From positions 9,321 to 73,320 of the IMG/VR virus record IMGVR_UViG_3300021389_000015: a stretch of DNA of 64,000 nt; one strand, given 5' to 3'. The stretch's first letter is position 1, and every line of letters starts with the position of its first letter. Below the pieces are notes generated by a model. That model did no database searches and was not told where the DNA came from. It saw only the letters and a list, made by a program, of their open reading frames with translations. This document shows, piece after piece, positions 1 to 64,000 of this stretch. This stretch comes from a virus. Made by a program: the position numbers and the translations under genes.

Positions 1-188
1 CAGAAAATGTAGATTTTGATGACGAAGAAACTTTCGCACAGAAAGTAGCTCAATTAAAAGAATCATATTTTGCTAAAGCTACAAAGTCACAGGATGATAC
101 AATAGAAGAAGAAGATGCACCAGTAATGGTAACTTCAGATTCAATGGCGTCATACCTTAATGCAATCAAAAAAACTCAAGTTAAATAG
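1..188 (+). CDS. gp22: prohead core/scaffold protein, C-terminal fragment (5' truncated by window)
   Basis: Open frame ENVDFDDEETFAQKVAQLKESYF...MASYLNAIKKTQVK* directly upstream of the major capsid gene; T4-like synteny. Confidence 0.8.
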   Translation, partial: ENVDFDDEETFAQKVAQLKESYFAKATKSQDDTIEEEDAPVMVTSDSMASYLNAIKKTQVK

Positions 189-199
189 GAGAGCAAGAT

Positions 200-1537
200 A
201 TGAACGGTGTATCTTACGATAAGTTAATCGAAAAATGGAATCCTGTACTTTCTGAAGAATCAGCAGGTGCAATTAAGGACCATCACAGAAAAGCTGTTAC
301 AGCTGCAGTGCTCGAAAATCAGGAAATCGCTTTAAGAGAAGAAGGAATGATTAACGAAGCCGCACCTACAATGGCAACAGGCGCAGCCGCAAACTGGAAC
401 CCTGTATTAATCGCACTAGTCAGAAGAGCTATGCCTAACCTAATGGCATACGATATCTGTGGTGTACAACCAATGTCTGGACCAACTGGTTTGATTTTTG
501 CAATGAAGTCATTGTACAAAACAGCTAGAACTGGTATAAGTGTAAATGATGAAGCTTTATTTAATGAAGCTCAGTCAGGTTACTCAGGCGATTCTGCTAC
601 AACAGCACCAGCAGACGGATCAGGTTTATCTGGTCATGCAGACGGTGATGGTGATAGTTCAATTGCTGACTCAGCAGTATCTGTACTAGCCGGTCAAGGC
701 ATGACAACAGCTAACGCTGAAGGTTTAGGTTCATCAGGCCAAGGTCCAAATACAGCCTTTGCTGAAATGGGTTTCACAATTGAGAAATCAACTGTAACTG
801 CAAAATCAAGAGCTCTAAAAGCTGAATACAGTTTAGAACTTGCTCAAGATCTTAAAGCCATTCATGGTTTAGATGCTGAGACAGAATTGGCAAATATCTT
901 GTCAACAGAAATCTTAGCTGAGATCAACAGAGAAGTTATCAGAACTGTTAACTCACAAGCTAAAATCGGAGCACTACAGGCAAATACAGCTATTAACGGT
1001 ATCTTCAACGTACAGACAGATGCTGATGGTAGATGGTCAGTAGAAAAATTTAAAGGGTTAATCCTTCAAATCGAAAGAGAAGCTAACGTAATTGCAAAAG
1101 AGACACGTAGGGGTAAAGGTAACTTTATGATCTGCTCATCTGACACTGCATCTGCATTAGCAGCTTCCGGTATGTTAGACTACACACCTGCAATGTCAAC
1201 TAACTTACAGGTAGATGACACAGGTAACACATTCGCTGGTGTATTAAACGGCAGAATGAGAGTCTACATTGACCCATATTCAACAACAGATTATATAACA
1301 GTAGGTTATAAAGGCACAAATCCATATGATGCCGGTATATTCTATTGTCCATATGTACCATTAACAATGGTAAGAGCTGTTGGTGAAGAGACATTCCAGC
1401 CAAAAATTGGTTTTAAAACCAGATATGGTATGGTCTCAAATCCATTCGTAGGTAGCGCACCTGCAGACGGACTAGCAACTGCTAGAACTAACCAGTACTA
1501 CAGAAGTTTCAGAGTTGACAACATTCTTGGTGCATAA
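200..1537 (+). CDS. gp23: major capsid protein
   Basis: Motifs ICGVQPMSGPTGLIFA, AKSRALKAEYSLELAQDLKAIHGLDAE, YCPYVPL, FQPKIGFKTRYG. Confidence 0.98.
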   Translation: MNGVSYDKLIEKWNPVLSEESAGAIKDHHRKAVTAAVLENQEIALREEGMINEAAPTMATGAAANWNPVLIALVRRAMPNLMAYDICGVQPMSGPTGLIFAMKSLYKTARTGISVNDEALFNEAQSGYSGDSATTAPADGSGLSGHADGDGDSSIADSAVSVLAGQGMTTANAEGLGSSGQGPNTAFAEMGFTIEKSTVTAKSRALKAEYSLELAQDLKAIHGLDAETELANILSTEILAEINREVIRTVNSQAKIGALQANTAINGIFNVQTDADGRWSVEKFKGLILQIEREANVIAKETRRGKGNFMICSSDTASALAASGMLDYTPAMSTNLQVDDTGNTFAGVLNGRMRVYIDPYSTTDYITVGYKGTNPYDAGIFYCPYVPLTMVRAVGEETFQPKIGFKTRYGMVSNPFVGSAPADGLATARTNQYYRSFRVDNILGA

Positions 1538-1556
1538 GTATTAGTACTTAAAAATA

Positions 1557-1584
1557 AAGAGAGGAGTTTCGGCTCCTCTTTTTT
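1557..1584 (+). terminator. rho-independent terminator
   Basis: GAGGAG-TTTCGG-CTCCTC hairpin followed by a T-tract after gp23. Confidence 0.9.
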
Positions 1585-1586
1585 CG

Positions 1587-1594
1587 TATAAATA
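1587..1594 (+). promoter_or_regulatory. T4-type late promoter (gp55-dependent)
   Basis: Intergenic TATAAATA just after the terminator and 5 nt before the ATG at 1600. Confidence 0.85.
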
Positions 1595-1599
1595 GAATC

Positions 1600-2175
1600 A
1601 TGGCATTAACTAGTAACTTTAATTATCTACAACCAACTGGCTTTAAGTTGGTTATTGATAGAACTAACTATCCAAATCTTGAATTCTTTGTGCAAGATTT
1701 TACACACGCTGGCGTGATCATGAATACCGCAGATGTGGCATATAAGAAAGTAGCCGCAATTCCGTTTATCGGTGATAAACTCACATATAACGAAATGCTC
1801 GCTAATATCATATTAGATGAAGACATGAAGTCTTATAGGGAAATGCATACTTGGATGAGAAGAATACTAGATCAAGATAACATTACACCTGTAGATAGAT
1901 TTAGAAATAAAACACAAACACCGCCGGCGCAATCAGATATAACATTATCAATACTTAACAGCTCTAACAATCCTATAGTAAGAATTGTTTATAGAGATTG
2001 TATACCAACTGCATTAACTGATATTCAGTTTCAATCCACAGGCGGTGGCGAATCGTTTATAAGCTTTGGAGCTTCTTTTAGATTCACATATTTTGATATA
2101 CTACATAAAGATGCAACAACTGGTGGATTTGTAGATGGAGATTCTTTTTCTGTCACTGGCAATTTAACTAGTTAA
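1600..2175 (+). CDS. gp3: tail tube terminator / tail completion protein
   Basis: NYLQPTGFKL...LEFF...GDKLTY...DEDMKSY...SDITLSILNS pattern; gp23-gp3-uvsY-uvsW synteny of marine T4-like phages. Confidence 0.8.
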   Translation: MALTSNFNYLQPTGFKLVIDRTNYPNLEFFVQDFTHAGVIMNTADVAYKKVAAIPFIGDKLTYNEMLANIILDEDMKSYREMHTWMRRILDQDNITPVDRFRNKTQTPPAQSDITLSILNSSNNPIVRIVYRDCIPTALTDIQFQSTGGGESFISFGASFRFTYFDILHKDATTGGFVDGDSFSVTGNLTS

Positions 2176-2198
2176 TATATAATACTATTGGAGAGATT

Positions 2199-2645
2199 AT
2201 GATTGATTTGAAACAGATCCACAACATGTGGGCAGAAGACTGCACTATTAATAACACACAATTAGATGAAACATCTAAGCAAACCCCAGCATTACATTCA
2301 AAATATTTACAGTATTGGTCAACCGCCAAGCTTGAACTAAAACGTGCAGAGTTTGAGCAGAAAAAAATATTAAAAGATAAGTGGTTGTACTATAATGGAA
2401 AGATGGATCAAAAAACTTTAGATGATAAAGGTTGGAATCCAGATCCTTTTGATGGATTAAAAATATTAAAAGGTGAAATGGATTACTACTATGATAGTGA
2501 TCCGGAAATACAAAAGTCCGAAGAAAAAATTCAATACTGGAAAACCGTGAATGATACATTAACGGAGATAATAGATAATTTAAAATGGCGGCATCAAACT
2601 ATATCGAACATAATCAAATGGAAACAATTCGAGTCAGGAAATTAA
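2199..2645 (+). CDS. uvsY: recombination mediator UvsY
   Basis: LHSKYL, KWLYYNGK, WRHQTISNIIKW motifs; lies before uvsW. Confidence 0.88.
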   Translation: MIDLKQIHNMWAEDCTINNTQLDETSKQTPALHSKYLQYWSTAKLELKRAEFEQKKILKDKWLYYNGKMDQKTLDDKGWNPDPFDGLKILKGEMDYYYDSDPEIQKSEEKIQYWKTVNDTLTEIIDNLKWRHQTISNIIKWKQFESGN

Positions 2646-4093
2646 ATCATTCAACTATACACTTAAGGTGTGATAGGTCAATTAGCACAGAATTAAGAGA
2701 GTTCTTTTCTTTCTTTGTTCCGGGTTATAGATTTATGCCTGCATACCGTAATAGAATATGGGATGGAAAAATAAGATTGTATAATCAAACTACTGGTGAA
2801 ATACCTGCAGGTTTATTTCCACAAGTATTAGCATTTGCAGAATCAAGAGAATATGAACTTGAAATAGATGATTCTGAATATGGAAATCCTAATGAAGGAA
2901 ATCCAATTAACGCAGATTTTATGATGAAGTTTGTAGAAGCATTAAAGCTTCCTTTTAAAATAAGAGACTACCAGTTTGATGCGGTGTGTCACGGCATACA
3001 AAGAAAGAATGCCATACTGCTTTCACCAACGGGTTCTGGTAAGTCACTGATAATATACGTGTTAATGCGTTATCTCTTATCTGCATTTGAAGATAAAGAT
3101 ATATTAGTAATTGTACCGACTACTTCATTAGTAGAACAAATGTACAATGATTTTAAACAGTACGGCTATAATGTAGAAAAAAATTGTCATAGAATATATT
3201 CAGGTAAAGATAAGAACACAAGTAAAAGAGTTATAATAAGTACGTGGCAATCGATATATAAATTTCCACAATCATGGTTTGAAAGATTTGGTGCGGTGTT
3301 TGGTGATGAGTGCCATGGATTTAAATCAAGATCATTGACATCAATAATGAATAAATGCATTGAAGCTGAATACCGATTTGGTACTACTGGAACGTTAGAC
3401 GGTGCACAAACACATGAACTTGTTTTGCAAGGTTTGTTTGGAAAAATTCATAGAGTAACGAGCACACGACAATTACAAGATGATGATACATTAGCTAAAT
3501 TAGAAATACGTAGAATAGTATTACAACATAAAGAAGAAATAAGAAAAACATTTGGAAAGCAGACATACCAAGATGAACTACAATACGTAGTATCTCATAA
3601 ATCGAGAAATACATTTATAAGAAACTTAACACTTGATTTAAAAGGTAATACACTTGTACTTTATAACTATGTAGAAAAACACGGCAAACCTTTGTATACT
3701 TTAATTAAAGAAAAAGCTGAAGAAGACCGCAAGATTTTTTTTGTATCTGGAAATACAGCTGCTACCGACAGAGAAGCGATACGAGCTATAGTTGAAAAAC
3801 AAAAAGATTCTGTTATAGTTGCATCACTCGGTACGTTTAGTACAGGTATAAATATTAGGAATCTTCATAATATAGTATTTGCATCACCATCTAAATCACA
3901 AATTAGAGTTTTGCAAAGTATTGGAAGAGGATTGAGAAAAACTGATGACGGAAAATCAACTACACTATATGATATTGTAGATGATATAAGTTGGAAGTCA
4001 CGTAAAAATTATGGAATATTACATGCAGATGAAAGACTTAGGATTTACGGTAGAGAAAAATTTACACATAAAACTTATAGAGTGGAACTATGA
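2618..4093 (+). CDS. uvsW: DNA helicase UvsW (start probably METIRV at 2618)
   Basis: SF2 motifs SPTGSGKS, GDECH, GTTGT, GTFSTGINI, LQSIGRGLR; WDGKIRL. Confidence 0.95.
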   Translation: METIRVRKLNHSTIHLRCDRSISTELREFFSFFVPGYRFMPAYRNRIWDGKIRLYNQTTGEIPAGLFPQVLAFAESREYELEIDDSEYGNPNEGNPINADFMMKFVEALKLPFKIRDYQFDAVCHGIQRKNAILLSPTGSGKSLIIYVLMRYLLSAFEDKDILVIVPTTSLVEQMYNDFKQYGYNVEKNCHRIYSGKDKNTSKRVIISTWQSIYKFPQSWFERFGAVFGDECHGFKSRSLTSIMNKCIEAEYRFGTTGTLDGAQTHELVLQGLFGKIHRVTSTRQLQDDDTLAKLEIRRIVLQHKEEIRKTFGKQTYQDELQYVVSHKSRNTFIRNLTLDLKGNTLVLYNYVEKHGKPLYTLIKEKAEEDRKIFFVSGNTAATDREAIRAIVEKQKDSVIVASLGTFSTGINIRNLHNIVFASPSKSQIRVLQSIGRGLRKTDDGKSTTLYDIVDDISWKSRKNYGILHADERLRIYGREKFTHKTYRVEL

Positions 4094-4581
4094 CAGACGT
4101 AAAACAATTTAAATTAACAAACAATGACGAGATAGTTTGCGAAATTGCAGCTTGGAATGATGAAGAAACTGATGAAATAGTAATTAAGAAAGCACTCAAG
4201 ATTGTCAGCGTTGAGGATTACACACGTGGTATAAGATTTTTTGCTTTAAGACCATGGATATCTTTTCAAGATAATCCGGAAGAATTGCAATCTCTTAATT
4301 CAACACACATTATTGTAACGTCATCACCTACTACATCGATGTTAAAATATTATAATACTTGCTTAAAGGCAATAAAACAAGATCTTAAGAAACCCGGCGT
4401 ACCTCGTAAAGGTGTTTGGGCTAATTTGGATGAAGTAAATCATGAAACTCGTGATTTAACTGATGATGAACTTGATGATTATCTTACAAGTAAATACGGA
4501 AGCATGATTGAAGATGAATTTGACGGTGATTCCGCAAGTGGTAATGTAATAAAATTTAAACCTAAAGACACAATGCATTAG
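4090..4581 (+). CDS. conserved T4-like hypothetical protein (possible Sm-like fold)
   Basis: 163-aa ORF with N-terminal FKLTNNDEIVC, between uvsW and gp55. Confidence 0.55.
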   Translation: MTDVKQFKLTNNDEIVCEIAAWNDEETDEIVIKKALKIVSVEDYTRGIRFFALRPWISFQDNPEELQSLNSTHIIVTSSPTTSMLKYYNTCLKAIKQDLKKPGVPRKGVWANLDEVNHETRDLTDDELDDYLTSKYGSMIEDEFDGDSASGNVIKFKPKDTMH

Positions 4582-4614
4582 GGTATATCCCCTCTTCCTC
4601 AGATATACTATCTT

Positions 4615-4643
4615 ATTTTACCACACTTTTCAGCAAATGTACA
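4615..4643 (-). promoter_or_regulatory. sigma70-type promoter firing antisense
   Basis: Minus strand TGTACA-N17-TAAAAT with extended TGG; mirrors the plus-strand promoter at 4679. Confidence 0.6.
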
Positions 4644-4678
4644 CCGTTATTTTCGCTTCTTAAAAGAAAAAAAAGTAT

Positions 4679-4707
4679 TGTACATTTGCGTAATTTTAGT
4701 GTATAAT
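4679..4707 (+). promoter_or_regulatory. sigma70-type promoter (TGTACA class) for gp55-47-46
   Basis: TGTACA-N17-TATAAT. Confidence 0.75.
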
Positions 4708-4732
4708 AGTACTATAGAATAAAGGATTAACT

Positions 4733-5317
4733 ATGGCACGCAGAAAAAGCATCCACTATGTCAATAACGCGCAGTTTTCACAAGCGGTAGTTGACTATGT
4801 TGGACACCTCGACCAATGTAAAAAAGAAGAAATTTCTTTACCAAAAGTTCCAGACTACATAGCACAATGTTTCTTGAGAATAGCAGAAGGTCTTTCTCAT
4901 AAAGCAAACTTTATAAGATACACTTATAGAGAAGAAATGGTTATGGATGCAGTGGAAAATTGTTTGAAAGCTATATCAAATTATAATCTTGAAGCAGCAA
5001 CAAGAACAGGTAAACCAAATGCATTTGCATACTTTACACAAATAACTTGGTTTGCTTTCTTAAGAAGAATAACAAAAGAAAAGAAGCAACAAGAAATTAA
5101 AATAAAATATCTTACAAAATCTGGCATTGACAGTTTTATTGATACCGGTGATGAACAACAGGCAGTATCTGTTGCAACACACTTTGTTGATACACTACGT
5201 GATAGAATACAAAGAGTAAGAAGTACAGATGTAGAAATAAAAGAAATGGTCAAAAAAGAAAAGAAGAAGAGAAAAAGCAAAATTGCTGATTCAGATTTAA
5301 GTGAGTTTATGTTATGA
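4733..5317 (+). CDS. gp55: late transcription sigma factor
   Basis: HYVNN, IAEGLSHKANFIRYTYREEMVMDAVENC, NAFAYFTQI. Confidence 0.95.
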   Translation: MARRKSIHYVNNAQFSQAVVDYVGHLDQCKKEEISLPKVPDYIAQCFLRIAEGLSHKANFIRYTYREEMVMDAVENCLKAISNYNLEAATRTGKPNAFAYFTQITWFAFLRRITKEKKQQEIKIKYLTKSGIDSFIDTGDEQQAVSVATHFVDTLRDRIQRVRSTDVEIKEMVKKEKKKRKSKIADSDLSEFML

Positions 5318-6372
5318 AGATAGCGGTACTTAATGATACACATACCGGCATACGAAACTCATCAGAAATATTTTTAAATAATGCAGAAGATTTTTATAAC
5401 AACGTATTCTTTCCAGAATGTGATAAACAAGGTATAACACAAATACTGCACCTTGGCGATTTTTACGATCATCGAAAGTTTGTTAACTTTAAAGCATTGA
5501 ATCATAATCGTAGAGTGTTTCTTGATCAATTACGTAAACGCGGCATGACTATGGATATTATTCCTGGCAATCATGATACGTTTTATAAGAACACAAATGA
5601 ACTTAATTCATTAAAAGAATGTTTAGGTCACTACATGAATGAAGTCCATATTGTTATGGAACCTACAGTAATGCAGTATGATTCTTTAAGCATAGGTTTA
5701 GTTCCTTGGATTTGTCAAGATAATTACACACAATGTATGAACTTCATAAAAGAATGTAAAGCTGATTGGTTAGGTGCTCATCTTGAATTAAATGGTTTTG
5801 AAATGATGAGAGGTTTAAAAAATACTCATGGCATGGATCCTAAATTGTTTTCAAGATTTGAAATGGTATTAAGTGGACATTATCATTGTTCATCACAAAA
5901 AGATAATATCTGGTATCTTGGATCACAAATGGAATTCTTTTGGTCTGATGCACATGATCCTAAGTATTTTCATATAATTGATACTGAAACAAGAAAAATA
6001 GAGAAGATAAGAAATAATCACACTTTATTTGAAAAAGTCCTTTACAATGACGAAGAAATAGATTATAATAGTTATAATAAAGATTTAACTAATAAATTTG
6101 TAAAAGTTGTAGTTATGAATAAAACTGATCCTTTTACATTTGATAGATTTATTGACAATATTCAGAATCAAAAAATTTATGAATTAAAGATAGCAGAAAA
6201 CTTTAATGAATTTATTGGTGCTAATGTTGATGATGATAGTATGAACTTCGAAGATACTGCAGAAATAGTCGATACCTACATTGATGCGGTTGATACCGAT
6301 TTGGATAAGAACAAAATAAAAGTTGAAATGAGACAACTAATGACTGAGGCACAAGCACTAGAGATAGCATGA
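5314..6372 (+). CDS. gp47: recombination endonuclease subunit (Mre11/SbcD-like)
   Basis: Metallophosphoesterase motifs DTH, HLGD, GNHD, SGHYH. Confidence 0.95.
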   Translation: MKIAVLNDTHTGIRNSSEIFLNNAEDFYNNVFFPECDKQGITQILHLGDFYDHRKFVNFKALNHNRRVFLDQLRKRGMTMDIIPGNHDTFYKNTNELNSLKECLGHYMNEVHIVMEPTVMQYDSLSIGLVPWICQDNYTQCMNFIKECKADWLGAHLELNGFEMMRGLKNTHGMDPKLFSRFEMVLSGHYHCSSQKDNIWYLGSQMEFFWSDAHDPKYFHIIDTETRKIEKIRNNHTLFEKVLYNDEEIDYNSYNKDLTNKFVKVVVMNKTDPFTFDRFIDNIQNQKIYELKIAENFNEFIGANVDDDSMNFEDTAEIVDTYIDAVDTDLDKNKIKVEMRQLMTEAQALEIA

Positions 6373-8066
6373 TTATATTTAAACTTCTTCGTTATAAAAA
6401 CTTTTTATCTTCTGGTAATACATTTACAGAAGTAGACTTTACAAGAACTAAATCTACTTTAGTAGTAGGTCATAATGGTGCTGGTAAATCTACAATGTTA
6501 GATGCATTGTCTTTTGGTTTATTCGGTAAGCCTCATAGAAGAATAAGTAAAGCTCAGCTCGTTAATTCAATTAATCAAAAACAAGCATTAGTTGAAGTAG
6601 AGTTTACTATAGGCCGATCTAATTTCAAGTTAATAAGAGGCATCAAACCTAATATATTTGAAATATGGAAAGACCATAAGATGATTAACCAATCATCACA
6701 CGCTATGGAATACCAGAAGATCTTAGAACAAAACATCTTAAAGCTTAATCATAAAAGTTTTCATCAAGTTGTTGTGTTAGGTTCTTCCTCCTTCATACCT
6801 TTTATGCAACTTAATGCGGGTCATCGTAGAGATGTTATTGAAGATCTTCTGGACATTAATATTTTTTCTAAGATGAATGTTATATTAAAAGAAAAAAACA
6901 GCACCTTAAAAGATAAAGCATCAACTATAGTTAATAACATTGAGTTGTGTAAAACTAAAATAGAACAACACTCTAAATACATTCGTGACATTGCTGCATT
7001 GACTACAGAAAATAAAAAGAAATATGAAAAACAAATTCAAAGCGCAGATTTAAAAATACAAAAGTTACAAGAAAATAATAACATGTTAACTAATGAGCTT
7101 GATGCCTTTGGTGATATAGACTTAACATCTTTACAGAATAAAAAGAATGATGTTATAACATATAGAGCTGAACAAAAACAAGAATTGAAAACAGTTGCAA
7201 AGCGAGGTCTGTTCTTGCAAAGTAATGATGAGTGTCCTACATGCGAACAACCTATCCAGAATAAAGATAAATTAGTATTTGATACTAAAAATCAAGCTTA
7301 TCAGATCGAGTCAACTCTTAAATTAATTGAAAGTAGTTATATCGAAGTTGAAGCAGAAATGCAAAAATTGCAAGAAACTATTGCAATAGTAAATGGAAAA
7401 ACTAGTACTATTAATTCTAATAACAGAGAAATACAATCTTTAAATCAAAGCAATAACGATTTAAGATCATACCTAAATGAAGAAGTCAGTACAGACTTAA
7501 ATGTTGCTAGAAAAGAACTAGAAGATATTACTAATGACAAAGAAGACTTGATAGAAGAGAAACTTAAAGTAACTGAACAAATTAATTACAACGGCGTTAT
7601 AGCAGAAATGCTTAGAGACACTGGAATTAAAACTAAAATAATAAAGCAATACTTACCAGCAATTAATAAACTTGTTAACCAACACTTGCAAGTTCTAGAT
7701 TTCTTTGTTTCTTTTGACTTAGATGAGAGTTTTCAAGAAACTATAAGATCAAGATTTAGAGATGATTTTACATATGAATCTTTTAGTGAAGGTGAAAAAC
7801 AAAGAATTGATTTATCGTTGTTATTTACATGGCGTCAAATAGCAAAGATGAAAAACTCGGTTTCAACTAACTTGTTAATATTAGATGAAACCTTTGACTC
7901 ATCATTAGATCATGATGGTGTTGAAAATTTATTAAAAATACTAAACACACTTGGAGAAGATACCAATACATTTATTATATCACATAAAGGAGATATACTC
8001 GATGGAAAGTTTGATTCCAAGATTGAATTTGTAAAAGAAAGAAATTTCTCTAAAATGAAAATTTAA
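6369..8066 (+). CDS. gp46: recombination ATPase subunit (Rad50/SbcC-like)
   Basis: GHNGAGKST, CPTC zinc hook, FSEGEK signature, LILDE. Confidence 0.96.
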   Translation: MIIFKLLRYKNFLSSGNTFTEVDFTRTKSTLVVGHNGAGKSTMLDALSFGLFGKPHRRISKAQLVNSINQKQALVEVEFTIGRSNFKLIRGIKPNIFEIWKDHKMINQSSHAMEYQKILEQNILKLNHKSFHQVVVLGSSSFIPFMQLNAGHRRDVIEDLLDINIFSKMNVILKEKNSTLKDKASTIVNNIELCKTKIEQHSKYIRDIAALTTENKKKYEKQIQSADLKIQKLQENNNMLTNELDAFGDIDLTSLQNKKNDVITYRAEQKQELKTVAKRGLFLQSNDECPTCEQPIQNKDKLVFDTKNQAYQIESTLKLIESSYIEVEAEMQKLQETIAIVNGKTSTINSNNREIQSLNQSNNDLRSYLNEEVSTDLNVARKELEDITNDKEDLIEEKLKVTEQINYNGVIAEMLRDTGIKTKIIKQYLPAINKLVNQHLQVLDFFVSFDLDESFQETIRSRFRDDFTYESFSEGEKQRIDLSLLFTWRQIAKMKNSVSTNLLILDETFDSSLDHDGVENLLKILNTLGEDTNTFIISHKGDILDGKFDSKIEFVKERNFSKMKI

Positions 8067-8069
8067 ATG

Positions 8070-8098
8070 TGTACATTTAGTAAAAACTGTGGTATAAT
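8070..8098 (+). promoter_or_regulatory. sigma70-type promoter (TGTACA class) for gp45-44
   Basis: TGTACA-N17-TATAAT with extended TGG. Confidence 0.75.
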
Positions 8099-8125
8099 TA
8101 ACTATATAATCAGAAGGAGTATATT

Positions 8126-8803
8126 ATGCAATTAAGTGATTCCACCTTGGACATCCTTAGAAACTTTTCGTCAATCAATCAAAACATTTTGATTAAAGGC
8201 GGAGGTCCTATTAAAACTATCAGCGAAGCTCGCAATGTTGTGGCTAAAGCTGAAATACCAGAAACCTTTGACAAAGACTTTGGCATTTATGATTTAAACG
8301 AATTCATAGGTGTAACTGGTTTAGTCAATAACCCTAACCTAGAATTTAACAATGACTTTGTTATTATTTCAGATGAATCAGGTAGATCAAGTGTAAAGTA
8401 CTTTTACTCTGCCGAAGAAACACTAACAACACCGACTAAAGATGTTGCTATGCCAGAACCTGATGTAAAGTTTACATTAGATAATGACACTCTTAATAAA
8501 CTTAAGAAAGCTGCATCAACTCTTGGCCATAAAGAAGTCTTAATAAGAGCTAATAACGGTGTGTTAAGTCTGTCAATTGTTGAAAATCAAAATGCAACAT
8601 CAAATGCATATTCAATTGACATTGATGGTGAGTTTAAAGAAGATGCCGTCTTTAATTTTATTATAGATATATCTAACTTGAAAATTTTACCTGGTGATTA
8701 TGATGTTGAGATTTCCTCAAAATTAATAACACAATTCACTCATAAAGAGTTAAGTGTAAAGTATTGGATTGCACTTGAAAAATCGTCAACTTACGGAGTT
8801 TAA
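8126..8803 (+). CDS. gp45: sliding clamp
   Basis: MQLS..T..IL.NFSSINQ, FGIYDLNEF, YWIALE. Confidence 0.95.
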   Translation: MQLSDSTLDILRNFSSINQNILIKGGGPIKTISEARNVVAKAEIPETFDKDFGIYDLNEFIGVTGLVNNPNLEFNNDFVIISDESGRSSVKYFYSAEETLTTPTKDVAMPEPDVKFTLDNDTLNKLKKAASTLGHKEVLIRANNGVLSLSIVENQNATSNAYSIDIDGEFKEDAVFNFIIDISNLKILPGDYDVEISSKLITQFTHKELSVKYWIALEKSSTYGV

Positions 8804-8805
8804 TA

Positions 8806-9042
8806 ATGACAAGCAGTAACGACCAACTATTTGATCTTTCTAATAAAGCATCTAGAAGTACTATCGCTGTTATCGATGCGGTAACACAAAGAGGTGGCTT
8901 TAAAGGAGAAGAGTTATCTACTATCGGTGGATTGAGAGATCAATGCATTCAGATAGTTCAACTATGTGAAACTATTCAACAAGAAAAAGCAATGGAAACA
9001 CCAGCTGAAACACCAGCTAAAGAACCTGATGCTAAAAAGTAA
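8806..9042 (+). CDS. hypothetical protein
   Basis: 78-aa ORF (IDAVTQRGGFKGEELSTIG) in the operon. Confidence 0.65.
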   Translation: MTSSNDQLFDLSNKASRSTIAVIDAVTQRGGFKGEELSTIGGLRDQCIQIVQLCETIQQEKAMETPAETPAKEPDAKK

Positions 9043-9090
9043 TTACGCTTTATTGAATTTTATTTTTATTTGTTATGGAGAAATGCGTAA

Positions 9091-10029
9091 ATGTCTAATG
9101 AATACCTATGGGTTGAAAAGTATAGGCCACAAAAAATTGCCGATACTGTTCTACCTACTAAACTAAAAGAAACCTTTCAAAAAATAATTGATGGTGGTGA
9201 ACTACCAAATATGTTATTTACCGGTACTGCCGGCTTAGGTAAAACTACTGTTGCTCGAGCACTATGTAATGAACTTAACTGTGATTACATTTTGATCAAT
9301 GGTTCTGAAGAAGGCAACATTGATACACTCAGAACTAAAATAAAACAATTTGCTTCCTCGGTATCTCTATCGAGCGACTTTAAAGTTGTCATACTTGATG
9401 AAGCAGATTATTTAAATCCCCAATCAACTCAACCAGCTCTTCGTGGTTTCATTGAAGAGTTTTCTAATAATTGTAGATTTATTCTTACTTGTAATTTCAA
9501 GAATAGAATTATTGAACCATTACATTCAAGATGTGGTGTATATGAATTCAATACTTCTAAAAAAGATCTTGCACCAATAGCTTCTAACTTCATGAAAAGA
9601 TGTCAATCAATTCTTGAAGGTGAAGGTATAAGCTACACACAAATGGCTGTGGCAGATTTGATTATGAAGTTTGCACCAGATTGGCGTAGAGTACTTAATG
9701 AATTGCAAAGATACTCTGTAAATGGAAACATAGATGCTGGTATTATCAATATTGTAAGTGATAAAAACTATGATGATCTTTTCTCTTATTTGAAAAATAA
9801 AGATTTCAAAAAGATGAGATCTTGGGTGGTCAACAATATAGATACAGATGCTAGTGCAATTTTTAGAGCCATGTACGATAAGATGGCTGAAAAGGTTGCT
9901 CCTCAATCTATCCCGCAGTTGGTTTTAATCTTAGGTGATTATCAATATAAAAATGCTTTTGTTGCTGATCACGAACTTAATGTAGTAGCATGTTTAACGG
10001 AGGTAATGTCTGATGTACAGTTCAATTAA
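9091..10029 (+). CDS. gp44: clamp loader large subunit
   Basis: LWVEKYRP, GTAGLGKTT, ILDEAD, SRC. Confidence 0.96.
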   Translation: MSNEYLWVEKYRPQKIADTVLPTKLKETFQKIIDGGELPNMLFTGTAGLGKTTVARALCNELNCDYILINGSEEGNIDTLRTKIKQFASSVSLSSDFKVVILDEADYLNPQSTQPALRGFIEEFSNNCRFILTCNFKNRIIEPLHSRCGVYEFNTSKKDLAPIASNFMKRCQSILEGEGISYTQMAVADLIMKFAPDWRRVLNELQRYSVNGNIDAGIINIVSDKNYDDLFSYLKNKDFKKMRSWVVNNIDTDASAIFRAMYDKMAEKVAPQSIPQLVLILGDYQYKNAFVADHELNVVACLTEVMSDVQFN

Positions 10030-10318
10030 TTTAACCTTATACACACAAGATAATTGTGGTTATTGTCATCTTTTAAAGAAGAAACTCGCCGAATGGGACT
10101 TTAGGTATAGAGAAATAAATATAAGTTATGATCTATTTGCTAAAGATTTCATGAAAGAAAAAGGCCATAGAACAGTTCCACAGTTGTACTGGAATAACAT
10201 TCATTTAAATAAACTTCCAACAACAGAGCTTACTAAAGAACACATAGAAGCCGAGATTGATTATGATAACTACGTAGGTGGAGTAGAAAATTGGGGAACA
10301 ACAAGAGCATCGCAATAG
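10013..10318 (+). CDS. glutaredoxin
   Basis: CGYC active site and RTVPQ. Confidence 0.88.
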   Translation: MYSSINLTLYTQDNCGYCHLLKKKLAEWDFRYREINISYDLFAKDFMKEKGHRTVPQLYWNNIHLNKLPTTELTKEHIEAEIDYDNYVGGVENWGTTRASQ

Positions 10319-11487
10319 TAGGTGGCGGTGTTGCCGGAATTACTACTGCATATTTCTTAGCCAAAAAATATAAAGTAAGATTGTTTGATCCTAATGGTAT
10401 AGCTGAACAGTGTAGTTATGCCAATGGCGGTCAATTGTCTGTTTGTAACGCAGAAGTTTGGAATACTTATAGTAACATTGCTAAAGGTTTTAAATGGTTG
10501 ACGCAACCAGATGCTCCTCTTGCTTTTCGACCTGATGTCTGGTCATGGCCTAAGATAAGATGGATTGCTGGATTCATTGGTGCAACTATAACTAACAAAT
10601 ATGATTATAATACTCGTAAGACAATAGAATATAGCTTAAGATCTAGAAAGCTTATGAAGAAAATGATGAAGGAAGTCGGCATTGACTTTCATCATAATGA
10701 CTGTGGTATATTACACATATATAAGAATCAAAAGTCATGGGTTAAAGCACAAAGAACTCTTGAAAGATTTAAAGATACTGGATGGGGTAGAGTTAAAACT
10801 AAAACTAATTTAATAAAGTATAATATTAAATCAAATGATGTTGTTGGTGCTACTTTAACTAAAGGTGACTCAGTAGGAGACATACATAGTTTCTGTCAAA
10901 ACTTATCTAGCTATATGATGCAAGATCCTAAGTATGATTACAGCTTTCGTATTAATAAAATTGTTCGAACTGAAGATGAAGTATTTTGGTCAAATCCGAG
11001 AGATATGGCTTTTAGTTTAACAAAACTTAAGAAAGACTTTGATGAAGTTATTGTTTGTGCTGGCGCTTATACACCACACTTAGTTCCAAGTATAAATGTA
11101 TATCCTATCAAAGGTTATTCTATAACTTATCAAAATGCGTATGAAGGTCCAACAATCTCTGTACTCGATGATGATAGAAAAATAGTTGCATCACCATTTT
11201 CAAATAATGTTTTCAGAGTGGCAGGTACTGCTGAACTTGCTGATTGGAATCATAGTATAAGAAAAGATAGAATCAAACCTTTAGCTGACTGGGTAGAACA
11301 AAATACGTTTATTAAAAGAGATGATTATAAAAGATGGGCATGCTTAAGGCCAATGACGCCTAACATGTTACCAGTAATAAGTAAAGTAAAAGGCCTATGG
11401 GTTAACACAGGTGCAGGTCATCTAGGTTGGACTATGGGCATGGCTTTAGCAGAAAGGCTAGCAAATGATTTGCAAAGACGTAAATGA
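10291..11487 (+). CDS. dadA: FAD-dependent D-amino acid dehydrogenase (DadA/DAO family)
   Basis: GGGVAG Rossmann motif, SYANGGQLS, PIKGYS, RVAGTAE, WACLRPMTP, NTGAGHLGWT. Confidence 0.85.
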   Translation: MGNNKSIAIVGGGVAGITTAYFLAKKYKVRLFDPNGIAEQCSYANGGQLSVCNAEVWNTYSNIAKGFKWLTQPDAPLAFRPDVWSWPKIRWIAGFIGATITNKYDYNTRKTIEYSLRSRKLMKKMMKEVGIDFHHNDCGILHIYKNQKSWVKAQRTLERFKDTGWGRVKTKTNLIKYNIKSNDVVGATLTKGDSVGDIHSFCQNLSSYMMQDPKYDYSFRINKIVRTEDEVFWSNPRDMAFSLTKLKKDFDEVIVCAGAYTPHLVPSINVYPIKGYSITYQNAYEGPTISVLDDDRKIVASPFSNNVFRVAGTAELADWNHSIRKDRIKPLADWVEQNTFIKRDDYKRWACLRPMTPNMLPVISKVKGLWVNTGAGHLGWTMGMALAERLANDLQRRK

Positions 11488-12607
11488 TATATTACAGAAA
11501 GAAATATACAGACAAGATACTACTATTGAACTAATTGCCAGTGAAAACTTTGCAAGTCAAGCTGTAATGGATTTATGTGGAAGTGTATTTACTAATAAGT
11601 ATGCAGAAGGTTATTCTGGTAAAAGATACTATAATGGTTGTGAACATATGGACGAGATAGAAGATTTAGCTATAAATCAAGTAACTCAATTATATGGTTG
11701 CGAATTTGCTAATGTACAACCTCATTCCGGTGTAAATGCAAATACTGCGGTGTACCAAGCATTTATGAAACCCGGCGATGTTATTATGGGTATGGACTTA
11801 GCAAGTGGTGGTCATTTATCTCATGGTGCTCCACCGACATTAAGTGGAAAAGTATACAACAGTGTTACGTACGGTGTTGACGAACATGGTTATTTAGATT
11901 ATGAAGTTATAAGAGGATTAGCCAAGATAAGTAGACCTAAAGTAATTGTTGCAGGTGCAAGTGCTTATCCAAGACAAATAGATTGGAAAGCATTTAGAGA
12001 TATTGCTGACGGTGTAGGTGCAGTACTAGTAGTAGATATGGCACACTATAGTGGATTAGTAGCAGGTGGTGTATATCTAAATCCTTTACCTTATGCTGAT
12101 GTTGTAACAAGCACTACTCACAAAACATTACGAGGTCCAAGAGGTGGAATGATTTTGTGGAATAATCCTGATTATACGAAAAGAATAAATAGTTCTATAT
12201 TTCCTGGAACACAAGGTGGTCCACTTATGAATATCATTGCAGCTAAAGCTCAATGTTTTATAGAAGCAAACACCGATGAATTTAAAAAATATTCTGAACA
12301 GGTAATCTCAAATGCTCGAGCAATGGCATTGCAATTAAATCAATACGGTATGAAAGTATTAACTGACGGCACGGACAGCCATATAATATTATTAGATTTA
12401 AGTGATAGCAAAAGGTCAGGTAGAGAAGCTGCTGACTTACTTGAAGAAAATGGAATAACAGTAAACAAAAATGGAGTTCCAAATGATCCTCGTAACTTTG
12501 TTGAAACCAGTGGCATAAGAATTGGTACTGCTGCAGAAACTACTAGAGGAAATGTAGAGTACTGGTTCAGAGAACTAGCACAAAAAATAGTGAGAATTAT
12601 AAAATGA
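11465..12607 (+). CDS. glyA: serine hydroxymethyltransferase
   Basis: IELIASENF, TNKYAEGY, GGHLSHG, TTHKTLRGPRGG (PLP lysine), FPGTQGGP. Confidence 0.96.
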   Translation: MICKDVNDILQKEIYRQDTTIELIASENFASQAVMDLCGSVFTNKYAEGYSGKRYYNGCEHMDEIEDLAINQVTQLYGCEFANVQPHSGVNANTAVYQAFMKPGDVIMGMDLASGGHLSHGAPPTLSGKVYNSVTYGVDEHGYLDYEVIRGLAKISRPKVIVAGASAYPRQIDWKAFRDIADGVGAVLVVDMAHYSGLVAGGVYLNPLPYADVVTSTTHKTLRGPRGGMILWNNPDYTKRINSSIFPGTQGGPLMNIIAAKAQCFIEANTDEFKKYSEQVISNARAMALQLNQYGMKVLTDGTDSHIILLDLSDSKRSGREAADLLEENGITVNKNGVPNDPRNFVETSGIRIGTAAETTRGNVEYWFRELAQKIVRIIK

Positions 12608-12843
12608 ATGAAATGCAAATGTTAAATGAATTTGTCAATCAACTTGCAATGTGTGAGTTGTTGTCAGCATACAATTTATTAGAACCATCGATGGCGTTCA
12701 ACTGTAGAGAAGTTGAAAACTTTGTTAAAGAATCTTACTTTGATAATAACTATCAAGGATTTATAACATGGTGGGATGCAAATGTAATGCCCTTAGTTGA
12801 AGAATTAAATACCATATATCAGGCAAGTAAAAATGGAAAGTAG
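12604..12843 (+). CDS. hypothetical protein
   Basis: 79-aa ORF with ATGA overlap. Confidence 0.55.
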   Translation: MNEMQMLNEFVNQLAMCELLSAYNLLEPSMAFNCREVENFVKESYFDNNYQGFITWWDANVMPLVEELNTIYQASKNGK

Positions 12844-12853
12844 ATAAATCATT

Positions 12854-13231
12854 ATGAACCCTTTTGAATACGTAAATGCAATTAACTATACTAAGAAAGA
12901 TATTATGACTGATGACATAACGGAGAAAGGATACGCTCCGTATATGATCAATAGACAATTATCATACTTTCCTGATACAGTACTTGCTGCAAATGAAATG
13001 AATCGCAACCACCACCTCGACAATCGTTTACAATTTGATTTTTTTATAAATATAGTTAGAAAACGTAAAAGGTTTTCTAAATGGCATAAGCCAGAAACTG
13101 TAAGTGATTTGGAAGCAGTAAAAAAATATTATGGCTATAGTAATGAGAAAGCCCGCCAAGTATTAACTCTCCTAAATTCTGATCAGATTAATGAATTGAA
13201 AAATAAGGTAATGACCGGTGGAAGAAAGTAA
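12854..13231 (+). CDS. gp62: clamp loader small subunit
   Basis: Y.PYMINRQLS, NEMN, RKRKRFSKW, YYGYSNEKA. Confidence 0.92.
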   Translation: MNPFEYVNAINYTKKDIMTDDITEKGYAPYMINRQLSYFPDTVLAANEMNRNHHLDNRLQFDFFINIVRKRKRFSKWHKPETVSDLEAVKKYYGYSNEKARQVLTLLNSDQINELKNKVMTGGRK

Positions 13232-13634
13232 TATAGTAGAATGGGCTCCAGCGAATATGTTGGAAGTTACATTGAATGAACCAGATGATTTTTTAAAGAT
13301 AAGAGAGACATTAACACGCATTGGTGTGGCATCTCGTAAAGACAATAAACTCTATCAATCATGTCATATACTTCACAAACAAGGCAGGTATTTTATCGTG
13401 CACTTTAAAGAGCTCTTTTTGCTCGACGGTAAGAAATCTAACTTAGAAGAAAATGATGTAGCCAGAAGAAATACTATCGCAACACTTATGAGTGATTGGG
13501 GTTTACTACAAATTGATAAAACTAATAAGCCAGAACCAATAGCACCTTTAAGACAAATTAAAATAATATCTTTTAAAGATAAAGACCAATGGAACCTATG
13601 TCCAAAGTATAACATAGGAAATGGTTCAAAGTAA
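13218..13634 (+). CDS. regA: translational repressor RegA
   Basis: DDFLKIRETLTRIG, LYQSCHILHKQGRYFIVHFKELF. Confidence 0.96.
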   Translation: MEESNIVEWAPANMLEVTLNEPDDFLKIRETLTRIGVASRKDNKLYQSCHILHKQGRYFIVHFKELFLLDGKKSNLEENDVARRNTIATLMSDWGLLQIDKTNKPEPIAPLRQIKIISFKDKDQWNLCPKYNIGNGSK

Positions 13635-13689
13635 AAAAAAAGTTTGTACAGGCTATGTACATTTAAAAATAAAGTATTATATATATTAT

Positions 13690-13746
13690 AGAGGCGCCGA
13701 TAACCGGGTCTCGTTCAACCTTGCTAGTCAATAGGAGGCAATTATG
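13690..13746 (+). promoter_or_regulatory. ROSE-like RNA thermometer in the hsp20 5' UTR
   Basis: 5' hairpin GAGGC...GTCTC, then CCTTGCTA pairing with TAGGAGG (SD) with a bulged G. Confidence 0.65.
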
Positions 13747-14154
13747 ACTAAGAACTTTTTATACCCTCGAAACAGTTTCTTGGGTTTCGACCACATTTTC
13801 GATCAGTTGGAAAATATCCATTCTCATGCGAAAGATACATACCCACCATATAATGTAGTTAAACACGATAGTATGACGTATGAAATAGAAATGGCCGTAG
13901 CCGGTTTCAAGAAAGATCATATCGATATTGAAGTAAAAGATCATGTTATGACTATTATAGGTGATAGACCAAAGCGTAGAGAACAAGACGCCTATGTCCA
14001 TAAAGGTATTAGTGCTCGAAAGTTTCAAAGATCATTTAGACTGTCTGAATATACAGAAGTAGACGGTGCTGACATTCAGGATGGAATCCTTACTGTTAAT
14101 CTCAAAGTAGTTCTACCAGAAGAGAAGCGACCTCGTAAAATTAAAATTAATTAA
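13744..14154 (+). CDS. small heat shock protein Hsp20 (IbpA-like)
   Basis: YPPYNVVK, EMAVAGF, HKGISARKF, DGILTV, PEEKRPRKI. Confidence 0.95.
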   Translation: MTKNFLYPRNSFLGFDHIFDQLENIHSHAKDTYPPYNVVKHDSMTYEIEMAVAGFKKDHIDIEVKDHVMTIIGDRPKRREQDAYVHKGISARKFQRSFRLSEYTEVDGADIQDGILTVNLKVVLPEEKRPRKIKIN

Positions 14155-14170
14155 TAACGAGGAAAATTAA

Positions 14171-14401
14171 ATGACAACTTTAACTCAGGCTGTAAATACA
14201 GCCACATGCCGGGTATGCGACGCAGTTGCAGCCTGGGGCAAACGCACTTTACACGATTTTCAATACAATAGACAGATGGCTGCTAACCGAGTGGTTGCTC
14301 AGGATCTGATTCATCTTGGATTTCATAATCAAAAAGAATATAATCAAATTCTTCAGAAAATGAATGATAAGACTATTGATGAATATCATAAGAGCTATTA
14401 A
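14171..14401 (+). CDS. hypothetical protein
   Basis: 76-aa ORF with GAGG SD downstream of hsp20. Confidence 0.65.
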   Translation: MTTLTQAVNTATCRVCDAVAAWGKRTLHDFQYNRQMAANRVVAQDLIHLGFHNQKEYNQILQKMNDKTIDEYHKSY

Positions 14402-14402
14402 T

Positions 14403-14447
14403 ATGTGGCCATATACAGAAGAAGAAAATGACTTCGTGTCAAAATAA
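14403..14447 (+). CDS. putative 14-aa peptide MWPYTEEENDFVSK
   Basis: ATG 1 nt after the upstream stop; fills the gap before the terminator. Confidence 0.4.
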   Translation: MWPYTEEENDFVSK

Positions 14448-14451
14448 GATT

Positions 14452-14476
14452 AGGCGGGTTCTTCCCGCCTTTTTTT
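14452..14476 (+). terminator. rho-independent terminator
   Basis: AGGCGGG-TTCTT-CCCGCCT followed by a T-tract. Confidence 0.9.
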
Positions 14477-14477
14477 A

Positions 14478-14485
14478 TATAAATA
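14478..14485 (+). promoter_or_regulatory. T4-type late promoter for lysozyme
   Basis: Intergenic TATAAATA upstream of AGGAG SD. Confidence 0.85.
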
Positions 14486-14506
14486 GTAATTTATAGGAGA
14501 TATAAT

Positions 14507-14956
14507 ATGAATATAGAAAACTTAAGAAAAGAACTTGAATTGGATGAAGGAGTGAAATATGAAATATATAATGATCATCTCGGCTACGCTACTTTCGGTA
14601 TCGGTCATTTGGTTAGGGATTCAGATCCAGAGCATGGACAAGAAATTGGAACAGCTGTCTCAGAAGAAAGAGTTATCGCAGCTTTCGACGAAGACGTACA
14701 AATCGTGCTCTCAGATTGCGAGCGATTGTACAACGACTTTAATGTCTTGCCGGAAGAATGCCAAATGATTATCGCAAACATGATGTTTAACATGGGAAGA
14801 CCAAGACTTTCAAAGTTTAAAGGTATGAAAGCTGGAGTTGATGCAAAAGATTGGCATAAGGCTGCAGACGAAATGATAGACTCTGCATGGTATAAACAGG
14901 TTCCTAATAGAGCTGGTAGACTCGTTAAAAGAATGAGAGCTCTTGCAAATGGATGA
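14507..14956 (+). CDS. lysozyme (GH24, T4-lysozyme-like endolysin)
   Basis: DEG...IY.DHLGY.TFGIGHL, NMMFNMG, AADEM.DS.W..QVPNRA.RL. Confidence 0.92.
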   Translation: MNIENLRKELELDEGVKYEIYNDHLGYATFGIGHLVRDSDPEHGQEIGTAVSEERVIAAFDEDVQIVLSDCERLYNDFNVLPEECQMIIANMMFNMGRPRLSKFKGMKAGVDAKDWHKAADEMIDSAWYKQVPNRAGRLVKRMRALANG

Positions 14957-15215
14957 TTTAGATTTTGATTTTGGTTTTACTGCAGTAACTGAAGATGAGT
15001 TAGATGTAGTAAAGAAAAATCAAACAACAGTTAATAAAGCAGAGAAACTTGCAACAACTACACAAGACAGACTTGATAAATTGTATAATGCTATAGTTCC
15101 TTTGCTTAATAATCTTAAAAAGAATCCAGAAAAAGAATACATTCTTTGGCCTAATAGATTAGAAAAAGTAGAACAGTTTGAAGATCATATACAAAAAATA
15201 TATAAAAACGCATAA
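14949..15215 (+). CDS. hypothetical protein
   Basis: DFDFGFTAV..., LLNNLKKNPEKEYILWPNR. Confidence 0.65.
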   Translation: MDDLDFDFGFTAVTEDELDVVKKNQTTVNKAEKLATTTQDRLDKLYNAIVPLLNNLKKNPEKEYILWPNRLEKVEQFEDHIQKIYKNA

Positions 15216-15220
15216 AGTCC

Positions 15221-15249
15221 TTTACATTTACTAAAAACTATGGTATAAT
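15221..15249 (+). promoter_or_regulatory. early sigma70-type promoter (repeated family)
   Basis: CCTTTACA-N17-TATAAT with extended TGG. Confidence 0.8.
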
Positions 15250-15258
15250 ATAACTACA

Positions 15259-15864
15259 ATGAAGAATTTTAAAAATTATATAGAAGAAGCTGCAGGTAAA
15301 GGATTAACCATCTTTGATATAGATGAAACTATGTTTATAACCAAAGCAAAAGTAAAGGTAGTTAAAAATGGCAAAGTTATTAAGAAACTTGATAACCAAG
15401 AATTTAATACTTATAAGAAAAAAGATGGAGAAGAATATGATTTTGGAGAATTCAAAAACGCAGAAGTCTTCAAAAAAACTTCAACGCCAGTTGCAAGAAT
15501 GATTAACAAAGTAAGAGCAATACTTAAAAATGCTACTAAGGCAGGTTCAAAAGTTATTATTGTAACTGCAAGACCAAACTTTGATAATAAGAAAACATTC
15601 CTTGATACATTTAGAAAACAAGGTATTGACATAGATAAAATCTATGTTGAACGTGCAGGCAACCTCGGTTCAGGTCCTGCCGCAGATAATAAAAAAGTAA
15701 TATTTAAAAAATATTTAGATCAAAAAATATACAAACGAATAAGACTCTTTGATGACGCAATGTCAAATTTAAAAATGTTTCTGTCTTTACAGAAAGATTA
15801 TCCAGAAGTCTCATTCGAAGCTTTCTTGGCAAAACCAAATGGTTCAGTTAACAGAATCCGCTAG
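15259..15864 (+). CDS. HAD-superfamily phosphatase-like protein with capsid-targeting-like N-terminus
   Basis: IFDIDET (motif I), IVTAR, LFDD (motif IV); N-terminus MKNFKNYIEE. Confidence 0.75.
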   Translation: MKNFKNYIEEAAGKGLTIFDIDETMFITKAKVKVVKNGKVIKKLDNQEFNTYKKKDGEEYDFGEFKNAEVFKKTSTPVARMINKVRAILKNATKAGSKVIIVTARPNFDNKKTFLDTFRKQGIDIDKIYVERAGNLGSGPAADNKKVIFKKYLDQKIYKRIRLFDDAMSNLKMFLSLQKDYPEVSFEAFLAKPNGSVNRIR

Positions 15865-16144
15865 AAATTATTTAAGCATTACCACAAAAGCACATGATAA
15901 AAAGTATGCTTATCTTGCAGTTAATGGTGGTGGTTGCTCAGGTTTCCAGTATGAATGGAACATGACTGATACTTCAGAAAAAGGTACACTTATTGAAAAT
16001 ATTCTAGTGCTCGATCGAACAGCCGAAATGTTTGTTATAGGTTGTACAGTTGATTATGTAAAAGAGTTCGGTGGATCCTATCTTAAAGTTATAAATCCAA
16101 ATGCAACTGCGCAATGTGGTTGCGGTGAAAGTTTTGCTGTGTGA
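15839..16144 (+). CDS. A-type Fe-S carrier (HesB/IscA/SufA family)
   Basis: GGGCSGFQY and CGCGESF. Confidence 0.92.
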   Translation: MVQLTESARNYLSITTKAHDKKYAYLAVNGGGCSGFQYEWNMTDTSEKGTLIENILVLDRTAEMFVIGCTVDYVKEFGGSYLKVINPNATAQCGCGESFAV

Positions 16145-16264
16145 ATAGAAAAGAACGTAAAGATTTTTTCGAAACAATGGAGATAATGTTATTTGCATTC
16201 GTGTTCGTTATGCTTCAAATTCTTGGTGTATACATAATTTTTTTAACTTAGATGCATTTTTTCC

Positions 16265-16293
16265 TTTACATTTACTAAAAACTATGGTATAAT
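16265..16293 (+). promoter_or_regulatory. early sigma70-type promoter
   Basis: TGCATTTTTTCC-TTTACA-N17-TATAAT. Confidence 0.8.
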
Positions 16294-16319
16294 AGTACTT
16301 ATAATTAAAGGAGAGCTAA

Positions 16320-16532
16320 ATGCTAAATTATAATCTAAACAACCCAACACCATTCATCAAAAAATATATTCAAAAAAATAATCATATTATCAACAAATTC
16401 GCAGATTTATTATTTTCGGATCCAAAAACTACATCATCACCACAATGGAATTCACTTCCACTATTAACTACAAAACTCGCTTTCGAACTCTCATTATACA
16501 AACTCGAAAACGGCCGTGATTTTTATTTATAA
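16320..16532 (+). CDS. small early hypothetical protein
   Basis: AAGGAG SD directly after a promoter. Confidence 0.65.
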   Translation: MLNYNLNNPTPFIKKYIQKNNHIINKFADLLFSDPKTTSSPQWNSLPLLTTKLAFELSLYKLENGRDFYL

Positions 16533-16547
16533 AATCACACTTTTTCC

Positions 16548-16576
16548 TTTACATTTGTTTAAAACTGGTGTATAAT
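16548..16576 (+). promoter_or_regulatory. early sigma70-type promoter (upstream of the gp43 operon)
   Basis: TTTACA-N17-TATAAT. Confidence 0.8.
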
Positions 16577-16600
16577 AGATCTATAATCGAAGGAGAGCTT

Positions 16601-16783
16601 ATGTCTAAATTACAACAACACTATATTAATTTTCAATCACAACCAACAATTCCACATAAAGTTTTATATTTACAAAAACACCAAAACGAATTATCACAAT
16701 TCAACATAAACGTACCTAATCTCATCACGGCCTGGACTACAAATCAATGGCCATGGAATCAACCTAAACCGGACCACAACTAA
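16601..16783 (+). CDS. small early hypothetical protein (start MSKLQQ)
   Basis: AAGGAG SD before ATG 16601; the longer 16568 start lies inside the promoter. Confidence 0.65.
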   Translation: MSKLQQHYINFQSQPTIPHKVLYLQKHQNELSQFNINVPNLITAWTTNQWPWNQPKPDHN

Positions 16784-19270
16784 ATGTCATTTTACACTAA
16801 CGTATTACGCTATAAAAACTATATACTTCACCGGGGTTATCATAACAACGGTGAAAGGTTTATGCGTAAAGAATATTTCCAGCCAACACTATTTGTTTCT
16901 TCTAAGAAGAAAGAAGGCTGGACTGGATTCGATGGTCAGGATGTTGCACCATTACAATTTGAAAGTATGTTTGAAGCTAATCAATGGTTAAAGCAAAACA
17001 TTGATGTATCTGGTAGAAACATATATGGTAATAAAAAATTTACACAACAATTCGTTACCGAAAAATATCCACGTGATATTGAATTTAAACGTGAGTTTAT
17101 TAATGTAGGTACTATTGATATTGAAACAGATTATGATACTGGCTTTCCACATCCTAACGAGGCAAGTCAAAAGATACTTGCTATAACCTATAAGTCAAGT
17201 AAGTTCTCTACGTACCATGTATGGGGTTACGGTGAATTTGATACTACTAAAGCTCTTATTACTGATGTCAAATACATTAGATGTAATAGTGAAGAAGAAC
17301 TTCTCAGTAAGTTTTTAGAATTCTGGTCACATCCTGATATTACTCCAGATGTTATTACTGGTTGGAATACAAGGTTTTTTGATATACCTTACATCGTAAA
17401 TCGTATGGCAAAAGTTTTAGGCATACAAGAAATTCAAAAGCTATCACCATGGAATATGCAACTCGAACATAGAAGAATTACAAAACGTGGTAGTGAAAAT
17501 GATGTATATGAAATACCCGGCATACAAACTCTTGATTACATGGAATTGTTTCAAAAGTTTGGTTATACATATGGTCCACAAGAATCATATGCATTAAATC
17601 ATATTGCTTATGTTGTACTTGGTGAAAAGAAACTTTCTTATGAAGAATCAGGTTCACTTAAAAATCTATATAAAGATGATCACCAAAAGTACATTGACTA
17701 TAACATGAAAGATGTTCAATTAGTTGACAGGCTCGAAGAAAAGATGGCTCTTATTACATTGGCCTTAACCATAGCTTACAAAGGTGGTGTTAATTACCAA
17801 GATACTTTTGGTGTTACTGCTATATGGGAATCAATCATATATCGTAAATTAAACTTAAGTAAAGTAGTTGTACCTTTAAGTAACAATGAAAAACCATATA
17901 GGTCTTTTGCTGGCGGTTATGTTAAAGAACCACAAGTTGGTAGACACGATTGGATAGTATCTTTTGATTTAAATTCATTATATCCAAACTTAATTGTGCA
18001 ATACAATATGTCACCAGAAACTTTAACCGACAATACTCATATGAATGATGTTGGTTATTATCTTAGCGGTCAAAGCGTTGATAGTGAATATTCAGTTGCA
18101 GCAAATGGTTCTTCTTATCGTAAAGACATTGATGGTGTATTACCACAAATCATTGAAGAATATTATGATGAACGTGTGTCTGTAAAGAAAATGCAAATTG
18201 CTTCTCAAAAAGAAATACAAAACGGTTACACTACACAACTCGATAAAGAAATAGTTACACTTGAAAATAAACAGTTGGCTATAAAAATTCTACTTAATAG
18301 TCTTTATGGTGCATTAGGCAACAAACACTTTCATTACTTTGATATTAGACTTGCTGAAGGTGTAACTTTATCCGGTCAGCTTGCAATTCAATGGGCAGAA
18401 AAAGCAATGAATGCTGCAATGAATAAATTACTTAACACTGAAAAAGATTATGTTGTAGCAATTGATACGGATTCTTTATATGTTAACTTTGGTCCATTAG
18501 TTAAAGAACTATCTCCAGCAAATCCAGTTTCTTTCTTAGATAAAATTTGTAATGAACACTTTGAACCTGTATTACAAAAAGCATATGAAAAGTTATTTCG
18601 AAATATGAATGCTCATAAGAATAGAATGGTCATGGCTAGAGAAGGTATATCTGATAGTGGCATATGGACTGCAAAGAAAAGATACATTCTAAATGTTCAT
18701 AATAATGAAGGCATTCAATATAAAGAACCTAAACTTAAAATCATGGGTATTGAAGCTATTAAGTCATCAACACCTGAAGTTGTACGTGATAAATTTAAGA
18801 AAGCATTCAACCTAATTATATCTGGTACTGAAGCTGAAACACAAAGATTTATTCAAGATTTTCGTAATGAATTTAAAACACTTTCACCTGAACAGGTTGC
18901 TTTTCCAAGAAGAGTATCTAACATTACTGATTGGTATGATCACAAAACTATTTACAAGAAAAGTTGTCCTATACATGTTCGTGGTTCACTACTCTTCAAT
19001 AAGTATTTAAAGTCTAATAAATTACAAAATAAATATGAATTGATCACTAACGGTAATAGAATAAAATTCTGTTATCTTAAGTTACCTAATTCGATCAAAG
19101 AAAATGTTATTGCTTTTCAAGATGCATTACCTAAAGAATTAAAATTACATAACTATGTAGACTATGATTTGCAATTTAATAAAACATTTATAGAACCACT
19201 TAATTTAATATTACATTCTATCGGCTGGTCTGCCGAAGAACAAACTACCTTGGAGGATTTTTTCGTATGA
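16784..19270 (+). CDS. gp43: DNA polymerase, family B
   Basis: DIET exonuclease motif, SFDLNSLYP, KILLNSLYGALG, DTDS, KKRY; C-terminal TLEDFFV clamp motif. Confidence 0.98.
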   Translation: MSFYTNVLRYKNYILHRGYHNNGERFMRKEYFQPTLFVSSKKKEGWTGFDGQDVAPLQFESMFEANQWLKQNIDVSGRNIYGNKKFTQQFVTEKYPRDIEFKREFINVGTIDIETDYDTGFPHPNEASQKILAITYKSSKFSTYHVWGYGEFDTTKALITDVKYIRCNSEEELLSKFLEFWSHPDITPDVITGWNTRFFDIPYIVNRMAKVLGIQEIQKLSPWNMQLEHRRITKRGSENDVYEIPGIQTLDYMELFQKFGYTYGPQESYALNHIAYVVLGEKKLSYEESGSLKNLYKDDHQKYIDYNMKDVQLVDRLEEKMALITLALTIAYKGGVNYQDTFGVTAIWESIIYRKLNLSKVVVPLSNNEKPYRSFAGGYVKEPQVGRHDWIVSFDLNSLYPNLIVQYNMSPETLTDNTHMNDVGYYLSGQSVDSEYSVAANGSSYRKDIDGVLPQIIEEYYDERVSVKKMQIASQKEIQNGYTTQLDKEIVTLENKQLAIKILLNSLYGALGNKHFHYFDIRLAEGVTLSGQLAIQWAEKAMNAAMNKLLNTEKDYVVAIDTDSLYVNFGPLVKELSPANPVSFLDKICNEHFEPVLQKAYEKLFRNMNAHKNRMVMAREGISDSGIWTAKKRYILNVHNNEGIQYKEPKLKIMGIEAIKSSTPEVVRDKFKKAFNLIISGTEAETQRFIQDFRNEFKTLSPEQVAFPRRVSNITDWYDHKTIYKKSCPIHVRGSLLFNKYLKSNKLQNKYELITNGNRIKFCYLKLPNSIKENVIAFQDALPKELKLHNYVDYDLQFNKTFIEPLNLILHSIGWSAEEQTTLEDFFV

Positions 19271-19689
19271 GTACAAACTGGTTTAAAGATATGCAGGACA
19301 TGCATATAAAATATGGTGTCAACAAATGGGTACAAGCCGAAAAGCAAAGTGATGTAGAGATTAAAAGATTTAATCAATTCATGGACTTTAGAATTAACAT
19401 GATGCAAGAAGAACTTGATGAAACAAGAAATGCATTTATCAATAAAGATCCTGAAGAAATAGTTGATGGCATTATTGATCTATGTGTGTTTGCCATCGGT
19501 ACACTCGAAGTATTTGGTGTTGATGCTAATAAAGCATGGGATGAAGTATATAAAGCCAATATGAATAAAGAAGTTGGAATAAAAGAAGGTAGGCCTAATC
19601 CACTTGGATTACCAGATTTAGTAAAGCCTAAAGGTTGGAAAGGTCCATCACACGAGAATAATCATGGAAATATCTCTGACTCTTTTTAA
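19267..19689 (+). CDS. MazG-like / all-alpha NTP pyrophosphohydrolase
   Basis: QEELDE, EEIVDGIID, ANMNK, DLVKPKGW. Confidence 0.8.
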   Translation: MSTNWFKDMQDMHIKYGVNKWVQAEKQSDVEIKRFNQFMDFRINMMQEELDETRNAFINKDPEEIVDGIIDLCVFAIGTLEVFGVDANKAWDEVYKANMNKEVGIKEGRPNPLGLPDLVKPKGWKGPSHENNHGNISDSF

Positions 19690-20593
19690 GAGTATATTTG
19701 ATAATAAAACTACAGAAAAACTATCATTCAAAGATTTTGATTCTTTTGAGAAAGCGTTGTATGGTTTATCTGAACGTAGAATTAAATCTAAAAAAGATGC
19801 TCCATTAATGTCACCAGCTTGTTATACGCCCGACACTACACGTGCAAATGCTAATGTAACTATGTGGTCAGGCTGGTGTGCAGTTGATGTTGATGATTTT
19901 ATATTTAAAGGAGATTTATATGACGCACTTCGTACTAAGTTTGGTAACTATAAGTTTGTTTGCTATTCTACTGCTAGCAGCACACAATCTCTACCAAAGT
20001 TTCGTATTGTCTTTCCACTTACAAAAAAGGTTCAATCTGAAAAGATTCGACACTTTTGGTTTGCTCTCCAAACGCTACTCGGCGAAGTCGGAGATAAACA
20101 AACCAAGGATCTATCTCGTATGTATTATATTCCAGCAAAATATGATAATGCTTTTAATTTTATCTTTAGTAATGATGGGGATGCTATCGATCCTGATGTG
20201 GTAATGACTAAAGTTCCATATAGAGAAAAAAGTAACAGCAGCAATTTCTTTGATAGATTACCTGAAGATATGCAGAAAGAAATCATCCAACATAGAAAAT
20301 CAAAACTTGATAATGTTAATATCAATTGGTCATCATATACCAATTGTCCATTTATACCAAAGCAAATGGTAACCGAATACAAGTTAATTAATAATACTGG
20401 TTGGTATCATAAAATGTACCAAATTATGGTTGCTACTGCTGGTAATGCAATTAAAAACAAATATCCAATTACTGCTCAAGAAATCACAACACTATGTCGT
20501 GAAATAGACATTGACACTGGTAATTGGTACAAGTCAAGACCAATGGATAAGGAAGCTGATCGTGCACTCGAATATGTCTACAAAAATATCTAA
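19664..20593 (+). CDS. primase-like protein (AEP / prim-pol type)
   Basis: R.NANV, AVDVDD, YSTAS, PKFRIVFPL, D.QTKDLSRMYYIP. Confidence 0.7.
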   Translation: MEISLTLFKSIFDNKTTEKLSFKDFDSFEKALYGLSERRIKSKKDAPLMSPACYTPDTTRANANVTMWSGWCAVDVDDFIFKGDLYDALRTKFGNYKFVCYSTASSTQSLPKFRIVFPLTKKVQSEKIRHFWFALQTLLGEVGDKQTKDLSRMYYIPAKYDNAFNFIFSNDGDAIDPDVVMTKVPYREKSNSSNFFDRLPEDMQKEIIQHRKSKLDNVNINWSSYTNCPFIPKQMVTEYKLINNTGWYHKMYQIMVATAGNAIKNKYPITAQEITTLCREIDIDTGNWYKSRPMDKEADRALEYVYKNI

Positions 20594-21047
20594 AGTAATA
20601 AACGGACTAGAAATAACAGTTACTCAAAGCTTTGTAGATTGGGCAGATAAGAAATCTAGAACACCAGGTTTTAGATATGAGTTAGGCAGAAAAGGTCTTG
20701 ATTTTGAATTACTAGAACAGTGGCTACTATATAATAATTTTGTTGATAAAAAAGATACAACAGACAAATACTGGCCAGATTTTAATATCGGAAAATTAAG
20801 AGTTGATAATAAATGCATAAGCTCAAAATGGTTTGAAATAAAAAGTACTGTTAAGCATGCTGTAGACGAAGGACTTATAACACATTTTCTTTTTTATTCT
20901 ATTGATAATAAATCAAAAGATGTTTTTAAAGTAGGTGATATTATTAAGCATAAGTTTATTGGGTTTGAAGAGGCAAATAAGATTTTAAGTAAAAAAATAA
21001 AAGGTAAATATTCAGAAGTAGTTAATTTAGAAAATTATTTCATTTAA
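20574..21047 (+). CDS. hypothetical protein, possible PD-(D/E)XK nuclease
   Basis: WPDF...VDNK motif; start probably MSTKISK. Confidence 0.45.
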   Translation: MSTKISKVINGLEITVTQSFVDWADKKSRTPGFRYELGRKGLDFELLEQWLLYNNFVDKKDTTDKYWPDFNIGKLRVDNKCISSKWFEIKSTVKHAVDEGLITHFLFYSIDNKSKDVFKVGDIIKHKFIGFEEANKILSKKIKGKYSEVVNLENYFI

Positions 21048-21060
21048 GTGCATTTTTTCC

Positions 21061-21089
21061 TTTACATTCCCTAATTTCTGTGGTATAAT
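21061..21089 (+). promoter_or_regulatory. early sigma70-type promoter
   Basis: TTAAGTGCATTTTTTCC-TTTACA-N17-TATAAT. Confidence 0.8.
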
Positions 21090-21123
21090 AGTACTATAAA
21101 ATTAAAAAGGGAGTTTTTATATT

Positions 21124-21315
21124 ATGTCTACTAAATTCAACACTACTCAAAACGCACCATCAAGGTCTAACGCTAATCGTTCACCTAATAAACAACCTAA
21201 AGCCATGCCACGAAATGGTAAATTTCCTGGCGATTACGGTGAGAAATCATCAAGATTTGGTTCTCAGGCTCGGTACTGGAATCAATTAATGGCCAACAAA
21301 TATGGTACATTATAA
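21124..21315 (+). CDS. small basic early protein
   Basis: GGGAG SD after a promoter. Confidence 0.6.
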   Translation: MSTKFNTTQNAPSRSNANRSPNKQPKAMPRNGKFPGDYGEKSSRFGSQARYWNQLMANKYGTL

Positions 21316-21506
21316 TGGCTCATGAATCTGAAATCATAAATACTTACAAACATCCATTCGTCGGCATAAAATGGCCGGTGACTGGATCTAAAGGTGATAC
21401 ATACAATGTTACTATGCGTGATAGTGGATTTGATTGTGACTGTATTGCATTCAGAAAATGTAAACACATTAAAGAAGTTGAAGAAAGGATTGTGCCAAAT
21501 GATTAA
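21315..21506 (+). CDS. SWIM-type zinc finger protein
   Basis: GSKGDTYNV...CDC..F..CKHI. Confidence 0.75.
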   Translation: MAHESEIINTYKHPFVGIKWPVTGSKGDTYNVTMRDSGFDCDCIAFRKCKHIKEVEERIVPND

Positions 21507-21574
21507 TATGTTAATCACTTTTTTTCATTTAAGTGCATTTTTTCCTTTACAAACCATAAAAACTATGGTATAAT
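21503..21574 (+). promoter_or_regulatory. early promoter with upstream TTAA-N4-TTAATCAC element
   Basis: -35 TTTACA at 21546, -10 TATAAT at 21569; the upstream element recurs at 31454 and 44276. Confidence 0.8.
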
Positions 21575-21610
21575 ATATCTATTAAAATGAAAAAAGCGGA
21601 GTTTAAAAAT

Positions 21611-21967
21611 ATGTATAAAGGTTATCAATCAGAATTATTTACTAATAACTGGGGAGTTAATTCAGGTTTCAAACATTTAGCTGATAAGTTAAATGAGTTA
21701 TTACCATTTGAAGGTAGATGTGAAAAGCCAATGTCTTCAAACAAACACCTTGAAAAGTTTAGAAGAGCTCAAAATGCAGCTTATGATCTTTTCAATAACG
21801 GTCTTTGTAATAGAAGAGGTCTTTTCAACAGTGTATATGGTTTTGCACCTACTATGTCACAAACTCACCATGCCATGGCAACCACATGGTCTAACTGGGA
21901 AGACATGGTCGAAGAAACACTTACACCAATTATTATTAATGCAGCTAAAGAACAGGGAGTACAATAA
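21611..21967 (+). CDS. early hypothetical protein
   Basis: GCGGAG SD before MYKGYQ; YDLFNNGLCNR motif. Confidence 0.65.
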   Translation: MYKGYQSELFTNNWGVNSGFKHLADKLNELLPFEGRCEKPMSSNKHLEKFRRAQNAAYDLFNNGLCNRRGLFNSVYGFAPTMSQTHHAMATTWSNWEDMVEETLTPIIINAAKEQGVQ

Positions 21968-22144
21968 TGCACGAATATCAAACATCAATATACACTCAAG
22001 ATAGTGTTACTAAATCAATTACTCTTTCAGTAGTAGAACTTGGCTTCAGTGAAAAAAACTCAGTCGATAACGCATTTGATACTTTTAAGTGTCTAGCTTT
22101 AAATCTAAATGAAATACTTAAAATTGAAACAAAGGGGATATAAT

Positions 22145-22363
22145 ATGGTTAAGTTTGATAATATATTTTATGTAGGTGATACCGTTGAAACTAAACACGG
22201 TCTAAATAAGATTGTTAAAATAGAGTTAATGCCTGAACCAAGACATTACTCTAAGTGTGGAATAAATGTAGAAAAAATGTTTACAAACATGAAAAACTAT
22301 TGTATAATAGATCTAGATAACAAACATTTTGTATATGGAGATGAGGTAGAATTATGCCGATAA
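22145..22363 (+). CDS. hypothetical protein
   Basis: MVKFDNIFYVGDTV; contains an internal promoter. Confidence 0.55.
   Translation: MVKFDNIFYVGDTVETKHGLNKIVKIELMPEPRHYSKCGINVEKMFTNMKNYCIIDLDNKHFVYGDEVELCR
22280..22308 (+). promoter_or_regulatory. intragenic early promoter for the DNA-modification operon
   Basis: TTTACA-N17-TATAAT 45 nt upstream of the ORF at 22354. Confidence 0.65.
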
Positions 22364-22695
22364 TAGATAGAAAAGAATCCGTTGCAGTCCTACAAGAATG
22401 TATGGACTTACAACTCAGAAAATCCAAAGATTATCAAAGCGATACATCTAATGTAACACAATCAATGCATTATCGTAGAGGTGTGGATACAATCCATGAC
22501 ATCATCATCGGTAAGCTTATGCGTGCTACATCACTACTTGAGTCTGGTAATAATCCAAACTTCGAATCACTCGAAGATACTTACAAAGATATGATTAACT
22601 ATGCATCCTTTGCAGTATCATATATGCGTGGTAAAATGGATGGCCAGAATCCAAAGCACGATATGTTCAATAAGCCTAAAGGTCCTAAAATATGA
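22354..22695 (+). CDS. nucleotide-modification-associated domain protein (Nmad1/DUF1599-like)
   Basis: RKSKDY...K..R...ESLEDTYKDMINYA pattern. Confidence 0.7.
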   Translation: MPIIDRKESVAVLQECMDLQLRKSKDYQSDTSNVTQSMHYRRGVDTIHDIIIGKLMRATSLLESGNNPNFESLEDTYKDMINYASFAVSYMRGKMDGQNPKHDMFNKPKGPKI

Positions 22696-23369
22696 TGAAT
22701 AGCGTAGATGATATAAGAAATTTATTTAAGTCTAAACTTCTTAATGAAAAGTTTACTATTGATAGAACTGGCCAAAAAACTATTGAACATATCGGTGCAT
22801 CTTTCTTAGCTGATCAACCTTCAATCTTTGGTGCACCTAATAAAAAATATATTGAAAAAGAATTACGATGGTACAAGAGTCAAATCACTAATGTAAATGC
22901 TATTGATGATAAAGTTCCAGAAGCATGGCAATACGCTGCAAACGATTATGGTGAAATTAATTCTAACTACGGTCAGATAATATTCTCTGATAAATACTAT
23001 CACCAGTATGGTAGAGTGCTAGATGAACTACTAGAAAACCCTGATGGTCGTAGAGCTTCAATGATATACAATCGTCCAAGTATATGGGAGGAATACAATG
23101 AAAATGGTAAGAGTGATTTCATATGTACTAATGCCGTTACCTATTACATACGTGATGATAAACTACACTGTGTTGTTCAAATGCGCTCTAACGATGTCGT
23201 GTACGGATATAAGAATGACTATGCTTGGCAGCTTTCTATTTTAGAAGAATTAGTCGAAGATTATAATCAATGTAAGAAAGAGACAATAGAGCCTATTACG
23301 TATGGTGATGTAATATGGCAAGTACAAAACTTGCATGTTTATGAAAGGCATTTTCATCTTGTCAAATAA
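22692..23369 (+). CDS. gp42: dCMP hydroxymethylase (thymidylate synthase fold)
   Basis: INSNYG, RRASMIY.RP, DFICTN, MRSNDVVYGYKNDYAWQ, NLHVYERHF closely match T4 gp42, including the dCMP-specifying Asp. Confidence 0.85.
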   Translation: MMNSVDDIRNLFKSKLLNEKFTIDRTGQKTIEHIGASFLADQPSIFGAPNKKYIEKELRWYKSQITNVNAIDDKVPEAWQYAANDYGEINSNYGQIIFSDKYYHQYGRVLDELLENPDGRRASMIYNRPSIWEEYNENGKSDFICTNAVTYYIRDDKLHCVVQMRSNDVVYGYKNDYAWQLSILEELVEDYNQCKKETIEPITYGDVIWQVQNLHVYERHFHLVK

Positions 23370-23799
23370 ATGGGATAAAAGATTTCTAGAAATGGCAAAG
23401 CTTGTGGCCTCATGGTCAAAAGATCCATCAACGCAAGTTGGTTCAGTTGCTGTAAGAAATAGAACAGTTATAGCTCAAGGTTATAATGGTTTTCCTAGAG
23501 GTGTGGATGACCATGAATTATATTATTTAAATAAAGCAATAAAATATAAACGTATAGTTCATGCAGAAATGAATGCAATTTATAATGCAGCAGAAAATGG
23601 TGTGTCATTAAAAGGTTCTACAATCTATGTAATAGGTTTACCAATATGCCATGATTGTGCAAAAGGTTTAATTCAAGCAGGCATAAGTAGAGTAGTAACG
23701 CCAGAACAAGAGATACCAGAAAACTGGCAAGATTCAATAACAAGTTCAATATCAATGTTTAAAGAGGCAGGTGTAGTATGGGACTGGATAAAGTATTAG
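23359..23799 (+). CDS. cd: dCMP deaminase
   Basis: WSKDPSTQVG, GYNGFPRG, HAEMNAI, CHDCAK. Confidence 0.92.
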   Translation: MSNKWDKRFLEMAKLVASWSKDPSTQVGSVAVRNRTVIAQGYNGFPRGVDDHELYYLNKAIKYKRIVHAEMNAIYNAAENGVSLKGSTIYVIGLPICHDCAKGLIQAGISRVVTPEQEIPENWQDSITSSISMFKEAGVVWDWIKY

Positions 23800-24155
23800 T
23801 AGTTGGACATAGTCCGGGTAAAACACCCATAAATAAAATGAAGAATGGATCACCAACACTTAATAGGCTAAACCTTTGGCTCGATGCATGTGAGGTAGAT
23901 CTATACAGCTTCAGTAACATCTATGCACACCACAAGGAATCTCTGAAAATAGCCGATATCGATGGAATATATGTCTCTAAAATAGCCGAAAATTATAATA
24001 AAATTATAACATTAGGCGGTTTTGTGTCACAATATTTCACTAAAAGGGGTATAAAACACTTTGCTGCTCCACACCCCTCGCCACGTAATAGAAAGTTTAA
24101 TAATAAATCGTATGAACCTATGGTTATAAATCAATTGAAGGAGTATTTAAAATGA
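23778..24155 (+). CDS. uracil-DNA glycosylase-superfamily protein
   Basis: VVGHSPG, FSN, IITLG, PHPSPRN. Confidence 0.65.
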   Translation: MGLDKVLVVGHSPGKTPINKMKNGSPTLNRLNLWLDACEVDLYSFSNIYAHHKESLKIADIDGIYVSKIAENYNKIITLGGFVSQYFTKRGIKHFAAPHPSPRNRKFNNKSYEPMVINQLKEYLK

Positions 24156-25432
24156 AAGTAGGAGTCTTATTAGGTAGAGGTGTTGAAGGCGTAGGCTTGA
24201 CTAAGAATGTAGTTGAGTTTCAAAAGCTTTTCCCTGGTGTAGAAGTATTTGCTACTATTGATAAATTATGGCAAAGAATGAACTCTATGGACTTTAAAGT
24301 AAATTACTTTAGAGGTACAGATTGGGATGAAGTTAGTAAACCATCAAAGAAATTTCCAGATTTATTAACATGTTCAAAGGTTGTTGAAAGAATCAATCAA
24401 CTCGACATGTGCATTGTTTGGAGTGTACCATCTAAATCTCATCCAGAAGATTGTATAAGTAACTTTATAAAGATGATGGATGAAATTAAAGTACGTAAGT
24501 CTTTAGTTCAGGTAGACCATAAAATACATTCTATAAATAGGAATGCCGGCTTAGCTGAAATATGTTCTAAAGTCGATGTATTAATGTGTCATTATATAGA
24601 TAACCCTTTTGGTAAATGGGTTAAAAAGAACAAGATTAAAACACCAATCACAAATATGGGTGTAGGATTCAATTTTAATAAAGATTATTGGAAACCTATT
24701 GAACAACAAAATCCTTATTATGTAAGATGGGTAGGTCGTACCGCTATGTGGAAAGGACCAGACGTAATGATTGATTTCCACAATGATCATCTTTGCAAAA
24801 ATCATTTCATTACAATACTTGAAGGTTTAGAAGCTTCGATAAATTACCCTGCAGTTCTTTATAAAAATCCAAAGGAAATGACGGGTCGAAGACAAGTGGT
24901 GAATTACTTTAGACCTGAGAAAGGTATTGATAATACCGGTAAACATCCTGTCTATGGTGCTGAAACAACAAATCAAGGTGCGTACTTGTATGGTGCATAT
25001 ACACACAGTGAAATGATGGAAAGAATGAGTTTAGGTGGATTTGGTTCTGACCTTATGTATTTTAAAGAAGACATATATGGTGATAACGTAGAGTACTGCC
25101 ACACTGATTCATTTGCAGCAGGTGTAATACCTTTATTCCATAAACACTTCTGTGATCATGTAATACACAGAAAGCAAGGTAAGCCTATAAGTCAATGTAA
25201 AGATACAGGCACATTAGCTGTTGATGCATCAAGTGCGCAAGCAGTTTGTTCGCAAATGATTGTCCTTGCAAATGATAAAGTAATGAGAGATGAATGGAGA
25301 AACATGATGTATGAGTTTTGGAAAGAACACTGTGATGCTGAAACGGTATATAATGACATCATAAGTAGTACACTAAATTATAATGAAAAGTACAACGTTA
25401 ATGAAACAACACTGGAGGAATTTTTCGTATGA
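24152..25432 (+). CDS. agt: DNA alpha-glucosyltransferase-like (GT-B)
   Basis: N-terminus LGRGVEGVGLTK resembles T4 Agt (ARGLEGCGVTK); WVGRTAMWKG; C-terminal TLEEFFV. Confidence 0.78.
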   Translation: MKVGVLLGRGVEGVGLTKNVVEFQKLFPGVEVFATIDKLWQRMNSMDFKVNYFRGTDWDEVSKPSKKFPDLLTCSKVVERINQLDMCIVWSVPSKSHPEDCISNFIKMMDEIKVRKSLVQVDHKIHSINRNAGLAEICSKVDVLMCHYIDNPFGKWVKKNKIKTPITNMGVGFNFNKDYWKPIEQQNPYYVRWVGRTAMWKGPDVMIDFHNDHLCKNHFITILEGLEASINYPAVLYKNPKEMTGRRQVVNYFRPEKGIDNTGKHPVYGAETTNQGAYLYGAYTHSEMMERMSLGGFGSDLMYFKEDIYGDNVEYCHTDSFAAGVIPLFHKHFCDHVIHRKQGKPISQCKDTGTLAVDASSAQAVCSQMIVLANDKVMRDEWRNMMYEFWKEHCDAETVYNDIISSTLNYNEKYNVNETTLEEFFV

Positions 25433-26187
25433 AAATAGCACTAACTGGATCACGTGGCTTTATAGGTAGCCACTTAAAAACAAGACTTGAAAATGATGGA
25501 CATGAAATAGTGGAATGGGATTTAAAACTAGATCCGGAAAAATCTATAAAAGATTTTGATATACGACAAATACATGAAGCAAGTTATGTAATTCATCTTG
25601 CTGCATATGCTGATGTAAGAGCGAGTTTGGAAGATCCTCAAAGATATTGGGATAATAATGTAGAAAATACTAAACGTATTCAAAAGGTATGTAACTATAA
25701 TAATATACCTTTATTGTATGCATCTTCTTCTTGTATACATAACTGGTGGTTATCGCCTTATGGAATAAGTAAAAAAGTAAATGAAGCAACCGCATTTGAT
25801 CATCAGGTTGGATTAAGATTCACAACCGTATATGGCGATGGTGCTAGAGAATCTATGCTTATTGGTAAACTTATTGATGGTTCAATTGCTTATCTTACAA
25901 GACACGTAAGAGACTTTGTACACGTCAGTGATGTAGTAGACGCAATAGTATTATTAATGAGTAAAGATATTAGAACACTTAAGCCAGCATATGATATTGG
26001 TACAGGTGTAGGAAATGTAGTTATGGATCTTGGAATACTTGCAGGATGGGAAGGTATCGAAATAAGAGATGGTGATCCTTGTGAGGCACAAGATAATACT
26101 GCAGATATTTCAGAAATGAAAGCTTTAGGTTGGGAACCAAAAGTTAAAGTAGATGAGTACGTTGTAAAACACACGGTGCCACACTAA
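25429..26187 (+). CDS. NAD-dependent NDP-sugar epimerase/dehydratase
   Basis: TGSRGFIG, HLAA, YASSS, YGISK, LRFTTVYG. Confidence 0.9.
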   Translation: MKIALTGSRGFIGSHLKTRLENDGHEIVEWDLKLDPEKSIKDFDIRQIHEASYVIHLAAYADVRASLEDPQRYWDNNVENTKRIQKVCNYNNIPLLYASSSCIHNWWLSPYGISKKVNEATAFDHQVGLRFTTVYGDGARESMLIGKLIDGSIAYLTRHVRDFVHVSDVVDAIVLLMSKDIRTLKPAYDIGTGVGNVVMDLGILAGWEGIEIRDGDPCEAQDNTADISEMKALGWEPKVKVDEYVVKHTVPH

Positions 26188-27383
26188 TGAATTATGCAAG
26201 TATAGTACCACTTATAGGTGGTGAAACAATTGCTATGCAAAATGTTTTTAAAAAGAAACCGGAGTACATATTAAGTTATGAAGACTTTAAAGCAAACGAT
26301 ACACACTTGGTTGAATATTATAAAGGACAAGTCCCCTACTATCTTTTGGGAAATAACAGGTCATACGACTTGCCTTCTGTCGATGTTGTTAATACCGTAT
26401 GTCCTTGTGCTGGCTTGTCTAGTCTCAATACTTCAGCATCTTCTGATGCTGCTGCTAACGATTGGATGTCTACCTCTGCTAATTATGTCTTGGGTACACT
26501 CAAACCTAAAGTATTCTGGGGCGAAAACGCACCAAGACTTGCTTCAAAGATGGGAGAGCCTGTTGTTGAAGGTCTCAGGGAAATTGGAAAACAGCATGGT
26601 TACACTTTCTCATTATATAAAACGAAGTCTCTCCTTCATGGACTCGGACAAGTAAGAGATAGATCTTTTTATTTCTTTTGGAAAGGTAGTAAAATACCAC
26701 AACTTAGTTATGTAAAGAGAAGTCATACTAAGATTGAAGATACTATAAGATCAACTCAAAACAATTCTGATGATCCTATGAATGTTCTTACTAACAAAGC
26801 AACACCGTCTGATGATCCTTATTATAGATATGTACTTGAAGAACTTGAAGGTGGCATAACTCATAATGAATTTCAAAACAAAATCAAAAAGAGTTATGAT
26901 GTTCTTCATTACATTGAAGATAAGAAAGTACCTTACAGCGAAGTGAGTCATTGGATGTCATCTAATGGTTTTGAAAAACAAGCACAAAGATGCAAGGTTA
27001 TGCATGATAAATTAACCGGTGGCGGTAACATCATGAGAAGAGGTGTGTACGTACCAAAAGATTATATTGGAGCTTTTGTAGGTAGTGCACCAACTAAACT
27101 AACACATCCTGATATTGATAGACATCTCACAATAAGAGAATGTTTAAACATAATGGGATTACCTAATGACTTTATGTTACAAGGTGGACTTAAAAATTTA
27201 AATCATATTTGTCAAAATGTGCCAGTTACAACTGCAACTGACATGGCTGAGAATGTTTTAAGGTTTTGTGATGGCAGATTAGATAACCAATTATGGGATA
27301 TGGATTTCATGATTCAAGACAATAAAAATCAATCGATAATTAGTGAAAATAAACCTTTACAATTAGACGAATTTATGGTATAA
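26187..27383 (+). CDS. divergent DNA cytosine-C5 methyltransferase-like protein
   Basis: Catalytic PCAGLS, ENAP, Q.RDR, R.LTIREC..IMG.P; motif I degenerate (PLIGGE). Confidence 0.75.
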   Translation: MNYASIVPLIGGETIAMQNVFKKKPEYILSYEDFKANDTHLVEYYKGQVPYYLLGNNRSYDLPSVDVVNTVCPCAGLSSLNTSASSDAAANDWMSTSANYVLGTLKPKVFWGENAPRLASKMGEPVVEGLREIGKQHGYTFSLYKTKSLLHGLGQVRDRSFYFFWKGSKIPQLSYVKRSHTKIEDTIRSTQNNSDDPMNVLTNKATPSDDPYYRYVLEELEGGITHNEFQNKIKKSYDVLHYIEDKKVPYSEVSHWMSSNGFEKQAQRCKVMHDKLTGGGNIMRRGVYVPKDYIGAFVGSAPTKLTHPDIDRHLTIRECLNIMGLPNDFMLQGGLKNLNHICQNVPVTTATDMAENVLRFCDGRLDNQLWDMDFMIQDNKNQSIISENKPLQLDEFMV

Positions 27384-27384
27384 T
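27356..27384 (+). promoter_or_regulatory. early promoter for uvsX-gp41, overlapping the MTase 3' end
   Basis: CCTTTACA-N17-TATAAT. Confidence 0.8.
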
Positions 27385-27410
27385 AATAATATTATTTGTA
27401 GGAGAAATGT

Positions 27411-28454
27411 ATGTCAATAATGGATAAACTTAAGAAGAACAGTAAAGTAGATTACACATCTATACTTGCTGATTCTAAATTTTTTAATGATAAAGATATG
27501 GTACCAACAGATGTACCTATGATCAACGTGGCTTTATCAGGTTCAATGGACGGTGGCATATCGCCTGGCCTGACAGTTTTAGCTGGTCCATCAAAACACT
27601 TTAAAACTTCATTTGCTTTAATTATGGCAAGTGCTTATTTAAAACAATATGATGATTCTGTATTACTATTTTATGATTCAGAGTTTGGTTCACCTCAATC
27701 ATATTTCGAAAACTTTGGCATCGATACTACAAGAGTTTTACACACTCCTATCACAAATGTTGAAGAACTTAAATTTGACATGATAGCACAACTTGAAGGT
27801 TTAGATAGAAAAGATAAAGTTGTAATTGTAATTGATTCAATCGGTAACCTTGCTTCTAAAAAAGAATTAGACGATGCAATAAATGAAAAATCAGTTGCTG
27901 ATATGTCAAGAGCAAAAGCACTTAAAGGTTTATTTAGAATGGTAACACCATATTTGAATATGAAAGACATACCTCTACTTGCTGTTAATCATACTTACCA
28001 AGAAATTGGATTGTTTCCAAAAGCTGTAGTTTCTGGTGGTACTGGTATTTACTACAGTGCAGATAATATCTGGATTCTTGGCAGGCAACAAGATAAAGTT
28101 GGTACAGAAATCAAAGGTTATCACTTTGTAATTAATGTAGAAAAATCAAGGTTTGTAAAAGAAAAATCTAAAATACCAATATCAGTAAGTTGGGATGGCG
28201 GTGTACAACACTGGTCAGGTTTACTTGATGTAGCAATGACAGGTAACTACGTAGCCAAGCCTTCAGCTGGTTGGTACTGTAGAGTTGATAAATCTACTGG
28301 TGAATTAATTGATCCTAAAGTTAGAGAAAAAGATACTCTTAACGAAGAGTTTTGGAAACCTATAATAGAAGAAACTGACTTCAAACAATTTGTCACTAAT
28401 AAGTATTCGATACTTAACAATGTGGTAGATCTTGAAAAGATGGATCAGCACTAA
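27411..28454 (+). CDS. uvsX: RecA-like recombinase UvsX
   Basis: AGPSKHFKT, FYDSEFG, IDSIGNLAS, GGTGIYYSA. Confidence 0.96.
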   Translation: MSIMDKLKKNSKVDYTSILADSKFFNDKDMVPTDVPMINVALSGSMDGGISPGLTVLAGPSKHFKTSFALIMASAYLKQYDDSVLLFYDSEFGSPQSYFENFGIDTTRVLHTPITNVEELKFDMIAQLEGLDRKDKVVIVIDSIGNLASKKELDDAINEKSVADMSRAKALKGLFRMVTPYLNMKDIPLLAVNHTYQEIGLFPKAVVSGGTGIYYSADNIWILGRQQDKVGTEIKGYHFVINVEKSRFVKEKSKIPISVSWDGGVQHWSGLLDVAMTGNYVAKPSAGWYCRVDKSTGELIDPKVREKDTLNEEFWKPIIEETDFKQFVTNKYSILNNVVDLEKMDQH

Positions 28455-28768
28455 TGCTGCTAGTCGAAGATAAGCACTATCAAATAATTCCAGACAAAGG
28501 TGATGATCAAGCTTGGAATGTTAGATTATTATCAGGTCCATACACTGAAACGGTGCTAAAATATGGTGTAGTAAAATTTAATGGAAAAGGAAAAGAAAAA
28601 TATATGTCTTTCAACTTCGACATTGTTTACTCACCAGACACAGAACTTAAAAAAGAAAATATTGAACTTCAAGAGTTTGCTGGAAACTTATTAGAACAAG
28701 TGATGGCAAGAGGTATTGAAGAAGGTAACGTAATAACAAGAGAGGTTAAGGATGCAGATAACAGCTAG
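28454..28768 (+). CDS. hypothetical protein (in the position of T4 gp40)
   Basis: 104-aa ORF between uvsX and gp41. Confidence 0.55.
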   Translation: MLLVEDKHYQIIPDKGDDQAWNVRLLSGPYTETVLKYGVVKFNGKGKEKYMSFNFDIVYSPDTELKKENIELQEFAGNLLEQVMARGIEEGNVITREVKDADNS

Positions 28769-28934
28769 TCAAAGACTCATATTATTGATGGATGAAATAT
28801 CCATCGCTAAAAGCAAATTAGAACCACATGATACTGGTCATATTCATACTTCAATAAGCTATTTAGAAAGTAGAGTTGAAGAAGTACAAAAAGAAGTTGA
28901 TGAAGGATTAAGAAAAGTCGCCTATGCCTACTAA
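28752..28934 (+). CDS. hypothetical protein
   Basis: HDTGHIHTSISYL; overlaps both neighbours. Confidence 0.55.
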   Translation: MQITASQRLILLMDEISIAKSKLEPHDTGHIHTSISYLESRVEEVQKEVDEGLRKVAYAY

Positions 28935-30291
28935 TTTAGAACAAACTATATTACGTAATCTATTAACTGATGAAGATTACATGCGTAAAGTATTACCATT
29001 CATCAAGCCGGATTACTTTGAAGGTATATATCGAGTACTGTTTCGTGAAGCAGGCAAGTTTGTTGCTAAATACAATAAGCTACCAAATGCTGAAGCGTTT
29101 AAGATTGAACTAGATGGTGCCGATAAATTAAATGATGAACAATATAATTTGGCTATGGACATTGTACCGCAATTGTATTCTACTGAAAAGGTAGATGATA
29201 AGTGGTTGTTAGACACTACAGAAAAATGGTGTCAAGACCGTGCAATATATCTTGCAATCATGGAATCAATATCAATCATTGATGGAAAGCATGAACAACT
29301 AACTAAAGGTGCTTTACCGGATTTATTGACTAAAGCTTTAGGTGTTGGATTTGATTTGCAAGTCGGTCACGACTATGTAGAAAATGCTGAAGATAGATTT
29401 AAATTTTATCATACAGAAGAAGATAGGTTGCCATTTGATTTAGAATACTTTAATACTATTACAAAAGGTGGTGTACCACGTAAAACATTAAATATTGCGC
29501 TGGCCGGCACTGGTGTCGGTAAGTCTTTGTTTATGTGTCATGTAGCTGCATCATCTTTAGTACAAGGTCAAAATGTATTATACATTACTATGGAAATGGC
29601 TGAAGAAAGAATAGCAGAAAGAATAGATGCAAACTTACTTGATGTACCTATTGATCAACTCGATAAAATATCAAAAGACAGGTTTTCTTTAATGGTGAAT
29701 AACATTGCAAAGAAAACTACTGGTAAACTTATAATAAAAGAATATCCGACTGGCTCTGCACATTCCGGTCATTTTAGAGCATTACTTAATGAACTGAAAT
29801 TGAAAAGACAATTTGAACCAGACTTAATCTTTATTGATTACTTAAATATATGTGCAAGTTCTAGAATGAAAGGAATGGGTGGTGCAATTAATTCATACTC
29901 TTACATTAAAGCAATTGCTGAAGAATTACGTGGCCTTGCGGTCGAGTTTGACGTACCGATCTTCTCTGCAACGCAAACGACTCGTAGTGGTTATTCTAAC
30001 TCGGATGTTGGCCTTGAAGATACCAGTGAGTCTTTTGGATTACCCGCAACAGCGGACTTAATGTTTGCACTAATATCTACCGAAGAACTTGAACAACAAG
30101 GTCAGTTTATGGTAAAACAATTAAAGAATAGATACAATGATCCTACATTACATAAAAGATTTGTAGTCGGCGTTGATAGATCAAAGATGAGATTATTTGA
30201 TGTAGAAGAAAACGAACAAACATTAACCGATGATACACCAGTATTTGATAACACTACAACCGGTCAAAGATTTAAGGATTTTAAGTTATGA
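28924..30291 (+). CDS. gp41: replicative DnaB-like helicase
   Basis: AGTGVGKS, ITMEMAEE, IDYLN, ATQTTR, ESFGLPATAD, KNRY. Confidence 0.97.
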   Translation: MPTNLEQTILRNLLTDEDYMRKVLPFIKPDYFEGIYRVLFREAGKFVAKYNKLPNAEAFKIELDGADKLNDEQYNLAMDIVPQLYSTEKVDDKWLLDTTEKWCQDRAIYLAIMESISIIDGKHEQLTKGALPDLLTKALGVGFDLQVGHDYVENAEDRFKFYHTEEDRLPFDLEYFNTITKGGVPRKTLNIALAGTGVGKSLFMCHVAASSLVQGQNVLYITMEMAEERIAERIDANLLDVPIDQLDKISKDRFSLMVNNIAKKTTGKLIIKEYPTGSAHSGHFRALLNELKLKRQFEPDLIFIDYLNICASSRMKGMGGAINSYSYIKAIAEELRGLAVEFDVPIFSATQTTRSGYSNSDVGLEDTSESFGLPATADLMFALISTEELEQQGQFMVKQLKNRYNDPTLHKRFVVGVDRSKMRLFDVEENEQTLTDDTPVFDNTTTGQRFKDFKL

Positions 30292-30974
30292 TGAAAGCAA
30301 GACTTATAAGCTATTCTCAACCTACTGATATAATTGGAGTAGATGATATACAAGATCTTATTGCATTTTCTGCAAGAGTTAGTAATCCATCTAATCAAAT
30401 GAATAAAGCAACTAATGATAAATTATTAAATTATCTTATGAAACATAAACATTGGTCACCTTTTGAAATGGTAAGTGCTTGTATTGAGATTGATACTACT
30501 CGAGATATCGCTAGACAAATATTGAGACATAGAAGTTTTAGTTTCCAAGAATTTAGTCAAAGATATGCTGATCCAGTTAAAGAGTTAAATATGGCTGTTA
30601 CTACTGAGTGTAGATTGCAAGACAGTAAAAATAGACAAAATAGTATAGAAATAGATGACAGTGATGAAAGAGCAACATTAACTCACGAATGGATTAAAGC
30701 ACAAAGTGAAGTGATACTTGCAGCAAAACGAGCTTATGAGTTTGCTATTGATAGAGGTATTGCTAAAGAAGTAGCACGTAAAGTTTTACCTGAAGGATTG
30801 ACTTCATCAAGACTCTATGTGAACGGTACCATAAGAAGTTGGATTCATTTTATAGAATTAAGATCTGCGAATGGTACTCAGAAAGAATGCACTGAGGTAG
30901 CTTTAGCGTGTGCACAAGCAATATCAAAAATATTTCCAATGATTAAAGGGTTCACAAATGAAAGAAGATTATAA
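30288..30974 (+). CDS. thyX: flavin-dependent thymidylate synthase
   Basis: HWSPFE and the ThyX motif RQILRHRSFSFQEFSQRY. Confidence 0.95.
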   Translation: MMKARLISYSQPTDIIGVDDIQDLIAFSARVSNPSNQMNKATNDKLLNYLMKHKHWSPFEMVSACIEIDTTRDIARQILRHRSFSFQEFSQRYADPVKELNMAVTTECRLQDSKNRQNSIEIDDSDERATLTHEWIKAQSEVILAAKRAYEFAIDRGIAKEVARKVLPEGLTSSRLYVNGTIRSWIHFIELRSANGTQKECTEVALACAQAISKIFPMIKGFTNERRL

Positions 30975-31170
30975 GGTAGATCCATTATCTATTAAGGTTG
31001 ATCAAACTAAACAAGATACAAGAAGAGATGCTTGGGATAGAGACTATATGGGTTATTATTACTTAAGAGAAGAACCAGAAACTACAAAAAAGATTTCAAA
31101 TGCAACACCAGTTTTTATATTTGCATTCTTCTATATTTGTATACTAGTAATGATAGGTAGTATTAAATGA
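30958..31170 (+). CDS. small membrane protein
   Basis: C-terminal hydrophobic helix. Confidence 0.55.
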   Translation: MKEDYKVDPLSIKVDQTKQDTRRDAWDRDYMGYYYLREEPETTKKISNATPVFIFAFFYICILVMIGSIK

Positions 31171-31457
31171 ATAAGTACACACAAGACATGACCGGAACTG
31201 GTGATCATATTGAAATGAATGATGAGCCTGAAAGGTACTATGATTGGATGTTATGGAAAATAAAAAAAGAAGAAACCCATAAAGAAAACAATAGATTGTA
31301 CTATGCAGTAAAAGGCCAATTGATACCTGAAAGCTGGAGTCAAAAAGACATAAATAAAATGGCCTACAAATATACTAAAAGATTATGGGGCAATAACGAA
31401 AGACTTGAATATACTGATGAACCATTTGAAAAAATTTGGCAAGAAAGATATAGTTAA
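31167..31457 (+). CDS. hypothetical protein
   Basis: 96-aa ORF with ATGA overlap. Confidence 0.55.
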   Translation: MNKYTQDMTGTGDHIEMNDEPERYYDWMLWKIKKEETHKENNRLYYAVKGQLIPESWSQKDINKMAYKYTKRLWGNNERLEYTDEPFEKIWQERYS

Positions 31458-31525
31458 CATATTAATCACTTTTTTTAAATTAAATGCATTTTTTCCTTTA
31501 CATTTGCGGAAAACTATAGTATAAT
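31454..31525 (+). promoter_or_regulatory. early promoter with upstream TTAA-N4-TTAATCAC element
   Basis: -35 at 31497, -10 at 31520. Confidence 0.8.
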
Positions 31526-31560
31526 AGTACTATAAAATAAACAAAGCGGAGAAACTTTAT

Positions 31561-31764
31561 ATGTCTAAACCAATTTCAACTTCATCACTTAAGGCTTTAA
31601 TCCTTAAATCTAATAAACCTTCAATTAAAATTAAACTCTTATTAAGAACTCTTCCTGAAACTATTAGGAGAGAAACTGTAAGAGAAGATTATAATATGAA
31701 GATTATAAAGGATCTTGCTAATAAGTACACAATGGTTCAAAAATTAGCTACGGAGATTTTATAA
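31561..31764 (+). CDS. small basic early protein
   Basis: GCGGAG SD after a promoter. Confidence 0.6.
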   Translation: MSKPISTSSLKALILKSNKPSIKIKLLLRTLPETIRRETVREDYNMKIIKDLANKYTMVQKLATEIL

Positions 31765-32045
31765 TGGGAATACACATTGGTAAACACAAAAGATCAACAT
31801 CATGGATTGGAAGATTCGATCCTAAAGATCCTAAAGACATGGCTGAATTTCAGATGGTTAAGTCTATTGTAAAAGCATGCAATTCAAATAAAACTAAATT
31901 CAGAGTTGAAAAGAAAGGTAGAAAACCAACTAATGGTTTTACTTACTTTGGTGATTGCGTAGGTGGCATTAAAAATGCTACACTATGGGATGTATATGTT
32001 TATAAAAGAACATATGATTATTATAATAACAAAAGGATTGGTTAA
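31764..32045 (+). CDS. hypothetical protein
   Basis: 93-aa basic ORF with GGAG SD. Confidence 0.6.
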   Translation: MGIHIGKHKRSTSWIGRFDPKDPKDMAEFQMVKSIVKACNSNKTKFRVEKKGRKPTNGFTYFGDCVGGIKNATLWDVYVYKRTYDYYNNKRIG

Positions 32046-32899
32046 TGATTATAGTTGACTACAGTGGTATTGCACTTGCAAGTATCATAATTAATAAAAC
32101 ATTTGATGAACAAATGATTCGTCATATGATATTGAATTCTCTAAGAATGTATCATAAAAGATACAAAGATGAGTTCGGCGAAATGGTTCTTGCAGTAGAT
32201 GCTGCAAACAACTGGCGTAGGAAAGCATTTCCACAATACAAGGCTAATCGTAAAAAAGATAGAGGTACTTCATCCTTTGATTGGAATGAAGCATTTCGTA
32301 TTCTCAATCTTATACGAGAAGAAATCGGAGAAAACTTTCCATATAAAGTTATTAAGATTGATGGTTGTGAAGCCGATGATGTTATTGGTACGTTAGTCAT
32401 TAAGAAATCAAGAGTTGATTTCAATCCAGAAAAAATCATGATTGTATCTTCTGATAGAGACTTCGTACAACTACAAAGGTTTAAAAATGTCAGGCAGTTC
32501 TCGCCAATCCTTAAGAAAGAAATTGTAGAAAAGAATGCTAGGTACTTCTTACTTAATCATATTATACGTGGTGATAAAGGCGATGGTGTACCAAACATAT
32601 TATCTAATGATGATGTATTTGTTGAAGGATTCAGACAAACACCTATGTCTCAAAAGAAAGTAGAAGATATTATGGAAGACCTTGAACAAGGTGAATTACT
32701 ATATGCAGCTTCATGGTATCGTAACTATTGCAGGAATGAAAAATTAATTGCTCTTAGCGAAACTCCCTCTAATCTTAAAACAGAAATTATAAATAACTAT
32801 GAAGAACAAAATCCTTTTGAAAATAAGAATAAGGTGTATCACTATCTTGTTACTAAAAGGTGCAACCAATTGATTGAAAGTGTACAGGAGTTTATTTAA
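32045..32899 (+). CDS. rnh: RNase H / 5'-3' exonuclease (T4 Rnh)
   Basis: IRHMILNSLR, YKANR, EADDVI, SSDRDFVQL, GDKGDGVPN. Confidence 0.94.
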   Translation: MIIVDYSGIALASIIINKTFDEQMIRHMILNSLRMYHKRYKDEFGEMVLAVDAANNWRRKAFPQYKANRKKDRGTSSFDWNEAFRILNLIREEIGENFPYKVIKIDGCEADDVIGTLVIKKSRVDFNPEKIMIVSSDRDFVQLQRFKNVRQFSPILKKEIVEKNARYFLLNHIIRGDKGDGVPNILSNDDVFVEGFRQTPMSQKKVEDIMEDLEQGELLYAASWYRNYCRNEKLIALSETPSNLKTEIINNYEEQNPFENKNKVYHYLVTKRCNQLIESVQEFI

Positions 32900-33309
32900 T
32901 GGTTAAATATGTTTTTGAAATATTAGAAGAAGTAAGCAAACAACGAAATCGTATCGATAAAGTTAAGATTTTAAAATCAAATGAAAGCTGGGCTTTAAAA
33001 GATATTATTAAAGGATCTATGGATGAAAAGATTATATGGAATTTACCGGAAGGTCTACCACCATACACACCTGCACCAGCTCATCACCACCCTGCAAATT
33101 TGCTAAGAGAAAATACAAAGTTTAAGTATTTTGTTAAAGGTGGCCAAGGCGATAAAATGCCAAAATACAAAAGAGAGCAAATTTTTCTAGGTATACTAGA
33201 AGGTGTACATCCTGAAGATGCTAAAGTTGTTTTGTCAATGATTAACAAAGAGAAACTTAAAGGTCTATCAAAACCTGTAGTAGAGGAGGCGTTTCCGAAT
33301 TTACTATAA
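32899..33309 (+). CDS. conserved T4-like hypothetical protein
   Basis: LPEG.PPY, KRE..F...LEG.HP.DA pattern. Confidence 0.65.
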   Translation: MVKYVFEILEEVSKQRNRIDKVKILKSNESWALKDIIKGSMDEKIIWNLPEGLPPYTPAPAHHHPANLLRENTKFKYFVKGGQGDKMPKYKREQIFLGILEGVHPEDAKVVLSMINKEKLKGLSKPVVEEAFPNLL

Positions 33310-33328
33310 TACCAATGAAAGGTAGCAA

Positions 33329-33499
33329 ATGTTACAACAACTTGAACGTTTACAAAAAGACTCTAGTGAATTAGAAATTTATGCATTAAAACTTAAAAAG
33401 CGAGGTAAGTTACAAAAGATGAATAAAATAATAGAAAAACGAAATTTCTTAGAAGATCAAATCAAGTTGATAAAACCGGAGGTAAGACTTTCCACTTAA
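33329..33499 (+). CDS. small hypothetical protein
   Basis: 56-aa ORF MLQQLERLQK with AAAGGT SD; not in the ORF track. Confidence 0.5.
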   Translation: MLQQLERLQKDSSELEIYALKLKKRGKLQKMNKIIEKRNFLEDQIKLIKPEVRLST

Positions 33500-33514
33500 A
33501 GCAAAACTTTTTCC

Positions 33515-33543
33515 TTTACAAACAGTGAATTTTATGATATAAT
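33515..33543 (+). promoter_or_regulatory. early sigma70-type promoter
   Basis: CCTTTACA-N17-TATAAT. Confidence 0.78.
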
Positions 33544-33566
33544 CTATATTATTTGAAGGTGACAAT

Positions 33567-34127
33567 ATGAATATTTTTATACTAGACAAAAACCCAGTTA
33601 CGGCTGCTGAAATGCTGTGTGACCGACATGTTCCAAAAATGATTGTGGAATCTGGTCAAATGCTTAGTACTGCACACAGATTGCTCGATGGCATACCAGA
33701 AAAGCGTAGGTCTAAATCTGGCAAAACTATACAAACATACTTCTCGTTTGGCGATAAACGTGATGATGTCTTTTATGCAGCAGTGCATAAGTATCATCCA
33801 TGTACTACATGGACATTAGCATCTAAACAAAACTATGAATGGCACTATGAACACTTTATTGCAATGTGTGATGAATTTCAATACAGGCGTGGTAAAGTAC
33901 ATAAGACATTTGAAGTTCTAGGAAAAGCACTTAAAAAAACACCGATAAATATACCAGATGTTGGATTAACGGAGTTTGCTCAAGCTATGTCTCATTATCC
34001 TGATTGTATAGTTGAAGGTGATGCTGTAAAAGCATATCGTAACTATTATCATATGGCTAAGTCATTTGCCAAATGGGATTGGAAAAGGCCTGCTCCACAT
34101 TGGTGGAAAGGATACCAAGGTGCCTAA
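33567..34127 (+). CDS. pyrimidine-dimer DNA glycosylase-related protein
   Basis: MNIFILD, CDRHVPKMIVESGQMLSTAH, HPCT.W, AYRNYY. Confidence 0.65.
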   Translation: MNIFILDKNPVTAAEMLCDRHVPKMIVESGQMLSTAHRLLDGIPEKRRSKSGKTIQTYFSFGDKRDDVFYAAVHKYHPCTTWTLASKQNYEWHYEHFIAMCDEFQYRRGKVHKTFEVLGKALKKTPINIPDVGLTEFAQAMSHYPDCIVEGDAVKAYRNYYHMAKSFAKWDWKRPAPHWWKGYQGA

Positions 34128-34362
34128 ATATACATTAAAGAAATGGGTTGATGCTAAAAGAAATTATGTTGAATGGGATGTAGAATGTCCATCAGATGAG
34201 ATTGAATCGATATGTAAAGAATACAATGCTGAAAGAGTTCTTAAGTTTCCAGGAATTGTAACACAACAAGGAAGTTTACTTTCGAAAACTGACGGCGGTT
34301 GGAAAGATAATTTAAAAAGAATGAAAGATAAATCAGGTAGAGGTAACACTATTAAGGTATGA
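34120..34362 (+). CDS. conserved hypothetical protein upstream of phoH
   Basis: GTG start, MPKYT...KTDGGWKDNL. Confidence 0.55.
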   Translation: MPKYTLKKWVDAKRNYVEWDVECPSDEIESICKEYNAERVLKFPGIVTQQGSLLSKTDGGWKDNLKRMKDKSGRGNTIKV

Positions 34363-35039
34363 GTAAAAACATTGTTAAGTTTGAAGACTTAATTGAAATT
34401 GAGCCTATAACTAAAAATCAAGAAATAGCATTTGAATCGTGGCAACACAATGAAAACCTTGTACTTGCAGGTTCTGCAGGAACAGGTAAAACTTTTTTGT
34501 CTATGTATTTAGCTTTACAGTCATCACTAGAACCAGCTACTCCATATCATAAAACAGTAGTCATAAGATCTATTGTACCTACACGCGATGTAGGTTATTT
34601 GCCTGGGAGTTTACAAGAAAAATCTGAACCTTTTGAAGAACCATATAAACAAATATGTTTAGAATTATTTAATTTTGATAATTCGATATATAAAAAACTT
34701 ATAAATAATCATCAGATGGAGTTTTTAACTACATCATTTATTCGTGGTACTCAAATTAATAATGCTATAGTTATCATTGATGAAATGCAAAATCTTAATT
34801 TCCACGAACTTGACTCTGTAATTACACGTATCGGCCAAGATTGTAGAGTCATTTTTTCAGGTGATTACTATCAATCTGATTTCAAAACTGATCATGAACG
34901 CGATGGTATTCAAAGGTTCCTAAGAATAGTCGAACGGCTAAAAAACTTCAGTGTTATAACTTTCGGTTGGGACGATATAGTAAGATCTGACTTTCTCAGA
35001 GATTACATTATGACTAAAGAAATGTTAGGTATAAAATGA
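34359..35039 (+). CDS. phoH: PhoH-like ATPase
   Basis: GSAGTGKT, GYLPG, SFIRG, DEMQN, TRIG, GDY.QSD, DIVRS. Confidence 0.94.
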   Translation: MSKNIVKFEDLIEIEPITKNQEIAFESWQHNENLVLAGSAGTGKTFLSMYLALQSSLEPATPYHKTVVIRSIVPTRDVGYLPGSLQEKSEPFEEPYKQICLELFNFDNSIYKKLINNHQMEFLTTSFIRGTQINNAIVIIDEMQNLNFHELDSVITRIGQDCRVIFSGDYYQSDFKTDHERDGIQRFLRIVERLKNFSVITFGWDDIVRSDFLRDYIMTKEMLGIK

Positions 35040-35299
35040 AGTTTTTTATAATAGTATCATTTATAATGGCAAACACTGCAGCACTAGATAGACCACTTTA
35101 CGTATTTGCAAAACCAAATTTTGAAACAGTAACAGAGTGTAGAGATTATGTAGCTGTTATGCATCAAAGAATATATTCTGCGGCAAGCGCATCATATAAC
35201 CACAAACACAAACCTGAATCAATATATTGTATAACTACTGATGAGGTAAAAGATATATTTAAATACAGTTACGATCAAAAGGAAAAGAAAAATATTTAA
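35036..35299 (+). CDS. hypothetical protein with N-terminal hydrophobic segment
   Basis: 87-aa ORF. Confidence 0.55.
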   Translation: MKFFIIVSFIMANTAALDRPLYVFAKPNFETVTECRDYVAVMHQRIYSAASASYNHKHKPESIYCITTDEVKDIFKYSYDQKEKKNI

Positions 35300-35960
35300 G
35301 CATGAAAAGATTGATATCGGATATAACGACTTGGATGCAGAGACTACCACAAAAGGGAGAACTTATAGTACTCCTGATGGCAAGTCTTATCCTAGTGTTA
35401 CAACAGTTCTAAGCATATTAAACGAACATATTATTAAAGCATGGCGTGAACGTGTAGGTGAAGAAGAAGCAAACCGAGTAAGTGGTGTAGCTTCTAATCG
35501 TGGTACACGCGTACACAGTATAGTTGAAAAGTATTTAAACAATGAAGACACTACAGACTTCTTACCAAATATCAGACAAAGCCTTGAAAATCTCAAATCT
35601 GTCCTTGATCCTAATATTGGAAAAATATTCGGCCTCGAGGTTCCTCTATTTAGTCATCACTTAGGTGTTGCTGGTAGATGTGATTGCATCGCAGAATATA
35701 ATGGTGTACCATCTATTATAGATTTCAAAACATCTCGTTACATTAAGAAAAAAGAAAAAATAACTAATTACTTTGCACAAGGTGCAGCGTACTCTATCAT
35801 GTGGGAAGAACGCACAGGTATGGTAGCACCTAACATTGTGATCGTCATGGACGTAGACCATGAAAAGCCGTTAGTTTTTGTTGAACATCGTGACAACTGG
35901 ACTGATTTATTACATAACACTATAAAAGAATATAGAACAAGAAGGATGTTTGGACATTGA
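35292..35960 (+). CDS. PD-(D/E)XK exonuclease (Cas4/RecB-like); start ATA 35292 or TTG 35331
   Basis: YPSVTTVL, RGT.VH, AGRCDC, IIDFKTS, YFAQ..AY. Confidence 0.88.
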   Translation: MFKHEKIDIGYNDLDAETTTKGRTYSTPDGKSYPSVTTVLSILNEHIIKAWRERVGEEEANRVSGVASNRGTRVHSIVEKYLNNEDTTDFLPNIRQSLENLKSVLDPNIGKIFGLEVPLFSHHLGVAGRCDCIAEYNGVPSIIDFKTSRYIKKKEKITNYFAQGAAYSIMWEERTGMVAPNIVIVMDVDHEKPLVFVEHRDNWTDLLHNTIKEYRTRRMFGH

Positions 35961-36196
35961 ATACTGTAATGGAATTACTTAATAAGAGATTTAATTTTGA
36001 AGAGATAACTAAAGGTTATAATTGTGAGCCAGGATCTGATATAGATAGTATAGAGTGGTTTATTGAAAATGGTCATAGATCAAATTCTCTTCGTAATGGT
36101 TTTGGTGATGCACTTGAAATAGCGAAGGAAATAAAGGAGTTTTCAAATGAATGCACAAAAACAATTGGAGCCGGGGAGCAAATACGCAGCTTTTGA
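35957..36196 (+). CDS. hypothetical protein
   Basis: 79-aa ORF. Confidence 0.55.
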   Translation: MNTVMELLNKRFNFEEITKGYNCEPGSDIDSIEWFIENGHRSNSLRNGFGDALEIAKEIKEFSNECTKTIGAGEQIRSF

Positions 36197-36488
36197 TAAA
36201 GATGGCGATGGAATAGTAACAGACGAAGAATTTGAAATGGAACAGAAATTAGTTATGTTAGAAAATGAAGATAAAAAGCAAGATGCGCAAAGAAACATGG
36301 CATGGTTTGCTTTAGGTGGAATGTTACTATATCCAGCATTTGTTATTGTTGCTACATTATTTGGTTTAGATAAAGCTGCTAAGATCTTAGGTGATATGGC
36401 GGCTGTTTACTTTGTATCAGTTGCAGCAATTGTTGCAGCATTCTATGGTAAAGAAGCTTTAGCTAATAAGGCACCACCAAAAAAATAA
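36147..36488 (+). CDS. two-TM membrane protein with EF-hand-like loop (holin-like?)
   Basis: DKDGDGIVTDEE loop, two hydrophobic helices, basic C-terminus. Confidence 0.6.
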   Translation: MNAQKQLEPGSKYAAFDKDGDGIVTDEEFEMEQKLVMLENEDKKQDAQRNMAWFALGGMLLYPAFVIVATLFGLDKAAKILGDMAAVYFVSVAAIVAAFYGKEALANKAPPKK

Positions 36489-36504
36489 ATAAAAAAGTTT
36501 TGTT

Positions 36505-37278
36505 ATGAAAAATTTAGTATTCCAATATTATATACCTTATGAATCTTTTGACGCTGATATGGGTGGTGTTAGAATGCCTGAATGGGCAAATGCAGGTTCA
36601 CGTTCGGCAAAAGCTTATGCTGATTTTTGCAGTGCTGAGTACGAACTATCACATGAAAGATTCTTTCAAGAGCTTGATCCAAGACTCGATTCAATAAAAA
36701 TAATATTCGATGAGAAATATGATGAGTATGATAATATACTTTCGATAGATCTTGACATGTTGATACATGCAGATGTAGATGAAAATATATTTGAAGACAG
36801 GATTGATGATGTTGCAATGGTGCATGAAAGACACGTACATACGGGTGGACCAGCACGTTGGCTTTCAAACGTAATGTATAAACCTCTGTGGCAAAGAGGC
36901 ATAGTAGCTTATGGTAAACACCTATGGGGTGATGACTGGATGTTTCCAAAGAGTGCGATTTATCCAGACGAAAAATTTAGATATTTAAATGGAGGTCTAC
37001 AACTTTGGTCAAAACAAGGTAGGCTTAAAGCACGTAAACATTTTACGTCAGTTGACCATTACGTACTTCACACGAGATATACTGAACAAATGTATATCAA
37101 TCTACAATTATCACAACCAATATTCAATGTCATTGAGCTTGATACTCAATGGAACAGAATGCCGTATCAATGGCACGGTGGAAAACCTGACGGAAAGATT
37201 AATCATTTCTTGGCAAGAACTAAATTTGATATGCCGAGACTAGAACATACGGAGTTAAGTATATGGCAAAATTCTTAG
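36505..37278 (+). CDS. GT-A fold glycosyltransferase
   Basis: IDLD (DxD), YLNGGL, EQ.Y.N, WN, HF. Confidence 0.7.
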   Translation: MKNLVFQYYIPYESFDADMGGVRMPEWANAGSRSAKAYADFCSAEYELSHERFFQELDPRLDSIKIIFDEKYDEYDNILSIDLDMLIHADVDENIFEDRIDDVAMVHERHVHTGGPARWLSNVMYKPLWQRGIVAYGKHLWGDDWMFPKSAIYPDEKFRYLNGGLQLWSKQGRLKARKHFTSVDHYVLHTRYTEQMYINLQLSQPIFNVIELDTQWNRMPYQWHGGKPDGKINHFLARTKFDMPRLEHTELSIWQNS

Positions 37279-37868
37279 AAATAGCAGCAGAAAAACCGAG
37301 AGGTTTAACTTGGGATGTTATGAACTTAGCAACTCATGCAGGTGTAGTCAAAGGTGACGCAACAAATATGCCATTACCATATAGCGATAATGAATTTTAC
37401 GGTGTATATTCTGAACATTTTATAGAGCACTTATACAAATATCAAGGCATAAATTATTTTAAAGATGTATTGCGAATATTAAAACCCGGCGGTATAGTAA
37501 GAACAGTATGGCCTCCATATGAATTTATAGATTTGTTAGTAAGTAAAGAAGATCTTACACCCGATCAAAATGAATTTGTAGAGCACTATTACAATTTCTA
37601 CATCGTAAGAGAAAAGTTTTCACCACCCGGAAATACGCACAGGTCTAAACGTGAGCAATGTGCATTAGGTTTACTATATCAAAAAGGACAACATTTATAT
37701 CTCTGGTCAAAAGTTGAAATGATGAATATGTTAAATGAAATTGGTTATACTAACGTAAAGCTTATGAATTATCAAGACAGCAGCTTACTTGATTTTAAAA
37801 ATATAGACACACCCGGAAAAATACGTGCATTGCATTCTGCCGTTATTGAGGCAAGTAAACCTTGGTAA
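37263..37868 (+). CDS. SAM-dependent methyltransferase
   Basis: GDAT..PLPY, SEHFIEHL, RILKPGG. Confidence 0.8.
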   Translation: MAKFLEIAAEKPRGLTWDVMNLATHAGVVKGDATNMPLPYSDNEFYGVYSEHFIEHLYKYQGINYFKDVLRILKPGGIVRTVWPPYEFIDLLVSKEDLTPDQNEFVEHYYNFYIVREKFSPPGNTHRSKREQCALGLLYQKGQHLYLWSKVEMMNMLNEIGYTNVKLMNYQDSSLLDFKNIDTPGKIRALHSAVIEASKPW

Positions 37869-38134
37869 TTGTAATTAAATACGATGGCCGTCAACAATTG
37901 TTTCATCACTATTGGTTGCCTCTCATATATAAACACCAAGAATGTACATTTATTGTAGAAGACAATACTGGAAAAATGATATATCCAAGTGATGTATCTA
38001 ATCTTAATGTTACTAAAGAAGTTGACAAAGATAAATTGAAGAAACCAGTAATGCATTGTAATATAGATCGTGTTCCTACTTACAGAACTATGATTGATTT
38101 TAATCACCAAGTTTTTTATGAGGTACCATTATGA
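37862..38134 (+). CDS. hypothetical protein
   Basis: 90-aa ORF in the operon. Confidence 0.5.
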   Translation: MVIVIKYDGRQQLFHHYWLPLIYKHQECTFIVEDNTGKMIYPSDVSNLNVTKEVDKDKLKKPVMHCNIDRVPTYRTMIDFNHQVFYEVPL

Positions 38135-39135
38135 AAATTTTAGTAGTAGGAGCTGGATTCAGCGGTGCAGTAATTGCACATCAATTACATAAAGCGGGTC
38201 ATGATATAACGGTCATTGATGAAAGAGATCATATCGGCGGTAACGCATATGATTATTGTAATAACGTAGGTGTCAGAGTTCATAAGTATGGTCCACACTT
38301 ATTTCACACAAACAATGAAAGAGTGTATAATTGGATTACACAATTTGGTGATTGGACTCCATATAAACATAAAGTTAAAGCTTTACTTGAAAACTGTAAA
38401 TATGTAACACTACCTGTTAATAAAGAAACAAAATTTGTGGTAGGTGAAGAAAATATATTAGATGTATTCTTTAGACCATACACACGTAAAATGTGGGGTA
38501 AAGAATTAGAAGAACTTGATCCGTCAATTATTAAAAGAGTACCAATACGTGATGATGACAATGAATACTATTTTCCGAATGATAAGTATCAAGTATTGCC
38601 GAATAAAGGATATACAGAAGTCTTTAAAGAAATATTAAAAGGTATAAATGTTTTCTTAAATTCACCATTTAAACACGATATGGAATCACACTATGATCAT
38701 ATTTTTAATTCAATGCCAATTGATACTTACTTTAAGTTACAACGTGGTCCATTGCCGTATAGATCAATAAAGTTTCATCATGTAAATATACCAGCACCGA
38801 AATTATTACCAACTACAACTGTAAACTTTACGAATCATGGTCCTTACACAAGAATGACAGAATGGAAACATATGCCGTGTCATGGTGAAGGTAATGAATG
38901 GACAACTATTACATATGAAGAGCCGTGTGATTATACAGAAAATAATCTTGAAAGATATTATCCGGTTAAAGATATCGACGGTGTAAATAGAAAAATATAT
39001 GAGCAATATAAAGCTATGGTTGAAGACAACATGACATTTATAGGAAGATGCGGAATGTATGTATACATTGACATGCATCAAGCAATAAACTCATCATTAC
39101 AAACAGCAGATAAATTTTTGGAGAAAATAAAGTGA
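38131..39135 (+). CDS. glf: UDP-galactopyranose mutase
   Basis: VGAGFSG, HIGGNAYD, HKYGPHLFHT, YTR.TEWKH, YYP, GRCG.Y.Y.DM. Confidence 0.93.
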   Translation: MKILVVGAGFSGAVIAHQLHKAGHDITVIDERDHIGGNAYDYCNNVGVRVHKYGPHLFHTNNERVYNWITQFGDWTPYKHKVKALLENCKYVTLPVNKETKFVVGEENILDVFFRPYTRKMWGKELEELDPSIIKRVPIRDDDNEYYFPNDKYQVLPNKGYTEVFKEILKGINVFLNSPFKHDMESHYDHIFNSMPIDTYFKLQRGPLPYRSIKFHHVNIPAPKLLPTTTVNFTNHGPYTRMTEWKHMPCHGEGNEWTTITYEEPCDYTENNLERYYPVKDIDGVNRKIYEQYKAMVEDNMTFIGRCGMYVYIDMHQAINSSLQTADKFLEKIK

Positions 39136-39998
39136 AAAATATAATATATCAATATTGGCAAGGTGACTTAAAACCTGGTGTCATTTACAGCACTAAACTT
39201 ATGAAAGAATATGCAGATAGGATTGGTGCAGAATATAGATTTGATCATAACATTCAAATAGCATCTAAGACTGTGAACGTGCCAATTTATTATGAACCTG
39301 CAAATCCTTTAGTAGATCCATCATTTGATGTATATGATAATGTTGCATTAGTTGATATTGACGTGTATCCAACCGAAGGATTAACTGACGATATGTTTAT
39401 GTTAGATGGCGAAGATGCATGTATTTGTACAGAACCTAAACAACCACATTTTAGACAGATCTATAATGTTGCAGGCATTACAAATGCAAATGATATGAAC
39501 TGGACTCGACACTTGAAGAATGTATGGAATATTGAATATTCGTATGATAGAGAAAATAGACCAATGGTGTACAACACTGGTGTTGTAGTTATATCAAAGA
39601 ACGGTTTAAAAAAGATTAAAAAAGAATGGCCAACATTTCAACAGTATGTCAATCAAATGAATGCATTTCCTAGATTCTATAAACTCTTTCAAGACTATTT
39701 CTCTGCAATGATTCATTACAGTGATTTTGTATTTGCACGCATGCCAAATAGTTGGAACTGCTATATGCATAAAGTAGGATCACATCCTAATGCAACTATA
39801 GGTGATAATCGTGGTGCTGATCCTAAACTTGTGCACGTAATGTTTAGAACTGCAGACGACTGGCCAGAAGCAGCTCTTAATGATGTGGTAAATAAACCTG
39901 TAAATGAATGGAAACTTCCAGTTCATAAAGAATGGCCAAATGATGCAGTTGCATCTAATAGTTTAATTGGTCAAATAAATAAAATACAAGGACGATAG
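39132..39998 (+). CDS. GT-A fold glycosyltransferase
   Basis: VDID, YNTGVV, QDY, WN; paralog-like to 36505. Confidence 0.7.
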   Translation: MKNIIYQYWQGDLKPGVIYSTKLMKEYADRIGAEYRFDHNIQIASKTVNVPIYYEPANPLVDPSFDVYDNVALVDIDVYPTEGLTDDMFMLDGEDACICTEPKQPHFRQIYNVAGITNANDMNWTRHLKNVWNIEYSYDRENRPMVYNTGVVVISKNGLKKIKKEWPTFQQYVNQMNAFPRFYKLFQDYFSAMIHYSDFVFARMPNSWNCYMHKVGSHPNATIGDNRGADPKLVHVMFRTADDWPEAALNDVVNKPVNEWKLPVHKEWPNDAVASNSLIGQINKIQGR

Positions 39999-39999
39999 C

Positions 40000-40569
40000 A
40001 TGCTTACAGCTGATTTAGGTCATGTAAAAACCATACACGAATTTTACAAATCAATAAGAACTCAACAAGAAGTTGCACATGGTAAAGCATATTGCGATCA
40101 GCATGATGCTATTACTAAGTACATGGAAGAATGTAACTCGTATAAAGAGTTAGGCACACACCAAGGCGGCACCGCTGCATGTGCTATGTTAACTAATCCA
40201 AAGTATGTTGAATTAATTGATATTAATCATTACAAATATAGATGGAGACTACAGCCATTAGCTGAAGCGTATTGTGAAGAACATAACATTGAGTTAGTAG
40301 TAAAAGATGCTGATTCCAGTTCATTGGCTTCACTTGGTGCACCTGTAGACATGATGTTGATAGATTCACTACACAAACCTGATCATATGAAAAAAGAATT
40401 AGAACTACATGGTGTATCAGTTAACAAATACATTATAGCACACGATACATATGTCAATCAATCTCTCCACGCATGCTTAGAAAATTGGTGTAATGATAAC
40501 CGTGCTTGGAAAGTACACGAAAGAGGAATGGTTAACGTTGGTTATACGGTGTTAAAGAAAAATGCGTAA
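40000..40569 (+). CDS. class I SAM methyltransferase (Methyltransf_24-like)
   Basis: ELGTHQG, IDI, IDSLH, IAHDT. Confidence 0.72.
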   Translation: MLTADLGHVKTIHEFYKSIRTQQEVAHGKAYCDQHDAITKYMEECNSYKELGTHQGGTAACAMLTNPKYVELIDINHYKYRWRLQPLAEAYCEEHNIELVVKDADSSSLASLGAPVDMMLIDSLHKPDHMKKELELHGVSVNKYIIAHDTYVNQSLHACLENWCNDNRAWKVHERGMVNVGYTVLKKNA

Positions 40570-41263
40570 TATAATACTACAACACTTTGATGGCGAGATG
40601 AGACCACTTGATTATGAATCACAGTGGAATATTATGGATTACGCCGATATGATTGATGCTGATTATAAATTAGTGCTAGGTAAACCATTTAGAGAAAATT
40701 TGACAAATGCCTGCCAAAAGGTTCATATGTTGCATGAAGATTTTGATGATTGGGATAACGTATTAATGTTAGATATTGATATGTTTAGACCTGAAGCTAT
40801 GAGGTTAAATATATTTGATCAACCCGGTATAGGTCGATATGCCGACGTTCAGCAAAACTTACACAAGAGATTAACGCAATGGTACCCTATGTTAGGTAGT
40901 ATGGATACGCCATATTGGGGTGGTGCTATCTATAAGATGGATAGACATACAAGACAAACACTACGTAAACAGCTCGGTGGCAATGAAGGTTGGATGCAAA
41001 ATTTTAATAAACCTTATAACTATGAAGATGAAGGTATTATGCATGTCTTGGCAATGAGGTCAGGTATGAAATTTAAAGAACCGTATTTAGATCGTAAATG
41101 GTGTCAGTGTTCTTTTTTACCTAATCCTGAAAGAGCAGGCTTTATTCATGTAAGAACTAAGATAACTCCTCAAGGACCTAAGAGAGAAAAGATACTTAAC
41201 TGGAAAGAATTAGTTGATAAAAAAATCATAGCTGCTTACAAACCTCATGATAGTGATGCTTAA
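40562..41263 (+). CDS. GT-A fold glycosyltransferase
   Basis: QKV.ML, LDID, WGGA.Y, DEG. Confidence 0.68.
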   Translation: MRNIILQHFDGEMRPLDYESQWNIMDYADMIDADYKLVLGKPFRENLTNACQKVHMLHEDFDDWDNVLMLDIDMFRPEAMRLNIFDQPGIGRYADVQQNLHKRLTQWYPMLGSMDTPYWGGAIYKMDRHTRQTLRKQLGGNEGWMQNFNKPYNYEDEGIMHVLAMRSGMKFKEPYLDRKWCQCSFLPNPERAGFIHVRTKITPQGPKREKILNWKELVDKKIIAAYKPHDSDA

Positions 41264-41669
41264 TATATTATTTGAAAGATATAAATCTAAAAGACTAAAG
41301 TACCACTTATATTATGAAAAAGAATTCTTTCATCGTAGATTTGAACCACTCATGATATTGCAAGTTGGTATAGAACCAAGCCTACAGGTTTGGCAAAGAT
41401 ACTTTACCAGATCTCAAATATATTGTATTGACAGATTTGTACATACAGATCCTAAAAACATTTCTTACTTAGATGAAGAAAGAATACACTGGTCAAGGTG
41501 TGATGTAAATGATAAAAAGAAACTTAATCATGTTATGATAGATGTATGGAAAAAGCCACGGTTTAATATTATAATAGATAGTATTAGTGATCATAAAACA
41601 ATGAGACATTACGGTGTTGATAAGTACTACAAAGAGGTAAATAATGAAGTCTTTTGCCATAGTTGTTGA
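41256..41669 (+). CDS. degenerate methyltransferase-like protein
   Basis: ILQVGI..SL..WQRYF...IYCID...IIID. Confidence 0.5.
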   Translation: MLNILFERYKSKRLKYHLYYEKEFFHRRFEPLMILQVGIEPSLQVWQRYFTRSQIYCIDRFVHTDPKNISYLDEERIHWSRCDVNDKKKLNHVMIDVWKKPRFNIIIDSISDHKTMRHYGVDKYYKEVNNEVFCHSC

Positions 41670-42372
41670 AGGCAATAAAACATCTGAATCAGGTTATCGA
41701 GAACTCAAAGAGAGTTACGATAAGTATGGTTATCAAGATGAATTACAAATTCAACCAGCAATACCACCAGAAAAAGCTGAAGGTTATTGCGGTGGCAATG
41801 GTTTGTATTGGAACTATCCTTGGGAAGGTACTGAAACTGATTTGAAAACTGGTCTTATAAAATCTGCATATCCGACTCAAGATAAAAACAAAAGAATATC
41901 ATGTTTTTTAAGTCATTGGTATCTGTGGCATAAGTGTAAGAACTTAGATGAAATGATAATGGTGTTTGAACATGACTCTCGAATCATACGTAAACTACCT
42001 GCAGATAGTACATTCCAAAAATCTCAGTTTGATATTGTAGGTATAAATGATCCATCAATGGCAACAAGAAAATCTAAATTATATCACGATATTATACTTA
42101 AAAGAGCACAATCAGAATTACAAAGTCAGCAATATACTGAGTTCTTTCAACCAGTTCCTCGTATTGATGAGTTCAATGTACCACAAGGATTAGCAGGTAA
42201 TTCTGCTTATGTCATAAAACCAGCCGGCGCAATTAAGATGATAGAGTTATCACAAGAACACGGCATGTGGCCTAATGATGCACTGATGTGTTATCAACTT
42301 ATTGAGTCGCTTGGAGTAACACGTAACTTTTATACAAGAGTACAAGGATTGAGGTCAACCACAACATTATGA
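41644..42372 (+). CDS. glycosyltransferase family 25-like
   Basis: SCFLSH..LW, FEHD, G..AYVI.P.GA. Confidence 0.75.
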   Translation: MKSFAIVVEGNKTSESGYRELKESYDKYGYQDELQIQPAIPPEKAEGYCGGNGLYWNYPWEGTETDLKTGLIKSAYPTQDKNKRISCFLSHWYLWHKCKNLDEMIMVFEHDSRIIRKLPADSTFQKSQFDIVGINDPSMATRKSKLYHDIILKRAQSELQSQQYTEFFQPVPRIDEFNVPQGLAGNSAYVIKPAGAIKMIELSQEHGMWPNDALMCYQLIESLGVTRNFYTRVQGLRSTTTL

Positions 42373-43010
42373 AGATGTATGTAATAACAATAATGGAAAA
42401 TGAAAGATCAGTACAAGTTGCTGATAGGTGTATACAAAGTGGTTTGGTATTTGGTCATAAGATAGAAAAGCATCCAGCATATTCTCCACAGAACTGTAAT
42501 GTAAATCAAGAACTTGATAATTTAAATTATGACAGATCTGGTTTTATAGAAAAATATAGTAGGCCAGAAAACTGTATTGCAGGATTTTTAAGTCATCATA
42601 GCTTGTGGCAAAAATGTATTGACTTAAGTGAACCAATAGTAATATTTGAACACGATGCTGTAATAGTAAATGATATACCAGAACTACCTATGTTTGACAT
42701 ATTAAGTTTTGGTAAACCATCTTACGGTAAGTTCAATACGCCATCATTTTTAGGCTATGGTGCATTAGTATCTAAACCGTATTTCCCTGGTGCACATGCA
42801 TATAGGATTACTCCTAAAGGTGCAGCAGAATTAATTAATGAGGCTCAGTTTACTGCAGGTCCAACCGATGTTTATATTCACAGCAGTAAGTTTACATTAG
42901 GTGAGTATTATCCATGGCCAGTAGAAGCAAGAGATAGTTTTACTACAATACAGAGAAAAGAAGGTTGTTACGCAAAGCATAACTATGGTGAAACCTACGA
43001 CATTATATGA
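42369..43010 (+). CDS. glycosyltransferase family 25-like
   Basis: FLSHHSLW, IFEHDA, GAHAY.ITP.GA. Confidence 0.75.
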   Translation: MKMYVITIMENERSVQVADRCIQSGLVFGHKIEKHPAYSPQNCNVNQELDNLNYDRSGFIEKYSRPENCIAGFLSHHSLWQKCIDLSEPIVIFEHDAVIVNDIPELPMFDILSFGKPSYGKFNTPSFLGYGALVSKPYFPGAHAYRITPKGAAELINEAQFTAGPTDVYIHSSKFTLGEYYPWPVEARDSFTTIQRKEGCYAKHNYGETYDII

Positions 43011-43641
43011 TGAAGCTTTTGTAACTGGTTGCGATAGTTCACAAGAGTGGATGTTAGACTGGTTCTTAAAGAACTTTAAAAAGAATTCAAACAAACCTTT
43101 GATATTTGCAAACTTTGGTGTATCAGAATTAAGTCTTGAAATTATGAGAGCTAACTGTCATGCTATCATGGATATGACTAACGTTGAAGAACAAGGTTGG
43201 TTTAAAAAACCAATGACAATGTTGAAGTGTCCGTCAGTTAAGACAGTTTGGTTGGATACTGATTGCGAAGTTATGATGAATATCGATGGAATATTTAATT
43301 TATTAGAACCAAATAAACTTAATATGGTAACAGATAGGCCATGGACAAAACGAACAGGTGAAGTGTGGCATAACTCTGGTGTTGTCGGGTTTATAGATAA
43401 ACCTATAATATTAAATCAATGGGTAAATGCCGTAAAATATAATAGTGGCAACCAAGGAGATCAAGAAGTATTACACTCGATGTTGAATCCTATCACTAAG
43501 ATTGGCGCAATACACGATTTACCTAATGAGTATAATGTATTAAGAATACAAACTGAGGTTGATAAAAACTATCATGGCACTATACGTATCATGCACTGGA
43601 CCGGCCACAAAGGTAAAATAATAATTAAATATAAAAAGTAG
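42985..43641 (+). CDS. glycosyltransferase (GT8-like)
   Basis: WFKKP, WLDTD, NSGV, GDQ..L, YN, HWTG..GK. Confidence 0.75.
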   Translation: MVKPTTLYDEAFVTGCDSSQEWMLDWFLKNFKKNSNKPLIFANFGVSELSLEIMRANCHAIMDMTNVEEQGWFKKPMTMLKCPSVKTVWLDTDCEVMMNIDGIFNLLEPNKLNMVTDRPWTKRTGEVWHNSGVVGFIDKPIILNQWVNAVKYNSGNQGDQEVLHSMLNPITKIGAIHDLPNEYNVLRIQTEVDKNYHGTIRIMHWTGHKGKIIIKYKK

Positions 43642-43648
43642 GATCATT

Positions 43649-44272
43649 ATGAAAAGAATAGTACATATAATTGGTAACGGTGATCATTCTGGATATTTTT
43701 GGAATGAACCGAGATACGGCATGAAATTAACATGCAACGTACCTCCATTTGCTATACCTAATGTTTATGCTACTATTATGGTTGATTTTAAAATGATGAA
43801 AGCGATTCATGATGGTTCAGTAACTTTTGGTGGAGAATGGATTGTTGGCATGAGGCCAAAAATTTATATGGGTAATAATCCATCATTTCATATCAAAATG
43901 TCACCTTATATAAAAGAGTTTTATACAGAACTACCGAAGTATGTAGCTAACTACACAGACTTTAACTGCGGTCATATGGCATGTCATTATGCAGCAAATA
44001 AAGTAAAAGCAGAAGAAGTACATATGTACGGATTCGATTCTTTATTTGATTTTAACTTAAGAAGTTACACTGATCTATTTTTAAACTCTGATCGTGGCGA
44101 TATCAATAACAATAGACTTGCAAATAACTGGCGACCGGTCTGGGAAAATATGTTTAAAGAGTTTCCAAAAACTAAGTTTGTACTATACCATAAACATAAT
44201 GCAATTAAAGTTAATGTCGGTGATAATGTTAGTATCGTAACATACGATAAGATGGCCAAAGCACCAGCTTAA
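43649..44272 (+). CDS. Rossmann-like sugar transferase-related protein (GT29/Maf-like)
   Basis: IIGNG, CN, VD..M, NCGH.A, MYGFD. Confidence 0.5.
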   Translation: MKRIVHIIGNGDHSGYFWNEPRYGMKLTCNVPPFAIPNVYATIMVDFKMMKAIHDGSVTFGGEWIVGMRPKIYMGNNPSFHIKMSPYIKEFYTELPKYVANYTDFNCGHMACHYAANKVKAEEVHMYGFDSLFDFNLRSYTDLFLNSDRGDINNNRLANNWRPVWENMFKEFPKTKFVLYHKHNAIKVNVGDNVSIVTYDKMAKAPA

Positions 44273-44275
44273 CTA

Positions 44276-44347
44276 TTAACAGGTTAATCACTTTTTTTCA
44301 TTTAAGTGCATTTTTTCCTTTACAAATCCTGATTTTTATGGTATAAT
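44276..44347 (+). promoter_or_regulatory. early promoter with upstream TTAA-N4-TTAATCAC element
   Basis: -35 at 44319, -10 at 44342. Confidence 0.8.
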
Positions 44348-44379
44348 ATATCTATTAAAATAAAAAATCAGGAGTTAAA

Positions 44380-44535
44380 ATGTTGAAAATCGAAGAACTA
44401 CAAAAGATTAAAGAATCATTGACAGACCTTGGAGACATCGTATGGAATGACATGGATTCTCATGATCCTAAAACAATCAGAAATCTTGATGAATCAATTG
44501 AAGCAATTGATAAGGCTATAAAAAAATGTGCATAA
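44380..44535 (+). CDS. small early protein
   Basis: 51-aa ORF MLKIEELQK with AGGAG SD; not in the ORF track. Confidence 0.6.
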   Translation: MLKIEELQKIKESLTDLGDIVWNDMDSHDPKTIRNLDESIEAIDKAIKKCA

Positions 44536-44549
44536 AGTGCATTTTTTCC

Positions 44550-44578
44550 TTTACAGTTGCTGAAAAATGTAGTATAAT
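44550..44578 (+). promoter_or_regulatory. early sigma70-type promoter
   Basis: TTTACA-N17-TATAAT. Confidence 0.8.
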
Positions 44579-44611
44579 AGATCTATAATAATTAAAAGGG
44601 AGTTAGATATT

Positions 44612-44800
44612 ATGGCAAAAGTTAAAAGTTTAGTTATGGATTCAATGGACGAGTTTTACAGTAACGCAGAGCATATCGTTAAGGATGCTGATTCGTTATC
44701 TCAAGCCAAAGAACATGTCGAGATCATGAGAAACAGAGAGTTCAACTGGTTGGACAAAGATCAAATTGCCGATGAAGTAGAGTTATACTGGTATGCTTAA
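44612..44800 (+). CDS. small acidic early protein
   Basis: GGGAG SD; MAKVKSLVMD. Confidence 0.6.
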   Translation: MAKVKSLVMDSMDEFYSNAEHIVKDADSLSQAKEHVEIMRNREFNWLDKDQIADEVELYWYA

Positions 44801-45344
44801 CAATATCAATGCCATGAAAGCATTTATTGCAGGTACTATAGGATTTATAGGACTATCATTCTGTAGTCCACAATCATATGCAGCATCGAAATATGAAGGT
44901 ACCGCACACCAACAGATTGTATGTTTAGCCGATAACATCTATTGGGAAGCACGCAACCAGCCAGTTAAAGGTATGTTTGCGGTTGCATTTGTTGTTGATA
45001 ACCGTGTTAGCGATGATCGTTATCCTAATACTTATTGTGAAGTTATACAACAAGGTCCTACTAGACCATCATGGAAAGACAAAACAAAATACTTTCCGGT
45101 TAAAAACAGATGTCAATTCAGCTGGTTTTGTGATGGTAAAAGCGATGATATTCCTATATATGATAGAGAAGTTTATGATGTTGCACTTCAAATAGCTAGA
45201 ACGATATTCTTTGGTCAATATAAAGATGATATAACTTATGGTGCAACACATTACCATGCCGACTATGTATTTCCATCATGGCGTAAACAAAAAACTAAAA
45301 CTCTAATAATAGCTAATCATATTTTCTATAGATGGGAAAAATAA
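44793..45344 (+). CDS. cell wall hydrolase (SleB/Hydrolase_2)
   Basis: CLADNIYWEAR, NRV, CQFSWFCDGKSD, GATHYHA, HIFY. Confidence 0.9.
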   Translation: MLNNINAMKAFIAGTIGFIGLSFCSPQSYAASKYEGTAHQQIVCLADNIYWEARNQPVKGMFAVAFVVDNRVSDDRYPNTYCEVIQQGPTRPSWKDKTKYFPVKNRCQFSWFCDGKSDDIPIYDREVYDVALQIARTIFFGQYKDDITYGATHYHADYVFPSWRKQKTKTLIIANHIFYRWEK

Positions 45345-45505
45345 TGGAAGAAGAATGGTGGGAACACTACTGTTGTGTGAAAAGAGATATAATGGGATTT
45401 CAGAAGGGTGTACCATGTGATTGGTGCGATGAAGAAGATCCAAATCCATTTTCAATTAAAGTAATTGTAAGAGATAATAAAAGGTCTAAAGACGATGGTG
45501 AGTAA
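45344..45505 (+). CDS. small Cys-containing protein
   Basis: MEEEWWEHYCC...PCDWC; TAATG coupling. Confidence 0.45.
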   Translation: MEEEWWEHYCCVKRDIMGFQKGVPCDWCDEEDPNPFSIKVIVRDNKRSKDDGE

Positions 45506-45869
45506 ATTCGTATATGATAGTTGGAATTCAGTCATGGATCATGATAGAAATCCTTTGAAGAATATACCGCACTTAAATACAAGACATATGATAATGCAAG
45601 TGCTCGCTTGGATGTGGTGTATTATGTTTTCAATGTACTTTAGTAGTATGTGGATATTCGGTATCACGGCTATAGCACATATTTTTATCTTAGCTGCAAT
45701 AACAGTTACAGTCGCTGCATTTGAAACTGCAAAAAGAAAACCACAATTCTTCTTAAAGAACGGTTATCATACATCGAGTAGATCAAGACAAGTAATGTAC
45801 TTATCCGGTAATGGAAGACTACAAAAGATTGAATTAGACCCTAACGACCCTGGAGGCGAGCATGAATAA
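45495..45869 (+). CDS. membrane protein, hypothetical
   Basis: NPLKNIP..RH..MQVLAWMWC plus two hydrophobic helices. Confidence 0.65.
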   Translation: MVSKFVYDSWNSVMDHDRNPLKNIPHLNTRHMIMQVLAWMWCIMFSMYFSSMWIFGITAIAHIFILAAITVTVAAFETAKRKPQFFLKNGYHTSSRSRQVMYLSGNGRLQKIELDPNDPGGEHE

Positions 45870-46209
45870 AACTAAAGAACCGAAAGGTGAATATAAATTT
45901 AATGAAAAAGATTATGTTGAAGAGTTGCTAAGAGTAATTGACTCAACTTATACTGGTCATTATTCAAGACAGCACTTTCAGGCTACAGAATTTATAATTG
46001 ACGGTGGCCACGGTACAGGTTTCTGTATCGGTAACATTATGAAGTATGCTCAAAGATATGGTAAAAAAGGTACGAGTAAAGATGCTCGTAAAGATTTACT
46101 GAAGGTGCTACACTATGCTATCATTCAGTTGTATGTCCATGATATGGATGAATTCGATAAATATGCAAGTGTTGATTCTGATAGAGAATATAGATATAAC
46201 ACCGATTAG
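45862..46209 (+). CDS. DUF3310/SaV-like protein
   Basis: HY...GF..GN..KY..RYGKK...DL.K..HY. Confidence 0.7.
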   Translation: MNKTKEPKGEYKFNEKDYVEELLRVIDSTYTGHYSRQHFQATEFIIDGGHGTGFCIGNIMKYAQRYGKKGTSKDARKDLLKVLHYAIIQLYVHDMDEFDKYASVDSDREYRYNTD

Positions 46210-46211
46210 TG

Positions 46212-46219
46212 TATAAATA
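46212..46219 (+). promoter_or_regulatory. T4-type late promoter
   Basis: Intergenic TATAAATA just upstream of the riboswitch. Confidence 0.75.
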
Positions 46220-46230
46220 GTATTACATTA

Positions 46231-46305
46231 AACGTTCACCCGTAAAGGGCGGAAGTAAGCAATCGCTGAAGGAACGCACTCTAACTATTAACTAGGGAGG
46301 GTGGC
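46231..46305 (+). ncRNA. glutamine riboswitch (glnA motif) with expression platform
   Basis: P1 CGTTC/GAACG, P2 ACCC-GTAAA-GGGC, E-loop GGAAGTA..GAAG flanking P3 AGC-AATC-GCT; CACTCT can pair with AGGGTG over the SD. Confidence 0.8.
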
Positions 46306-46308
46306 AAA

Positions 46309-46410
46309 ATGACTTACAGACCATTTCAATGGAAGATGTTTGTTAAGGCTCGTAAACGTGCTTTAGTTCATAAGATACTGAACTATCGTCTATTATTAAA
46401 AGCAGCTTAA
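46309..46410 (+). CDS. riboswitch-controlled 33-aa basic peptide MTYRPFQWKMFVKARKRALVHKILNYRLLLKAA
   Basis: GGGAGG SD, ATG 46309, TAA 46408-46410. Confidence 0.7.
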   Translation: MTYRPFQWKMFVKARKRALVHKILNYRLLLKAA

Positions 46411-46625
46411 TAAACTTTAGTATTCTTACCGATGCGCTTAGGTACGCATATCGCCGTATATGATAGGAACTTAGGCGCATCTTCTTGTGCGACTCTATTT
46501 GGAACACCAGGTTGATTGTTTAATCTTTCAGCAAAGTACTTACATCGATCAATGTCAGCAAAATACATATCTTGACTCTCTACACGAGAACCTAAATATA
46601 CCATTAATAAAAATGCGTGTATCAT
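46407..46625 (-). CDS. hypothetical protein
   Basis: 72-aa ORF, last gene of the minus-strand late operon. Confidence 0.6.
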   Translation of the reverse strand: MIHAFLLMVYLGSRVESQDMYFADIDRCKYFAERLNNQPGVPNRVAQEDAPKFLSYTAICVPKRIGKNTKVY

Positions 46626-46936
46626 CTTCGTTTCTTCTTAGTTTCTGTTTTAACTATCGAGGCTTGAGCTTCTCTTCTGAGTTTTTCAAGAGCATCTTCT
46701 GATTTATCAAATTTTGGCTTCTCTCTTGTAGAGAGTTGAGCCCAAAACTTATCTTTCACTGGAGCATTATTCTTACTATTATTTAACATTATTGTGATGG
46801 CTTTATAACCATCACCCATGAACACTAACTTATCATTTTTATATAATTTAGACTTAGACGATATCGTCATATCTAGTATCATATTCTCATGTTTGAATAT
46901 CATCTTTACCACATTCGCATTTCTGACACACGTCAT
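46622..46936 (-). CDS. hypothetical protein (true start probably downstream of 46936)
   Basis: ORF in the minus-strand operon. Confidence 0.55.
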   Translation of the reverse strand: MTCVRNANVVKMIFKHENMILDMTISSKSKLYKNDKLVFMGDGYKAITIMLNNSKNNAPVKDKFWAQLSTREKPKFDKSEDALEKLRREAQASIVKTETKKKRR

Positions 46937-47030
46937 TCATACACTCGGGACATCCACTTGAATAACAGTGACATCGATGTCCGCAATATCTACACTTTCT
47001 CTCTTCACCTACATTTGATTCACCTAACAT
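46887..47030 (-). CDS. 47-aa Cys-rich metallothionein/zinc-binding-like microprotein
   Basis: AGGAG SD; MLGESNVGEERKCRYCGHRCHCYSSGCPECMNDVCQKCECGKDDIQT (9 Cys, 2 His). Confidence 0.65.
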   Translation of the reverse strand: MLGESNVGEERKCRYCGHRCHCYSSGCPECMNDVCQKCECGKDDIQT

Positions 47031-47038
47031 ATCAGCTC

Positions 47039-47368
47039 CTACTTTTTACCTATTGAATTTAAACTATCCATCACATTATCGATGTTTGGTTCTTTACTAT
47101 TTGGATTGTATACACACTTGAATTGTTTTGGACAATTGTTGTCAAACATCAACTCATATGTTTTATTACCACCCTGATATATACACGCCTGTTCACCACT
47201 TCTTGATTGTATGATCTTCTTTAATCTACATGTGGTGTACTTCTTTTCAACGATAGTACCACGTTGTATCTTCTGTTGACGAGTATAGTCTTTCTTTGTA
47301 CCGACCGTCTTAGCACCCGCAAGTGCCGTAGATACTATAACGCAAAAGATAAGAAAAAACTTTATCAT
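47039..47368 (-). CDS. secreted Cys-containing protein
   Basis: Signal-peptide-like N-terminus, four Cys. Confidence 0.6.
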   Translation of the reverse strand: MIKFFLIFCVIVSTALAGAKTVGTKKDYTRQQKIQRGTIVEKKYTTCRLKKIIQSRSGEQACIYQGGNKTYELMFDNNCPKQFKCVYNPNSKEPNIDNVMDSLNSIGKK

Positions 47369-47844
47369 TGATTACTATAATAGATCGCACCAAAGACTGC
47401 CGCAACTCCACCGACCGCCGCACCCATAACCATGAGTACCATCTTAATGTCGGCCCATGTTTCGGCATCGGCTTTACGCTTATCGATACGCGCTTGTTTC
47501 TCGGCTTCTTTCTGTTCTTGTATTCGCCTTGCGCGTTCATCAACAATTCCTTGCCATGTACCCGGTCCAAATCGTAGATTAATGAGTGTTGAAATTTCTT
47601 GTAGTTGTTCCGCCGCAAGTCTTGCGTCAATCGTTTCTCTTGCGATATGTGCCGTGTCAAACTGTTCTTTGACTCCTAAACCACGCTTATTCGACTTCTT
47701 ATTGACTTCGTCTTTACCACGAAATAATGCGTCAATGTGACTACCTAACTCTCCGATGTCTTTACAGGTATCAATGTTAGACTTAATGAAATCTACACTT
47801 GACTTCACCAATGCGATACCCGCTAGTATTTCTGCTACTGGCAT
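47365..47844 (-). CDS. coiled-coil protein with C-terminal TM helix
   Basis: MPVAEILAGIALVK, C-terminal hydrophobic helix, GAGGAG SD. Confidence 0.65.
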   Translation of the reverse strand: MPVAEILAGIALVKSSVDFIKSNIDTCKDIGELGSHIDALFRGKDEVNKKSNKRGLGVKEQFDTAHIARETIDARLAAEQLQEISTLINLRFGPGTWQGIVDERARRIQEQKEAEKQARIDKRKADAETWADIKMVLMVMGAAVGGVAAVFGAIYYSNQ

Positions 47845-47866
47845 AATAACTCCTCTTCTTCAGTAC

Positions 47867-47874
47867 TATTTATA
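47867..47874 (-). promoter_or_regulatory. T4-type late promoter (minus strand)
   Basis: TATAAATA on the minus strand 22 nt upstream of the ATG at 47844. Confidence 0.75.
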
Positions 47875-47883
47875 AAATAATCC

Positions 47884-47912
47884 TTTACAAACGGCGAATT
47901 CTGTGGTATAAT
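47884..47912 (+). promoter_or_regulatory. early promoter driving the tmRNA
   Basis: CCTTTACA-N17-TATAAT with TGG. Confidence 0.82.
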
Positions 47913-47918
47913 ATATAC

Positions 47919-48180
47919 TATATAACGATGAAACAAAGTGAAAAGTTCACTGGACTCGGGGGCAGTACCCGACAGCTCCACCAAAAATACTATTATCGAG
48001 TATTTCTGATGGGGCTGAAATAGGATCGACAGGTACAATAACGATGTGGAGTTATCCGGATGTAAGCTCGGTTAATGCGAACAATATACTAAATGCAAAC
48101 GATAATTTTGCACCTCAAGAGTTAGCGCAAGCTGCTTAATTCTTATGCGCCCGGTGAGAGCGTGGAAACAGAATCTCACC
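47919..48180 (+). ncRNA. ssrA: two-piece (circularly permuted) tmRNA, alphaproteobacterial type
   Basis: Acceptor piece ends CGGGGGCAGTACCCGACAGCTCCACCA (47983); 27-nt spacer; coding piece starts GGGGCTGAAATAGGATCGAC (48011); G3:U70 pair; tag ANDNFAPQELAQAA* at 48095-48139. Outer ends approximate. Confidence 0.92.
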
Positions 48181-48203
48181 ATTAACACACACAGGAGGAC
48201 AAT

Positions 48204-48437
48204 ATGTCTAAAAACGCATACGAAATAAGACTCGAAACTTTAAGAATGGCCAAAGAGATGGCCGATACACAGTTCTGTTTACAACAGGATATTATGTATA
48301 GAATGATCGATCAGGCGCAAGAAAAACGCATGGACATCATGGACGCGGTCAATGATCACTCACCACTGATGTATCAGCCGGTTGATCTCATTGAAACCGC
48401 AAATAAGCTATATGCTTATGTAGGCGAAAAACAATAG
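48204..48437 (+). CDS. conserved phage hypothetical protein
   Basis: MSKNAYEIRLETL.MAKEM...A.KLY.YV; AGGAGG SD. Confidence 0.7.
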   Translation: MSKNAYEIRLETLRMAKEMADTQFCLQQDIMYRMIDQAQEKRMDIMDAVNDHSPLMYQPVDLIETANKLYAYVGEKQ

Positions 48438-48446
48438 GATAAAATT

Positions 48447-48659
48447 ATGGCAGAAGTAGAAAAAAAGAACGGTATCGTTATTAAAGATGAACACAACGAG
48501 TTTGAACTGGCACTCAGATTCCTCGGTAATGAACTGATCGCGATCAAGATGGCGGCGACAAACTTCAGTGGTAAACTGATACTGTGGAGTATTCTACTTC
48601 TGCTCTTTAGTTTCATGATGATCGAAGTCTTCGAAGTCAACACGTGGATAGGAGGATAA
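48447..48659 (+). CDS. small membrane protein
   Basis: FEL.LRFLGNE plus a C-terminal TM segment. Confidence 0.6.
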   Translation: MAEVEKKNGIVIKDEHNEFELALRFLGNELIAIKMAATNFSGKLILWSILLLLFSFMMIEVFEVNTWIGG

Positions 48660-48660
48660 C

Positions 48661-48819
48661 ATGTGGGGAAGACTCATTGAATACACGGGTGGTAATGAAT
48701 ACAAACCACCTCAGTCAAAAAGGAGAAAGATTATGACACCCAACCCGCACTACATCAATATGATGATTAATATCGGTATCTTTGGTATGTTAATATACGT
48801 AGCTGTGCAAGTATCTTAA
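48661..48819 (+). CDS. small membrane protein
   Basis: 52-aa ORF MWGRLIEYTGG with AGGAGG SD and C-terminal hydrophobic segment. Confidence 0.5.
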   Translation: MWGRLIEYTGGNEYKPPQSKRRKIMTPNPHYINMMINIGIFGMLIYVAVQVS

Positions 48820-49430
48820 TGAGTAGCATAGTAGACGACAGATTAAACGATTTAAAAGATGACGTTATATATCATTTTAAAATCAATCACGATAAAGATA
48901 AGTTATTAAAAGAATCTAGTTCCGTTAGATATAATGCAATAAATGAAAAGAATCTTGAGAGATATAAAAGACTAGGATTTATTGAAAAAGATACTATCAG
49001 CTATGATGTTGAGGATAAAGATTGGTTTAATAATCAAAGGGATTGGAAGATATCTTCAAGTTTAGATAATGATTCTAACAGTGAATCAGAACGTTTGCAT
49101 GCGATTTTTAAAAGGTTATTACAGGTAGATAATTTAGGTCCTAGATTTCTTACTCAAAAAGAAGGAGCTGATGTTCACTACCACATTGATGGCGAAACGT
49201 TATGTGCTATTAATTTTTTAGTAAAAGGAGAACGGACTCCAATATCTTTCAAGGATGTAGGACATTTTTATTATGACGTAGCATTAATTAACACTAATCA
49301 CGCTCATTCCGTACCAAAACAAATCGACGAGGATAGAGTGTTATTTAAACTAAGAATAAAACAAATGACTTTTAAAGAAGCTAAGGAGAAACTAGTTGCT
49401 AACGAGAACTTTCGAGAGTTCTGGAACTAA
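48819..49430 (+). CDS. 2OG-Fe(II) oxygenase/cupin-like protein
   Basis: HID...CAIN...HSV...RVLF (HxD...H...R). Confidence 0.65.
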   Translation: MSSIVDDRLNDLKDDVIYHFKINHDKDKLLKESSSVRYNAINEKNLERYKRLGFIEKDTISYDVEDKDWFNNQRDWKISSSLDNDSNSESERLHAIFKRLLQVDNLGPRFLTQKEGADVHYHIDGETLCAINFLVKGERTPISFKDVGHFYYDVALINTNHAHSVPKQIDEDRVLFKLRIKQMTFKEAKEKLVANENFREFWN

Positions 49431-50136
49431 ATTAAGATTATCGCTATTATTAAATTTAATAGCGTCTTTAATTTACGTATCAGTGTATGGAATAACAATC
49501 ACTAATCTTGTGACAATATTAGTGATGTACTTTTTATATATGTGCATAGGAATGGTGTGTACTTTTCACCGATTTTACTCTCATAAGTCATTTGAGTTTA
49601 GAAATACTTTTACAAAATACTTATGTACGACTCTTGGTTTACTGTCTGGCTCTGGTTCAGTGTTTGGCTGGTGTGGAGTTCATAACAAACATCACGATAA
49701 GCACGACACTCCAGAAGATCCACACGACTCTAAAAAAGGATTTTTAAGTCTTATAACTTTAAATTACGACTATAATATCGAACTTAGATACGTAAAATAT
49801 CTTTTCAAAGACAAGTTTCTTATGATGACTCATAAGTACTACTACTTAATGATAATAGCGTACGTGGCAACGATAGCGATATTATTTGGACCACAAGGAG
49901 TTGTATTTGGATTTTGTATACCTTCGGCAATTAACGTCATGGTTCAAGGCCTCACTACTTTCTTCTTACACAAAGACGGAGCTCCACGATACGTGAATTG
50001 GTTAAACTGGTTAGTATTTGGAGATGGTAACCATGACGAGCATCATAAAGATGTCAAACAGTATAAGTTAAAACATTATGATATATCAGGATGGGTGATA
50101 CATTGGATATTACGAAAGCAACTCACAAAAATATAG
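49396..50136 (+). CDS. membrane fatty-acid (delta-9-type) desaturase
   Basis: His boxes HRFYSH, HNKHH, HDEHH; DPH; TM helices. Confidence 0.88.
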   Translation: MLTRTFESSGTKLRLSLLLNLIASLIYVSVYGITITNLVTILVMYFLYMCIGMVCTFHRFYSHKSFEFRNTFTKYLCTTLGLLSGSGSVFGWCGVHNKHHDKHDTPEDPHDSKKGFLSLITLNYDYNIELRYVKYLFKDKFLMMTHKYYYLMIIAYVATIAILFGPQGVVFGFCIPSAINVMVQGLTTFFLHKDGAPRYVNWLNWLVFGDGNHDEHHKDVKQYKLKHYDISGWVIHWILRKQLTKI

Positions 50137-50660
50137 TACGTGATAAACAAGAAATATCAAGAGTATTTTCACTGGCGTACGAAGATAACATTCACCACGT
50201 TAATCGAAATAATTATAAAACTGTAAGATTAGATGGTTACATCAGATTTGACGTACTTTACTTTGAAGATGATGTGATATCTTTTTCAGGATTGTGGACT
50301 CACGATAAATGGAATGATTGCGCACGAGCTGCTGATAGATATTACATCTTTAAAAAATACAGATGTAAGACTCTAGTATCAAGACCAAGTATGTTTGCGG
50401 CATCTCAATTATTCATACCAAAGCAATTTAAGACAGCGATTGAATGGGGACTCCATCCGTTCGTATCGATACAAAATATAAAGAAGAAAAAAGTTATTGA
50501 CATTACTCGAGAACGTCTTAAAAATAATCACGATCTCGATTGTGTAGTCCTTGATGAATTAAAATATACTTGTGTAGATAACAGTGACTCTATTAATTGT
50601 TGGCAAAACATACTTACGTTGAGATCTTGTAAAGATCAAGTCTCTTCTTCGCTTTCATAA
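50091..50660 (+). CDS. hypothetical protein, possible GNAT-like fold
   Basis: ISFSG...R...RYY....YR, CWQ pattern. Confidence 0.45.
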   Translation: MGDTLDITKATHKNIVRDKQEISRVFSLAYEDNIHHVNRNNYKTVRLDGYIRFDVLYFEDDVISFSGLWTHDKWNDCARAADRYYIFKKYRCKTLVSRPSMFAASQLFIPKQFKTAIEWGLHPFVSIQNIKKKKVIDITRERLKNNHDLDCVVLDELKYTCVDNSDSINCWQNILTLRSCKDQVSSSLS

Positions 50661-51108
50661 AATCAATATCAAATATAGACATCTTAAAAAGTTTTCTTGG
50701 TTCGGTGACAGCTTCTACTCGATGTTCTGTCTGAACGTCGATCAGTGAAAAAGAGTAAGAGTGTGATGTTACGGTGCCATCGCGTCGGAACCATATCGGG
50801 TCTTGATCCGTACTCAGTATCATGTTAATCGCGCACTTCGTACCTCTGTCAACATGCCACGGTACTTCACACTTATCTTTTAAGATATAATAACGAGGAT
50901 GACACTGTACGTCTAAAATTTTGCTCATTCGTCTGTTGATCTCGTTCGTGTAAGGTCCTACGTCTTTACATATCATCCAGTAGTCAAGGCTCTTACCACC
51001 TAAAGGATCAAAGTACGGTTCGTACGAAGCCTCGTCACATTCTTGTAATATTAAATCTTTATCGTACTCTATGCAGTTAATTTCTTGTATCATGTGGAAT
51101 ACATCCAA
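50614..51108 (-). CDS. 2OG-Fe(II) oxygenase/cupin-like protein
   Basis: PRYY, WHVD..TKCAIN, H.V, RKLFK; paralog-like to 48819. Confidence 0.65.
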   Translation of the reverse strand: MDVFHMIQEINCIEYDKDLILQECDEASYEPYFDPLGGKSLDYWMICKDVGPYTNEINRRMSKILDVQCHPRYYILKDKCEVPWHVDRGTKCAINMILSTDQDPIWFRRDGTVTSHSYSFSLIDVQTEHRVEAVTEPRKLFKMSIFDIDFMKAKKRLDLYKIST

Positions 51109-51517
51109 CGATATGAATTCGAGTCTCTGTAGAAGCGTTGACTGCCGTGTGTAACTTTGTGGTATCGATGACGTAAGGTCTTCCGATATCAGGACACCTG
51201 ACTACCTCGTCATCAACAACTAGGAAACACTTGTCGTTAGTCACCACGGGCACGTGTAGTCTCTTCGTAGGATCTTGATGATAAGTATAGCACGTCTTCG
51301 ATCTCATTCTCATGACTCGAGTCCTATAAAGGTTGTGATCATCTATAATGCTGTTCAGTACGGGTGTGTCAAAGATTTTTCTTACGAGTGCTGTGTCGTT
51401 ACGATTAACTCCACAGCCAAGAAACGGGTCTCCGCTCTCGTCACTTTGTAAACATATCTGATCCTCAAAGCGAGGTAGAGACATAATCTCTTCTATTATC
51501 TTTTTCGTATCATACAT
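51077..51517 (-). CDS. Asp/Asn beta-hydroxylase-like 2OG-Fe(II) oxygenase
   Basis: RTRVM, HQD...RLHVP..TN, DT...HTAVN...RIHIV. Confidence 0.75.
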   Translation of the reverse strand: MYDTKKIIEEIMSLPRFEDQICLQSDESGDPFLGCGVNRNDTALVRKIFDTPVLNSIIDDHNLYRTRVMRMRSKTCYTYHQDPTKRLHVPVVTNDKCFLVVDDEVVRCPDIGRPYVIDTTKLHTAVNASTETRIHIVGCIPHDTRN

Positions 51518-52442
51518 ATTCTTTCCTAGAACAAAGTAAACCTATACATCCACAAATGTCTCGTTCGCAACTTATACTATATTTAGGCAATATAAAATTA
51601 TCGACAAAAGACTTAAGATAAATGTTTGATTTTTTCGTAAAGTTTTGTCCACACGACATTGTTCCTATAAAACCTCTACTGTCTATCTGTATGAAGTCGT
51701 GATGAGCGTAACAACGATATCCAGTAAAAGTACCTCGTAAATTCTTCACGTGATGGAGTTGTAGATCAAAGATCTCTCCATCACAGTTTACTTTACAAGA
51801 TGGTTTCATGAGAGGTTGGTGTATGTTATCCTTGATGATCACCTCTTGTTCGAGCGAGTACTCTATCACTCTTCCGTTTTCTCTTAAAGTCTTAAGTTGA
51901 AAGTTAACATCACTAAATCTGTCTGATAGAGTACTATACGCGTCGATACACTCGTCAAATAACTTAGGATTTACCATCACATGTACTCGTAAACCGACAT
52001 CGTCCTTGATACACTCGATAACTTTGGCCATGTGTTCGAGATCCGTATATTCAGAATGATAAGACAACAATACGTGATCGATATATTGTAGGTTTTGCTT
52101 CCACCATCTTACAGTTCGACTTCCGTTCGATACAAAACCAATCTCACCAAAAGGTCTTAAGAAGTCCATCAACTGAACGATGTCGCGATACAGTGTTGGT
52201 TCACCTCCACCAAAGTTAAACACTATCCTTTGTTTACTTACAGCATCGATCTCTTTCAACAGATGATATACATTTCTTTTTAAGACATCGTCGAGTCTTG
52301 GAACTCTGTCGGTGCCGGTGTTGGCGTTAGGAAAACAGTAAGAGCAATTGAAGTTACAAGTGTTACCAAGTACCCAGTCTATTATCGTCAAGTCAGACAC
52401 GTCTCTGTCTATAGATAAGATTTTCTTACCGTCGAGTCTCAT
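51510..52442 (-). CDS. radical SAM protein with C-terminal Cys cluster (twitch/SPASM-like)
   Basis: CNFNCSYC, GGGEPT, SNG, SYH; C-terminal C...C...C....CGC. Confidence 0.9.
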   Translation of the reverse strand: MRLDGKKILSIDRDVSDLTIIDWVLGNTCNFNCSYCFPNANTGTDRVPRLDDVLKRNVYHLLKEIDAVSKQRIVFNFGGGEPTLYRDIVQLMDFLRPFGEIGFVSNGSRTVRWWKQNLQYIDHVLLSYHSEYTDLEHMAKVIECIKDDVGLRVHVMVNPKLFDECIDAYSTLSDRFSDVNFQLKTLRENGRVIEYSLEQEVIIKDNIHQPLMKPSCKVNCDGEIFDLQLHHVKNLRGTFTGYRCYAHHDFIQIDSRGFIGTMSCGQNFTKKSNIYLKSFVDNFILPKYSISCERDICGCIGLLCSRKEYV

Positions 52443-52456
52443 ATCACTGTGTCATT

Positions 52457-52642
52457 TCATTTTTGTGCATATTTCTTCTTAAACGCATATACATCAAACA
52501 TCTTCAGATTCATCCACATACAAAAGAATCCAAATATCGATACACCCAGATGACTCGACATCCCTACCTTTAAAGAATAAAGGATTAATAAGGAATAAAA
52601 CGCCACTACTACTTGATCTTTTACCGTTAATTGATTACTCAT
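52457..52642 (-). CDS. small membrane protein
   Basis: Two hydrophobic stretches. Confidence 0.5.
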   Translation of the reverse strand: MSNQLTVKDQVVVAFYSLLILYSLKVGMSSHLGVSIFGFFCMWMNLKMFDVYAFKKKYAQK

Positions 52643-52839
52643 ATCCTACATATCATCCATATAATACATCCTATAATAGAACAATATAGGGTCATCCAAT
52701 AATACATGTCTCTCATACTCCATATAACTTCATTAATACACTCACAGAACAGTACGCTATAGTAATAACTACTATATAGAGTAATAGATAATCGGGTGTG
52801 GTCACGTGTACTATATCCTATATAGAAAAGGTTATCCAT
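52639..52839 (-). CDS. small hydrophobic protein
   Basis: 66-aa ORF; GAGG upstream on the minus strand. Confidence 0.4.
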   Translation of the reverse strand: MDNLFYIGYSTRDHTRLSITLYSSYYYSVLFCECINEVIWSMRDMYYWMTLYCSIIGCIIWMICRI

Positions 52840-53001
52840 AACCTCATATGGTGTCTGTGTAATCTGTGTAAAGTACTCTATACTATGTATATCGAGTAAA
52901 ACTACAGTATCGGGGAGGAGAGAAGGGAACCTTAATGCCGTCAGACTCGCGGAGATTTTTTCTTAGTACAAAAATAAATCACATAAAAACGCATAAAGTC
53001 C

Positions 53002-53029
53002 TTTACATTCTCGCACGGTGTGGTATAAT
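53002..53029 (+). promoter_or_regulatory. early sigma70-type promoter
   Basis: GCATAAAGTCC-TTTACA-N16-TATAAT. Confidence 0.75.
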
Positions 53030-53061
53030 AATACTATATTATTTTAAAGGGAGAAAAATAT

Positions 53062-53310
53062 ATGTTTAATACTATCTTAACTTCAATCAAATCTAACGGA
53101 GAACAGGTACAGAGAGTCTATCAGGGTGAGACCGAGAAGCTGTCAGTATACTTCGCTACCAATCTATGGAGTACATACGATAAGGATATCGGAGAGGAAT
53201 TAGTATCCCTCGAGACTACCGATAGAGATATTAGTAATAGATCACTCTATATGATTGATAACAGAAACCTCTGTACTATGCACTCCAAGGATATCGAACT
53301 CCACTCGTAG
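53062..53310 (+). CDS. early hypothetical protein
   Basis: GGGAG SD after a promoter. Confidence 0.65.
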   Translation: MFNTILTSIKSNGEQVQRVYQGETEKLSVYFATNLWSTYDKDIGEELVSLETTDRDISNRSLYMIDNRNLCTMHSKDIELHS

Positions 53311-53449
53311 GAGTGACACCGAGCGCCCTTCTGGATCTGAGAGGATAGAGTCTATAGAGGACTACTGTTAGGGTGCTCAGTCAGTGTCTGATAAAGGGGT
53401 TTATATTGGAGAGTTTCGCAGTGGTATAACAGGTGGCCTTGTAGCCTGT
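53302..53449. other. structured intergenic element
   Basis: Stems GAGCGCCCT/AGGGTGCTC, GACAC/GTGTC, AGTC/GACT, ACAGGT/GCCTGT in a GC-richer intergenic gap. Confidence 0.45.
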
Positions 53450-53560
53450 CCTCGGTTGTCGTCTGAATACCTTTTTGACAAATTTTTTTTTCTCGAGAAA
53501 TTTCTTCCCTCAGACTTTGTGTAACCATATAGATAACTATAGAAACAAAGGAGCTTTGTA

Positions 53561-54259
53561 ATATCCCATTTAATTTGTAATATACCCAACCAAAAAGTAT
53601 GGGTACGCCGTGAGTATCTGAGAGATCTCCAGGATGGACACGGTGAATTCGTCGAGGGTCACTGGGTATCCGCTAAGAGTATCCCGGGTCGTGCCTTCTA
53701 TTTCGAAACATTCTTACCCGAGTACGGTGCCTTATTCGATAAACTACCGATCAGTGCCTTTGTTGCTGATCCAGAGACACCCTCTGTTGATATGGCATTA
53801 CCCGATCTACAGTTCTGGAATTGCATGGACTACGGTGTTACATGTATACAGAAACAGTTTATAGGCTCTATGGATTTTGAAGTCTATACAAAGAATCATG
53901 GATTTGTAAAGGGTTCCTATATTGCTACCTTGGATAACTACCATATACATGCGGATGAGATTGATTACTCTACGGCAGAGCAGCCGGACGAGCATAAGTC
54001 TTTCAACTTGCTTGAACTCGAGAATGGGCAATACTGTCTGTATCCGAATAATCGAATGAGAGTGTATGATAATAGTCTGACACCGAAGAATCCGAAGATG
54101 CCGGACTTTAAAGTATCTACCGAGTACTATCAGGTCGAGAATGGCAATGAGTACCGACTCGGAGATACGGAAGAGTACTTCTATGATGCGGAGCTCGCTG
54201 AGAATGTCGATAAAGAGAATGCCGTACCATCACACGGTATACTCGGTCAAGGATGCTGA
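53561..54259 (+). CDS. conserved marine-phage hypothetical protein with apparent ATA start
   Basis: Frame is open upstream of ATG 53792 through ATA 53561, 7 nt after AAGGAG; VWVRREYL..., DKLPISAF, EHKSFN, YPNNR. Confidence 0.7.
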   Translation: MSHLICNIPNQKVWVRREYLRDLQDGHGEFVEGHWVSAKSIPGRAFYFETFLPEYGALFDKLPISAFVADPETPSVDMALPDLQFWNCMDYGVTCIQKQFIGSMDFEVYTKNHGFVKGSYIATLDNYHIHADEIDYSTAEQPDEHKSFNLLELENGQYCLYPNNRMRVYDNSLTPKNPKMPDFKVSTEYYQVENGNEYRLGDTEEYFYDAELAENVDKENAVPSHGILGQGC

Positions 54260-54297
54260 GTAAAAAAAACCTGCTTAAGAGAAAAAAAAATCTTGAA

Positions 54298-54852
54298 ATG
54301 AAACAGATAATTAAAAAGTCTCATCACGCGACTATAGAACGCGACGGAGATAAGGTCATAAAGACTTTTACAGTACCAAAGAAGAGATGGATGCGAGACT
54401 GGTGGTATCATTATGACGCGTACTATAACATGTACGGAGGAGTACCACGAGTTTACGATGTGAACGAGAGCAGGATCGTGATGGACTACGTTGAGGGAAC
54501 TTCGGTAGAACACCATTTTTGGAGAGACGGTAATCTCAATCATGGAGTGGCGTACAAAGTCTTTTCCACGATCTTACAAAACTTATCCAACATGGCAGAG
54601 TACTCGAGCATGATAGACACCGTGTGGTTTCATAATGACGCCGGCACACACAACTATATCTTTAACGGAGACGAGTATATTCTGGTAGATCCAGACAGTT
54701 TTATACTATCTAAAAATCCGTACCCTGGCGCTTTCGTGTCGCCTCTACATCCGCTACATAACATACTCACGCACATATACTCTATACACGAAAGAGACTA
54801 CAGAAGAGAACACGGAGAACTACATCACACGTATAATGAACATGTTAAGTGA
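54298..54852 (+). CDS. protein-kinase-like (APH/RIO/Kdo fold) phosphotransferase
   Basis: VIK, VPRVY, IVMDYVEG, HND....N, LVDPD. Confidence 0.7.
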   Translation: MKQIIKKSHHATIERDGDKVIKTFTVPKKRWMRDWWYHYDAYYNMYGGVPRVYDVNESRIVMDYVEGTSVEHHFWRDGNLNHGVAYKVFSTILQNLSNMAEYSSMIDTVWFHNDAGTHNYIFNGDEYILVDPDSFILSKNPYPGAFVSPLHPLHNILTHIYSIHERDYRREHGELHHTYNEHVK

Positions 54853-54879
54853 AAACTTTTAAATAAGTGAAAAAAGTCC

Positions 54880-54908
54880 TTTACAATCTTTTAAAACTGT
54901 GGTATAAT
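54880..54908 (+). promoter_or_regulatory. early sigma70-type promoter
   Basis: TTTACA-N17-TATAAT with TGG. Confidence 0.8.
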
Positions 54909-54938
54909 TAATACATATTAAATCAAAAGGAGTTTTAA

Positions 54939-55160
54939 ATGTTTAATGTAACCACCGAACGCAACGCAATCGAACACTATATGGAGACTCACCAAGTCGA
55001 TGACTTTGTATATGACGGTCTCGTAGGCTTGATTGCTTTTGATATGTACTGCACCGACAATCCGTCATTCATGCTCGAACTCGTATGCGCTCACCTTGAC
55101 AAAAAGATGGGCATCAACGGCAAGGGCGAAGACTGGCCTAAACTTCCTAACTTAGTTTAG
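54939..55160 (+). CDS. early hypothetical protein
   Basis: AAGGAG SD. Confidence 0.62.
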   Translation: MFNVTTERNAIEHYMETHQVDDFVYDGLVGLIAFDMYCTDNPSFMLELVCAHLDKKMGINGKGEDWPKLPNLV

Positions 55161-55341
55161 GAGTTGCCGATGTTTGTAGTTTACGTATTTCAAAATGATG
55201 AGCTTATTACACGTGCCGAATGCAATGACATGAAGCACGCAATTGGCATGATGAAAGACCACGTAGAGATCTGGTGTGAAAAGCCGGGTTATCGAGTCAC
55301 GATTGCTCATGAAAAAAATTCAAATTAAATGCATTTTTTCC

Positions 55342-55370
55342 TTTACATTAAGTTAAAAGTGTGGTATAAT
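55342..55370 (+). promoter_or_regulatory. early sigma70-type promoter
   Basis: TTAAATGCATTTTTTCC-TTTACA-N17-TATAAT. Confidence 0.8.
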
Positions 55371-55415
55371 AGTACTATAAAATAAAAAATTAACTATTTA
55401 ACGGGAGTTTATATA

Positions 55416-55712
55416 ATGATAGTTTCAATTACTTTTAATAACAATTACGGTGCGGTTCCATATACTGCTGCATCAATTGCAACACCTTTTACAGATACTC
55501 AAATGGCTCTACAGGATGCCTTCGGTAAGACACAAAATGTGTTCAAGTCTTGGTCTGAAAATCCACAATCTGGTGTAACAGTATGCCACCACAACTTTGA
55601 TGGTACACCTCTTCGCAGCTCAATGGTTGGAGATGAGTTCACCATATTCGATGCTGACGGTGCGGCTACAAAGTTTGAAGTTGCAAGAATTGGTTTTAAG
55701 GAGGTAGCGTAA
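55416..55712 (+). CDS. early hypothetical protein
   Basis: TQN...SW...RSSMVGD...V...GF pattern. Confidence 0.65.
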   Translation: MIVSITFNNNYGAVPYTAASIATPFTDTQMALQDAFGKTQNVFKSWSENPQSGVTVCHHNFDGTPLRSSMVGDEFTIFDADGAATKFEVARIGFKEVA

Positions 55713-55897
55713 TGAAGAAAGCAGAACACATGATGAGCTCAATGACTATGACAAAGCTCACTGCATACCAAAATGAATATACTTCTTTAGTAAAGTTACC
55801 AAATCCATCTGATGATACTTTAGATCGAATTGGATTACTTGAAATTATTTTTACTAAGCTTGATCAAGGTAAAATTCTAATAAGGAGTGCAGCATAA
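55712..55897 (+). CDS. early hypothetical protein
   Basis: GGAGG SD; TAATG coupling. Confidence 0.6.
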   Translation: MKKAEHMMSSMTMTKLTAYQNEYTSLVKLPNPSDDTLDRIGLLEIIFTKLDQGKILIRSAA

Positions 55898-56047
55898 TGC
55901 CAAAGAAGTATCATGACTGGGTGTACATGGCGGACGACTCCATGAATAAAACTTTAAAGACAATCATCGTAGTAGTTTATTGCTACGGTGCTTATCTTTT
56001 CTTTAAAGAAATAATTGAAAAATTTTTAAATTAAATGCATTTTTTCC

Positions 56048-56076
56048 TTTACATCTTAGAAAAAATGTGGTATAAT
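56048..56076 (+). promoter_or_regulatory. early sigma70-type promoter
   Basis: TTAAATGCATTTTTTCC-TTTACA-N17-TATAAT. Confidence 0.8.
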
Positions 56077-56252
56077 AGATCTATAATAATTAAAAAGGAA
56101 CAATTTATATTATGAAAAAATTATTAGCAATAACATCAGTCTTAGCATGTGTCTTACTTATCGGCGCAATCGAAGATCCATGTACAACCGAAGGTCTTGC
56201 ACCTGGTTGTATCCAACAAAATTCAAATCAATAGCCTTAGGAGGAATATATT

Positions 56253-57212
56253 ATGGCACATCAAGTTGAAACAATGGCATATGCAGGTGAAGTACCATGG
56301 CATGGTCTAGGCGTACCGGTCAGCAATGATCTTACACCAAACCAAATGATGACGAAAGCTGGTCTCGACTGGACGGTCGATCAGGTTGACTCATACGCAA
56401 CTCTACCAAGTGGTAAGAAAGTTGCTACAGGCATGAAAGCCTTAGTAAGAAGTTCAGACGATAAAGTCTTGACTAACATCGGTCAGATCTGGAATCCAGT
56501 TCAGAATGAAGAAGCTTTTGAATTCTTTTCAGAGTATGTTCTTGCTGGTGATATGGAAATGCATACAGCAGGTTCACTTAAAGGTGGACAGATGGTATGG
56601 GCTTTAGCTAAAGTCAAAGAATCATTTGATCTCTTCGGCGGTGATAAAGTTGAGTCTTACTTACTTTTCTCTAATCCGCATCTCTATGGTAAGTCTATAG
56701 ACATTAGGTTTACGCCAATCAGAGTTGTATGTAACAATACACTTTCACTTTCACTCGATCAGCAGGCTCAAAGGTCTGTAAAAGTTGGTCATAGAGTTGA
56801 ATTCAATTCTAACGAAGTTAAGAAAGCTCTTGGCATTGCATCTGATAAGTTAAAGACTTATAAAGAAATGGCAGAGTTTTTAGGTTCTAAAAGATACAAC
56901 ATTGATTCACTTATTGAGTTCTATAATAATGTTTATCCAAGAACTGCGGATAAGAGAGTTCAAAACAGATCTCTTTCTATGGAAACTCTTTCAAAGAATG
57001 CGATTGCATGTTACGATGCTTTAGAGCAACAACCCGGTGCAAAGTATGCAGAAGGTTCTTGGTGGCAAGCATTCAACTCAGTAACTTATGTTACAGATCA
57101 TCTACAAGGTAGAAATTCTGACAACAGACTTTACTCTTCATGGTTTGGTGGAAACCAGATTAAAAAAAGAAATGCTCTTAACACAGCATTAAAGTTTGCA
57201 GAGGTTGCATAA
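56253..57212 (+). CDS. DUF932/DUF945 (TIGR03299-like) phage protein
   Basis: MAHQVETMAY.GEVPWHGLG, VQN.EAF.FF, TAGSL.GG, TPIRVVCNNTL, W.AFN.VT...DH. Confidence 0.85.
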   Translation: MAHQVETMAYAGEVPWHGLGVPVSNDLTPNQMMTKAGLDWTVDQVDSYATLPSGKKVATGMKALVRSSDDKVLTNIGQIWNPVQNEEAFEFFSEYVLAGDMEMHTAGSLKGGQMVWALAKVKESFDLFGGDKVESYLLFSNPHLYGKSIDIRFTPIRVVCNNTLSLSLDQQAQRSVKVGHRVEFNSNEVKKALGIASDKLKTYKEMAEFLGSKRYNIDSLIEFYNNVYPRTADKRVQNRSLSMETLSKNAIACYDALEQQPGAKYAEGSWWQAFNSVTYVTDHLQGRNSDNRLYSSWFGGNQIKKRNALNTALKFAEVA

Positions 57213-57403
57213 TGACTGATGGTCCTTTGAAACGAGCATTTGATCTCCTAGACAGTGAAGGTGTACTGTCTAGGGAACTTACAACATTTAAAATTCGTGG
57301 TAGTCAACTAGTAAAAGAAGTTGTAACACGAACTTATTATAATAATGATTATATTGATAAAATAGCAATAACCCCAATTTATAAAATAGAAGGAGAAAAA
57401 TAA
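57212..57403 (+). CDS. hypothetical protein
   Basis: TAATG-coupled 63-aa ORF. Confidence 0.55.
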   Translation: MTDGPLKRAFDLLDSEGVLSRELTTFKIRGSQLVKEVVTRTYYNNDYIDKIAITPIYKIEGEK

Positions 57404-57588
57404 TGGGAATCATAGTATTGGTCATTGCGATGTTCAGTATGAATACGCAAGAATTTAGAGAAACAGCTAACAGCCAAATGAAAGATGGTTATGAATGGGA
57501 ATACGTCGGTAAGCAAGCACCGTCTGGTGTCCCTGCGATAACTCTTGAAGCGAATGGTGAAGAGTATATATTATGGAAACTTAAATAA
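57403..57588 (+). CDS. hypothetical protein
   Basis: TAATG-coupled; N-terminal hydrophobic segment. Confidence 0.55.
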   Translation: MGIIVLVIAMFSMNTQEFRETANSQMKDGYEWEYVGKQAPSGVPAITLEANGEEYILWKLK

Positions 57589-57806
57589 TGAATACATCAC
57601 GGAGTGTATTTAAAGACACTCTAGCCATGTCTATGGGAATGGATAGAGTTCTTAATGAGATAAGTTTTTGGGAAAATAAATCTAAGAAAGTTAAATCTGT
57701 AAAGAAAAGACTCGAAAGGTTGTATGCGGCTCGCACTCAACTAGTAGAAAACCCAAAAGAATCGAAAAGTTTAGTTGATCAATTGAAGGAGATAAACCAA
57801 TCATGA
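57588..57806 (+). CDS. hypothetical protein
   Basis: TAATG-coupled 72-aa ORF. Confidence 0.55.
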   Translation: MNTSRSVFKDTLAMSMGMDRVLNEISFWENKSKKVKSVKKRLERLYAARTQLVENPKESKSLVDQLKEINQS

Positions 57807-58210
57807 ATAAATTAACGTATATAGCATGTGCAAGCTTAGTGTTTTTTACAGGTTCTGCACATGCTAATCAAGTACGAGATCACTATAAGTCTGTCATAAG
57901 TCAAACACCTTATACAGTTGAAGTTTGTAGAGATCAAGTCACATCGGGTGACAAGACCGGAGATGCTCTTGCTGGAGCAATTATCGGTGGAATATTAGGT
58001 AACAACATCAAAGGAGAAAAAGATGGTGGAGCAATCGGAGCTATTATTGGTGGCATGCTTGGTCATTCAAATAGTAGCGCTAGTAGCGGTGTTAAGAGAT
58101 ACTGCAGGAATCAAACGCGTTATAAGGAAGAGTCTAGAACAGTCTACTCTCATTCAACAGTCACTTTCCAATACGAAGGAAAAACATATACAGTCAGGTT
58201 TCAAAAATGA
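57803..58210 (+). CDS. glycine-zipper 2TM domain protein
   Basis: Signal peptide; GAIIGGILG...GAIGAIIGGMLG. Confidence 0.8.
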   Translation: MNKLTYIACASLVFFTGSAHANQVRDHYKSVISQTPYTVEVCRDQVTSGDKTGDALAGAIIGGILGNNIKGEKDGGAIGAIIGGMLGHSNSSASSGVKRYCRNQTRYKEESRTVYSHSTVTFQYEGKTYTVRFQK

Positions 58211-58382
58211 AACATAAACTTGATATGATTGCCGCTTGGGCAAAAGAAAATGGAATTCGTGGATACGAACATTATGATCCTAATTATCGTCCAGAAGATA
58301 GGAAACGTAATAATTCTTCTCAAAAGAAAAGGTTTAACAAAAGTGTAACATTCAAGAGACGTGACCGCTAATATATAATAGT

Positions 58383-58850
58383 ATGAATGAATTAATTAAA
58401 AAGGTGTGTAAGATGGACTTAGGCAATCCCATAATGACTACTCTCGTTGGACTTGTTGTTTTTTATATAGGTCTTAAAATGTTTTCAGGTGGAATGAAAT
58501 CCATGGGAAACTTAGAACATCTTAACTTCTTTATTCATAATCCTTATTGGATGTTTGTTGGAGGAATTGTGATGACACTGTTATGGCAATCATCAAGTCT
58601 TTCAACCACCGCAATAATTGCCCTTGTGGCATCAGGCGCTGTCCCCCTTCCTGCAGCAATTGCTGCAGTTCTTGGCGCCAATATTGGAACTACTGGTACA
58701 ATTTGGTTAGCGGGACTTCTAGTTTCTGATGGTATGCCTAAAGGTGATACACTCAGAATAGCTATGGCTCATACTGGAGTCAATCTCTTAATGGCTGTAG
58801 CGTTACTTCCGTTTGTTGGTCACATAGCAAGATTTCTTCTTCGATTTTAA
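58383..58850 (+). CDS. minimal Na+/phosphate cotransporter family protein
   Basis: GLKMFS.GM, QSSS signature, LGANIGTT. Confidence 0.82.
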   Translation: MNELIKKVCKMDLGNPIMTTLVGLVVFYIGLKMFSGGMKSMGNLEHLNFFIHNPYWMFVGGIVMTLLWQSSSLSTTAIIALVASGAVPLPAAIAAVLGANIGTTGTIWLAGLLVSDGMPKGDTLRIAMAHTGVNLLMAVALLPFVGHIARFLLRF

Positions 58851-58871
58851 AACGATTTAAAAATTAATACT

Positions 58872-58893
58872 GCGTCCGTAAGGGCGCTTTTTT
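58872..58893 (+). terminator. rho-independent terminator
   Basis: GCGTCC-GTAA-GGGCGC followed by a T-tract. Confidence 0.85.
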
Positions 58894-58907
58894 AAGTTGT
58901 AAACTAT

Positions 58908-58915
58908 TATAAATA
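58908..58915 (+). promoter_or_regulatory. T4-type late promoter
   Basis: TATAAATA followed by GAATC-ATG, identical to the gp3 context. Confidence 0.85.
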
Positions 58916-58920
58916 GAATC

Positions 58921-60324
58921 ATGTTAAAATTTAAATCATACATGAGATACTTGGAGGAGCGCATGATACTCGAATTTTCGAAGATGCCGCCAGGTGAATG
59001 GGAAAAAATAAATTCTCAGACTAAAGAAACACGTATAGCTATACTAAGAAAGATCGTTAAAGCTGGTGAAGCTATTCCTTCTATTGCAGGCAAAGAAATA
59101 ATAATAAAGAATACACCAGCAAATAGAGAAGCAATTGATCGTTTAGAAAAAGAAAAGAAAACACAAGAGTTTGAAACAAATGCCGGCACAATTAAATCAA
59201 ATGAAATCGGTAAATCAAATGTATTCGGTGGAGCTACCGGAGGTTCTGGTGGCGGAACGCAGCAAACCGCTTTTGCTGAAATTACACAATGTGTTTACTG
59301 CGCGTATATGGTGAACAATACCCGTGCATCCTTTGAGTCTATCCAGCCATCTGATCTTGAAAAAGCCTATAATGCAATTTCAGTGAAAGGTGCTACATTT
59401 GAACAGGTTATGAGTCTAGATGCATCATGGCATTGGTCGGGTTATTGGACAGCACAAGAATTACTAAAGAAAAATTTAATTAATAAAAATATGTCATTCC
59501 ACCGTGATGATAAAGTTATGAATGACATTTATAAAGTAAAAGATGAAGCTCTTAAAAATTCTCAAATGAATAAGTTAAGTAATGACAAATGGAACCCTGG
59601 TGACATATGGGCAACTACTGATAAATCAATAGCCAGCAAACTACCAAAAGGTTCTATTCAGGAACTAAATAAAACACTTGTTAAACTATTTGAATCAAGA
59701 AAATTAGTAGGTATTTCATTAAAAAAGGTTCAATCTAAAAAAGGAATAAAACTTTCTATAGAAAATAAAGATGAAAGTTTAGATGTTCATAAGTTTAAAG
59801 GCGGACGATTGATGGCAACCTTTGCTAAAAAAGGTTCTGAATTCTGGAGAGGTAAAGCTGCTAACATCGAGTTTGACGGAGGTAAAGCTGCAATACGTAA
59901 TAAATCGCAATTTGCTGCTTTAACATTTGAACTAGAATTAAAAACTGCAAGAGGTGGTGGCGGAGGCTACGCACAAATAACCGATTCAATTAAAAGAAGG
60001 ATCGGTAAAACACTACCTTCAAACGCAGATCTTAAAAGAACAGCATTGGAATTAAACAAACAAGGTGAAAAGTCTCGTAATGCATTACCAATCTACAATA
60101 TGGTTAAGAAGATACATCCTACAGTTAGTAAAGAAGAATTCATGGAAGGCTTAACTACAAAGTTAGCAAATGAAGTGCATAGTAAAATTGCTTCAATACA
60201 TGTGTTGTTTCATTTAGTTGATAATATGAGAAACGGCAAAGCAGATTTGGTTGTAACAGACATGGTGAATTATGCTGGTTCTAAACTAGACATATCATCA
60301 ATTTACGCAAAGGTTTACGAATGA
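58921..60324 (+). CDS. late hypothetical protein, possible PD-(D/E)XK-like nuclease, capsid-targeting-like N-terminus
   Basis: MLKFKSYM..LEE; E....C, DKWNPGDIW, GISLKK. Confidence 0.55.
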   Translation: MLKFKSYMRYLEERMILEFSKMPPGEWEKINSQTKETRIAILRKIVKAGEAIPSIAGKEIIIKNTPANREAIDRLEKEKKTQEFETNAGTIKSNEIGKSNVFGGATGGSGGGTQQTAFAEITQCVYCAYMVNNTRASFESIQPSDLEKAYNAISVKGATFEQVMSLDASWHWSGYWTAQELLKKNLINKNMSFHRDDKVMNDIYKVKDEALKNSQMNKLSNDKWNPGDIWATTDKSIASKLPKGSIQELNKTLVKLFESRKLVGISLKKVQSKKGIKLSIENKDESLDVHKFKGGRLMATFAKKGSEFWRGKAANIEFDGGKAAIRNKSQFAALTFELELKTARGGGGGYAQITDSIKRRIGKTLPSNADLKRTALELNKQGEKSRNALPIYNMVKKIHPTVSKEEFMEGLTTKLANEVHSKIASIHVLFHLVDNMRNGKADLVVTDMVNYAGSKLDISSIYAKVYE

Positions 60325-61550
60325 TTAAATTTAAAGAATATATAACAGAACAAAAGAATACACACATGACTCACATCGAAGACAAAGTTCTTTACGGTGG
60401 TGTAGATGGAACTAGGCAAGCTATACTTGCTTTACGTTCATTAAGAGACATGTTAGCAGGAGTTAAAGATGGAAACGTTAGTGTTAAGTGGGACGGTGCA
60501 CCCGCTGTTTTCGCTGGTACTGATCCTCGCGACGGTAAATTTTTTGTGGCTAAGAAAGGCATCTTCAACGCCACGCCAAAAGTATATAAAACTAATTCTG
60601 ACGTTGACGACGATACTGGTGGTGATCTTAATGCTAAACTCAAAGCCGCATTAAAGTATTTGCCTGAACTCGGTATCAAAGGTGTAGTACAAGGTGACTT
60701 CTTATTTGATTCAAGTGATGTTAAAACTAAAAAGTTAAAAGGTAAACCTTATGTCACTTTTCATCCTAATACAATTGTATATGCAGTGCCGGCTGGAACT
60801 GAAGCTGCTAAGAAAGTTAAAGCTGCAAAGATTGGAATAGTTTGGCACACTACATACACAGGTAACACATTTGAAACAATGAAAGCTTCTTACGGTGTAG
60901 ATACTACTAAGTTTAAAAACACTAAAAATGTTTGGTCACAAGATGCAATGCTCAGAGACATGACTCAATTTACAATGACTAAAAAAGATACGGAGGAAGT
61001 TAATGCACATCTTAGTAATGCTGGCAGGATTTTTAATAAAATTTCTAGTACTACCTTACGTACTCTCGAAAACAACAATAACATTGCTCAGCTTATTGAA
61101 ACGTTTAATAATTCTTTTGTACGAAAAGGTGAAGTCATTGGTAATACCAAAACCCACGTTGCGAAGTTAATATCACACATAAAATTGAAGTTTCAAAAAG
61201 AGATAGATAAAAGAAAGAGCGAAAAAGGTAAAACTGCTCAACAACAAAAATTAAATGAAATACTTAAATTCTTTTCACCACAAAACAAAATAAGTTTGGA
61301 AATGATGTTTGAATTACAGAAATCTATAGTTCTAGCAAAATTAAAAATTATAAATATACTTAATAAGCTTAATGGCGCACAAACGTTTCTTAAGACTCGT
61401 GATGGGTATAAGGTAACGGGTCAAGAAGGGTATGTGGCCATTGACAAACTTGGTGGTGATGCAGTGAAAATCGTTGATCGTATGGAATTCTCATATGCCA
61501 ACTTTTCACCAGAAATTATAAAAGGATGGGACAAGCCGGGGAGGAACTAA
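60321..61550 (+). CDS. DUF6267-like protein with ligase-type KxDG motif
   Basis: MIKFKEYITE, KNTHMTHIED, SVKWDGAPA, QGD, EGYV, KIVDR.EFS. Confidence 0.65.
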   Translation: MIKFKEYITEQKNTHMTHIEDKVLYGGVDGTRQAILALRSLRDMLAGVKDGNVSVKWDGAPAVFAGTDPRDGKFFVAKKGIFNATPKVYKTNSDVDDDTGGDLNAKLKAALKYLPELGIKGVVQGDFLFDSSDVKTKKLKGKPYVTFHPNTIVYAVPAGTEAAKKVKAAKIGIVWHTTYTGNTFETMKASYGVDTTKFKNTKNVWSQDAMLRDMTQFTMTKKDTEEVNAHLSNAGRIFNKISSTTLRTLENNNNIAQLIETFNNSFVRKGEVIGNTKTHVAKLISHIKLKFQKEIDKRKSEKGKTAQQQKLNEILKFFSPQNKISLEMMFELQKSIVLAKLKIINILNKLNGAQTFLKTRDGYKVTGQEGYVAIDKLGGDAVKIVDRMEFSYANFSPEIIKGWDKPGRN

Positions 61551-62446
61551 TGGCACCATTAGATTTTAAACATATGACGTCTGCGGATTATAAGCCAGGC
61601 GAATCAGATGAAGTGAAATACTACGCTCAGAAACGTAAGAAGCAATATCACGGAAATGAGAGCGTACAATCAGCAGATAGAAAACCAGAAAAATATATAA
61701 AGCCTGACGGTAAAGTCGGCATACGCATGGTTAAGACTGATAAAGAAGTTATTAAAAAAGAAGCAATTGTAGATCCTAATGATTTAAAAGGTAGACCAAA
61801 AAAAGCAGATCCTAATCCTGAATCTCCTTATGGTATTAAACATCCATTACATCCAGCTAATTTGAAAAAGAAAAAAGCTAAAAGCGAAGCTTCTTCTCCT
61901 TCAGTTCTTAAACCAACTAAACCATCTGACATAACTAAACACGCTAGAACACTAGCAAAAAATCCTGGTGATTACGAACGTAATAAGAAAAAGTACATTG
62001 ATAAAGCTCGTGCTAAAGTATTTAGAATGTATCCTAGAGAAAGCTTAAACGGTTTAATGAAAGAAGAATCAATTGACGAAGCTACATGGCCAGATGAAAT
62101 GCCAAAAGAAGAAGTAGATGTTGATGAAGCCTTAAACCTACAACAGAGAATGAAGAAATCTCGATTGATGAAGAGATTAAAAACAAGAATTAAGATTGGT
62201 CGTCAAAGAGCCATGAGAAAGATGGCTAATAAAAAGACTCTTGAAAAAAGATCACGAAGACAAGCACGTAATGAAATTGCAAAGAAATTAACTCGAGGCA
62301 TACCTAAAAGCGAGCTTACATTTGCAAGAAAACAAGAAATTGAAAAGAGACTTGATAAGCCAGCGTTAAAACAAAGGATTAATAGATTAGCTAAACGCAA
62401 GTTTAAAGACGTTCGTAAGAAAGAAGTACAGAGGAAAAAAGGTTAA
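61550..62446 (+). CDS. basic, Lys/Arg-rich late protein (possible internal head protein)
   Basis: GGAGG SD before MAPLDF; repeated ES/DEA segments; highly basic C-terminal half. Confidence 0.6.
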   Translation: MAPLDFKHMTSADYKPGESDEVKYYAQKRKKQYHGNESVQSADRKPEKYIKPDGKVGIRMVKTDKEVIKKEAIVDPNDLKGRPKKADPNPESPYGIKHPLHPANLKKKKAKSEASSPSVLKPTKPSDITKHARTLAKNPGDYERNKKKYIDKARAKVFRMYPRESLNGLMKEESIDEATWPDEMPKEEVDVDEALNLQQRMKKSRLMKRLKTRIKIGRQRAMRKMANKKTLEKRSRRQARNEIAKKLTRGIPKSELTFARKQEIEKRLDKPALKQRINRLAKRKFKDVRKKEVQRKKG

Positions 62447-63636
62447 TGATAAATTCGTTTAGATCATTTCTTATTGAAGAAGACAAAACTGTATACTTTA
62501 CTTTTGGACGTATGAATCCACCTACATCGGGTCATGAAAAGTTAATGAATGAGTTATCTAAAAAATCAGGTAGTAACCCATACAGAGTGTATCTATCTCA
62601 ATCTACAGATAACAAGAAAAACCCTTTGAACTATAATTATAAAATTAAGACGGTCCGTAAATTTTTTCCAAAGCACGCCAGAAGTGTAATGCTTGATAAG
62701 AAAGTTAAGAATGTATTTGATGCAGCAACTAAATTATATTCAGAAGGATATAAGAATATCAATATGGTTGTTGGCTCAGACAGGATTAATGAATTTAAAA
62801 AGTTATTAGAAAAATACAATGGTGTAAAAGGAAGACATGGACTTTATAAGTTTAACAAAATAAACGTAATTTCAGCTGGAGACCGTGATCCAGATGCAGA
62901 TGACGTATCAGGTATGTCAGCATCAAAGATGAGAAATTTGGCGAGTAAAGGAGACTTTACACAATTCTCACAAGGGTTACCTAGAAGTGTTTCGAATAAT
63001 GAAGCTAAGAAAGTATATAATGAAGTACGTCGTGGAATGGGATTAAAAGAACAAAAAGAATATAAAACTACATTACACTTTACTCCAGTCTCTGAAGAAA
63101 GAGAGGCATATGTTAAAGGAACTCTGTTTAATATTGGTGACAGTGTTGCTTTCATGGGCAGTGACGAACTCGCTACTGTTACCAATCTTGGAAGTAATTA
63201 TGTCATTGTAGAATCAAATGGTAGGTCTTATAGAAAATGGTTAACTGATATTGAATTAGTAGAAAAGAAACAAGAAGCACCGAAGAAAGTAAAGCAAGAT
63301 CCTGATGTAAAGAAAGCACCCGGTACTCAACCGGCTCCATACTTCAAAGGTCTTTCGAAATCTACTAAGACTAAAAGACTTTCACATTTCAAAAAACACG
63401 CTAAAATGTCGGATGATAATCCGGCAGCATACAAGAAAGCACCTGGTGATGCAACAGCTAAAACTAAACCAAGTAAACATACTTTAAAGTATAGAAGAAT
63501 GTATGGTGAAGATGCTGTAGACCTCGCTAAGAAAAAAATTGAAAGAGAAAAAATAGTTGATAAGATTAAACATGCTAGAATGTTAGATCGAGCTAAAGTT
63601 AGAAAAATTAAAAACAGGAGTAAAGCTAATGCTTAA
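62446..63636 (+). CDS. cytidylyltransferase-like (HxGH) nucleotidyltransferase
   Basis: FGRMNPPTSGHEKL, VVGSDR, SAGDRDPD, MSASKMR; N-terminus MINSFRSFLIEE. Confidence 0.8.
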   Translation: MINSFRSFLIEEDKTVYFTFGRMNPPTSGHEKLMNELSKKSGSNPYRVYLSQSTDNKKNPLNYNYKIKTVRKFFPKHARSVMLDKKVKNVFDAATKLYSEGYKNINMVVGSDRINEFKKLLEKYNGVKGRHGLYKFNKINVISAGDRDPDADDVSGMSASKMRNLASKGDFTQFSQGLPRSVSNNEAKKVYNEVRRGMGLKEQKEYKTTLHFTPVSEEREAYVKGTLFNIGDSVAFMGSDELATVTNLGSNYVIVESNGRSYRKWLTDIELVEKKQEAPKKVKQDPDVKKAPGTQPAPYFKGLSKSTKTKRLSHFKKHAKMSDDNPAAYKKAPGDATAKTKPSKHTLKYRRMYGEDAVDLAKKKIEREKIVDKIKHARMLDRAKVRKIKNRSKANA

Positions 63637-64000
63637 ATTTTCAACCCATCAAGAGTTATTCGAAAACGAAGGACTCAAGAAAAAATCGGCAAAGTCTGGC
63701 ATATCTTATGGTACTTTAAAGAAAGTATATAATAGAGGAATGGCAGCTTGGAAAACCGGTCACAGGCCAGGAACCACACCTCAACAGTGGGCAATGGCAA
63801 GAGTCAATTCTTATATTGGAAAAGGTAAAGGTACTTACTACGGTGCCGATTCAGACCTCAGCGGTAAAGGTAAAAAAGAATCTGTAGATGAAGCGCACGA
63901 CGCTAAACATGTTAAACAAGCAATTGGTATAGCATCTGATCCTCGATATAAAAAAGGAAATATGACTGGTGCTGTAAAAGCTATGAATAAAATCTCCAAA
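63629..64000 (+). CDS. DUF5824-like protein (3' truncated by window)
   Basis: LKKKSAKSGISYGTLKKVYNRGMAAWKTGHRPGTTPQQWAMARVNS. Confidence 0.65.
   Translation, partial: MLKFSTHQELFENEGLKKKSAKSGISYGTLKKVYNRGMAAWKTGHRPGTTPQQWAMARVNSYIGKGKGTYYGADSDLSGKGKKESVDEAHDAKHVKQAIGIASDPRYKKGNMTGAVKAMNKISK

Follow-up and report, generated by a model that had tools for sequence, protein, structure and literature searches.

The DNA analysed here, a stretch of 64,000 nucleotides from a T4-like marine phage (hereafter the window), contains a small expression unit in which a glutamine riboswitch heads a 33-codon gene, and by analogy with characterized members of the same riboswitch class the switch most likely turns on translation of the encoded peptide. 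A promoter box, an aptamer, a hairpin over the Shine–Dalgarno sequence (SD) and the 33-codon gene follow one another (Table 1). Taken as a whole, they are probably a modular, self-contained phage expression cassette, whose structure is kept in syntenic (L124, L021, L032), rearranged (L044) and unrelated (L113, L009) contexts. Glutamine riboswitches as such are already known in this phage group. In 2022, Buchholz et al. described them in the OM43 phage Melnitz, the SAR11 phage Mosig and pelagimyophage contigs (PMC9004378), so the novelty that the original prediction had seen in a glutamine switch in a phage of a non-cyanobacterial host does not stand. The controlled peptide, in contrast, is not reported in the available text of that study.

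Table 1. Features of the riboswitch cassette and its surroundings (window coordinates).
Feature	Position	Strand	Detail
SleB-type cell-wall hydrolase	44793-45344		upstream of the cassette
TATAAATA box	46212-46219	+	resembles a T4-type late promoter; 13 nt upstream of P1
Glutamine riboswitch aptamer	46231-46280	+	glnA motif, type 1; Rfam RF01739
P1	CGUUC 46233-46237 / GAACG 46272-46276	+	RF01739 alignment
P2	46240-46243/46249-46252	+	RF01739 alignment
P3	46258-46260/46265-46267	+	RF01739 alignment
SD-sequestering hairpin	46277-46303	+	MFE fold; CACUCU 46277-46282 with AGGGUG 46298-46303; inner stem CUA/UAG
SD GGGAGGGUG	46295-46303	+	3' part AGGGUG paired
33-aa basic peptide	46309-46410 (stop included)	+	ORF; ends -KAA
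Four ORFs between cassette and tmRNA	46407-47844	minus	convergent
Alpha-type permuted (two-piece) tmRNA	47880-48183		Rfam

The aptamer is the best-defined part of the unit. In cmscan, it matches the model RF01739 over its full length (model positions 1–53 of 53) with 56.4 bits and an E-value of 9.3e-10, the gathering score being 35 bits, and it is the sole match across the 73,320-base record. The glnA-motif fold originally read from the letters thus passed the Infernal check proposed for it. The junction and E-loop blocks CGGAAGUA and GAAGGAACG are present together with the G and the C of the predicted long-range pair, and the conserved blocks CGGAAGUA and GAAGGAACGCA are intact in the Rfam alignment; by sequence, the element is a member of the glutamine riboswitch aptamer family RF01739. 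A scan of IMG/VR returned matches on at least 120 contigs. From the 101 unique phage cassettes among the matches listed, RNAalifold recovered P1–P3, and each base pair of P2 and P3 is retained despite changes to both partners in 7–34 sequences. P1 is invariant across these cassettes and compensated in Mosig (CGUUU/AAACG), while the C directly after P1 is found in 101 of 101 (column 66). The genomes of HTVC008M and Phage C48C1 have no RF01739 match.

With respect to the phage itself, the nearest isolate by major capsid protein is Phage C48C1 (66% identity), whose record gives no host. Among host-assigned isolates, identity is 61.7% to Melnitz (OM43), and 59.8% and 59.1% to Mosig and HTVC008M, respectively (both SAR11); cyanophage capsid proteins are only slightly farther, at about 57%. 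The ORF at 58921-60324 has its best relatives in cyanophages at only 28% identity, which is uninformative for host placement, and psbA (PF00124) is absent from the 73-kb record, itself 41% complete. The SleB-type hydrolase is accompanied by a 124-aa ORF with a membrane-spanning look in translation and no family match, both lying 0.4–1.5 kb upstream of the cassette.

The assignment of the promoter rests on comparative data, because the octamer TATAAATA is no more frequent in the window than chance predicts (12 occurrences against 12.65). Of the 119 phage aptamers among the matches listed, 73 have TAAATA within the preceding 30 nt, at a distance of 5–13 nt, against a background rate of 1.7% of 30-nt windows. 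At all 46 loci anchored by the peptide, a box of the TAAATA type occurs within the 30 nt that precede the aptamer. T4-type late promoters have their box at a constant, short spacing ahead of the transcribed unit, and this arrangement is found here. The late promoter that had been predicted is therefore upheld in the presence and conserved position of its box, and not in any enrichment of the octamer within the window. Contigs from RNA libraries of four studies span the cassette and the 33-aa ORF; carried-over DNA is a possible source of these contigs, which carry no 5' ends. The intervals 46580-46900 and 45800-45910 are uncovered by such contigs in four runs, a contig gap being no proof.

Between the aptamer and the start codon, the CACUCU tail, which opens with the C immediately 3' of P1, is predicted to pair with the SD. 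The nucleotides 3' of P1 thus pair with the ribosome-binding site in the window, as in a gifB-like expression platform. The 32-nt leader folds at -10.1 kcal/mol, compared with -3.15 ± 1.71 in 100 shuffles (z -4.06), none of which matches its stability; the hairpin by itself accounts for -8.8 kcal/mol. Among the matches listed, 62 of 92 unique phage leaders have a z below -2. In 87 of the 112 cassettes listed, tail and SD can form a helix of 5 bp or more; after exchange of partners between loci, the share is 48%. In an explicit helix test, 73.2% of cells pair versus 68.2 ± 0.9 after shuffling (0 of 500 shuffles reach that value), in a register that scores the window's own subfamily as broken; slid registers pair only in 35–60%. 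The pair 69–104 is C-G in 31 sequences, U-A in 30 and U-G in 6, and double compensatory changes in the helix recur within the peptide families A, B and F, although kinship among the sequences inflates the covariation statistics. When applied to 101 of the cassettes listed, RNAalifold did not predict the helix unaided, because MAFFT mixes registers in the SD region. The remaining 25 of 112 cassettes, including 8 of 8 leaders of family E and 12 of 23 of the YRG group, have no tail:SD helix of at least 5 bp, and the platform is therefore not universal. Folding and alignment together nonetheless establish that a predicted SD-sequestering helix is present and co-varies across about 100 of the phage cassettes listed. 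The pairing of CACTCT over the SD, proposed at the outset from the window, is thus borne out by the MFE fold, by the stability of the leader and by its relatives.

The ORF behind this hairpin, which is unannotated, lies exactly where and as the original prediction had described it. Its pN/pS values range from 0.06 to 0.60 and are below 1 in 21 of 21 pairs. The proposed search of related phages for the peptide was productive: the peptide alone retrieved 46 viral loci, at every one of which the aptamer lies 29–32 nt upstream, as confirmed with Rfam for 20 of the 20 loci tested (50.9–61.1 bits). At the level of sequence comparison, this demonstrates a real gene, evidently under purifying selection, that is always behind such an aptamer in the loci found. 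The layout is general in the class, since an SD and an ATG-initiated ORF of at least 15 aa follow 112 of the 116 usable phage aptamers among the matches listed. The ORFs behind the listed phage aptamers belong to at least eight unrelated peptide families, that of the window being MTYRPF..AA.

The MTYRPF..AA family seems to be restricted to phages. An exhaustive HMMER search of 1.84 billion proteins gave seven representatives, all of 31–56 aa. The peptide has no Pfam family at E up to 1, no PHROG family and no usable match in the ESM Atlas. Against 50,697 phage records, tblastn returned three chance-level matches (E 7, Weissella phages), and therefore no isolate among those records has the family, which is also absent from the 388 SAR11-type genomes searched. 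The peptide holds nine Lys and Arg residues and no Asp or Glu, and has a modest hydrophobic moment with no hydrophobic segment. AlphaFold2 predicts a single helix over residues 5–32 (mean pLDDT 79.1). The invariant residues give a resultant of 0.15 around that helix, a value reached by 12,779 of 20,000 random sets, so there is no one-sided amphipathic helix. Within one SAR11-type family, 148 of 201 genomes carry another aptamer-linked peptide family, 'NGNGTSGY' (64–70 aa), on the chromosome, with the aptamer at two of the four chromosomal loci examined.

Given this architecture, an ON switch is quite likely, in which the peptide would appear late in infection and only when host glutamine is high. 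By analogy with gifB of Synechocystis, glutamine binding would recruit the C after P1 into the long-range G-C pair of the aptamer; the attached tail:SD helix would then open and free the SD. Since the long-range pair and the SD helix share this C, ligand binding and the SD helix should compete. In a study by Klähn et al. (2018), the leaders of gifB and of Downstream-peptide genes raised reporter expression with nitrogen or glutamine, and C68 and its neighbours were postulated to hold the ribosome-binding site in a helix that glutamine melts, even though the mode of action, in the authors' words, 'remains unclear' (PMC6212724).

As for its role, the peptide may affect the nitrogen metabolism of the host in trans, and glutamine synthetase (GS) is the leading single candidate target; we regard this proposal, drawn by analogy, as tentative. 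The more specific reading, that the peptide is a phage analogue of IF7/IF17 which blocks host GS when glutamine is plentiful, is possible but doubtful. It shares its regulatory logic with gifB, and cyanobacterial genomes place this aptamer before DUF4278/IF17-like and IF7-like peptides as well, the latter at 12 loci with RF01739-type aptamers. True DUF4278/IF17-like peptides also exist among the phage cassettes of this class, some of which encode DUF4278-like YRG peptides (L071, 26.5 bits versus a cut-off of 25.3). In SAR11-type genomes, taken as a candidate host lineage, the aptamer precedes Amt-like genes (a sequence-based reading) and glnA, and the peptide is itself small, basic and rich in Arg. 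However, neither sequence nor profile comparison relates it to IF7-like peptides or to DUF4278, and its family was not found in the SAR11-type genomes mentioned above. Membership of IF17/DUF4278 (PF14105) was rejected, as no Pfam match was obtained where the positive controls L150 and L071 scored 50.1 and 26.5 bits. Membership of the IF7-like group was likewise rejected, the hhalign comparison of 35 phage peptides with 12 cyanobacterial IF7-like peptides giving a probability of 0.1%. A predicted complex of two SAR11-type GlnA subunits with the peptide (score 0.00, mark 0.32) counts neither way.

The opposite polarity of the switch is unlikely. Glutamine would here stabilise P1 and a hairpin stacked on it, so that the peptide would be made only at low glutamine. 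The SD hairpin does abut P1 in the MFE fold and could stack on it, and the secondary-structure model predicts only a small gain in SD accessibility, from about 0.22 to 0.33–0.38, when one to three tail nucleotides are blocked. Moreover, repression by glutamine is expected where SAR11-type aptamers precede amt-like genes and glnA, and Klähn et al. expect it for metagenomic glnA cases (PMC6212724). The small-ORF members tested so far behave otherwise, since gifB and the Downstream-peptide leader of Prochlorococcus MED4 rise with nitrogen or glutamine (PMC6212724), and the first tail nucleotide in the window is the very C that is conserved and forms the long-range pair in the bound state. Activation by glutamine hence remains the preferred reading.

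Within this ON-switch reading, the C-terminus of the peptide deserves attention. The window peptide ends in KAA, and its Ala-Ala terminus, pointed out originally as a possible degron, proved to be a conserved feature: 20 of the 27 distinct tails of the subfamily are Ala-final and 12 are Ala-Ala-final, with synonymous codon variation, compared with 3 and 1, respectively, of 97 other aptamer-linked peptides among the matches listed. Other peptide families behind the same aptamer have no terminal Ala, and conservation of C-terminal Ala(-Ala) at the protein level is, on these alignments, a property of the window's subfamily only. The C-terminal Ala-Ala of the ssrA/tmRNA tag is recognised by ClpXP. 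A conserved end of this kind would make the peptide short-lived, a step that is much less certain than the conservation itself. The tag of the window's own tmRNA, as read from the tmRNA sequence, also ends in Ala-Ala. A peptide that modulates the protease degrading tmRNA-tagged proteins, or engages it as a decoy, could accordingly be imagined, and would link amino-acid supply to trans-translation. Such a function is quite improbable: it would suit the selection on the Ala/Ala-Ala end in this subfamily only, the like end of the tag and a cassette–tmRNA linkage that outlasts rearrangements, but the tmRNA-adjacent peptide of Melnitz ends in -LKG, 7 of the 27 subfamily tails end in a residue other than Ala, and the linkage may have been inherited with a variable region from a common ancestor.

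A lysis-timing or membrane-active factor is very improbable. The upstream SleB-type hydrolase and the ORF with a membrane-spanning look would fit it, as would the speculation of Buchholz et al., in the available text, that glutamine may time lysis (PMC9004378). The hydrolase neighbourhood, however, is not conserved (L113, L009, Melnitz), and the peptide offers neither a hydrophobic segment nor more than a modest moment, its conserved residues lying off any single face.

A target named earlier for these switches is the neighbouring tmRNA. In the window it is detected by Rfam as a permuted tmRNA, though ARAGORN reports neither tRNA nor tmRNA. The available text of Buchholz et al. ties the switch to tmRNA and to the timing of genome expression or lysis, mentions no downstream peptide, and states that such phages have a riboswitch or a tmRNA 'but rarely both' (PMC9004378). 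This last statement does not hold for the window's subfamily, in which 8 of 20 related loci have both cassette and tmRNA. In Melnitz, the tmRNA comes first and the aptamer lies 3' of it; next come CACUUAAC..GGGGAGAGUG..AUG and a plus-strand ORF of 32 codons that is missing from the record annotation, where a minus-strand CDS is listed over that stretch. The Mosig aptamer is followed by a 51-aa ORF, the hypothetical Mosig_00116. Both isolates thus share the layout of aptamer, SD and small ORF with the window. Regulation of the phage tmRNA (ssrA) by the riboswitch, as Buchholz et al. proposed for Melnitz (PMC9004378), is extremely improbable: the two are repeatedly neighbours (1.47 kb apart in the window, at the 8 of 20 related loci, in Melnitz, and directly adjacent in L254 and L255), but four minus-strand ORFs intervene in the window, the Melnitz aptamer sits downstream of the tmRNA and ahead of the 32-codon ORF although aptamers act on 3' sequence, a tmRNA is lacking at 5 of the 12 related loci whose downstream DNA extends for 2.3 kb or more, and the Mosig copy heads its 51-aa ORF. 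The nearby tmRNA would accordingly lie outside the control of the cassette, and the peptide gene remains the favoured target.

These results correct the target of the published phage riboswitch, since in Melnitz-like phages and pelagimyophages the aptamer heads a tiny ORF and not the tmRNA. They also provide about 100 natural variants among the cassettes listed that back the tail:SD helix proposed by Klähn et al. for gifB (PMC6212724), and they bring to light short peptides of abundant ocean phages, mostly missing from annotation, whose synthesis would depend on nutrient supply. Should GS or proteolysis prove to be their target, the peptides would form a new class of auxiliary regulators that alter the flow of nitrogen in infected cells of very abundant marine bacteria. 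A broader view, in which glutamine-gated micro-genes under late promoters are widespread in phages and MTYRPF..AA is an independent, phage-only counterpart of the GS inactivators in heterotrophic hosts, with a lifetime set by its Ala-Ala end, is rather unlikely. If true, late in infection the phage would read the nitrogen status of its host and adjust both nitrogen assimilation and the recycling of amino acids, and one protease would serve both the turnover of the MTYRPF..AA peptide and the adjacent phage tmRNA.

Among known systems, the closest in regulation is the gifB (IF17) riboswitch of Synechocystis sp. PCC 6803 (PMC6212724), which shares with the window the RF01739 aptamer, a location in the 5' leader ahead of a small ORF, and a C after P1 that, together with its neighbours, can pair with the ribosome-binding site. 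The gifB promoter is NtcA-dependent and activation by glutamine or nitrogen was shown experimentally, whereas the window switch belongs to a T4-like marine phage and follows a late-type box. The tails also differ, CACUCU in the window versus CGCCUC at cyanobacterial loci, and the window peptide is unrelated to the DUF4278/IF17 product of gifB. IF7 (gifA) of cyanobacteria is a small basic regulator like the window peptide, with homology undetectable by hhalign. The type-2 glutamine riboswitch RF01704 (Downstream-peptide motif, with the 33-codon Yfr6 of Prochlorococcus) likewise precedes a very short ORF, in its case of 17–100 aa, with coding backed by synonymous changes (Weinberg 2010; Klähn 2018, PMC6212724); it has a different aptamer architecture, encodes DUF4278/IF17-like peptides and is confined to marine picocyanobacteria. 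The likeness to the ssrA/tmRNA tag degron consists of the Ala-Ala end, the agreement being limited to the last one or two residues. Finally, the riboswitches of Melnitz, Mosig and the pelagimyophages belong to the same phage group and aptamer family and have a two-piece tmRNA as a neighbour; the regulated gene is the tmRNA in the available text of Buchholz et al. (PMC9004378), and on the present reading it is the small ORF.

The window covers part of the genome of a T4-like marine myophage and carries core genes, among them those for a major head protein, a gp43-type DNA polymerase and helicases. It comes from an IMG/VR contig of 73,320 bases with a completeness of about 41%. By major capsid protein, the nearest isolate is Phage C48C1 (66%; its record names no host), followed by the Methylophilales (OM43) phage Melnitz (61.7%), the Pelagibacter phages Mosig (59.8%) and HTVC008M (59.1%), and cyanophages (about 57%). 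Every element of the original prediction, that is, a promoter-like box, a glutamine aptamer, a tail directly 3' of helix P1, a Shine-Dalgarno sequence (SD) and a small ORF, was found, and the Rfam glutamine model matched the aptamer well above its gathering score.

Features of the cassette and its surroundings in the window
Feature	Position	Strand	Detail
SleB-type cell-wall hydrolase	44793-45344	+	Hydrolase_2, endolysin PHROG; upstream of cassette
124-aa ORF	45495-45869	+	membrane-spanning by eye; no family match; upstream of cassette
DUF3310 protein	45862-46209	+	directly upstream of cassette
Promoter-like box TATAAATA	46212-46219		sequence
Glutamine riboswitch aptamer	46231-46280		Rfam RF01739, full-length match, 56.4 bits (gathering score 35), E 9.3e-10
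Tail CACUCU	46277-46282		immediately 3' of P1
SD GGGAGGGUG	46295-46303		sequence
33-codon ORF	ATG at 46309, end at 46410		sequence
Four convergent ORFs	46407-47844	-	72, 104, 109 and 159 aa; between cassette and tmRNA
Box TATAAATA	47867-47874	-	22 nt upstream of the four minus-strand ORFs
tmRNA	47880-48183	+	alpha-type permuted (two-piece), 133.9 bits; 1.47 kb downstream of cassette

In the minimum-free-energy fold, the three aptamer helices are followed by a hairpin abutting P1, formed by CACUCU and the AGGGUG within the SD. This hairpin by itself has -8.8 kcal/mol, and the 32-nt leader reaches -10.1 kcal/mol versus -3.15 ± 1.71 for shuffled sequences (z -4.06; 0 of 100 shuffles equally stable). 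The aptamer-core pattern matched at least 120 viral contigs which, together with the window and Melnitz, gave 132 aptamers at 122 loci. Among the matches listed, 73 of 119 first aptamers have TAAATA in the 30 nt before them, 5-13 nt from P1 with one exception, versus 1.7% of background 30-nt windows. Of the 116 terminal aptamers whose downstream sequence extends for 60 nt or more, 112 precede an SD and an ORF of 15 aa or longer that starts with ATG, and a GTG start is visible in two of the other four. Tandem aptamers also occur in phage cassettes (L113/L281, L282 and 10 further IMG/VR loci), with 10 strict-pattern pairs among the 122 loci in these matches; some of them precede close relatives of the window's peptide, unlike the single aptamer of the window.

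Pairing between tail and SD recurs across these phages. A helix of at least 5 bp forms in 87 of 112 cassettes among the matches listed, versus 48% after swapping partners between loci, and the partners co-vary: CACCU-GGGUG (27), CACUU-GAGUG (11), CACUUU-GAAGUG (9), CAUCU-AGAUG and CAAUCU-GGAGAUUG. When 101 unique cassettes were aligned with MAFFT, unaided RNAalifold recovered the aptamer helices only, with many compensatory changes, and not the tail:SD helix. An explicit test in the majority register, where the window's own subfamily counts as broken, found 73.2% of tail:SD cells paired (68.2 ± 0.9 shuffled) and 42 cells changed on both sides (23.8 ± 5.2 shuffled), values reached by 0 of 500 shuffles in each case; slid registers pair only 35-60% of cells. 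One pair in the majority register occurs as C-G 31, U-A 30 and U-G 6 times, and double compensatory changes recur within three different peptide families, which argues against a single inherited event. The mean leader z-score is -2.55, with 62 of 92 unique phage leaders below -2; the helix is absent in peptide family E (8/8 leaders) and in 12 of 23 leaders of the YRG group. Fold and co-variation thus favour the anti-SD pairing originally proposed.

By analogy, the cassette is best read as an ON switch of translation like that of gifB. The hairpin would conceal the SD as long as glutamine is absent; once glutamine is bound, the C that follows P1 would enter the aptamer's long-range pair and the tail:SD helix would open. 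Klahn et al. 2018 (PMC6212724) showed the gifB leader to be a glutamine-dependent activator; they postulate pairing of the RBS with C68 and adjacent nucleotides, and state that the mode of action 'remains unclear'. The ON direction is suggested by the tested cyanobacterial cases and the shared use of the C after P1. Since a secondary-structure model of switching gave only a modest effect, some room is left for an OFF switch, which is nevertheless improbable.

What the ON switch would control is a micro-protein. Among the matches listed, the 106 unique peptides behind phage aptamers fall into 14 clusters and include six close relatives of the window's peptide, whose subfamily shares the core MTYRPF.WK.F..AR.RA.VHK(I/L)LN(Y/F)R before a variable tail. 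Over 27 core codons, pN/pS was 0.06-0.60 in all 21 pairs of this peptide and its relatives, which bears out the ORF as a gene. A peptide-only search of IMG/VR, as originally suggested for related phages, returned 46 loci, at least four on contigs shared with the aptamer-pattern search; all 46 carry a TAAATA-type box and the strict aptamer pattern 29-32 nt before the ATG, and the Rfam model confirmed the aptamer in 20/20 loci submitted (50.9-61.1 bits). HMMER against 1.84 billion representative proteins gave seven matches, all of 31-56 aa, so its members are micro-proteins in their own right rather than pieces of a larger protein. Searches of 50,697 phage records, of 187 genomes from the order of one Pelagibacteraceae-labelled MAG (positive control: the window's record, E 8.6e-24) and of 201 genomes from the family of another did not find the peptide family; in the last set the sole marginal match sits in a 349-aa open frame. 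The peptide has nine Lys+Arg and zero acidic residues. AlphaFold2 (7-sequence alignment) predicts a single helix over residues 5-32 (mean pLDDT 79.1), which the conserved residues would surround, not being confined to one face. Contigs from RNA libraries of four studies span leader and ORF, one of 151 nt being identical to the window across 46279-46429; DNA may be present in such libraries, and these contigs are a weak hint of expression.

The C-terminus is conserved in its own way. The 33 unique subfamily peptides carry 27 distinct tails of 4-11 residues, of which 20 end in Ala and 12 in Ala-Ala, compared with 3 and 1 of 97 other aptamer-linked peptides and 11 and 0 of the 94 window ORFs of at least 80 aa. 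Synonymous codons vary at both the terminal (GCT 11, GCC 15, GCA 2) and the penultimate Ala (GCA 11, GCT 5, GCG 1), which indicates selection on the amino acid; the last minus-strand ORF overlaps the peptide's stop by 4 nt, an overlap with its own stop codon that restricts the last Ala codon at the third base only. C-terminal Ala-Ala is recognised by ClpXP, and its conservation lends the proposed degron real but indirect support.

A role of the peptide linked to proteolysis has a low probability. What speaks for it is the recurring neighbourhood of the two genes, together with the Ala-Ala at the end of the peptide and likewise of the tmRNA tag, which appears to end in ...AQAA. ARAGORN did not detect the window's tmRNA. 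Of 20 related loci, 8 (L250, L254, L255, L259, L262, L268, L277, L279) have the same tmRNA downstream of the cassette; of the 12 whose downstream DNA spans 2.3 kb or more, 7 have it. In L254 and L255 it begins immediately after the peptide's stop codon. The neighbourhood is also present in Melnitz (MZ577097.1; loci L005, L126), where the annotated tmRNA feature (45984-46436) overruns the aptamer (46398-46446). Behind that aptamer come CACUUAAC...GGGGAGAGUG and a plus-strand ORF of 32 codons, left unannotated in the record, which lists a 34-aa minus-strand CDS instead (45984-46593 region). The co-occurrence of cassette and tmRNA in the window and the related loci contradicts the published remark that such phages have riboswitch or tmRNA 'but rarely both'. 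The tmRNA as the regulated gene of the window's riboswitch is excluded, because the four minus-strand ORFs separate it from the cassette. These ORFs have no Pfam or PHROG family and are kept at 55-86% identity in four other loci (L124, L021, L032, L044). In Mosig, an ATAAATA box precedes a 50-bit aptamer with P1 compensated as CGUUU/AAACG, and CUCUUU facing AAAGGAG follows, then the 51-aa hypothetical Mosig_00116.

The riboswitch itself is already known in this phage group. Buchholz et al. 2022 (PMC9004378) described glutamine riboswitches for Melnitz and Mosig as well as for a Prochlorococcus phage and pelagimyophage contigs, in a riboswitch account that mentions no downstream ORF. Two cyanophage papers name the glutamine riboswitch among cyanophage non-coding RNAs, in passages that give no detail; Zaragoza-Solas et al. 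2020, in the relevant passage, did not find riboswitches in these phages, and the motif description of Weinberg et al. 2010 assigns the glnA motif to 'cyanobacteria, marine' and mentions nitrogen genes and tandem copies. The full-text literature searched yielded no paper tying phage glutamine aptamers to a small peptide. As far as searched, the identity of the regulated gene is new, as are the comparative support for a putative SD-sequestering platform and a peptide family that seems confined to phages and has a conserved Ala-Ala terminus.

In cellular genomes, the aptamer pattern matched at least 120 contigs (L127-L246), and among the matches listed what follows it varies by lineage. RF01739-type aptamers are common outside cyanobacteria in these matches; of 151 genomes in one such order, 78 have RF01739. 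In SAR11-type MAGs and single-cell genomes, the aptamers are mostly tandem (linker ~90 nt) and stand before 428-aa proteins that read as Amt transporter-like, before Pfam-confirmed glutamine synthetase (GS) or before a 469-aa protein. SAR86 and other gammaproteobacterial MAGs have it before a 198-aa protein, porin-like by eye, GS-like proteins or small '...FFPYYL' peptides. The probable host lineages thus use the aptamer for nitrogen genes. The 'NGNGTSGY' family (64-70 aa; alignment A6), frequent behind phage aptamers among the matches listed, also resides on the chromosome in 148 of the 201 genomes from one SAR11-type family, surrounded by ordinary cellular genes (L196/L297 in genome G001; L298), and was found in 0 of 187 genomes of another order; an aptamer lies upstream in two of the four chromosomal loci fetched. 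By the company it keeps, the window's peptide is most economically guessed to be a modulator of nitrogen assimilation, with GS as the leading single candidate target, held tentatively.

No homology of the window's peptide to the GS-related peptides IF7 or IF17 was found. In cyanobacteria, among the matches listed, the tail CGCCUC precedes DUF4278/IF17-like YRG peptides or IF7-like peptides. The latter (consensus ...QARLLM...NRQQSML.RAA..., without YRG repeats) stand behind the aptamer in at least 12 loci (L141, L160, L162, L170, L173, L174, L184, L200, L208, L218, L223, L246). One IMG/VR peptide (L036) joins an N-terminal YRG motif, weakly matching DUF4278 (E 0.074), to a C-terminal helix like that of the 32-aa 'WQLVLIKQQKEKEQ' family; IF17 is built in two parts in a similar way. 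The phages and the cyanobacterial gif genes share the compact arrangement of tail, SD and micro-ORF.

What the first reader, a model, noticed from the sequence alone, without database searches (positions are those of the whole stretch)
47884..48180. Phage-encoded two-piece (permuted) tmRNA under an early promoter
Seen: the 3' acceptor half (...GGGGGCAGTACCCGACAGCTCCACCA) precedes the 5' half (GGGGCTGAAATAGGATCGAC), separated by a 27-nt hairpin-capable spacer. The acceptor stem has the G3:U70 alanine determinant. The tag is ANDNFAPQELAQAA*, and a promoter of the phage's own early family drives it. Established: permuted tmRNAs with ANDN...AA tags typify alphaproteobacteria. Inference: this points to the host class, and the phage supplies its own ribosome rescue or retunes tagging, perhaps to offset tRNA/mRNA-cleaving defences. 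The intact halves and phage-style promoter argue against an integration remnant.
Basis: partly seen in the sequence, partly recalled or inferred. Interest (0 to 1): 0.8.

Follow-up and report, generated by a model that had tools for sequence, protein, structure and literature searches.

The report
Phage-borne two-piece tmRNA, already-known kind
A marine T4-like phage carries its own complete, split ribosome-rescue RNA (tmRNA) behind one of its early promoters; this kind of gene is already described in related ocean phages, and this copy stands out only by an unusual ending of its degradation tag.

Summary
Window 47880-48183 (+) matches Rfam alpha_tmRNA at 133.9 bits (gathering score 50) and tmRNA_permuted at 123.4 bits. 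The 3' acceptor half precedes the 5' half, separated by a 27-nt hairpin spacer. G3:U70, an encoded CCA and the tag ANDNFAPQELAQAA* are all present. The promoter TTTACA-N17-TATAAT belongs to a family of 16 exact copies, all on the + strand (0.07 expected by chance).

The contig is a T4-like marine myophage fragment of 73 kb, estimated 41% complete. It holds no SmpB, no integrase and no tRNA genes.

Base-pair covariation across 29 related tmRNAs supports a working RNA. So does a tag frame that is nearly invariant (1 of 45 columns, a synonymous change). Three independent viral contigs have the same flanks, and a tree puts this gene with viral tmRNAs. All of this argues against a remnant or a chimera.

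The kind is already published (Buchholz et al. 2022, phage Melnitz and pelagimyophages). That paper also shows that an alpha-type tmRNA does not fix the host class.

Three points are specific to this copy:
- It is the deepest branch of the viral tmRNA clade in the tree.
- ARAGORN misses it.
- Its tag ends in QAA, where all comparators whose tag could be read have a hydrophobic residue or Ala three residues from the end.

The nearby glutamine riboswitch controls a 33-aa peptide gene, not the tmRNA.

The parts
47884..47912 (+). Sigma-70-type promoter: -35 TTTACA (47884-47889), 17-nt spacer with TGn (47904-47906), -10 TATAAT (47907-47912). The transcription start is inferred at about 47919-47921.
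   Evidence: one of 16 exact TTTACA-N17-TATAAT sites, all on the + strand, 0.07 expected. The -10 box and the spacing are kept in L086-L088 while the spacer letters vary. 'Early' is inferred by analogy with T4-like phages.
47920..47983 (+). Acceptor piece, about 64 nt (5' end inferred): distal P2 strand 47922-47926, proximal P2 strand 47946-47952, T-arm 47956-47972 (loop GGCAGUA), 3' acceptor strand 47973-47979, discriminator A47980, encoded CCA 47981-47983.
   Evidence: Rfam alignments. Covariation count on 29 sequences. The first T-stem pair is U-A, A-U or C-G in the four AQAA-type contigs.
47984..48010 (+). Intervening segment (27 nt) removed on maturation. It forms a 7-bp hairpin, 47985-47991 with 47999-48005.
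   Evidence: fold, -3.2 kcal/mol. helix 5: 98.9% of cells paired, 6 of 7 pairs with changes on both sides. Lengths are 8-145 nt in relatives. It is almost wholly absent in L087 and L088. Removal itself is inferred from the Caulobacter two-piece tmRNA, as summarised in PMC9004378 section 8.
48011..48183 (+). Coding piece, about 173 nt (3' end inferred): 5' acceptor strand 48011-48017, P2 strands 48030-48035 and 48051-48055, helix P3 48056-48059 with 48068-48071, tag frame, and 3' hairpin.
   Evidence: P3 shows a G-C to C-G swap in L025 (alignment).
48095..48139 (+). Tag reading frame: resume codon GCA (48095-48097), tag ANDNFAPQELAQAA, stop TAA (48137-48139). The unusual Gln codon CAA is at 48128-48130.
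   Evidence: 1 of 45 columns varies among four contigs, and that change is synonymous. No difference at 48128-48130 in contigs of three public runs.
48153..48180 (+). 3'-terminal hairpin, GGUGAGA with UCUCACC, around a conserved GGAAACAGAA loop. No U-run follows it.
   Evidence: -13.6 kcal/mol. The AACAGAA block matches the Rfam alpha_tmRNA consensus. The stem is changed on both sides in L086 and L088. No terminator-like site is reported there.

Best explanation
This is a working, phage-owned ssrA gene for a two-piece (circularly permuted) alpha-type tmRNA. It is inherited within a virus-specific tmRNA lineage of marine T4-like myophages.

Proposed mechanism:
1. The host RNA polymerase with its main sigma factor starts at the TTTACA-N17-TGnTATAAT promoter, probably early in infection. 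It makes a precursor of about 265 nt. With no terminator, transcription probably runs on into the small genes downstream.
2. The 3' acceptor strand (47973-47979) pairs with the 5' strand (48011-48017). The spacer hairpin extends this stem.
3. Host RNase P cuts before G48011, and the spacer is trimmed back to the encoded CCA. This leaves an acceptor piece of about 64 nt and a coding piece of about 173 nt, held together by the acceptor stem and the P2 helices.
4. Host alanyl-tRNA synthetase charges it through G3:U70. Host SmpB and EF-Tu bring it to stalled ribosomes. Translation resumes at GCA 48095 and adds ANDNFAPQELAQAA.

The net effect is extra ribosome-rescue capacity while the phage shuts down and degrades host messages, together with tagging of truncated proteins.

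Shown here: the gene's anatomy, its conservation and covariation, its promoter family, its viral context, and the absence of smpB on the contig. Inferred: timing, processing, charging, dependence on host SmpB, and the benefit to the phage.
For: - Model matches far above threshold, with full-length alignment.
- Covariation on 29 tmRNAs: 92.6% of cells paired against 83.0% in shuffles (0 of 500 shuffles as high) and 33-46% when the partners are slid. 18 of 30 pairs change on both sides. G3:U70 is present in 29 of 29.
- Among four contigs with the same tag that differ by 8-16% over the tmRNA, the tag frame varies in 1 of 45 columns and that change is synonymous. The spacer varies in 25 of 31 columns and the 3' tail in 13 of 45.
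- The promoter belongs to the phage's own family.
- Viral context: gp23, UvsW, gp46/47, gp44, gp43, primase, UvsX and gp41 lie in the same window.
- L087 and L088 are collinear with the window on both sides of the tmRNA.
- No SmpB in the contig or in the complete genomes of Melnitz and HTVC008M. The RNA must therefore use the host's SmpB.
- With the shared 23-mer columns removed, the window is sister to 31 viral or MAG-extra tmRNAs including Melnitz (support 99/90 and 97/93). 29 of 30 cellular rows lie on the other side.
- Contigs from RNA libraries cover the tmRNA: X17 covers 47909-48154 and X15 covers 48125-48275.
Against: - No experiment shows processing, charging or tagging for any phage two-piece tmRNA. 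Searches found none, although subscription journals are not covered.
- The tag has Gln three residues from the end, where a review calls the last three residues LAA critical for ClpX (PMC9382460, passages). The tag may therefore not act as a normal degron.
- The middle P2 helix of the Rfam model is poorly paired in the window (mismatch marks). PK1 was only half verified.
- ARAGORN does not call the gene.
- RNA-library contigs cannot prove transcription, since DNA carry-over is possible, and they are 90-99% alike rather than identical.
- The comparison set was picked by a shared 23-mer, which biases it towards relatives. The cellular rows are 30 unnamed BLAST-best loci out of 401 sampled genomes, and only 121 columns went into the tree.
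- The contig is 41% complete, so smpB could lie on the missing part.
Confidence: 0.75

Rival explanations
1. Same machinery, different outcome. The QAA ending weakens direct ClpX recognition. This lineage's tmRNA would then rescue ribosomes while tagged proteins are degraded slowly, only with an adaptor such as SspB, or by another protease.
For: - Q at the third-last residue occurs in 0 of 34 other viral tags that could be read. It occurs in 0 of 5 MAG-extra tags and 0 of 23 cellular tags.
- The variant is stable. The same tag is found in 3 further IMG/VR contigs and in contigs of 3 runs from 3 studies, with only a synonymous neighbouring change.
- A review calls LAA the critical last three residues and says the DAS ending minimises ClpX binding (PMC9382460).
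Against: - The two terminal alanines and the N-terminal ANDNFAP part are kept.
- No degradation data exist for a QAA ending.
- ClpX specificity in the unknown host is unknown.
- A single-residue difference may be neutral.
Confidence: 0.2
2. Decoy. The phage RNA mainly titrates host SmpB or competes with host tmRNA, so that it blocks host trans-translation rather than performing it. This has been proposed for the tRNA-like-domain-only molecule of mycobacteriophage DS6A.
For: - No phage smpB was found.
- PMC4131195 (passages) reports that a TLD-only molecule strongly inhibits tmRNA, perhaps by titrating SmpB.
- The tRNA-like domain is the part shared most strictly among viral copies. The 23-mer is identical in 36 contigs.
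Against: A decoy needs no tag frame. Here the frame is the most conserved segment, with only a synonymous change, and the resume and stop codons are kept in all relatives whose tag could be read.
Confidence: 0.06
3. Passenger. The gene is a recently captured host ssrA, an integration-site remnant or an assembly chimera, with no role for the phage.
For: - tmRNA genes are common integration sites, and fragments of them occur in prophages (PMC9004378 section 8).
- DNA contigs of run X4 break inside the tmRNA region.
Against: - Both halves are complete.
- No integrase is present.
- The promoter is of the phage family.
- Three independent contigs are collinear across both flanks.
- The exact 23-mer is found in 36 viral contigs but in only 6 of 185,579 species genomes. 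Four of those are candidate-phyla-radiation (CPR) standard tmRNAs. The other two lie in MAG bins, one of which holds 8 tmRNA matches.
- The window lies in a viral clade in the tree.
- It scores 133.9 bits, against 284.3 for a cellular alphaproteobacterial tmRNA.
Confidence: 0.03
4. Processing signal. The tRNA-like fold serves mainly as an RNase P / RNase E entry site that matures or stabilises the downstream mRNA.
For: - No terminator lies between the tmRNA and the next genes.
- A ribosome-binding site AGGAGG and an ATG follow within 25 nt.
- A homologue of the 70-aa gene sits directly after the tmRNA in L016, L034, L086, L087 and L088.
Against: This does not explain the conserved tag frame, G3:U70 or the encoded CCA. 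The immediate neighbour differs between contigs: the 77-aa gene has no blastn match in L086-L088.
Confidence: 0.04

Closest known systems
ssrA of Methylophilales phage Melnitz and of pelagimyophages such as HTVC008M and Mosig (Buchholz et al. 2022, PMC9004378)
   Same: - A marine T4-like myophage of low G+C carrying a two-piece alpha-type tmRNA directly after a sigma-70-like promoter.
- No phage smpB.
- A glutamine riboswitch in the same genome.
- The same viral tmRNA clade in the tree.
   Different: - Only about 62% (Melnitz) and 55% (HTVC008M) identity over the tmRNA. The window is the deepest branch of that clade.
- No detectable gp33 or gp59 downstream. PhoH and the PDDEXK nuclease, which flank the gene in Melnitz, lie 12 kb away here.
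- The spacer is 27 nt against 145 nt in Melnitz.
- The tag ends AQAA, not ALAA.
- The riboswitch lies 1.6 kb upstream, separated by four genes on the opposite strand. In Melnitz it sits just downstream of the tmRNA.
Cellular two-piece tmRNA of Alphaproteobacteria (Rfam RF01849; Caulobacter type, Keiler, Shapiro and Williams 2000, as cited in PMC9004378)
   Same: - Permuted gene order, G3:U70 and an encoded CCA.
- A GGCNGUA T-loop and an ANDN... tag start.
- A terminal hairpin with an AACAGAA loop.
- The ANDNFAP prefix is shared with 4 of 23 sampled cellular tags, all from genomes of 1.1-2.0 Mb.
   Different: - 133.9 bits against 284.3 for a cellular copy.
- Model positions of about 275-330 are missing.
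- It lies on a phage, with no smpB nearby.
- It falls in a separate clade from 29 of 30 sampled cellular copies.
One-piece tmRNAs of mycobacteriophages (Bxz1 group) and Bacillus phage G, and the TLD-only gene of phage DS6A (Hudson, Lau and Williams 2014, PMC4131195)
   Same: A phage-encoded tmRNA homologue without a phage smpB reported.
   Different: Those are standard one-piece or TLD-only forms in phages of Gram-positive hosts. This one is permuted, alpha-type and has a full tag frame.

Membership tests
Two-piece (permuted) tmRNA, alpha type (Rfam RF01849 / RF04321) | Covariance-model score above the curated threshold over the full model | tested here: met
   133.9 bits against 50, model 1-355. 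123.4 bits against 47, model 1-213.
Two-piece (permuted) tmRNA, alpha type (Rfam RF01849 / RF04321) | Permuted order: T-arm and 3' acceptor strand with CCA lie upstream of the 5' acceptor strand, joined by a removable segment | tested here: met
   CCA ends at 47983 and the 5' strand starts at 48011.
Two-piece (permuted) tmRNA, alpha type (Rfam RF01849 / RF04321) | 7-bp acceptor stem with G3:U70 (alanine identity) and discriminator A | tested here: met
   G48013 pairs with U47977. The G:U pair is present in 29 of 29 aligned sequences, with compensatory changes at pairs 5 and 6.
Two-piece (permuted) tmRNA, alpha type (Rfam RF01849 / RF04321) | 5-bp T-stem with a 7-nt loop of the alpha form (GGCNGUA in the RF01849 consensus) | tested here: met
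   47956-47972, loop GGCAGUA. 100% of cells paired, with 2 pairs changed on both sides.
Two-piece (permuted) tmRNA, alpha type (Rfam RF01849 / RF04321) | P2 helices that hold the two pieces together | tested here: met
   Proximal helix 86.1% paired and distal helix 70.1% paired, each with 4 pairs changed on both sides. The middle helix of the Rfam model is weak in the window.
Two-piece (permuted) tmRNA, alpha type (Rfam RF01849 / RF04321) | Pseudoknot PK1 upstream of the resume codon | tested here: inconclusive
   Helix P3 (48056-48059 with 48068-48071) is present, with one compensatory swap in L025. The second stem was not identified.
Two-piece (permuted) tmRNA, alpha type (Rfam RF01849 / RF04321) | Tag frame that starts at an Ala resume codon and ends in a hydrophobic residue plus Ala-Ala | tested here: not met
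   GCA resume codon, 14 codons and TAA are present. However, the third-last residue is Gln. Every other tag read here that ends in Ala-Ala has L, V, I, M, Y or A there. Two cellular tags end differently, AFA (L078) and ERA (L061), and none of the 62 has Gln there. The frame itself is met; only the canonical ending fails.
Two-piece (permuted) tmRNA, alpha type (Rfam RF01849 / RF04321) | Maturation into two RNAs, alanylation, SmpB-dependent trans-translation | not testable with these tools
   RNA-library contigs cover the gene but cannot show ends or processing.
Melnitz-like / pelagimyophage ssrA locus (PMC9004378) | T4-like marine myophage with the gene directly after a sigma-70-type promoter | tested here: met
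Melnitz-like / pelagimyophage ssrA locus (PMC9004378) | ssrA directly upstream of the late-transcription coactivator gp33 | tested here: not met
   BLASTP of the 77-aa downstream protein against Melnitz gp33 gives no alignment. tblastn of Melnitz and HTVC008M gp33 against the window gives no hit at E <= 1. No PHROG or Pfam hit.
Melnitz-like / pelagimyophage ssrA locus (PMC9004378) | Glutamine riboswitch adjoining ssrA | tested here: not met
   The riboswitch is at 46231-46280, 1.6 kb upstream, with four minus-strand frames in between.
Integration-site remnant of a host ssrA | A partial tmRNA (one end only) beside an integrase, at a phage-host junction | tested here: not met
   Full model coverage. 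No PF00589 integrase match in the 73-kb record. Phage genes lie on both sides.

The most novel reading that the evidence does not exclude
Marine T4-like phages maintain an old, virus-specific tmRNA lineage whose tags evolve under the phage's own selection. This sub-lineage has replaced the critical hydrophobic residue of the degron with glutamine (…LAQAA). Ribosomes would then be rescued during infection while tagged proteins escape, or are only conditionally sent to, ClpXP proteolysis. That would be a phage retuning of host protein quality control.
Probability: 0.2. Interest if true: 0.55.

Novelty: new member of a known kind. Interest (0 to 1): 0.3.

Why it matters
- It adds a deep-branching member to the phage two-piece tmRNAs. 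This supports the view that these genes are long-held viral genes and not recent host pick-ups. It also shows that an alpha-type tmRNA is a weak host marker.
- ARAGORN missed 5 of 36 Rfam-defined phage tmRNA spans here, including this one. HTVC008M's copy is not annotated in its GenBank record. Surveys based on ARAGORN therefore undercount such genes.
- The QAA tag is a natural variant at a residue that matters for ClpX, and it could be tested simply.
- The geometry here and in Melnitz argues that the glutamine riboswitch regulates a small peptide gene and not the tmRNA. This corrects a published reading.

Tried and rejected
- ARAGORN at default settings found nothing in the window or in the first 9.4 kb of the contig.
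- The idea that the QAA ending explains the ARAGORN miss is not established. Four other spans were also missed. Three of them (L009, L021, L023) have ordinary tags, and L013's tag was not read.
- Megablast of 20 kb against the phage collection gave no match. Blastn of the locus found only short conserved cores.
- Synteny with gp33 and gp59 was not found.
- PHROGs and Pfam gave nothing for the eight frames next to the tmRNA. The protein atlas gave only viral 'hypothetical' clusters.
- The closest complete phage by DNA polymerase, C48C1 (52.9% identity), has no alpha_tmRNA. A literature search for C48C1 found nothing relevant.
- The host could not be named.
- Minimum-free-energy folding does not recover the T-arm, so it was not used as structural evidence beyond the z-score.
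- Parts of the laid stretch have no cover in the RNA runs: the flanks in X17, and most of the tmRNA in X15 and X16. These gaps are not used as evidence.
- The phage-versus-cell HMM scores (106.5 against 76.2 bits) are biased by the shared 23-mer and are given only as a weak hint.

Full report
**What is there.** The window is bases 9321-73320 of a 73,320-base IMG/VR viral record that CheckV rates 41% complete. It has 30-39% G+C. It carries the core genes of a T4-like myophage:
- major head protein gp23 (200-1537)
- UvsW-type helicase (2585-4093)
- gp47 and gp46 (5314-8066)
- clamp loader (9091-10029)
- gp43 DNA polymerase (16784-19270)
- primase, UvsX and gp41 helicase

The closest complete phage by gp43 is Phage C48C1 at 52.9% identity, followed by cyanomyophages at about 47%. 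This is therefore a distinct marine lineage of the Kyanoviridae type.

- Rfam's alpha_tmRNA model matches 47880-48183 (+) at 133.9 bits (threshold 50, E 2.3e-36, model 1-355). The newer tmRNA_permuted model matches 47921-48139 at 123.4 bits.
- Reading the sequence gives a T-arm at 47956-47972 with loop GGCAGUA, which fits the alpha consensus GGCNGUA. The 3' acceptor strand is 47973-47979, the discriminator is A47980 and the encoded CCA is 47981-47983.
- The spacer is 27 nt (47984-48010) and folds into a 7-bp hairpin.
- The 5' acceptor strand GGGGCUG is 48011-48017, so G48013 faces U47977 (G3:U70).
- The tag frame 48095-48139 reads ANDNFAPQELAQAA*.
- The precursor folds better than all 200 shuffles, z = -3.38.
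- The promoter TTTACA-N17-TATAAT (47884-47912, with TGn before the -10 box) is one of 16 exact copies in the window. All are on the + strand, against 0.07 expected by chance.
At 90% thresholds it sees a permuted tmRNA but picks a wrong tag.

**Is it a working gene of the phage?** Five lines of evidence say yes.

(1) *Covariation.* I aligned the tRNA-like domain of 29 distinct tmRNAs: the window, 25 IMG/VR contigs, Melnitz, HTVC008M and one cellular copy (alignment A1). I then counted a structure taken from the Rfam alignment of the window.
- 92.6% of cells pair, against 83.0% in shuffles (0 of 500 as high) and 33-46% when partners are slid by 1-3 columns.
- 18 of 30 pairs change on both sides.
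- The G:U pair is kept in 29 of 29.
- The structure was derived from one of these sequences, which favours it over the slid versions. The size of the gap and the double changes are nevertheless clear.

(2) *A selected tag.* A scan for the tag's coding letters found three more IMG/VR contigs, L086-L088. They are 84-92% identical to the window over the tmRNA. Variable columns by segment:

| Segment | Variable columns |
|---|---|
| Tag frame | 1 of 45 (synonymous GCT to GCC) |
| Spacer | 25 of 31 |
| 3' tail | 13 of 45 |
| Promoter | 11 of 29 |

In these four contigs the first T-stem pair is U-A, A-U or C-G. The 3' hairpin is changed on both strands around a constant GGAAACAGAA loop.

(3) *Not a chimera or remnant.*
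- L087 and L088 are collinear with the window on both sides of the gene.
- There is no integrase in the record.
- Both halves are complete.

(4) *A viral lineage.*
- The 23 letters of the T-loop to CCA occur exactly in 36 IMG/VR contigs. Rfam called an alpha-type tmRNA on nearly all of them.
- Among representative genomes of 185,579 species, the 23 letters occur in only 6. Four of these are Saccharibacteria or Parcubacteria MAGs with standard one-piece tmRNAs. The other two are alpha-type copies in MAG bins.
- One of those bins holds 8 alpha_tmRNA matches. One scores 284.3 bits and is presumably the cell's own. Six score 51-114 bits, above the 50-bit gathering score, and one scores 30.6 bits, below it. 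That bin therefore contains phage contigs.
- In a tree of 65 tRNA-like domains with the 23 shared columns removed (121 columns), the window is sister to a group of 31 (support 97/93). That group is 25 viral rows including Melnitz plus 6 MAG-extra rows. The clade joining it to the window has support 99/90.
- 29 of 30 cellular rows lie on the other side. The tree has few columns, and the cellular rows are the 30 best BLAST loci from 401 unnamed alphaproteobacterial genomes. It shows separation, not a donor.

(5) *Occurrence and RNA.*
- The stretch occurs in marine or seawater runs of 14 studies.
- Contigs from RNA libraries cover the tmRNA. X17 covers 47909-48154 in pieces at depths 12.6-60.5. 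X15 covers 48125-48275 at depth 3.
- This fits expression but does not prove it. These are contigs, 90-99% alike, and DNA carry-over cannot be excluded.

**How it most likely works.**
- No SmpB gene was found in the record, nor in the complete genomes of Melnitz and HTVC008M. The RNA must work with the host's SmpB, alanyl-tRNA synthetase, RNase P and EF-Tu.
- The sigma-70-type promoter implies transcription by unmodified host polymerase, which by analogy with T4 means early.
- No terminator-like site follows the 3' hairpin, and a ribosome-binding site and ATG follow at 48193-48206. The tmRNA is therefore probably cut out of a longer transcript.
- The spacer stem is kept by compensatory changes in most relatives (helix 5). 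However, it is almost wholly absent in L087 and L088, and its length ranges from 8 to 145 nt. It helps but is not required.
- I rate a genuine trans-translation function at about 0.75. The alternatives are a retuned-tag version, an SmpB decoy, a passenger gene and a processing signal. They are listed with their evidence in the rival explanations.

**Comparison with what is known.** Phage tmRNAs are established.
- Hudson, Lau and Williams 2014 list mycobacteriophage and Bacillus phage G copies (PMC4131195, passages).
- The 2025 tmRNA database counts 79 unique bacteriophage sequences (PMC11915505, passages).
- Buchholz et al. 2022 (PMC9004378; passages and all of section 8) describe this very kind. 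It is a two-piece, alpha-type ssrA directly after an early promoter in the marine T4-like phage Melnitz. It is shared with pelagimyophages and present in 17 of 47 related contigs. They also report 53 two-piece calls among 18,146 phage genomes.
- They further show that Melnitz infects OM43, which is not an alphaproteobacterium.
- The window shares the tag prefix ANDNFAP with 4 of 23 sampled cellular tags, from genomes of 1.1-2.0 Mb. This is a hint of streamlined marine hosts, nothing more.

**What differs here.**
- *Divergence.* The window's tmRNA is at most 67.5% identical to the 35 other spans and branches deepest in the viral clade.
- *Neighbourhood.* The downstream 77-aa protein is not similar to Melnitz gp33, and no gp33 or gp59 is detectable in the window. 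PhoH and the PDDEXK nuclease, which lie just upstream in Melnitz and HTVC008M, are 12 kb away here. The recurrent neighbour is instead a 70-aa membrane-type protein (48447-48659). Its homologues follow the tmRNA in L016, L034, L086, L087 and L088.
- *Tag ending.* The tag ends AQAA.
  - All 31 tags that ARAGORN called on the other spans end in A[L/V/I/M]AA. So do three more read by pattern, in L009, L021 and L023. One, L013, was not determined.
  - Of the 28 ARAGORN tags from the bacterial loci, 5 are MAG-extra and 23 cellular. None has Q at that place.
  - The Gln codon is unchanged in contigs of three runs from three studies, dated 2014, 2020 and 2022. It is also unchanged in L086-L088, so it is not an assembly error.
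  - A review calls LAA the critical last three residues and notes that a DAS ending minimises ClpX binding (PMC9382460, passages). What QAA does is unknown.
- *ARAGORN.* It missed 5 of the 36 Rfam-defined spans, which were not de-duplicated. HTVC008M's copy is unannotated in its record.

**The riboswitch.** Buchholz et al. write that the tmRNA is 'controlled by' a glutamine riboswitch.
- In Melnitz the riboswitch (L038 2856-2904) lies just after the tmRNA (2431-2848). It is followed by a ribosome-binding site and a 32-aa frame on the same strand. The record instead annotates a minus-strand CDS there.
- In the window the riboswitch (46231-46280, 56.4 bits) lies 1.6 kb upstream of the tmRNA. It is followed by GGGAGGG and a 33-aa basic frame (46309-46410). 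Four minus-strand frames then separate it from the tmRNA.
- The peptide is 67-73% identical in L087 and L088. It aligns with the Melnitz peptide better than all but 19 of 2000 shuffles.
- The simplest reading is one module, riboswitch plus small peptide gene, that is independent of the tmRNA.

**Verdict.** The gene is a phage-owned, almost certainly functional, two-piece tmRNA. The kind is already known, and this is a new, deep-branching member with an unusual tag ending. Interest is modest (0.3). The boldest reading not excluded is that the QAA tag retunes the fate of tagged proteins (probability about 0.2).

Noticed in passing
window 46231-46410 (+); L038 2856-3025: A glutamine riboswitch (RF01739, 56.4 bits) is followed by a ribosome-binding site and a 33-aa basic peptide frame (46309-46410). 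The peptide is conserved in L087 and L088 (67-73% identity) and weakly similar to a 32-aa frame after the Melnitz riboswitch, which the record does not annotate. The riboswitch probably regulates this peptide and not the tmRNA. Glutamine riboswitches in cyanobacteria control small glutamine-synthetase inhibitors (from recall), so a similar role is conceivable.
   Followed up: partly
L040, L041, L043, L044 (genome contigs): Three Saccharibacteria MAGs and one Parcubacteria MAG have standard one-piece tmRNAs (RF00023, 73-93 bits). Their last 23 letters, from the T-loop to CCA, are identical to those of the marine phage two-piece tmRNAs. Whether this is convergence or shared descent of the T-arm is unexplained.
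   Followed up: no
G001 (bin that holds L045): L046-L053: One bacterial MAG bin holds 8 alpha_tmRNA matches. One scores 284 bits, six score 51-114 bits (above the gathering score) and one scores 30.6 bits (below it). Six of the seven extra copies fall inside the starred viral clade in the tree, and L052 lies just outside it. The bin probably contains several phage contigs.
   Followed up: partly
window 46407-47844 (-): A cassette of four minus-strand frames (72, 104, 109 and 159 aa) lies between the riboswitch module and the tmRNA. One frame has a signal-peptide-like start and one a C-terminal membrane segment. It has no Pfam or PHROG match and is partly conserved in L087 and L088.
   Followed up: partly
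window 48819-52442: Downstream of the tmRNA lie genes of the auxiliary-metabolism type. These are a fatty-acid-desaturase-like protein (49396-50136, PF00487, 45 bits) and a radical SAM protein on the minus strand (51510-52442).
   Followed up: no
L002-L037, about 30-70 bases upstream of each tmRNA: Most other viral tmRNAs have TTGACA at -35 and a -10 region reading GTATAAATA, which contains the T4-type late-promoter word TATAAATA. They may therefore be read both early and late. The window has TATAAT instead.
   Followed up: no
L039 1922-2233 (HTVC008M, record 145103-145414): Pelagibacter phage HTVC008M has an alpha_tmRNA match (83.8 bits) with tag ANFNEYALAA. It is not annotated in the GenBank record.
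   Followed up: partly
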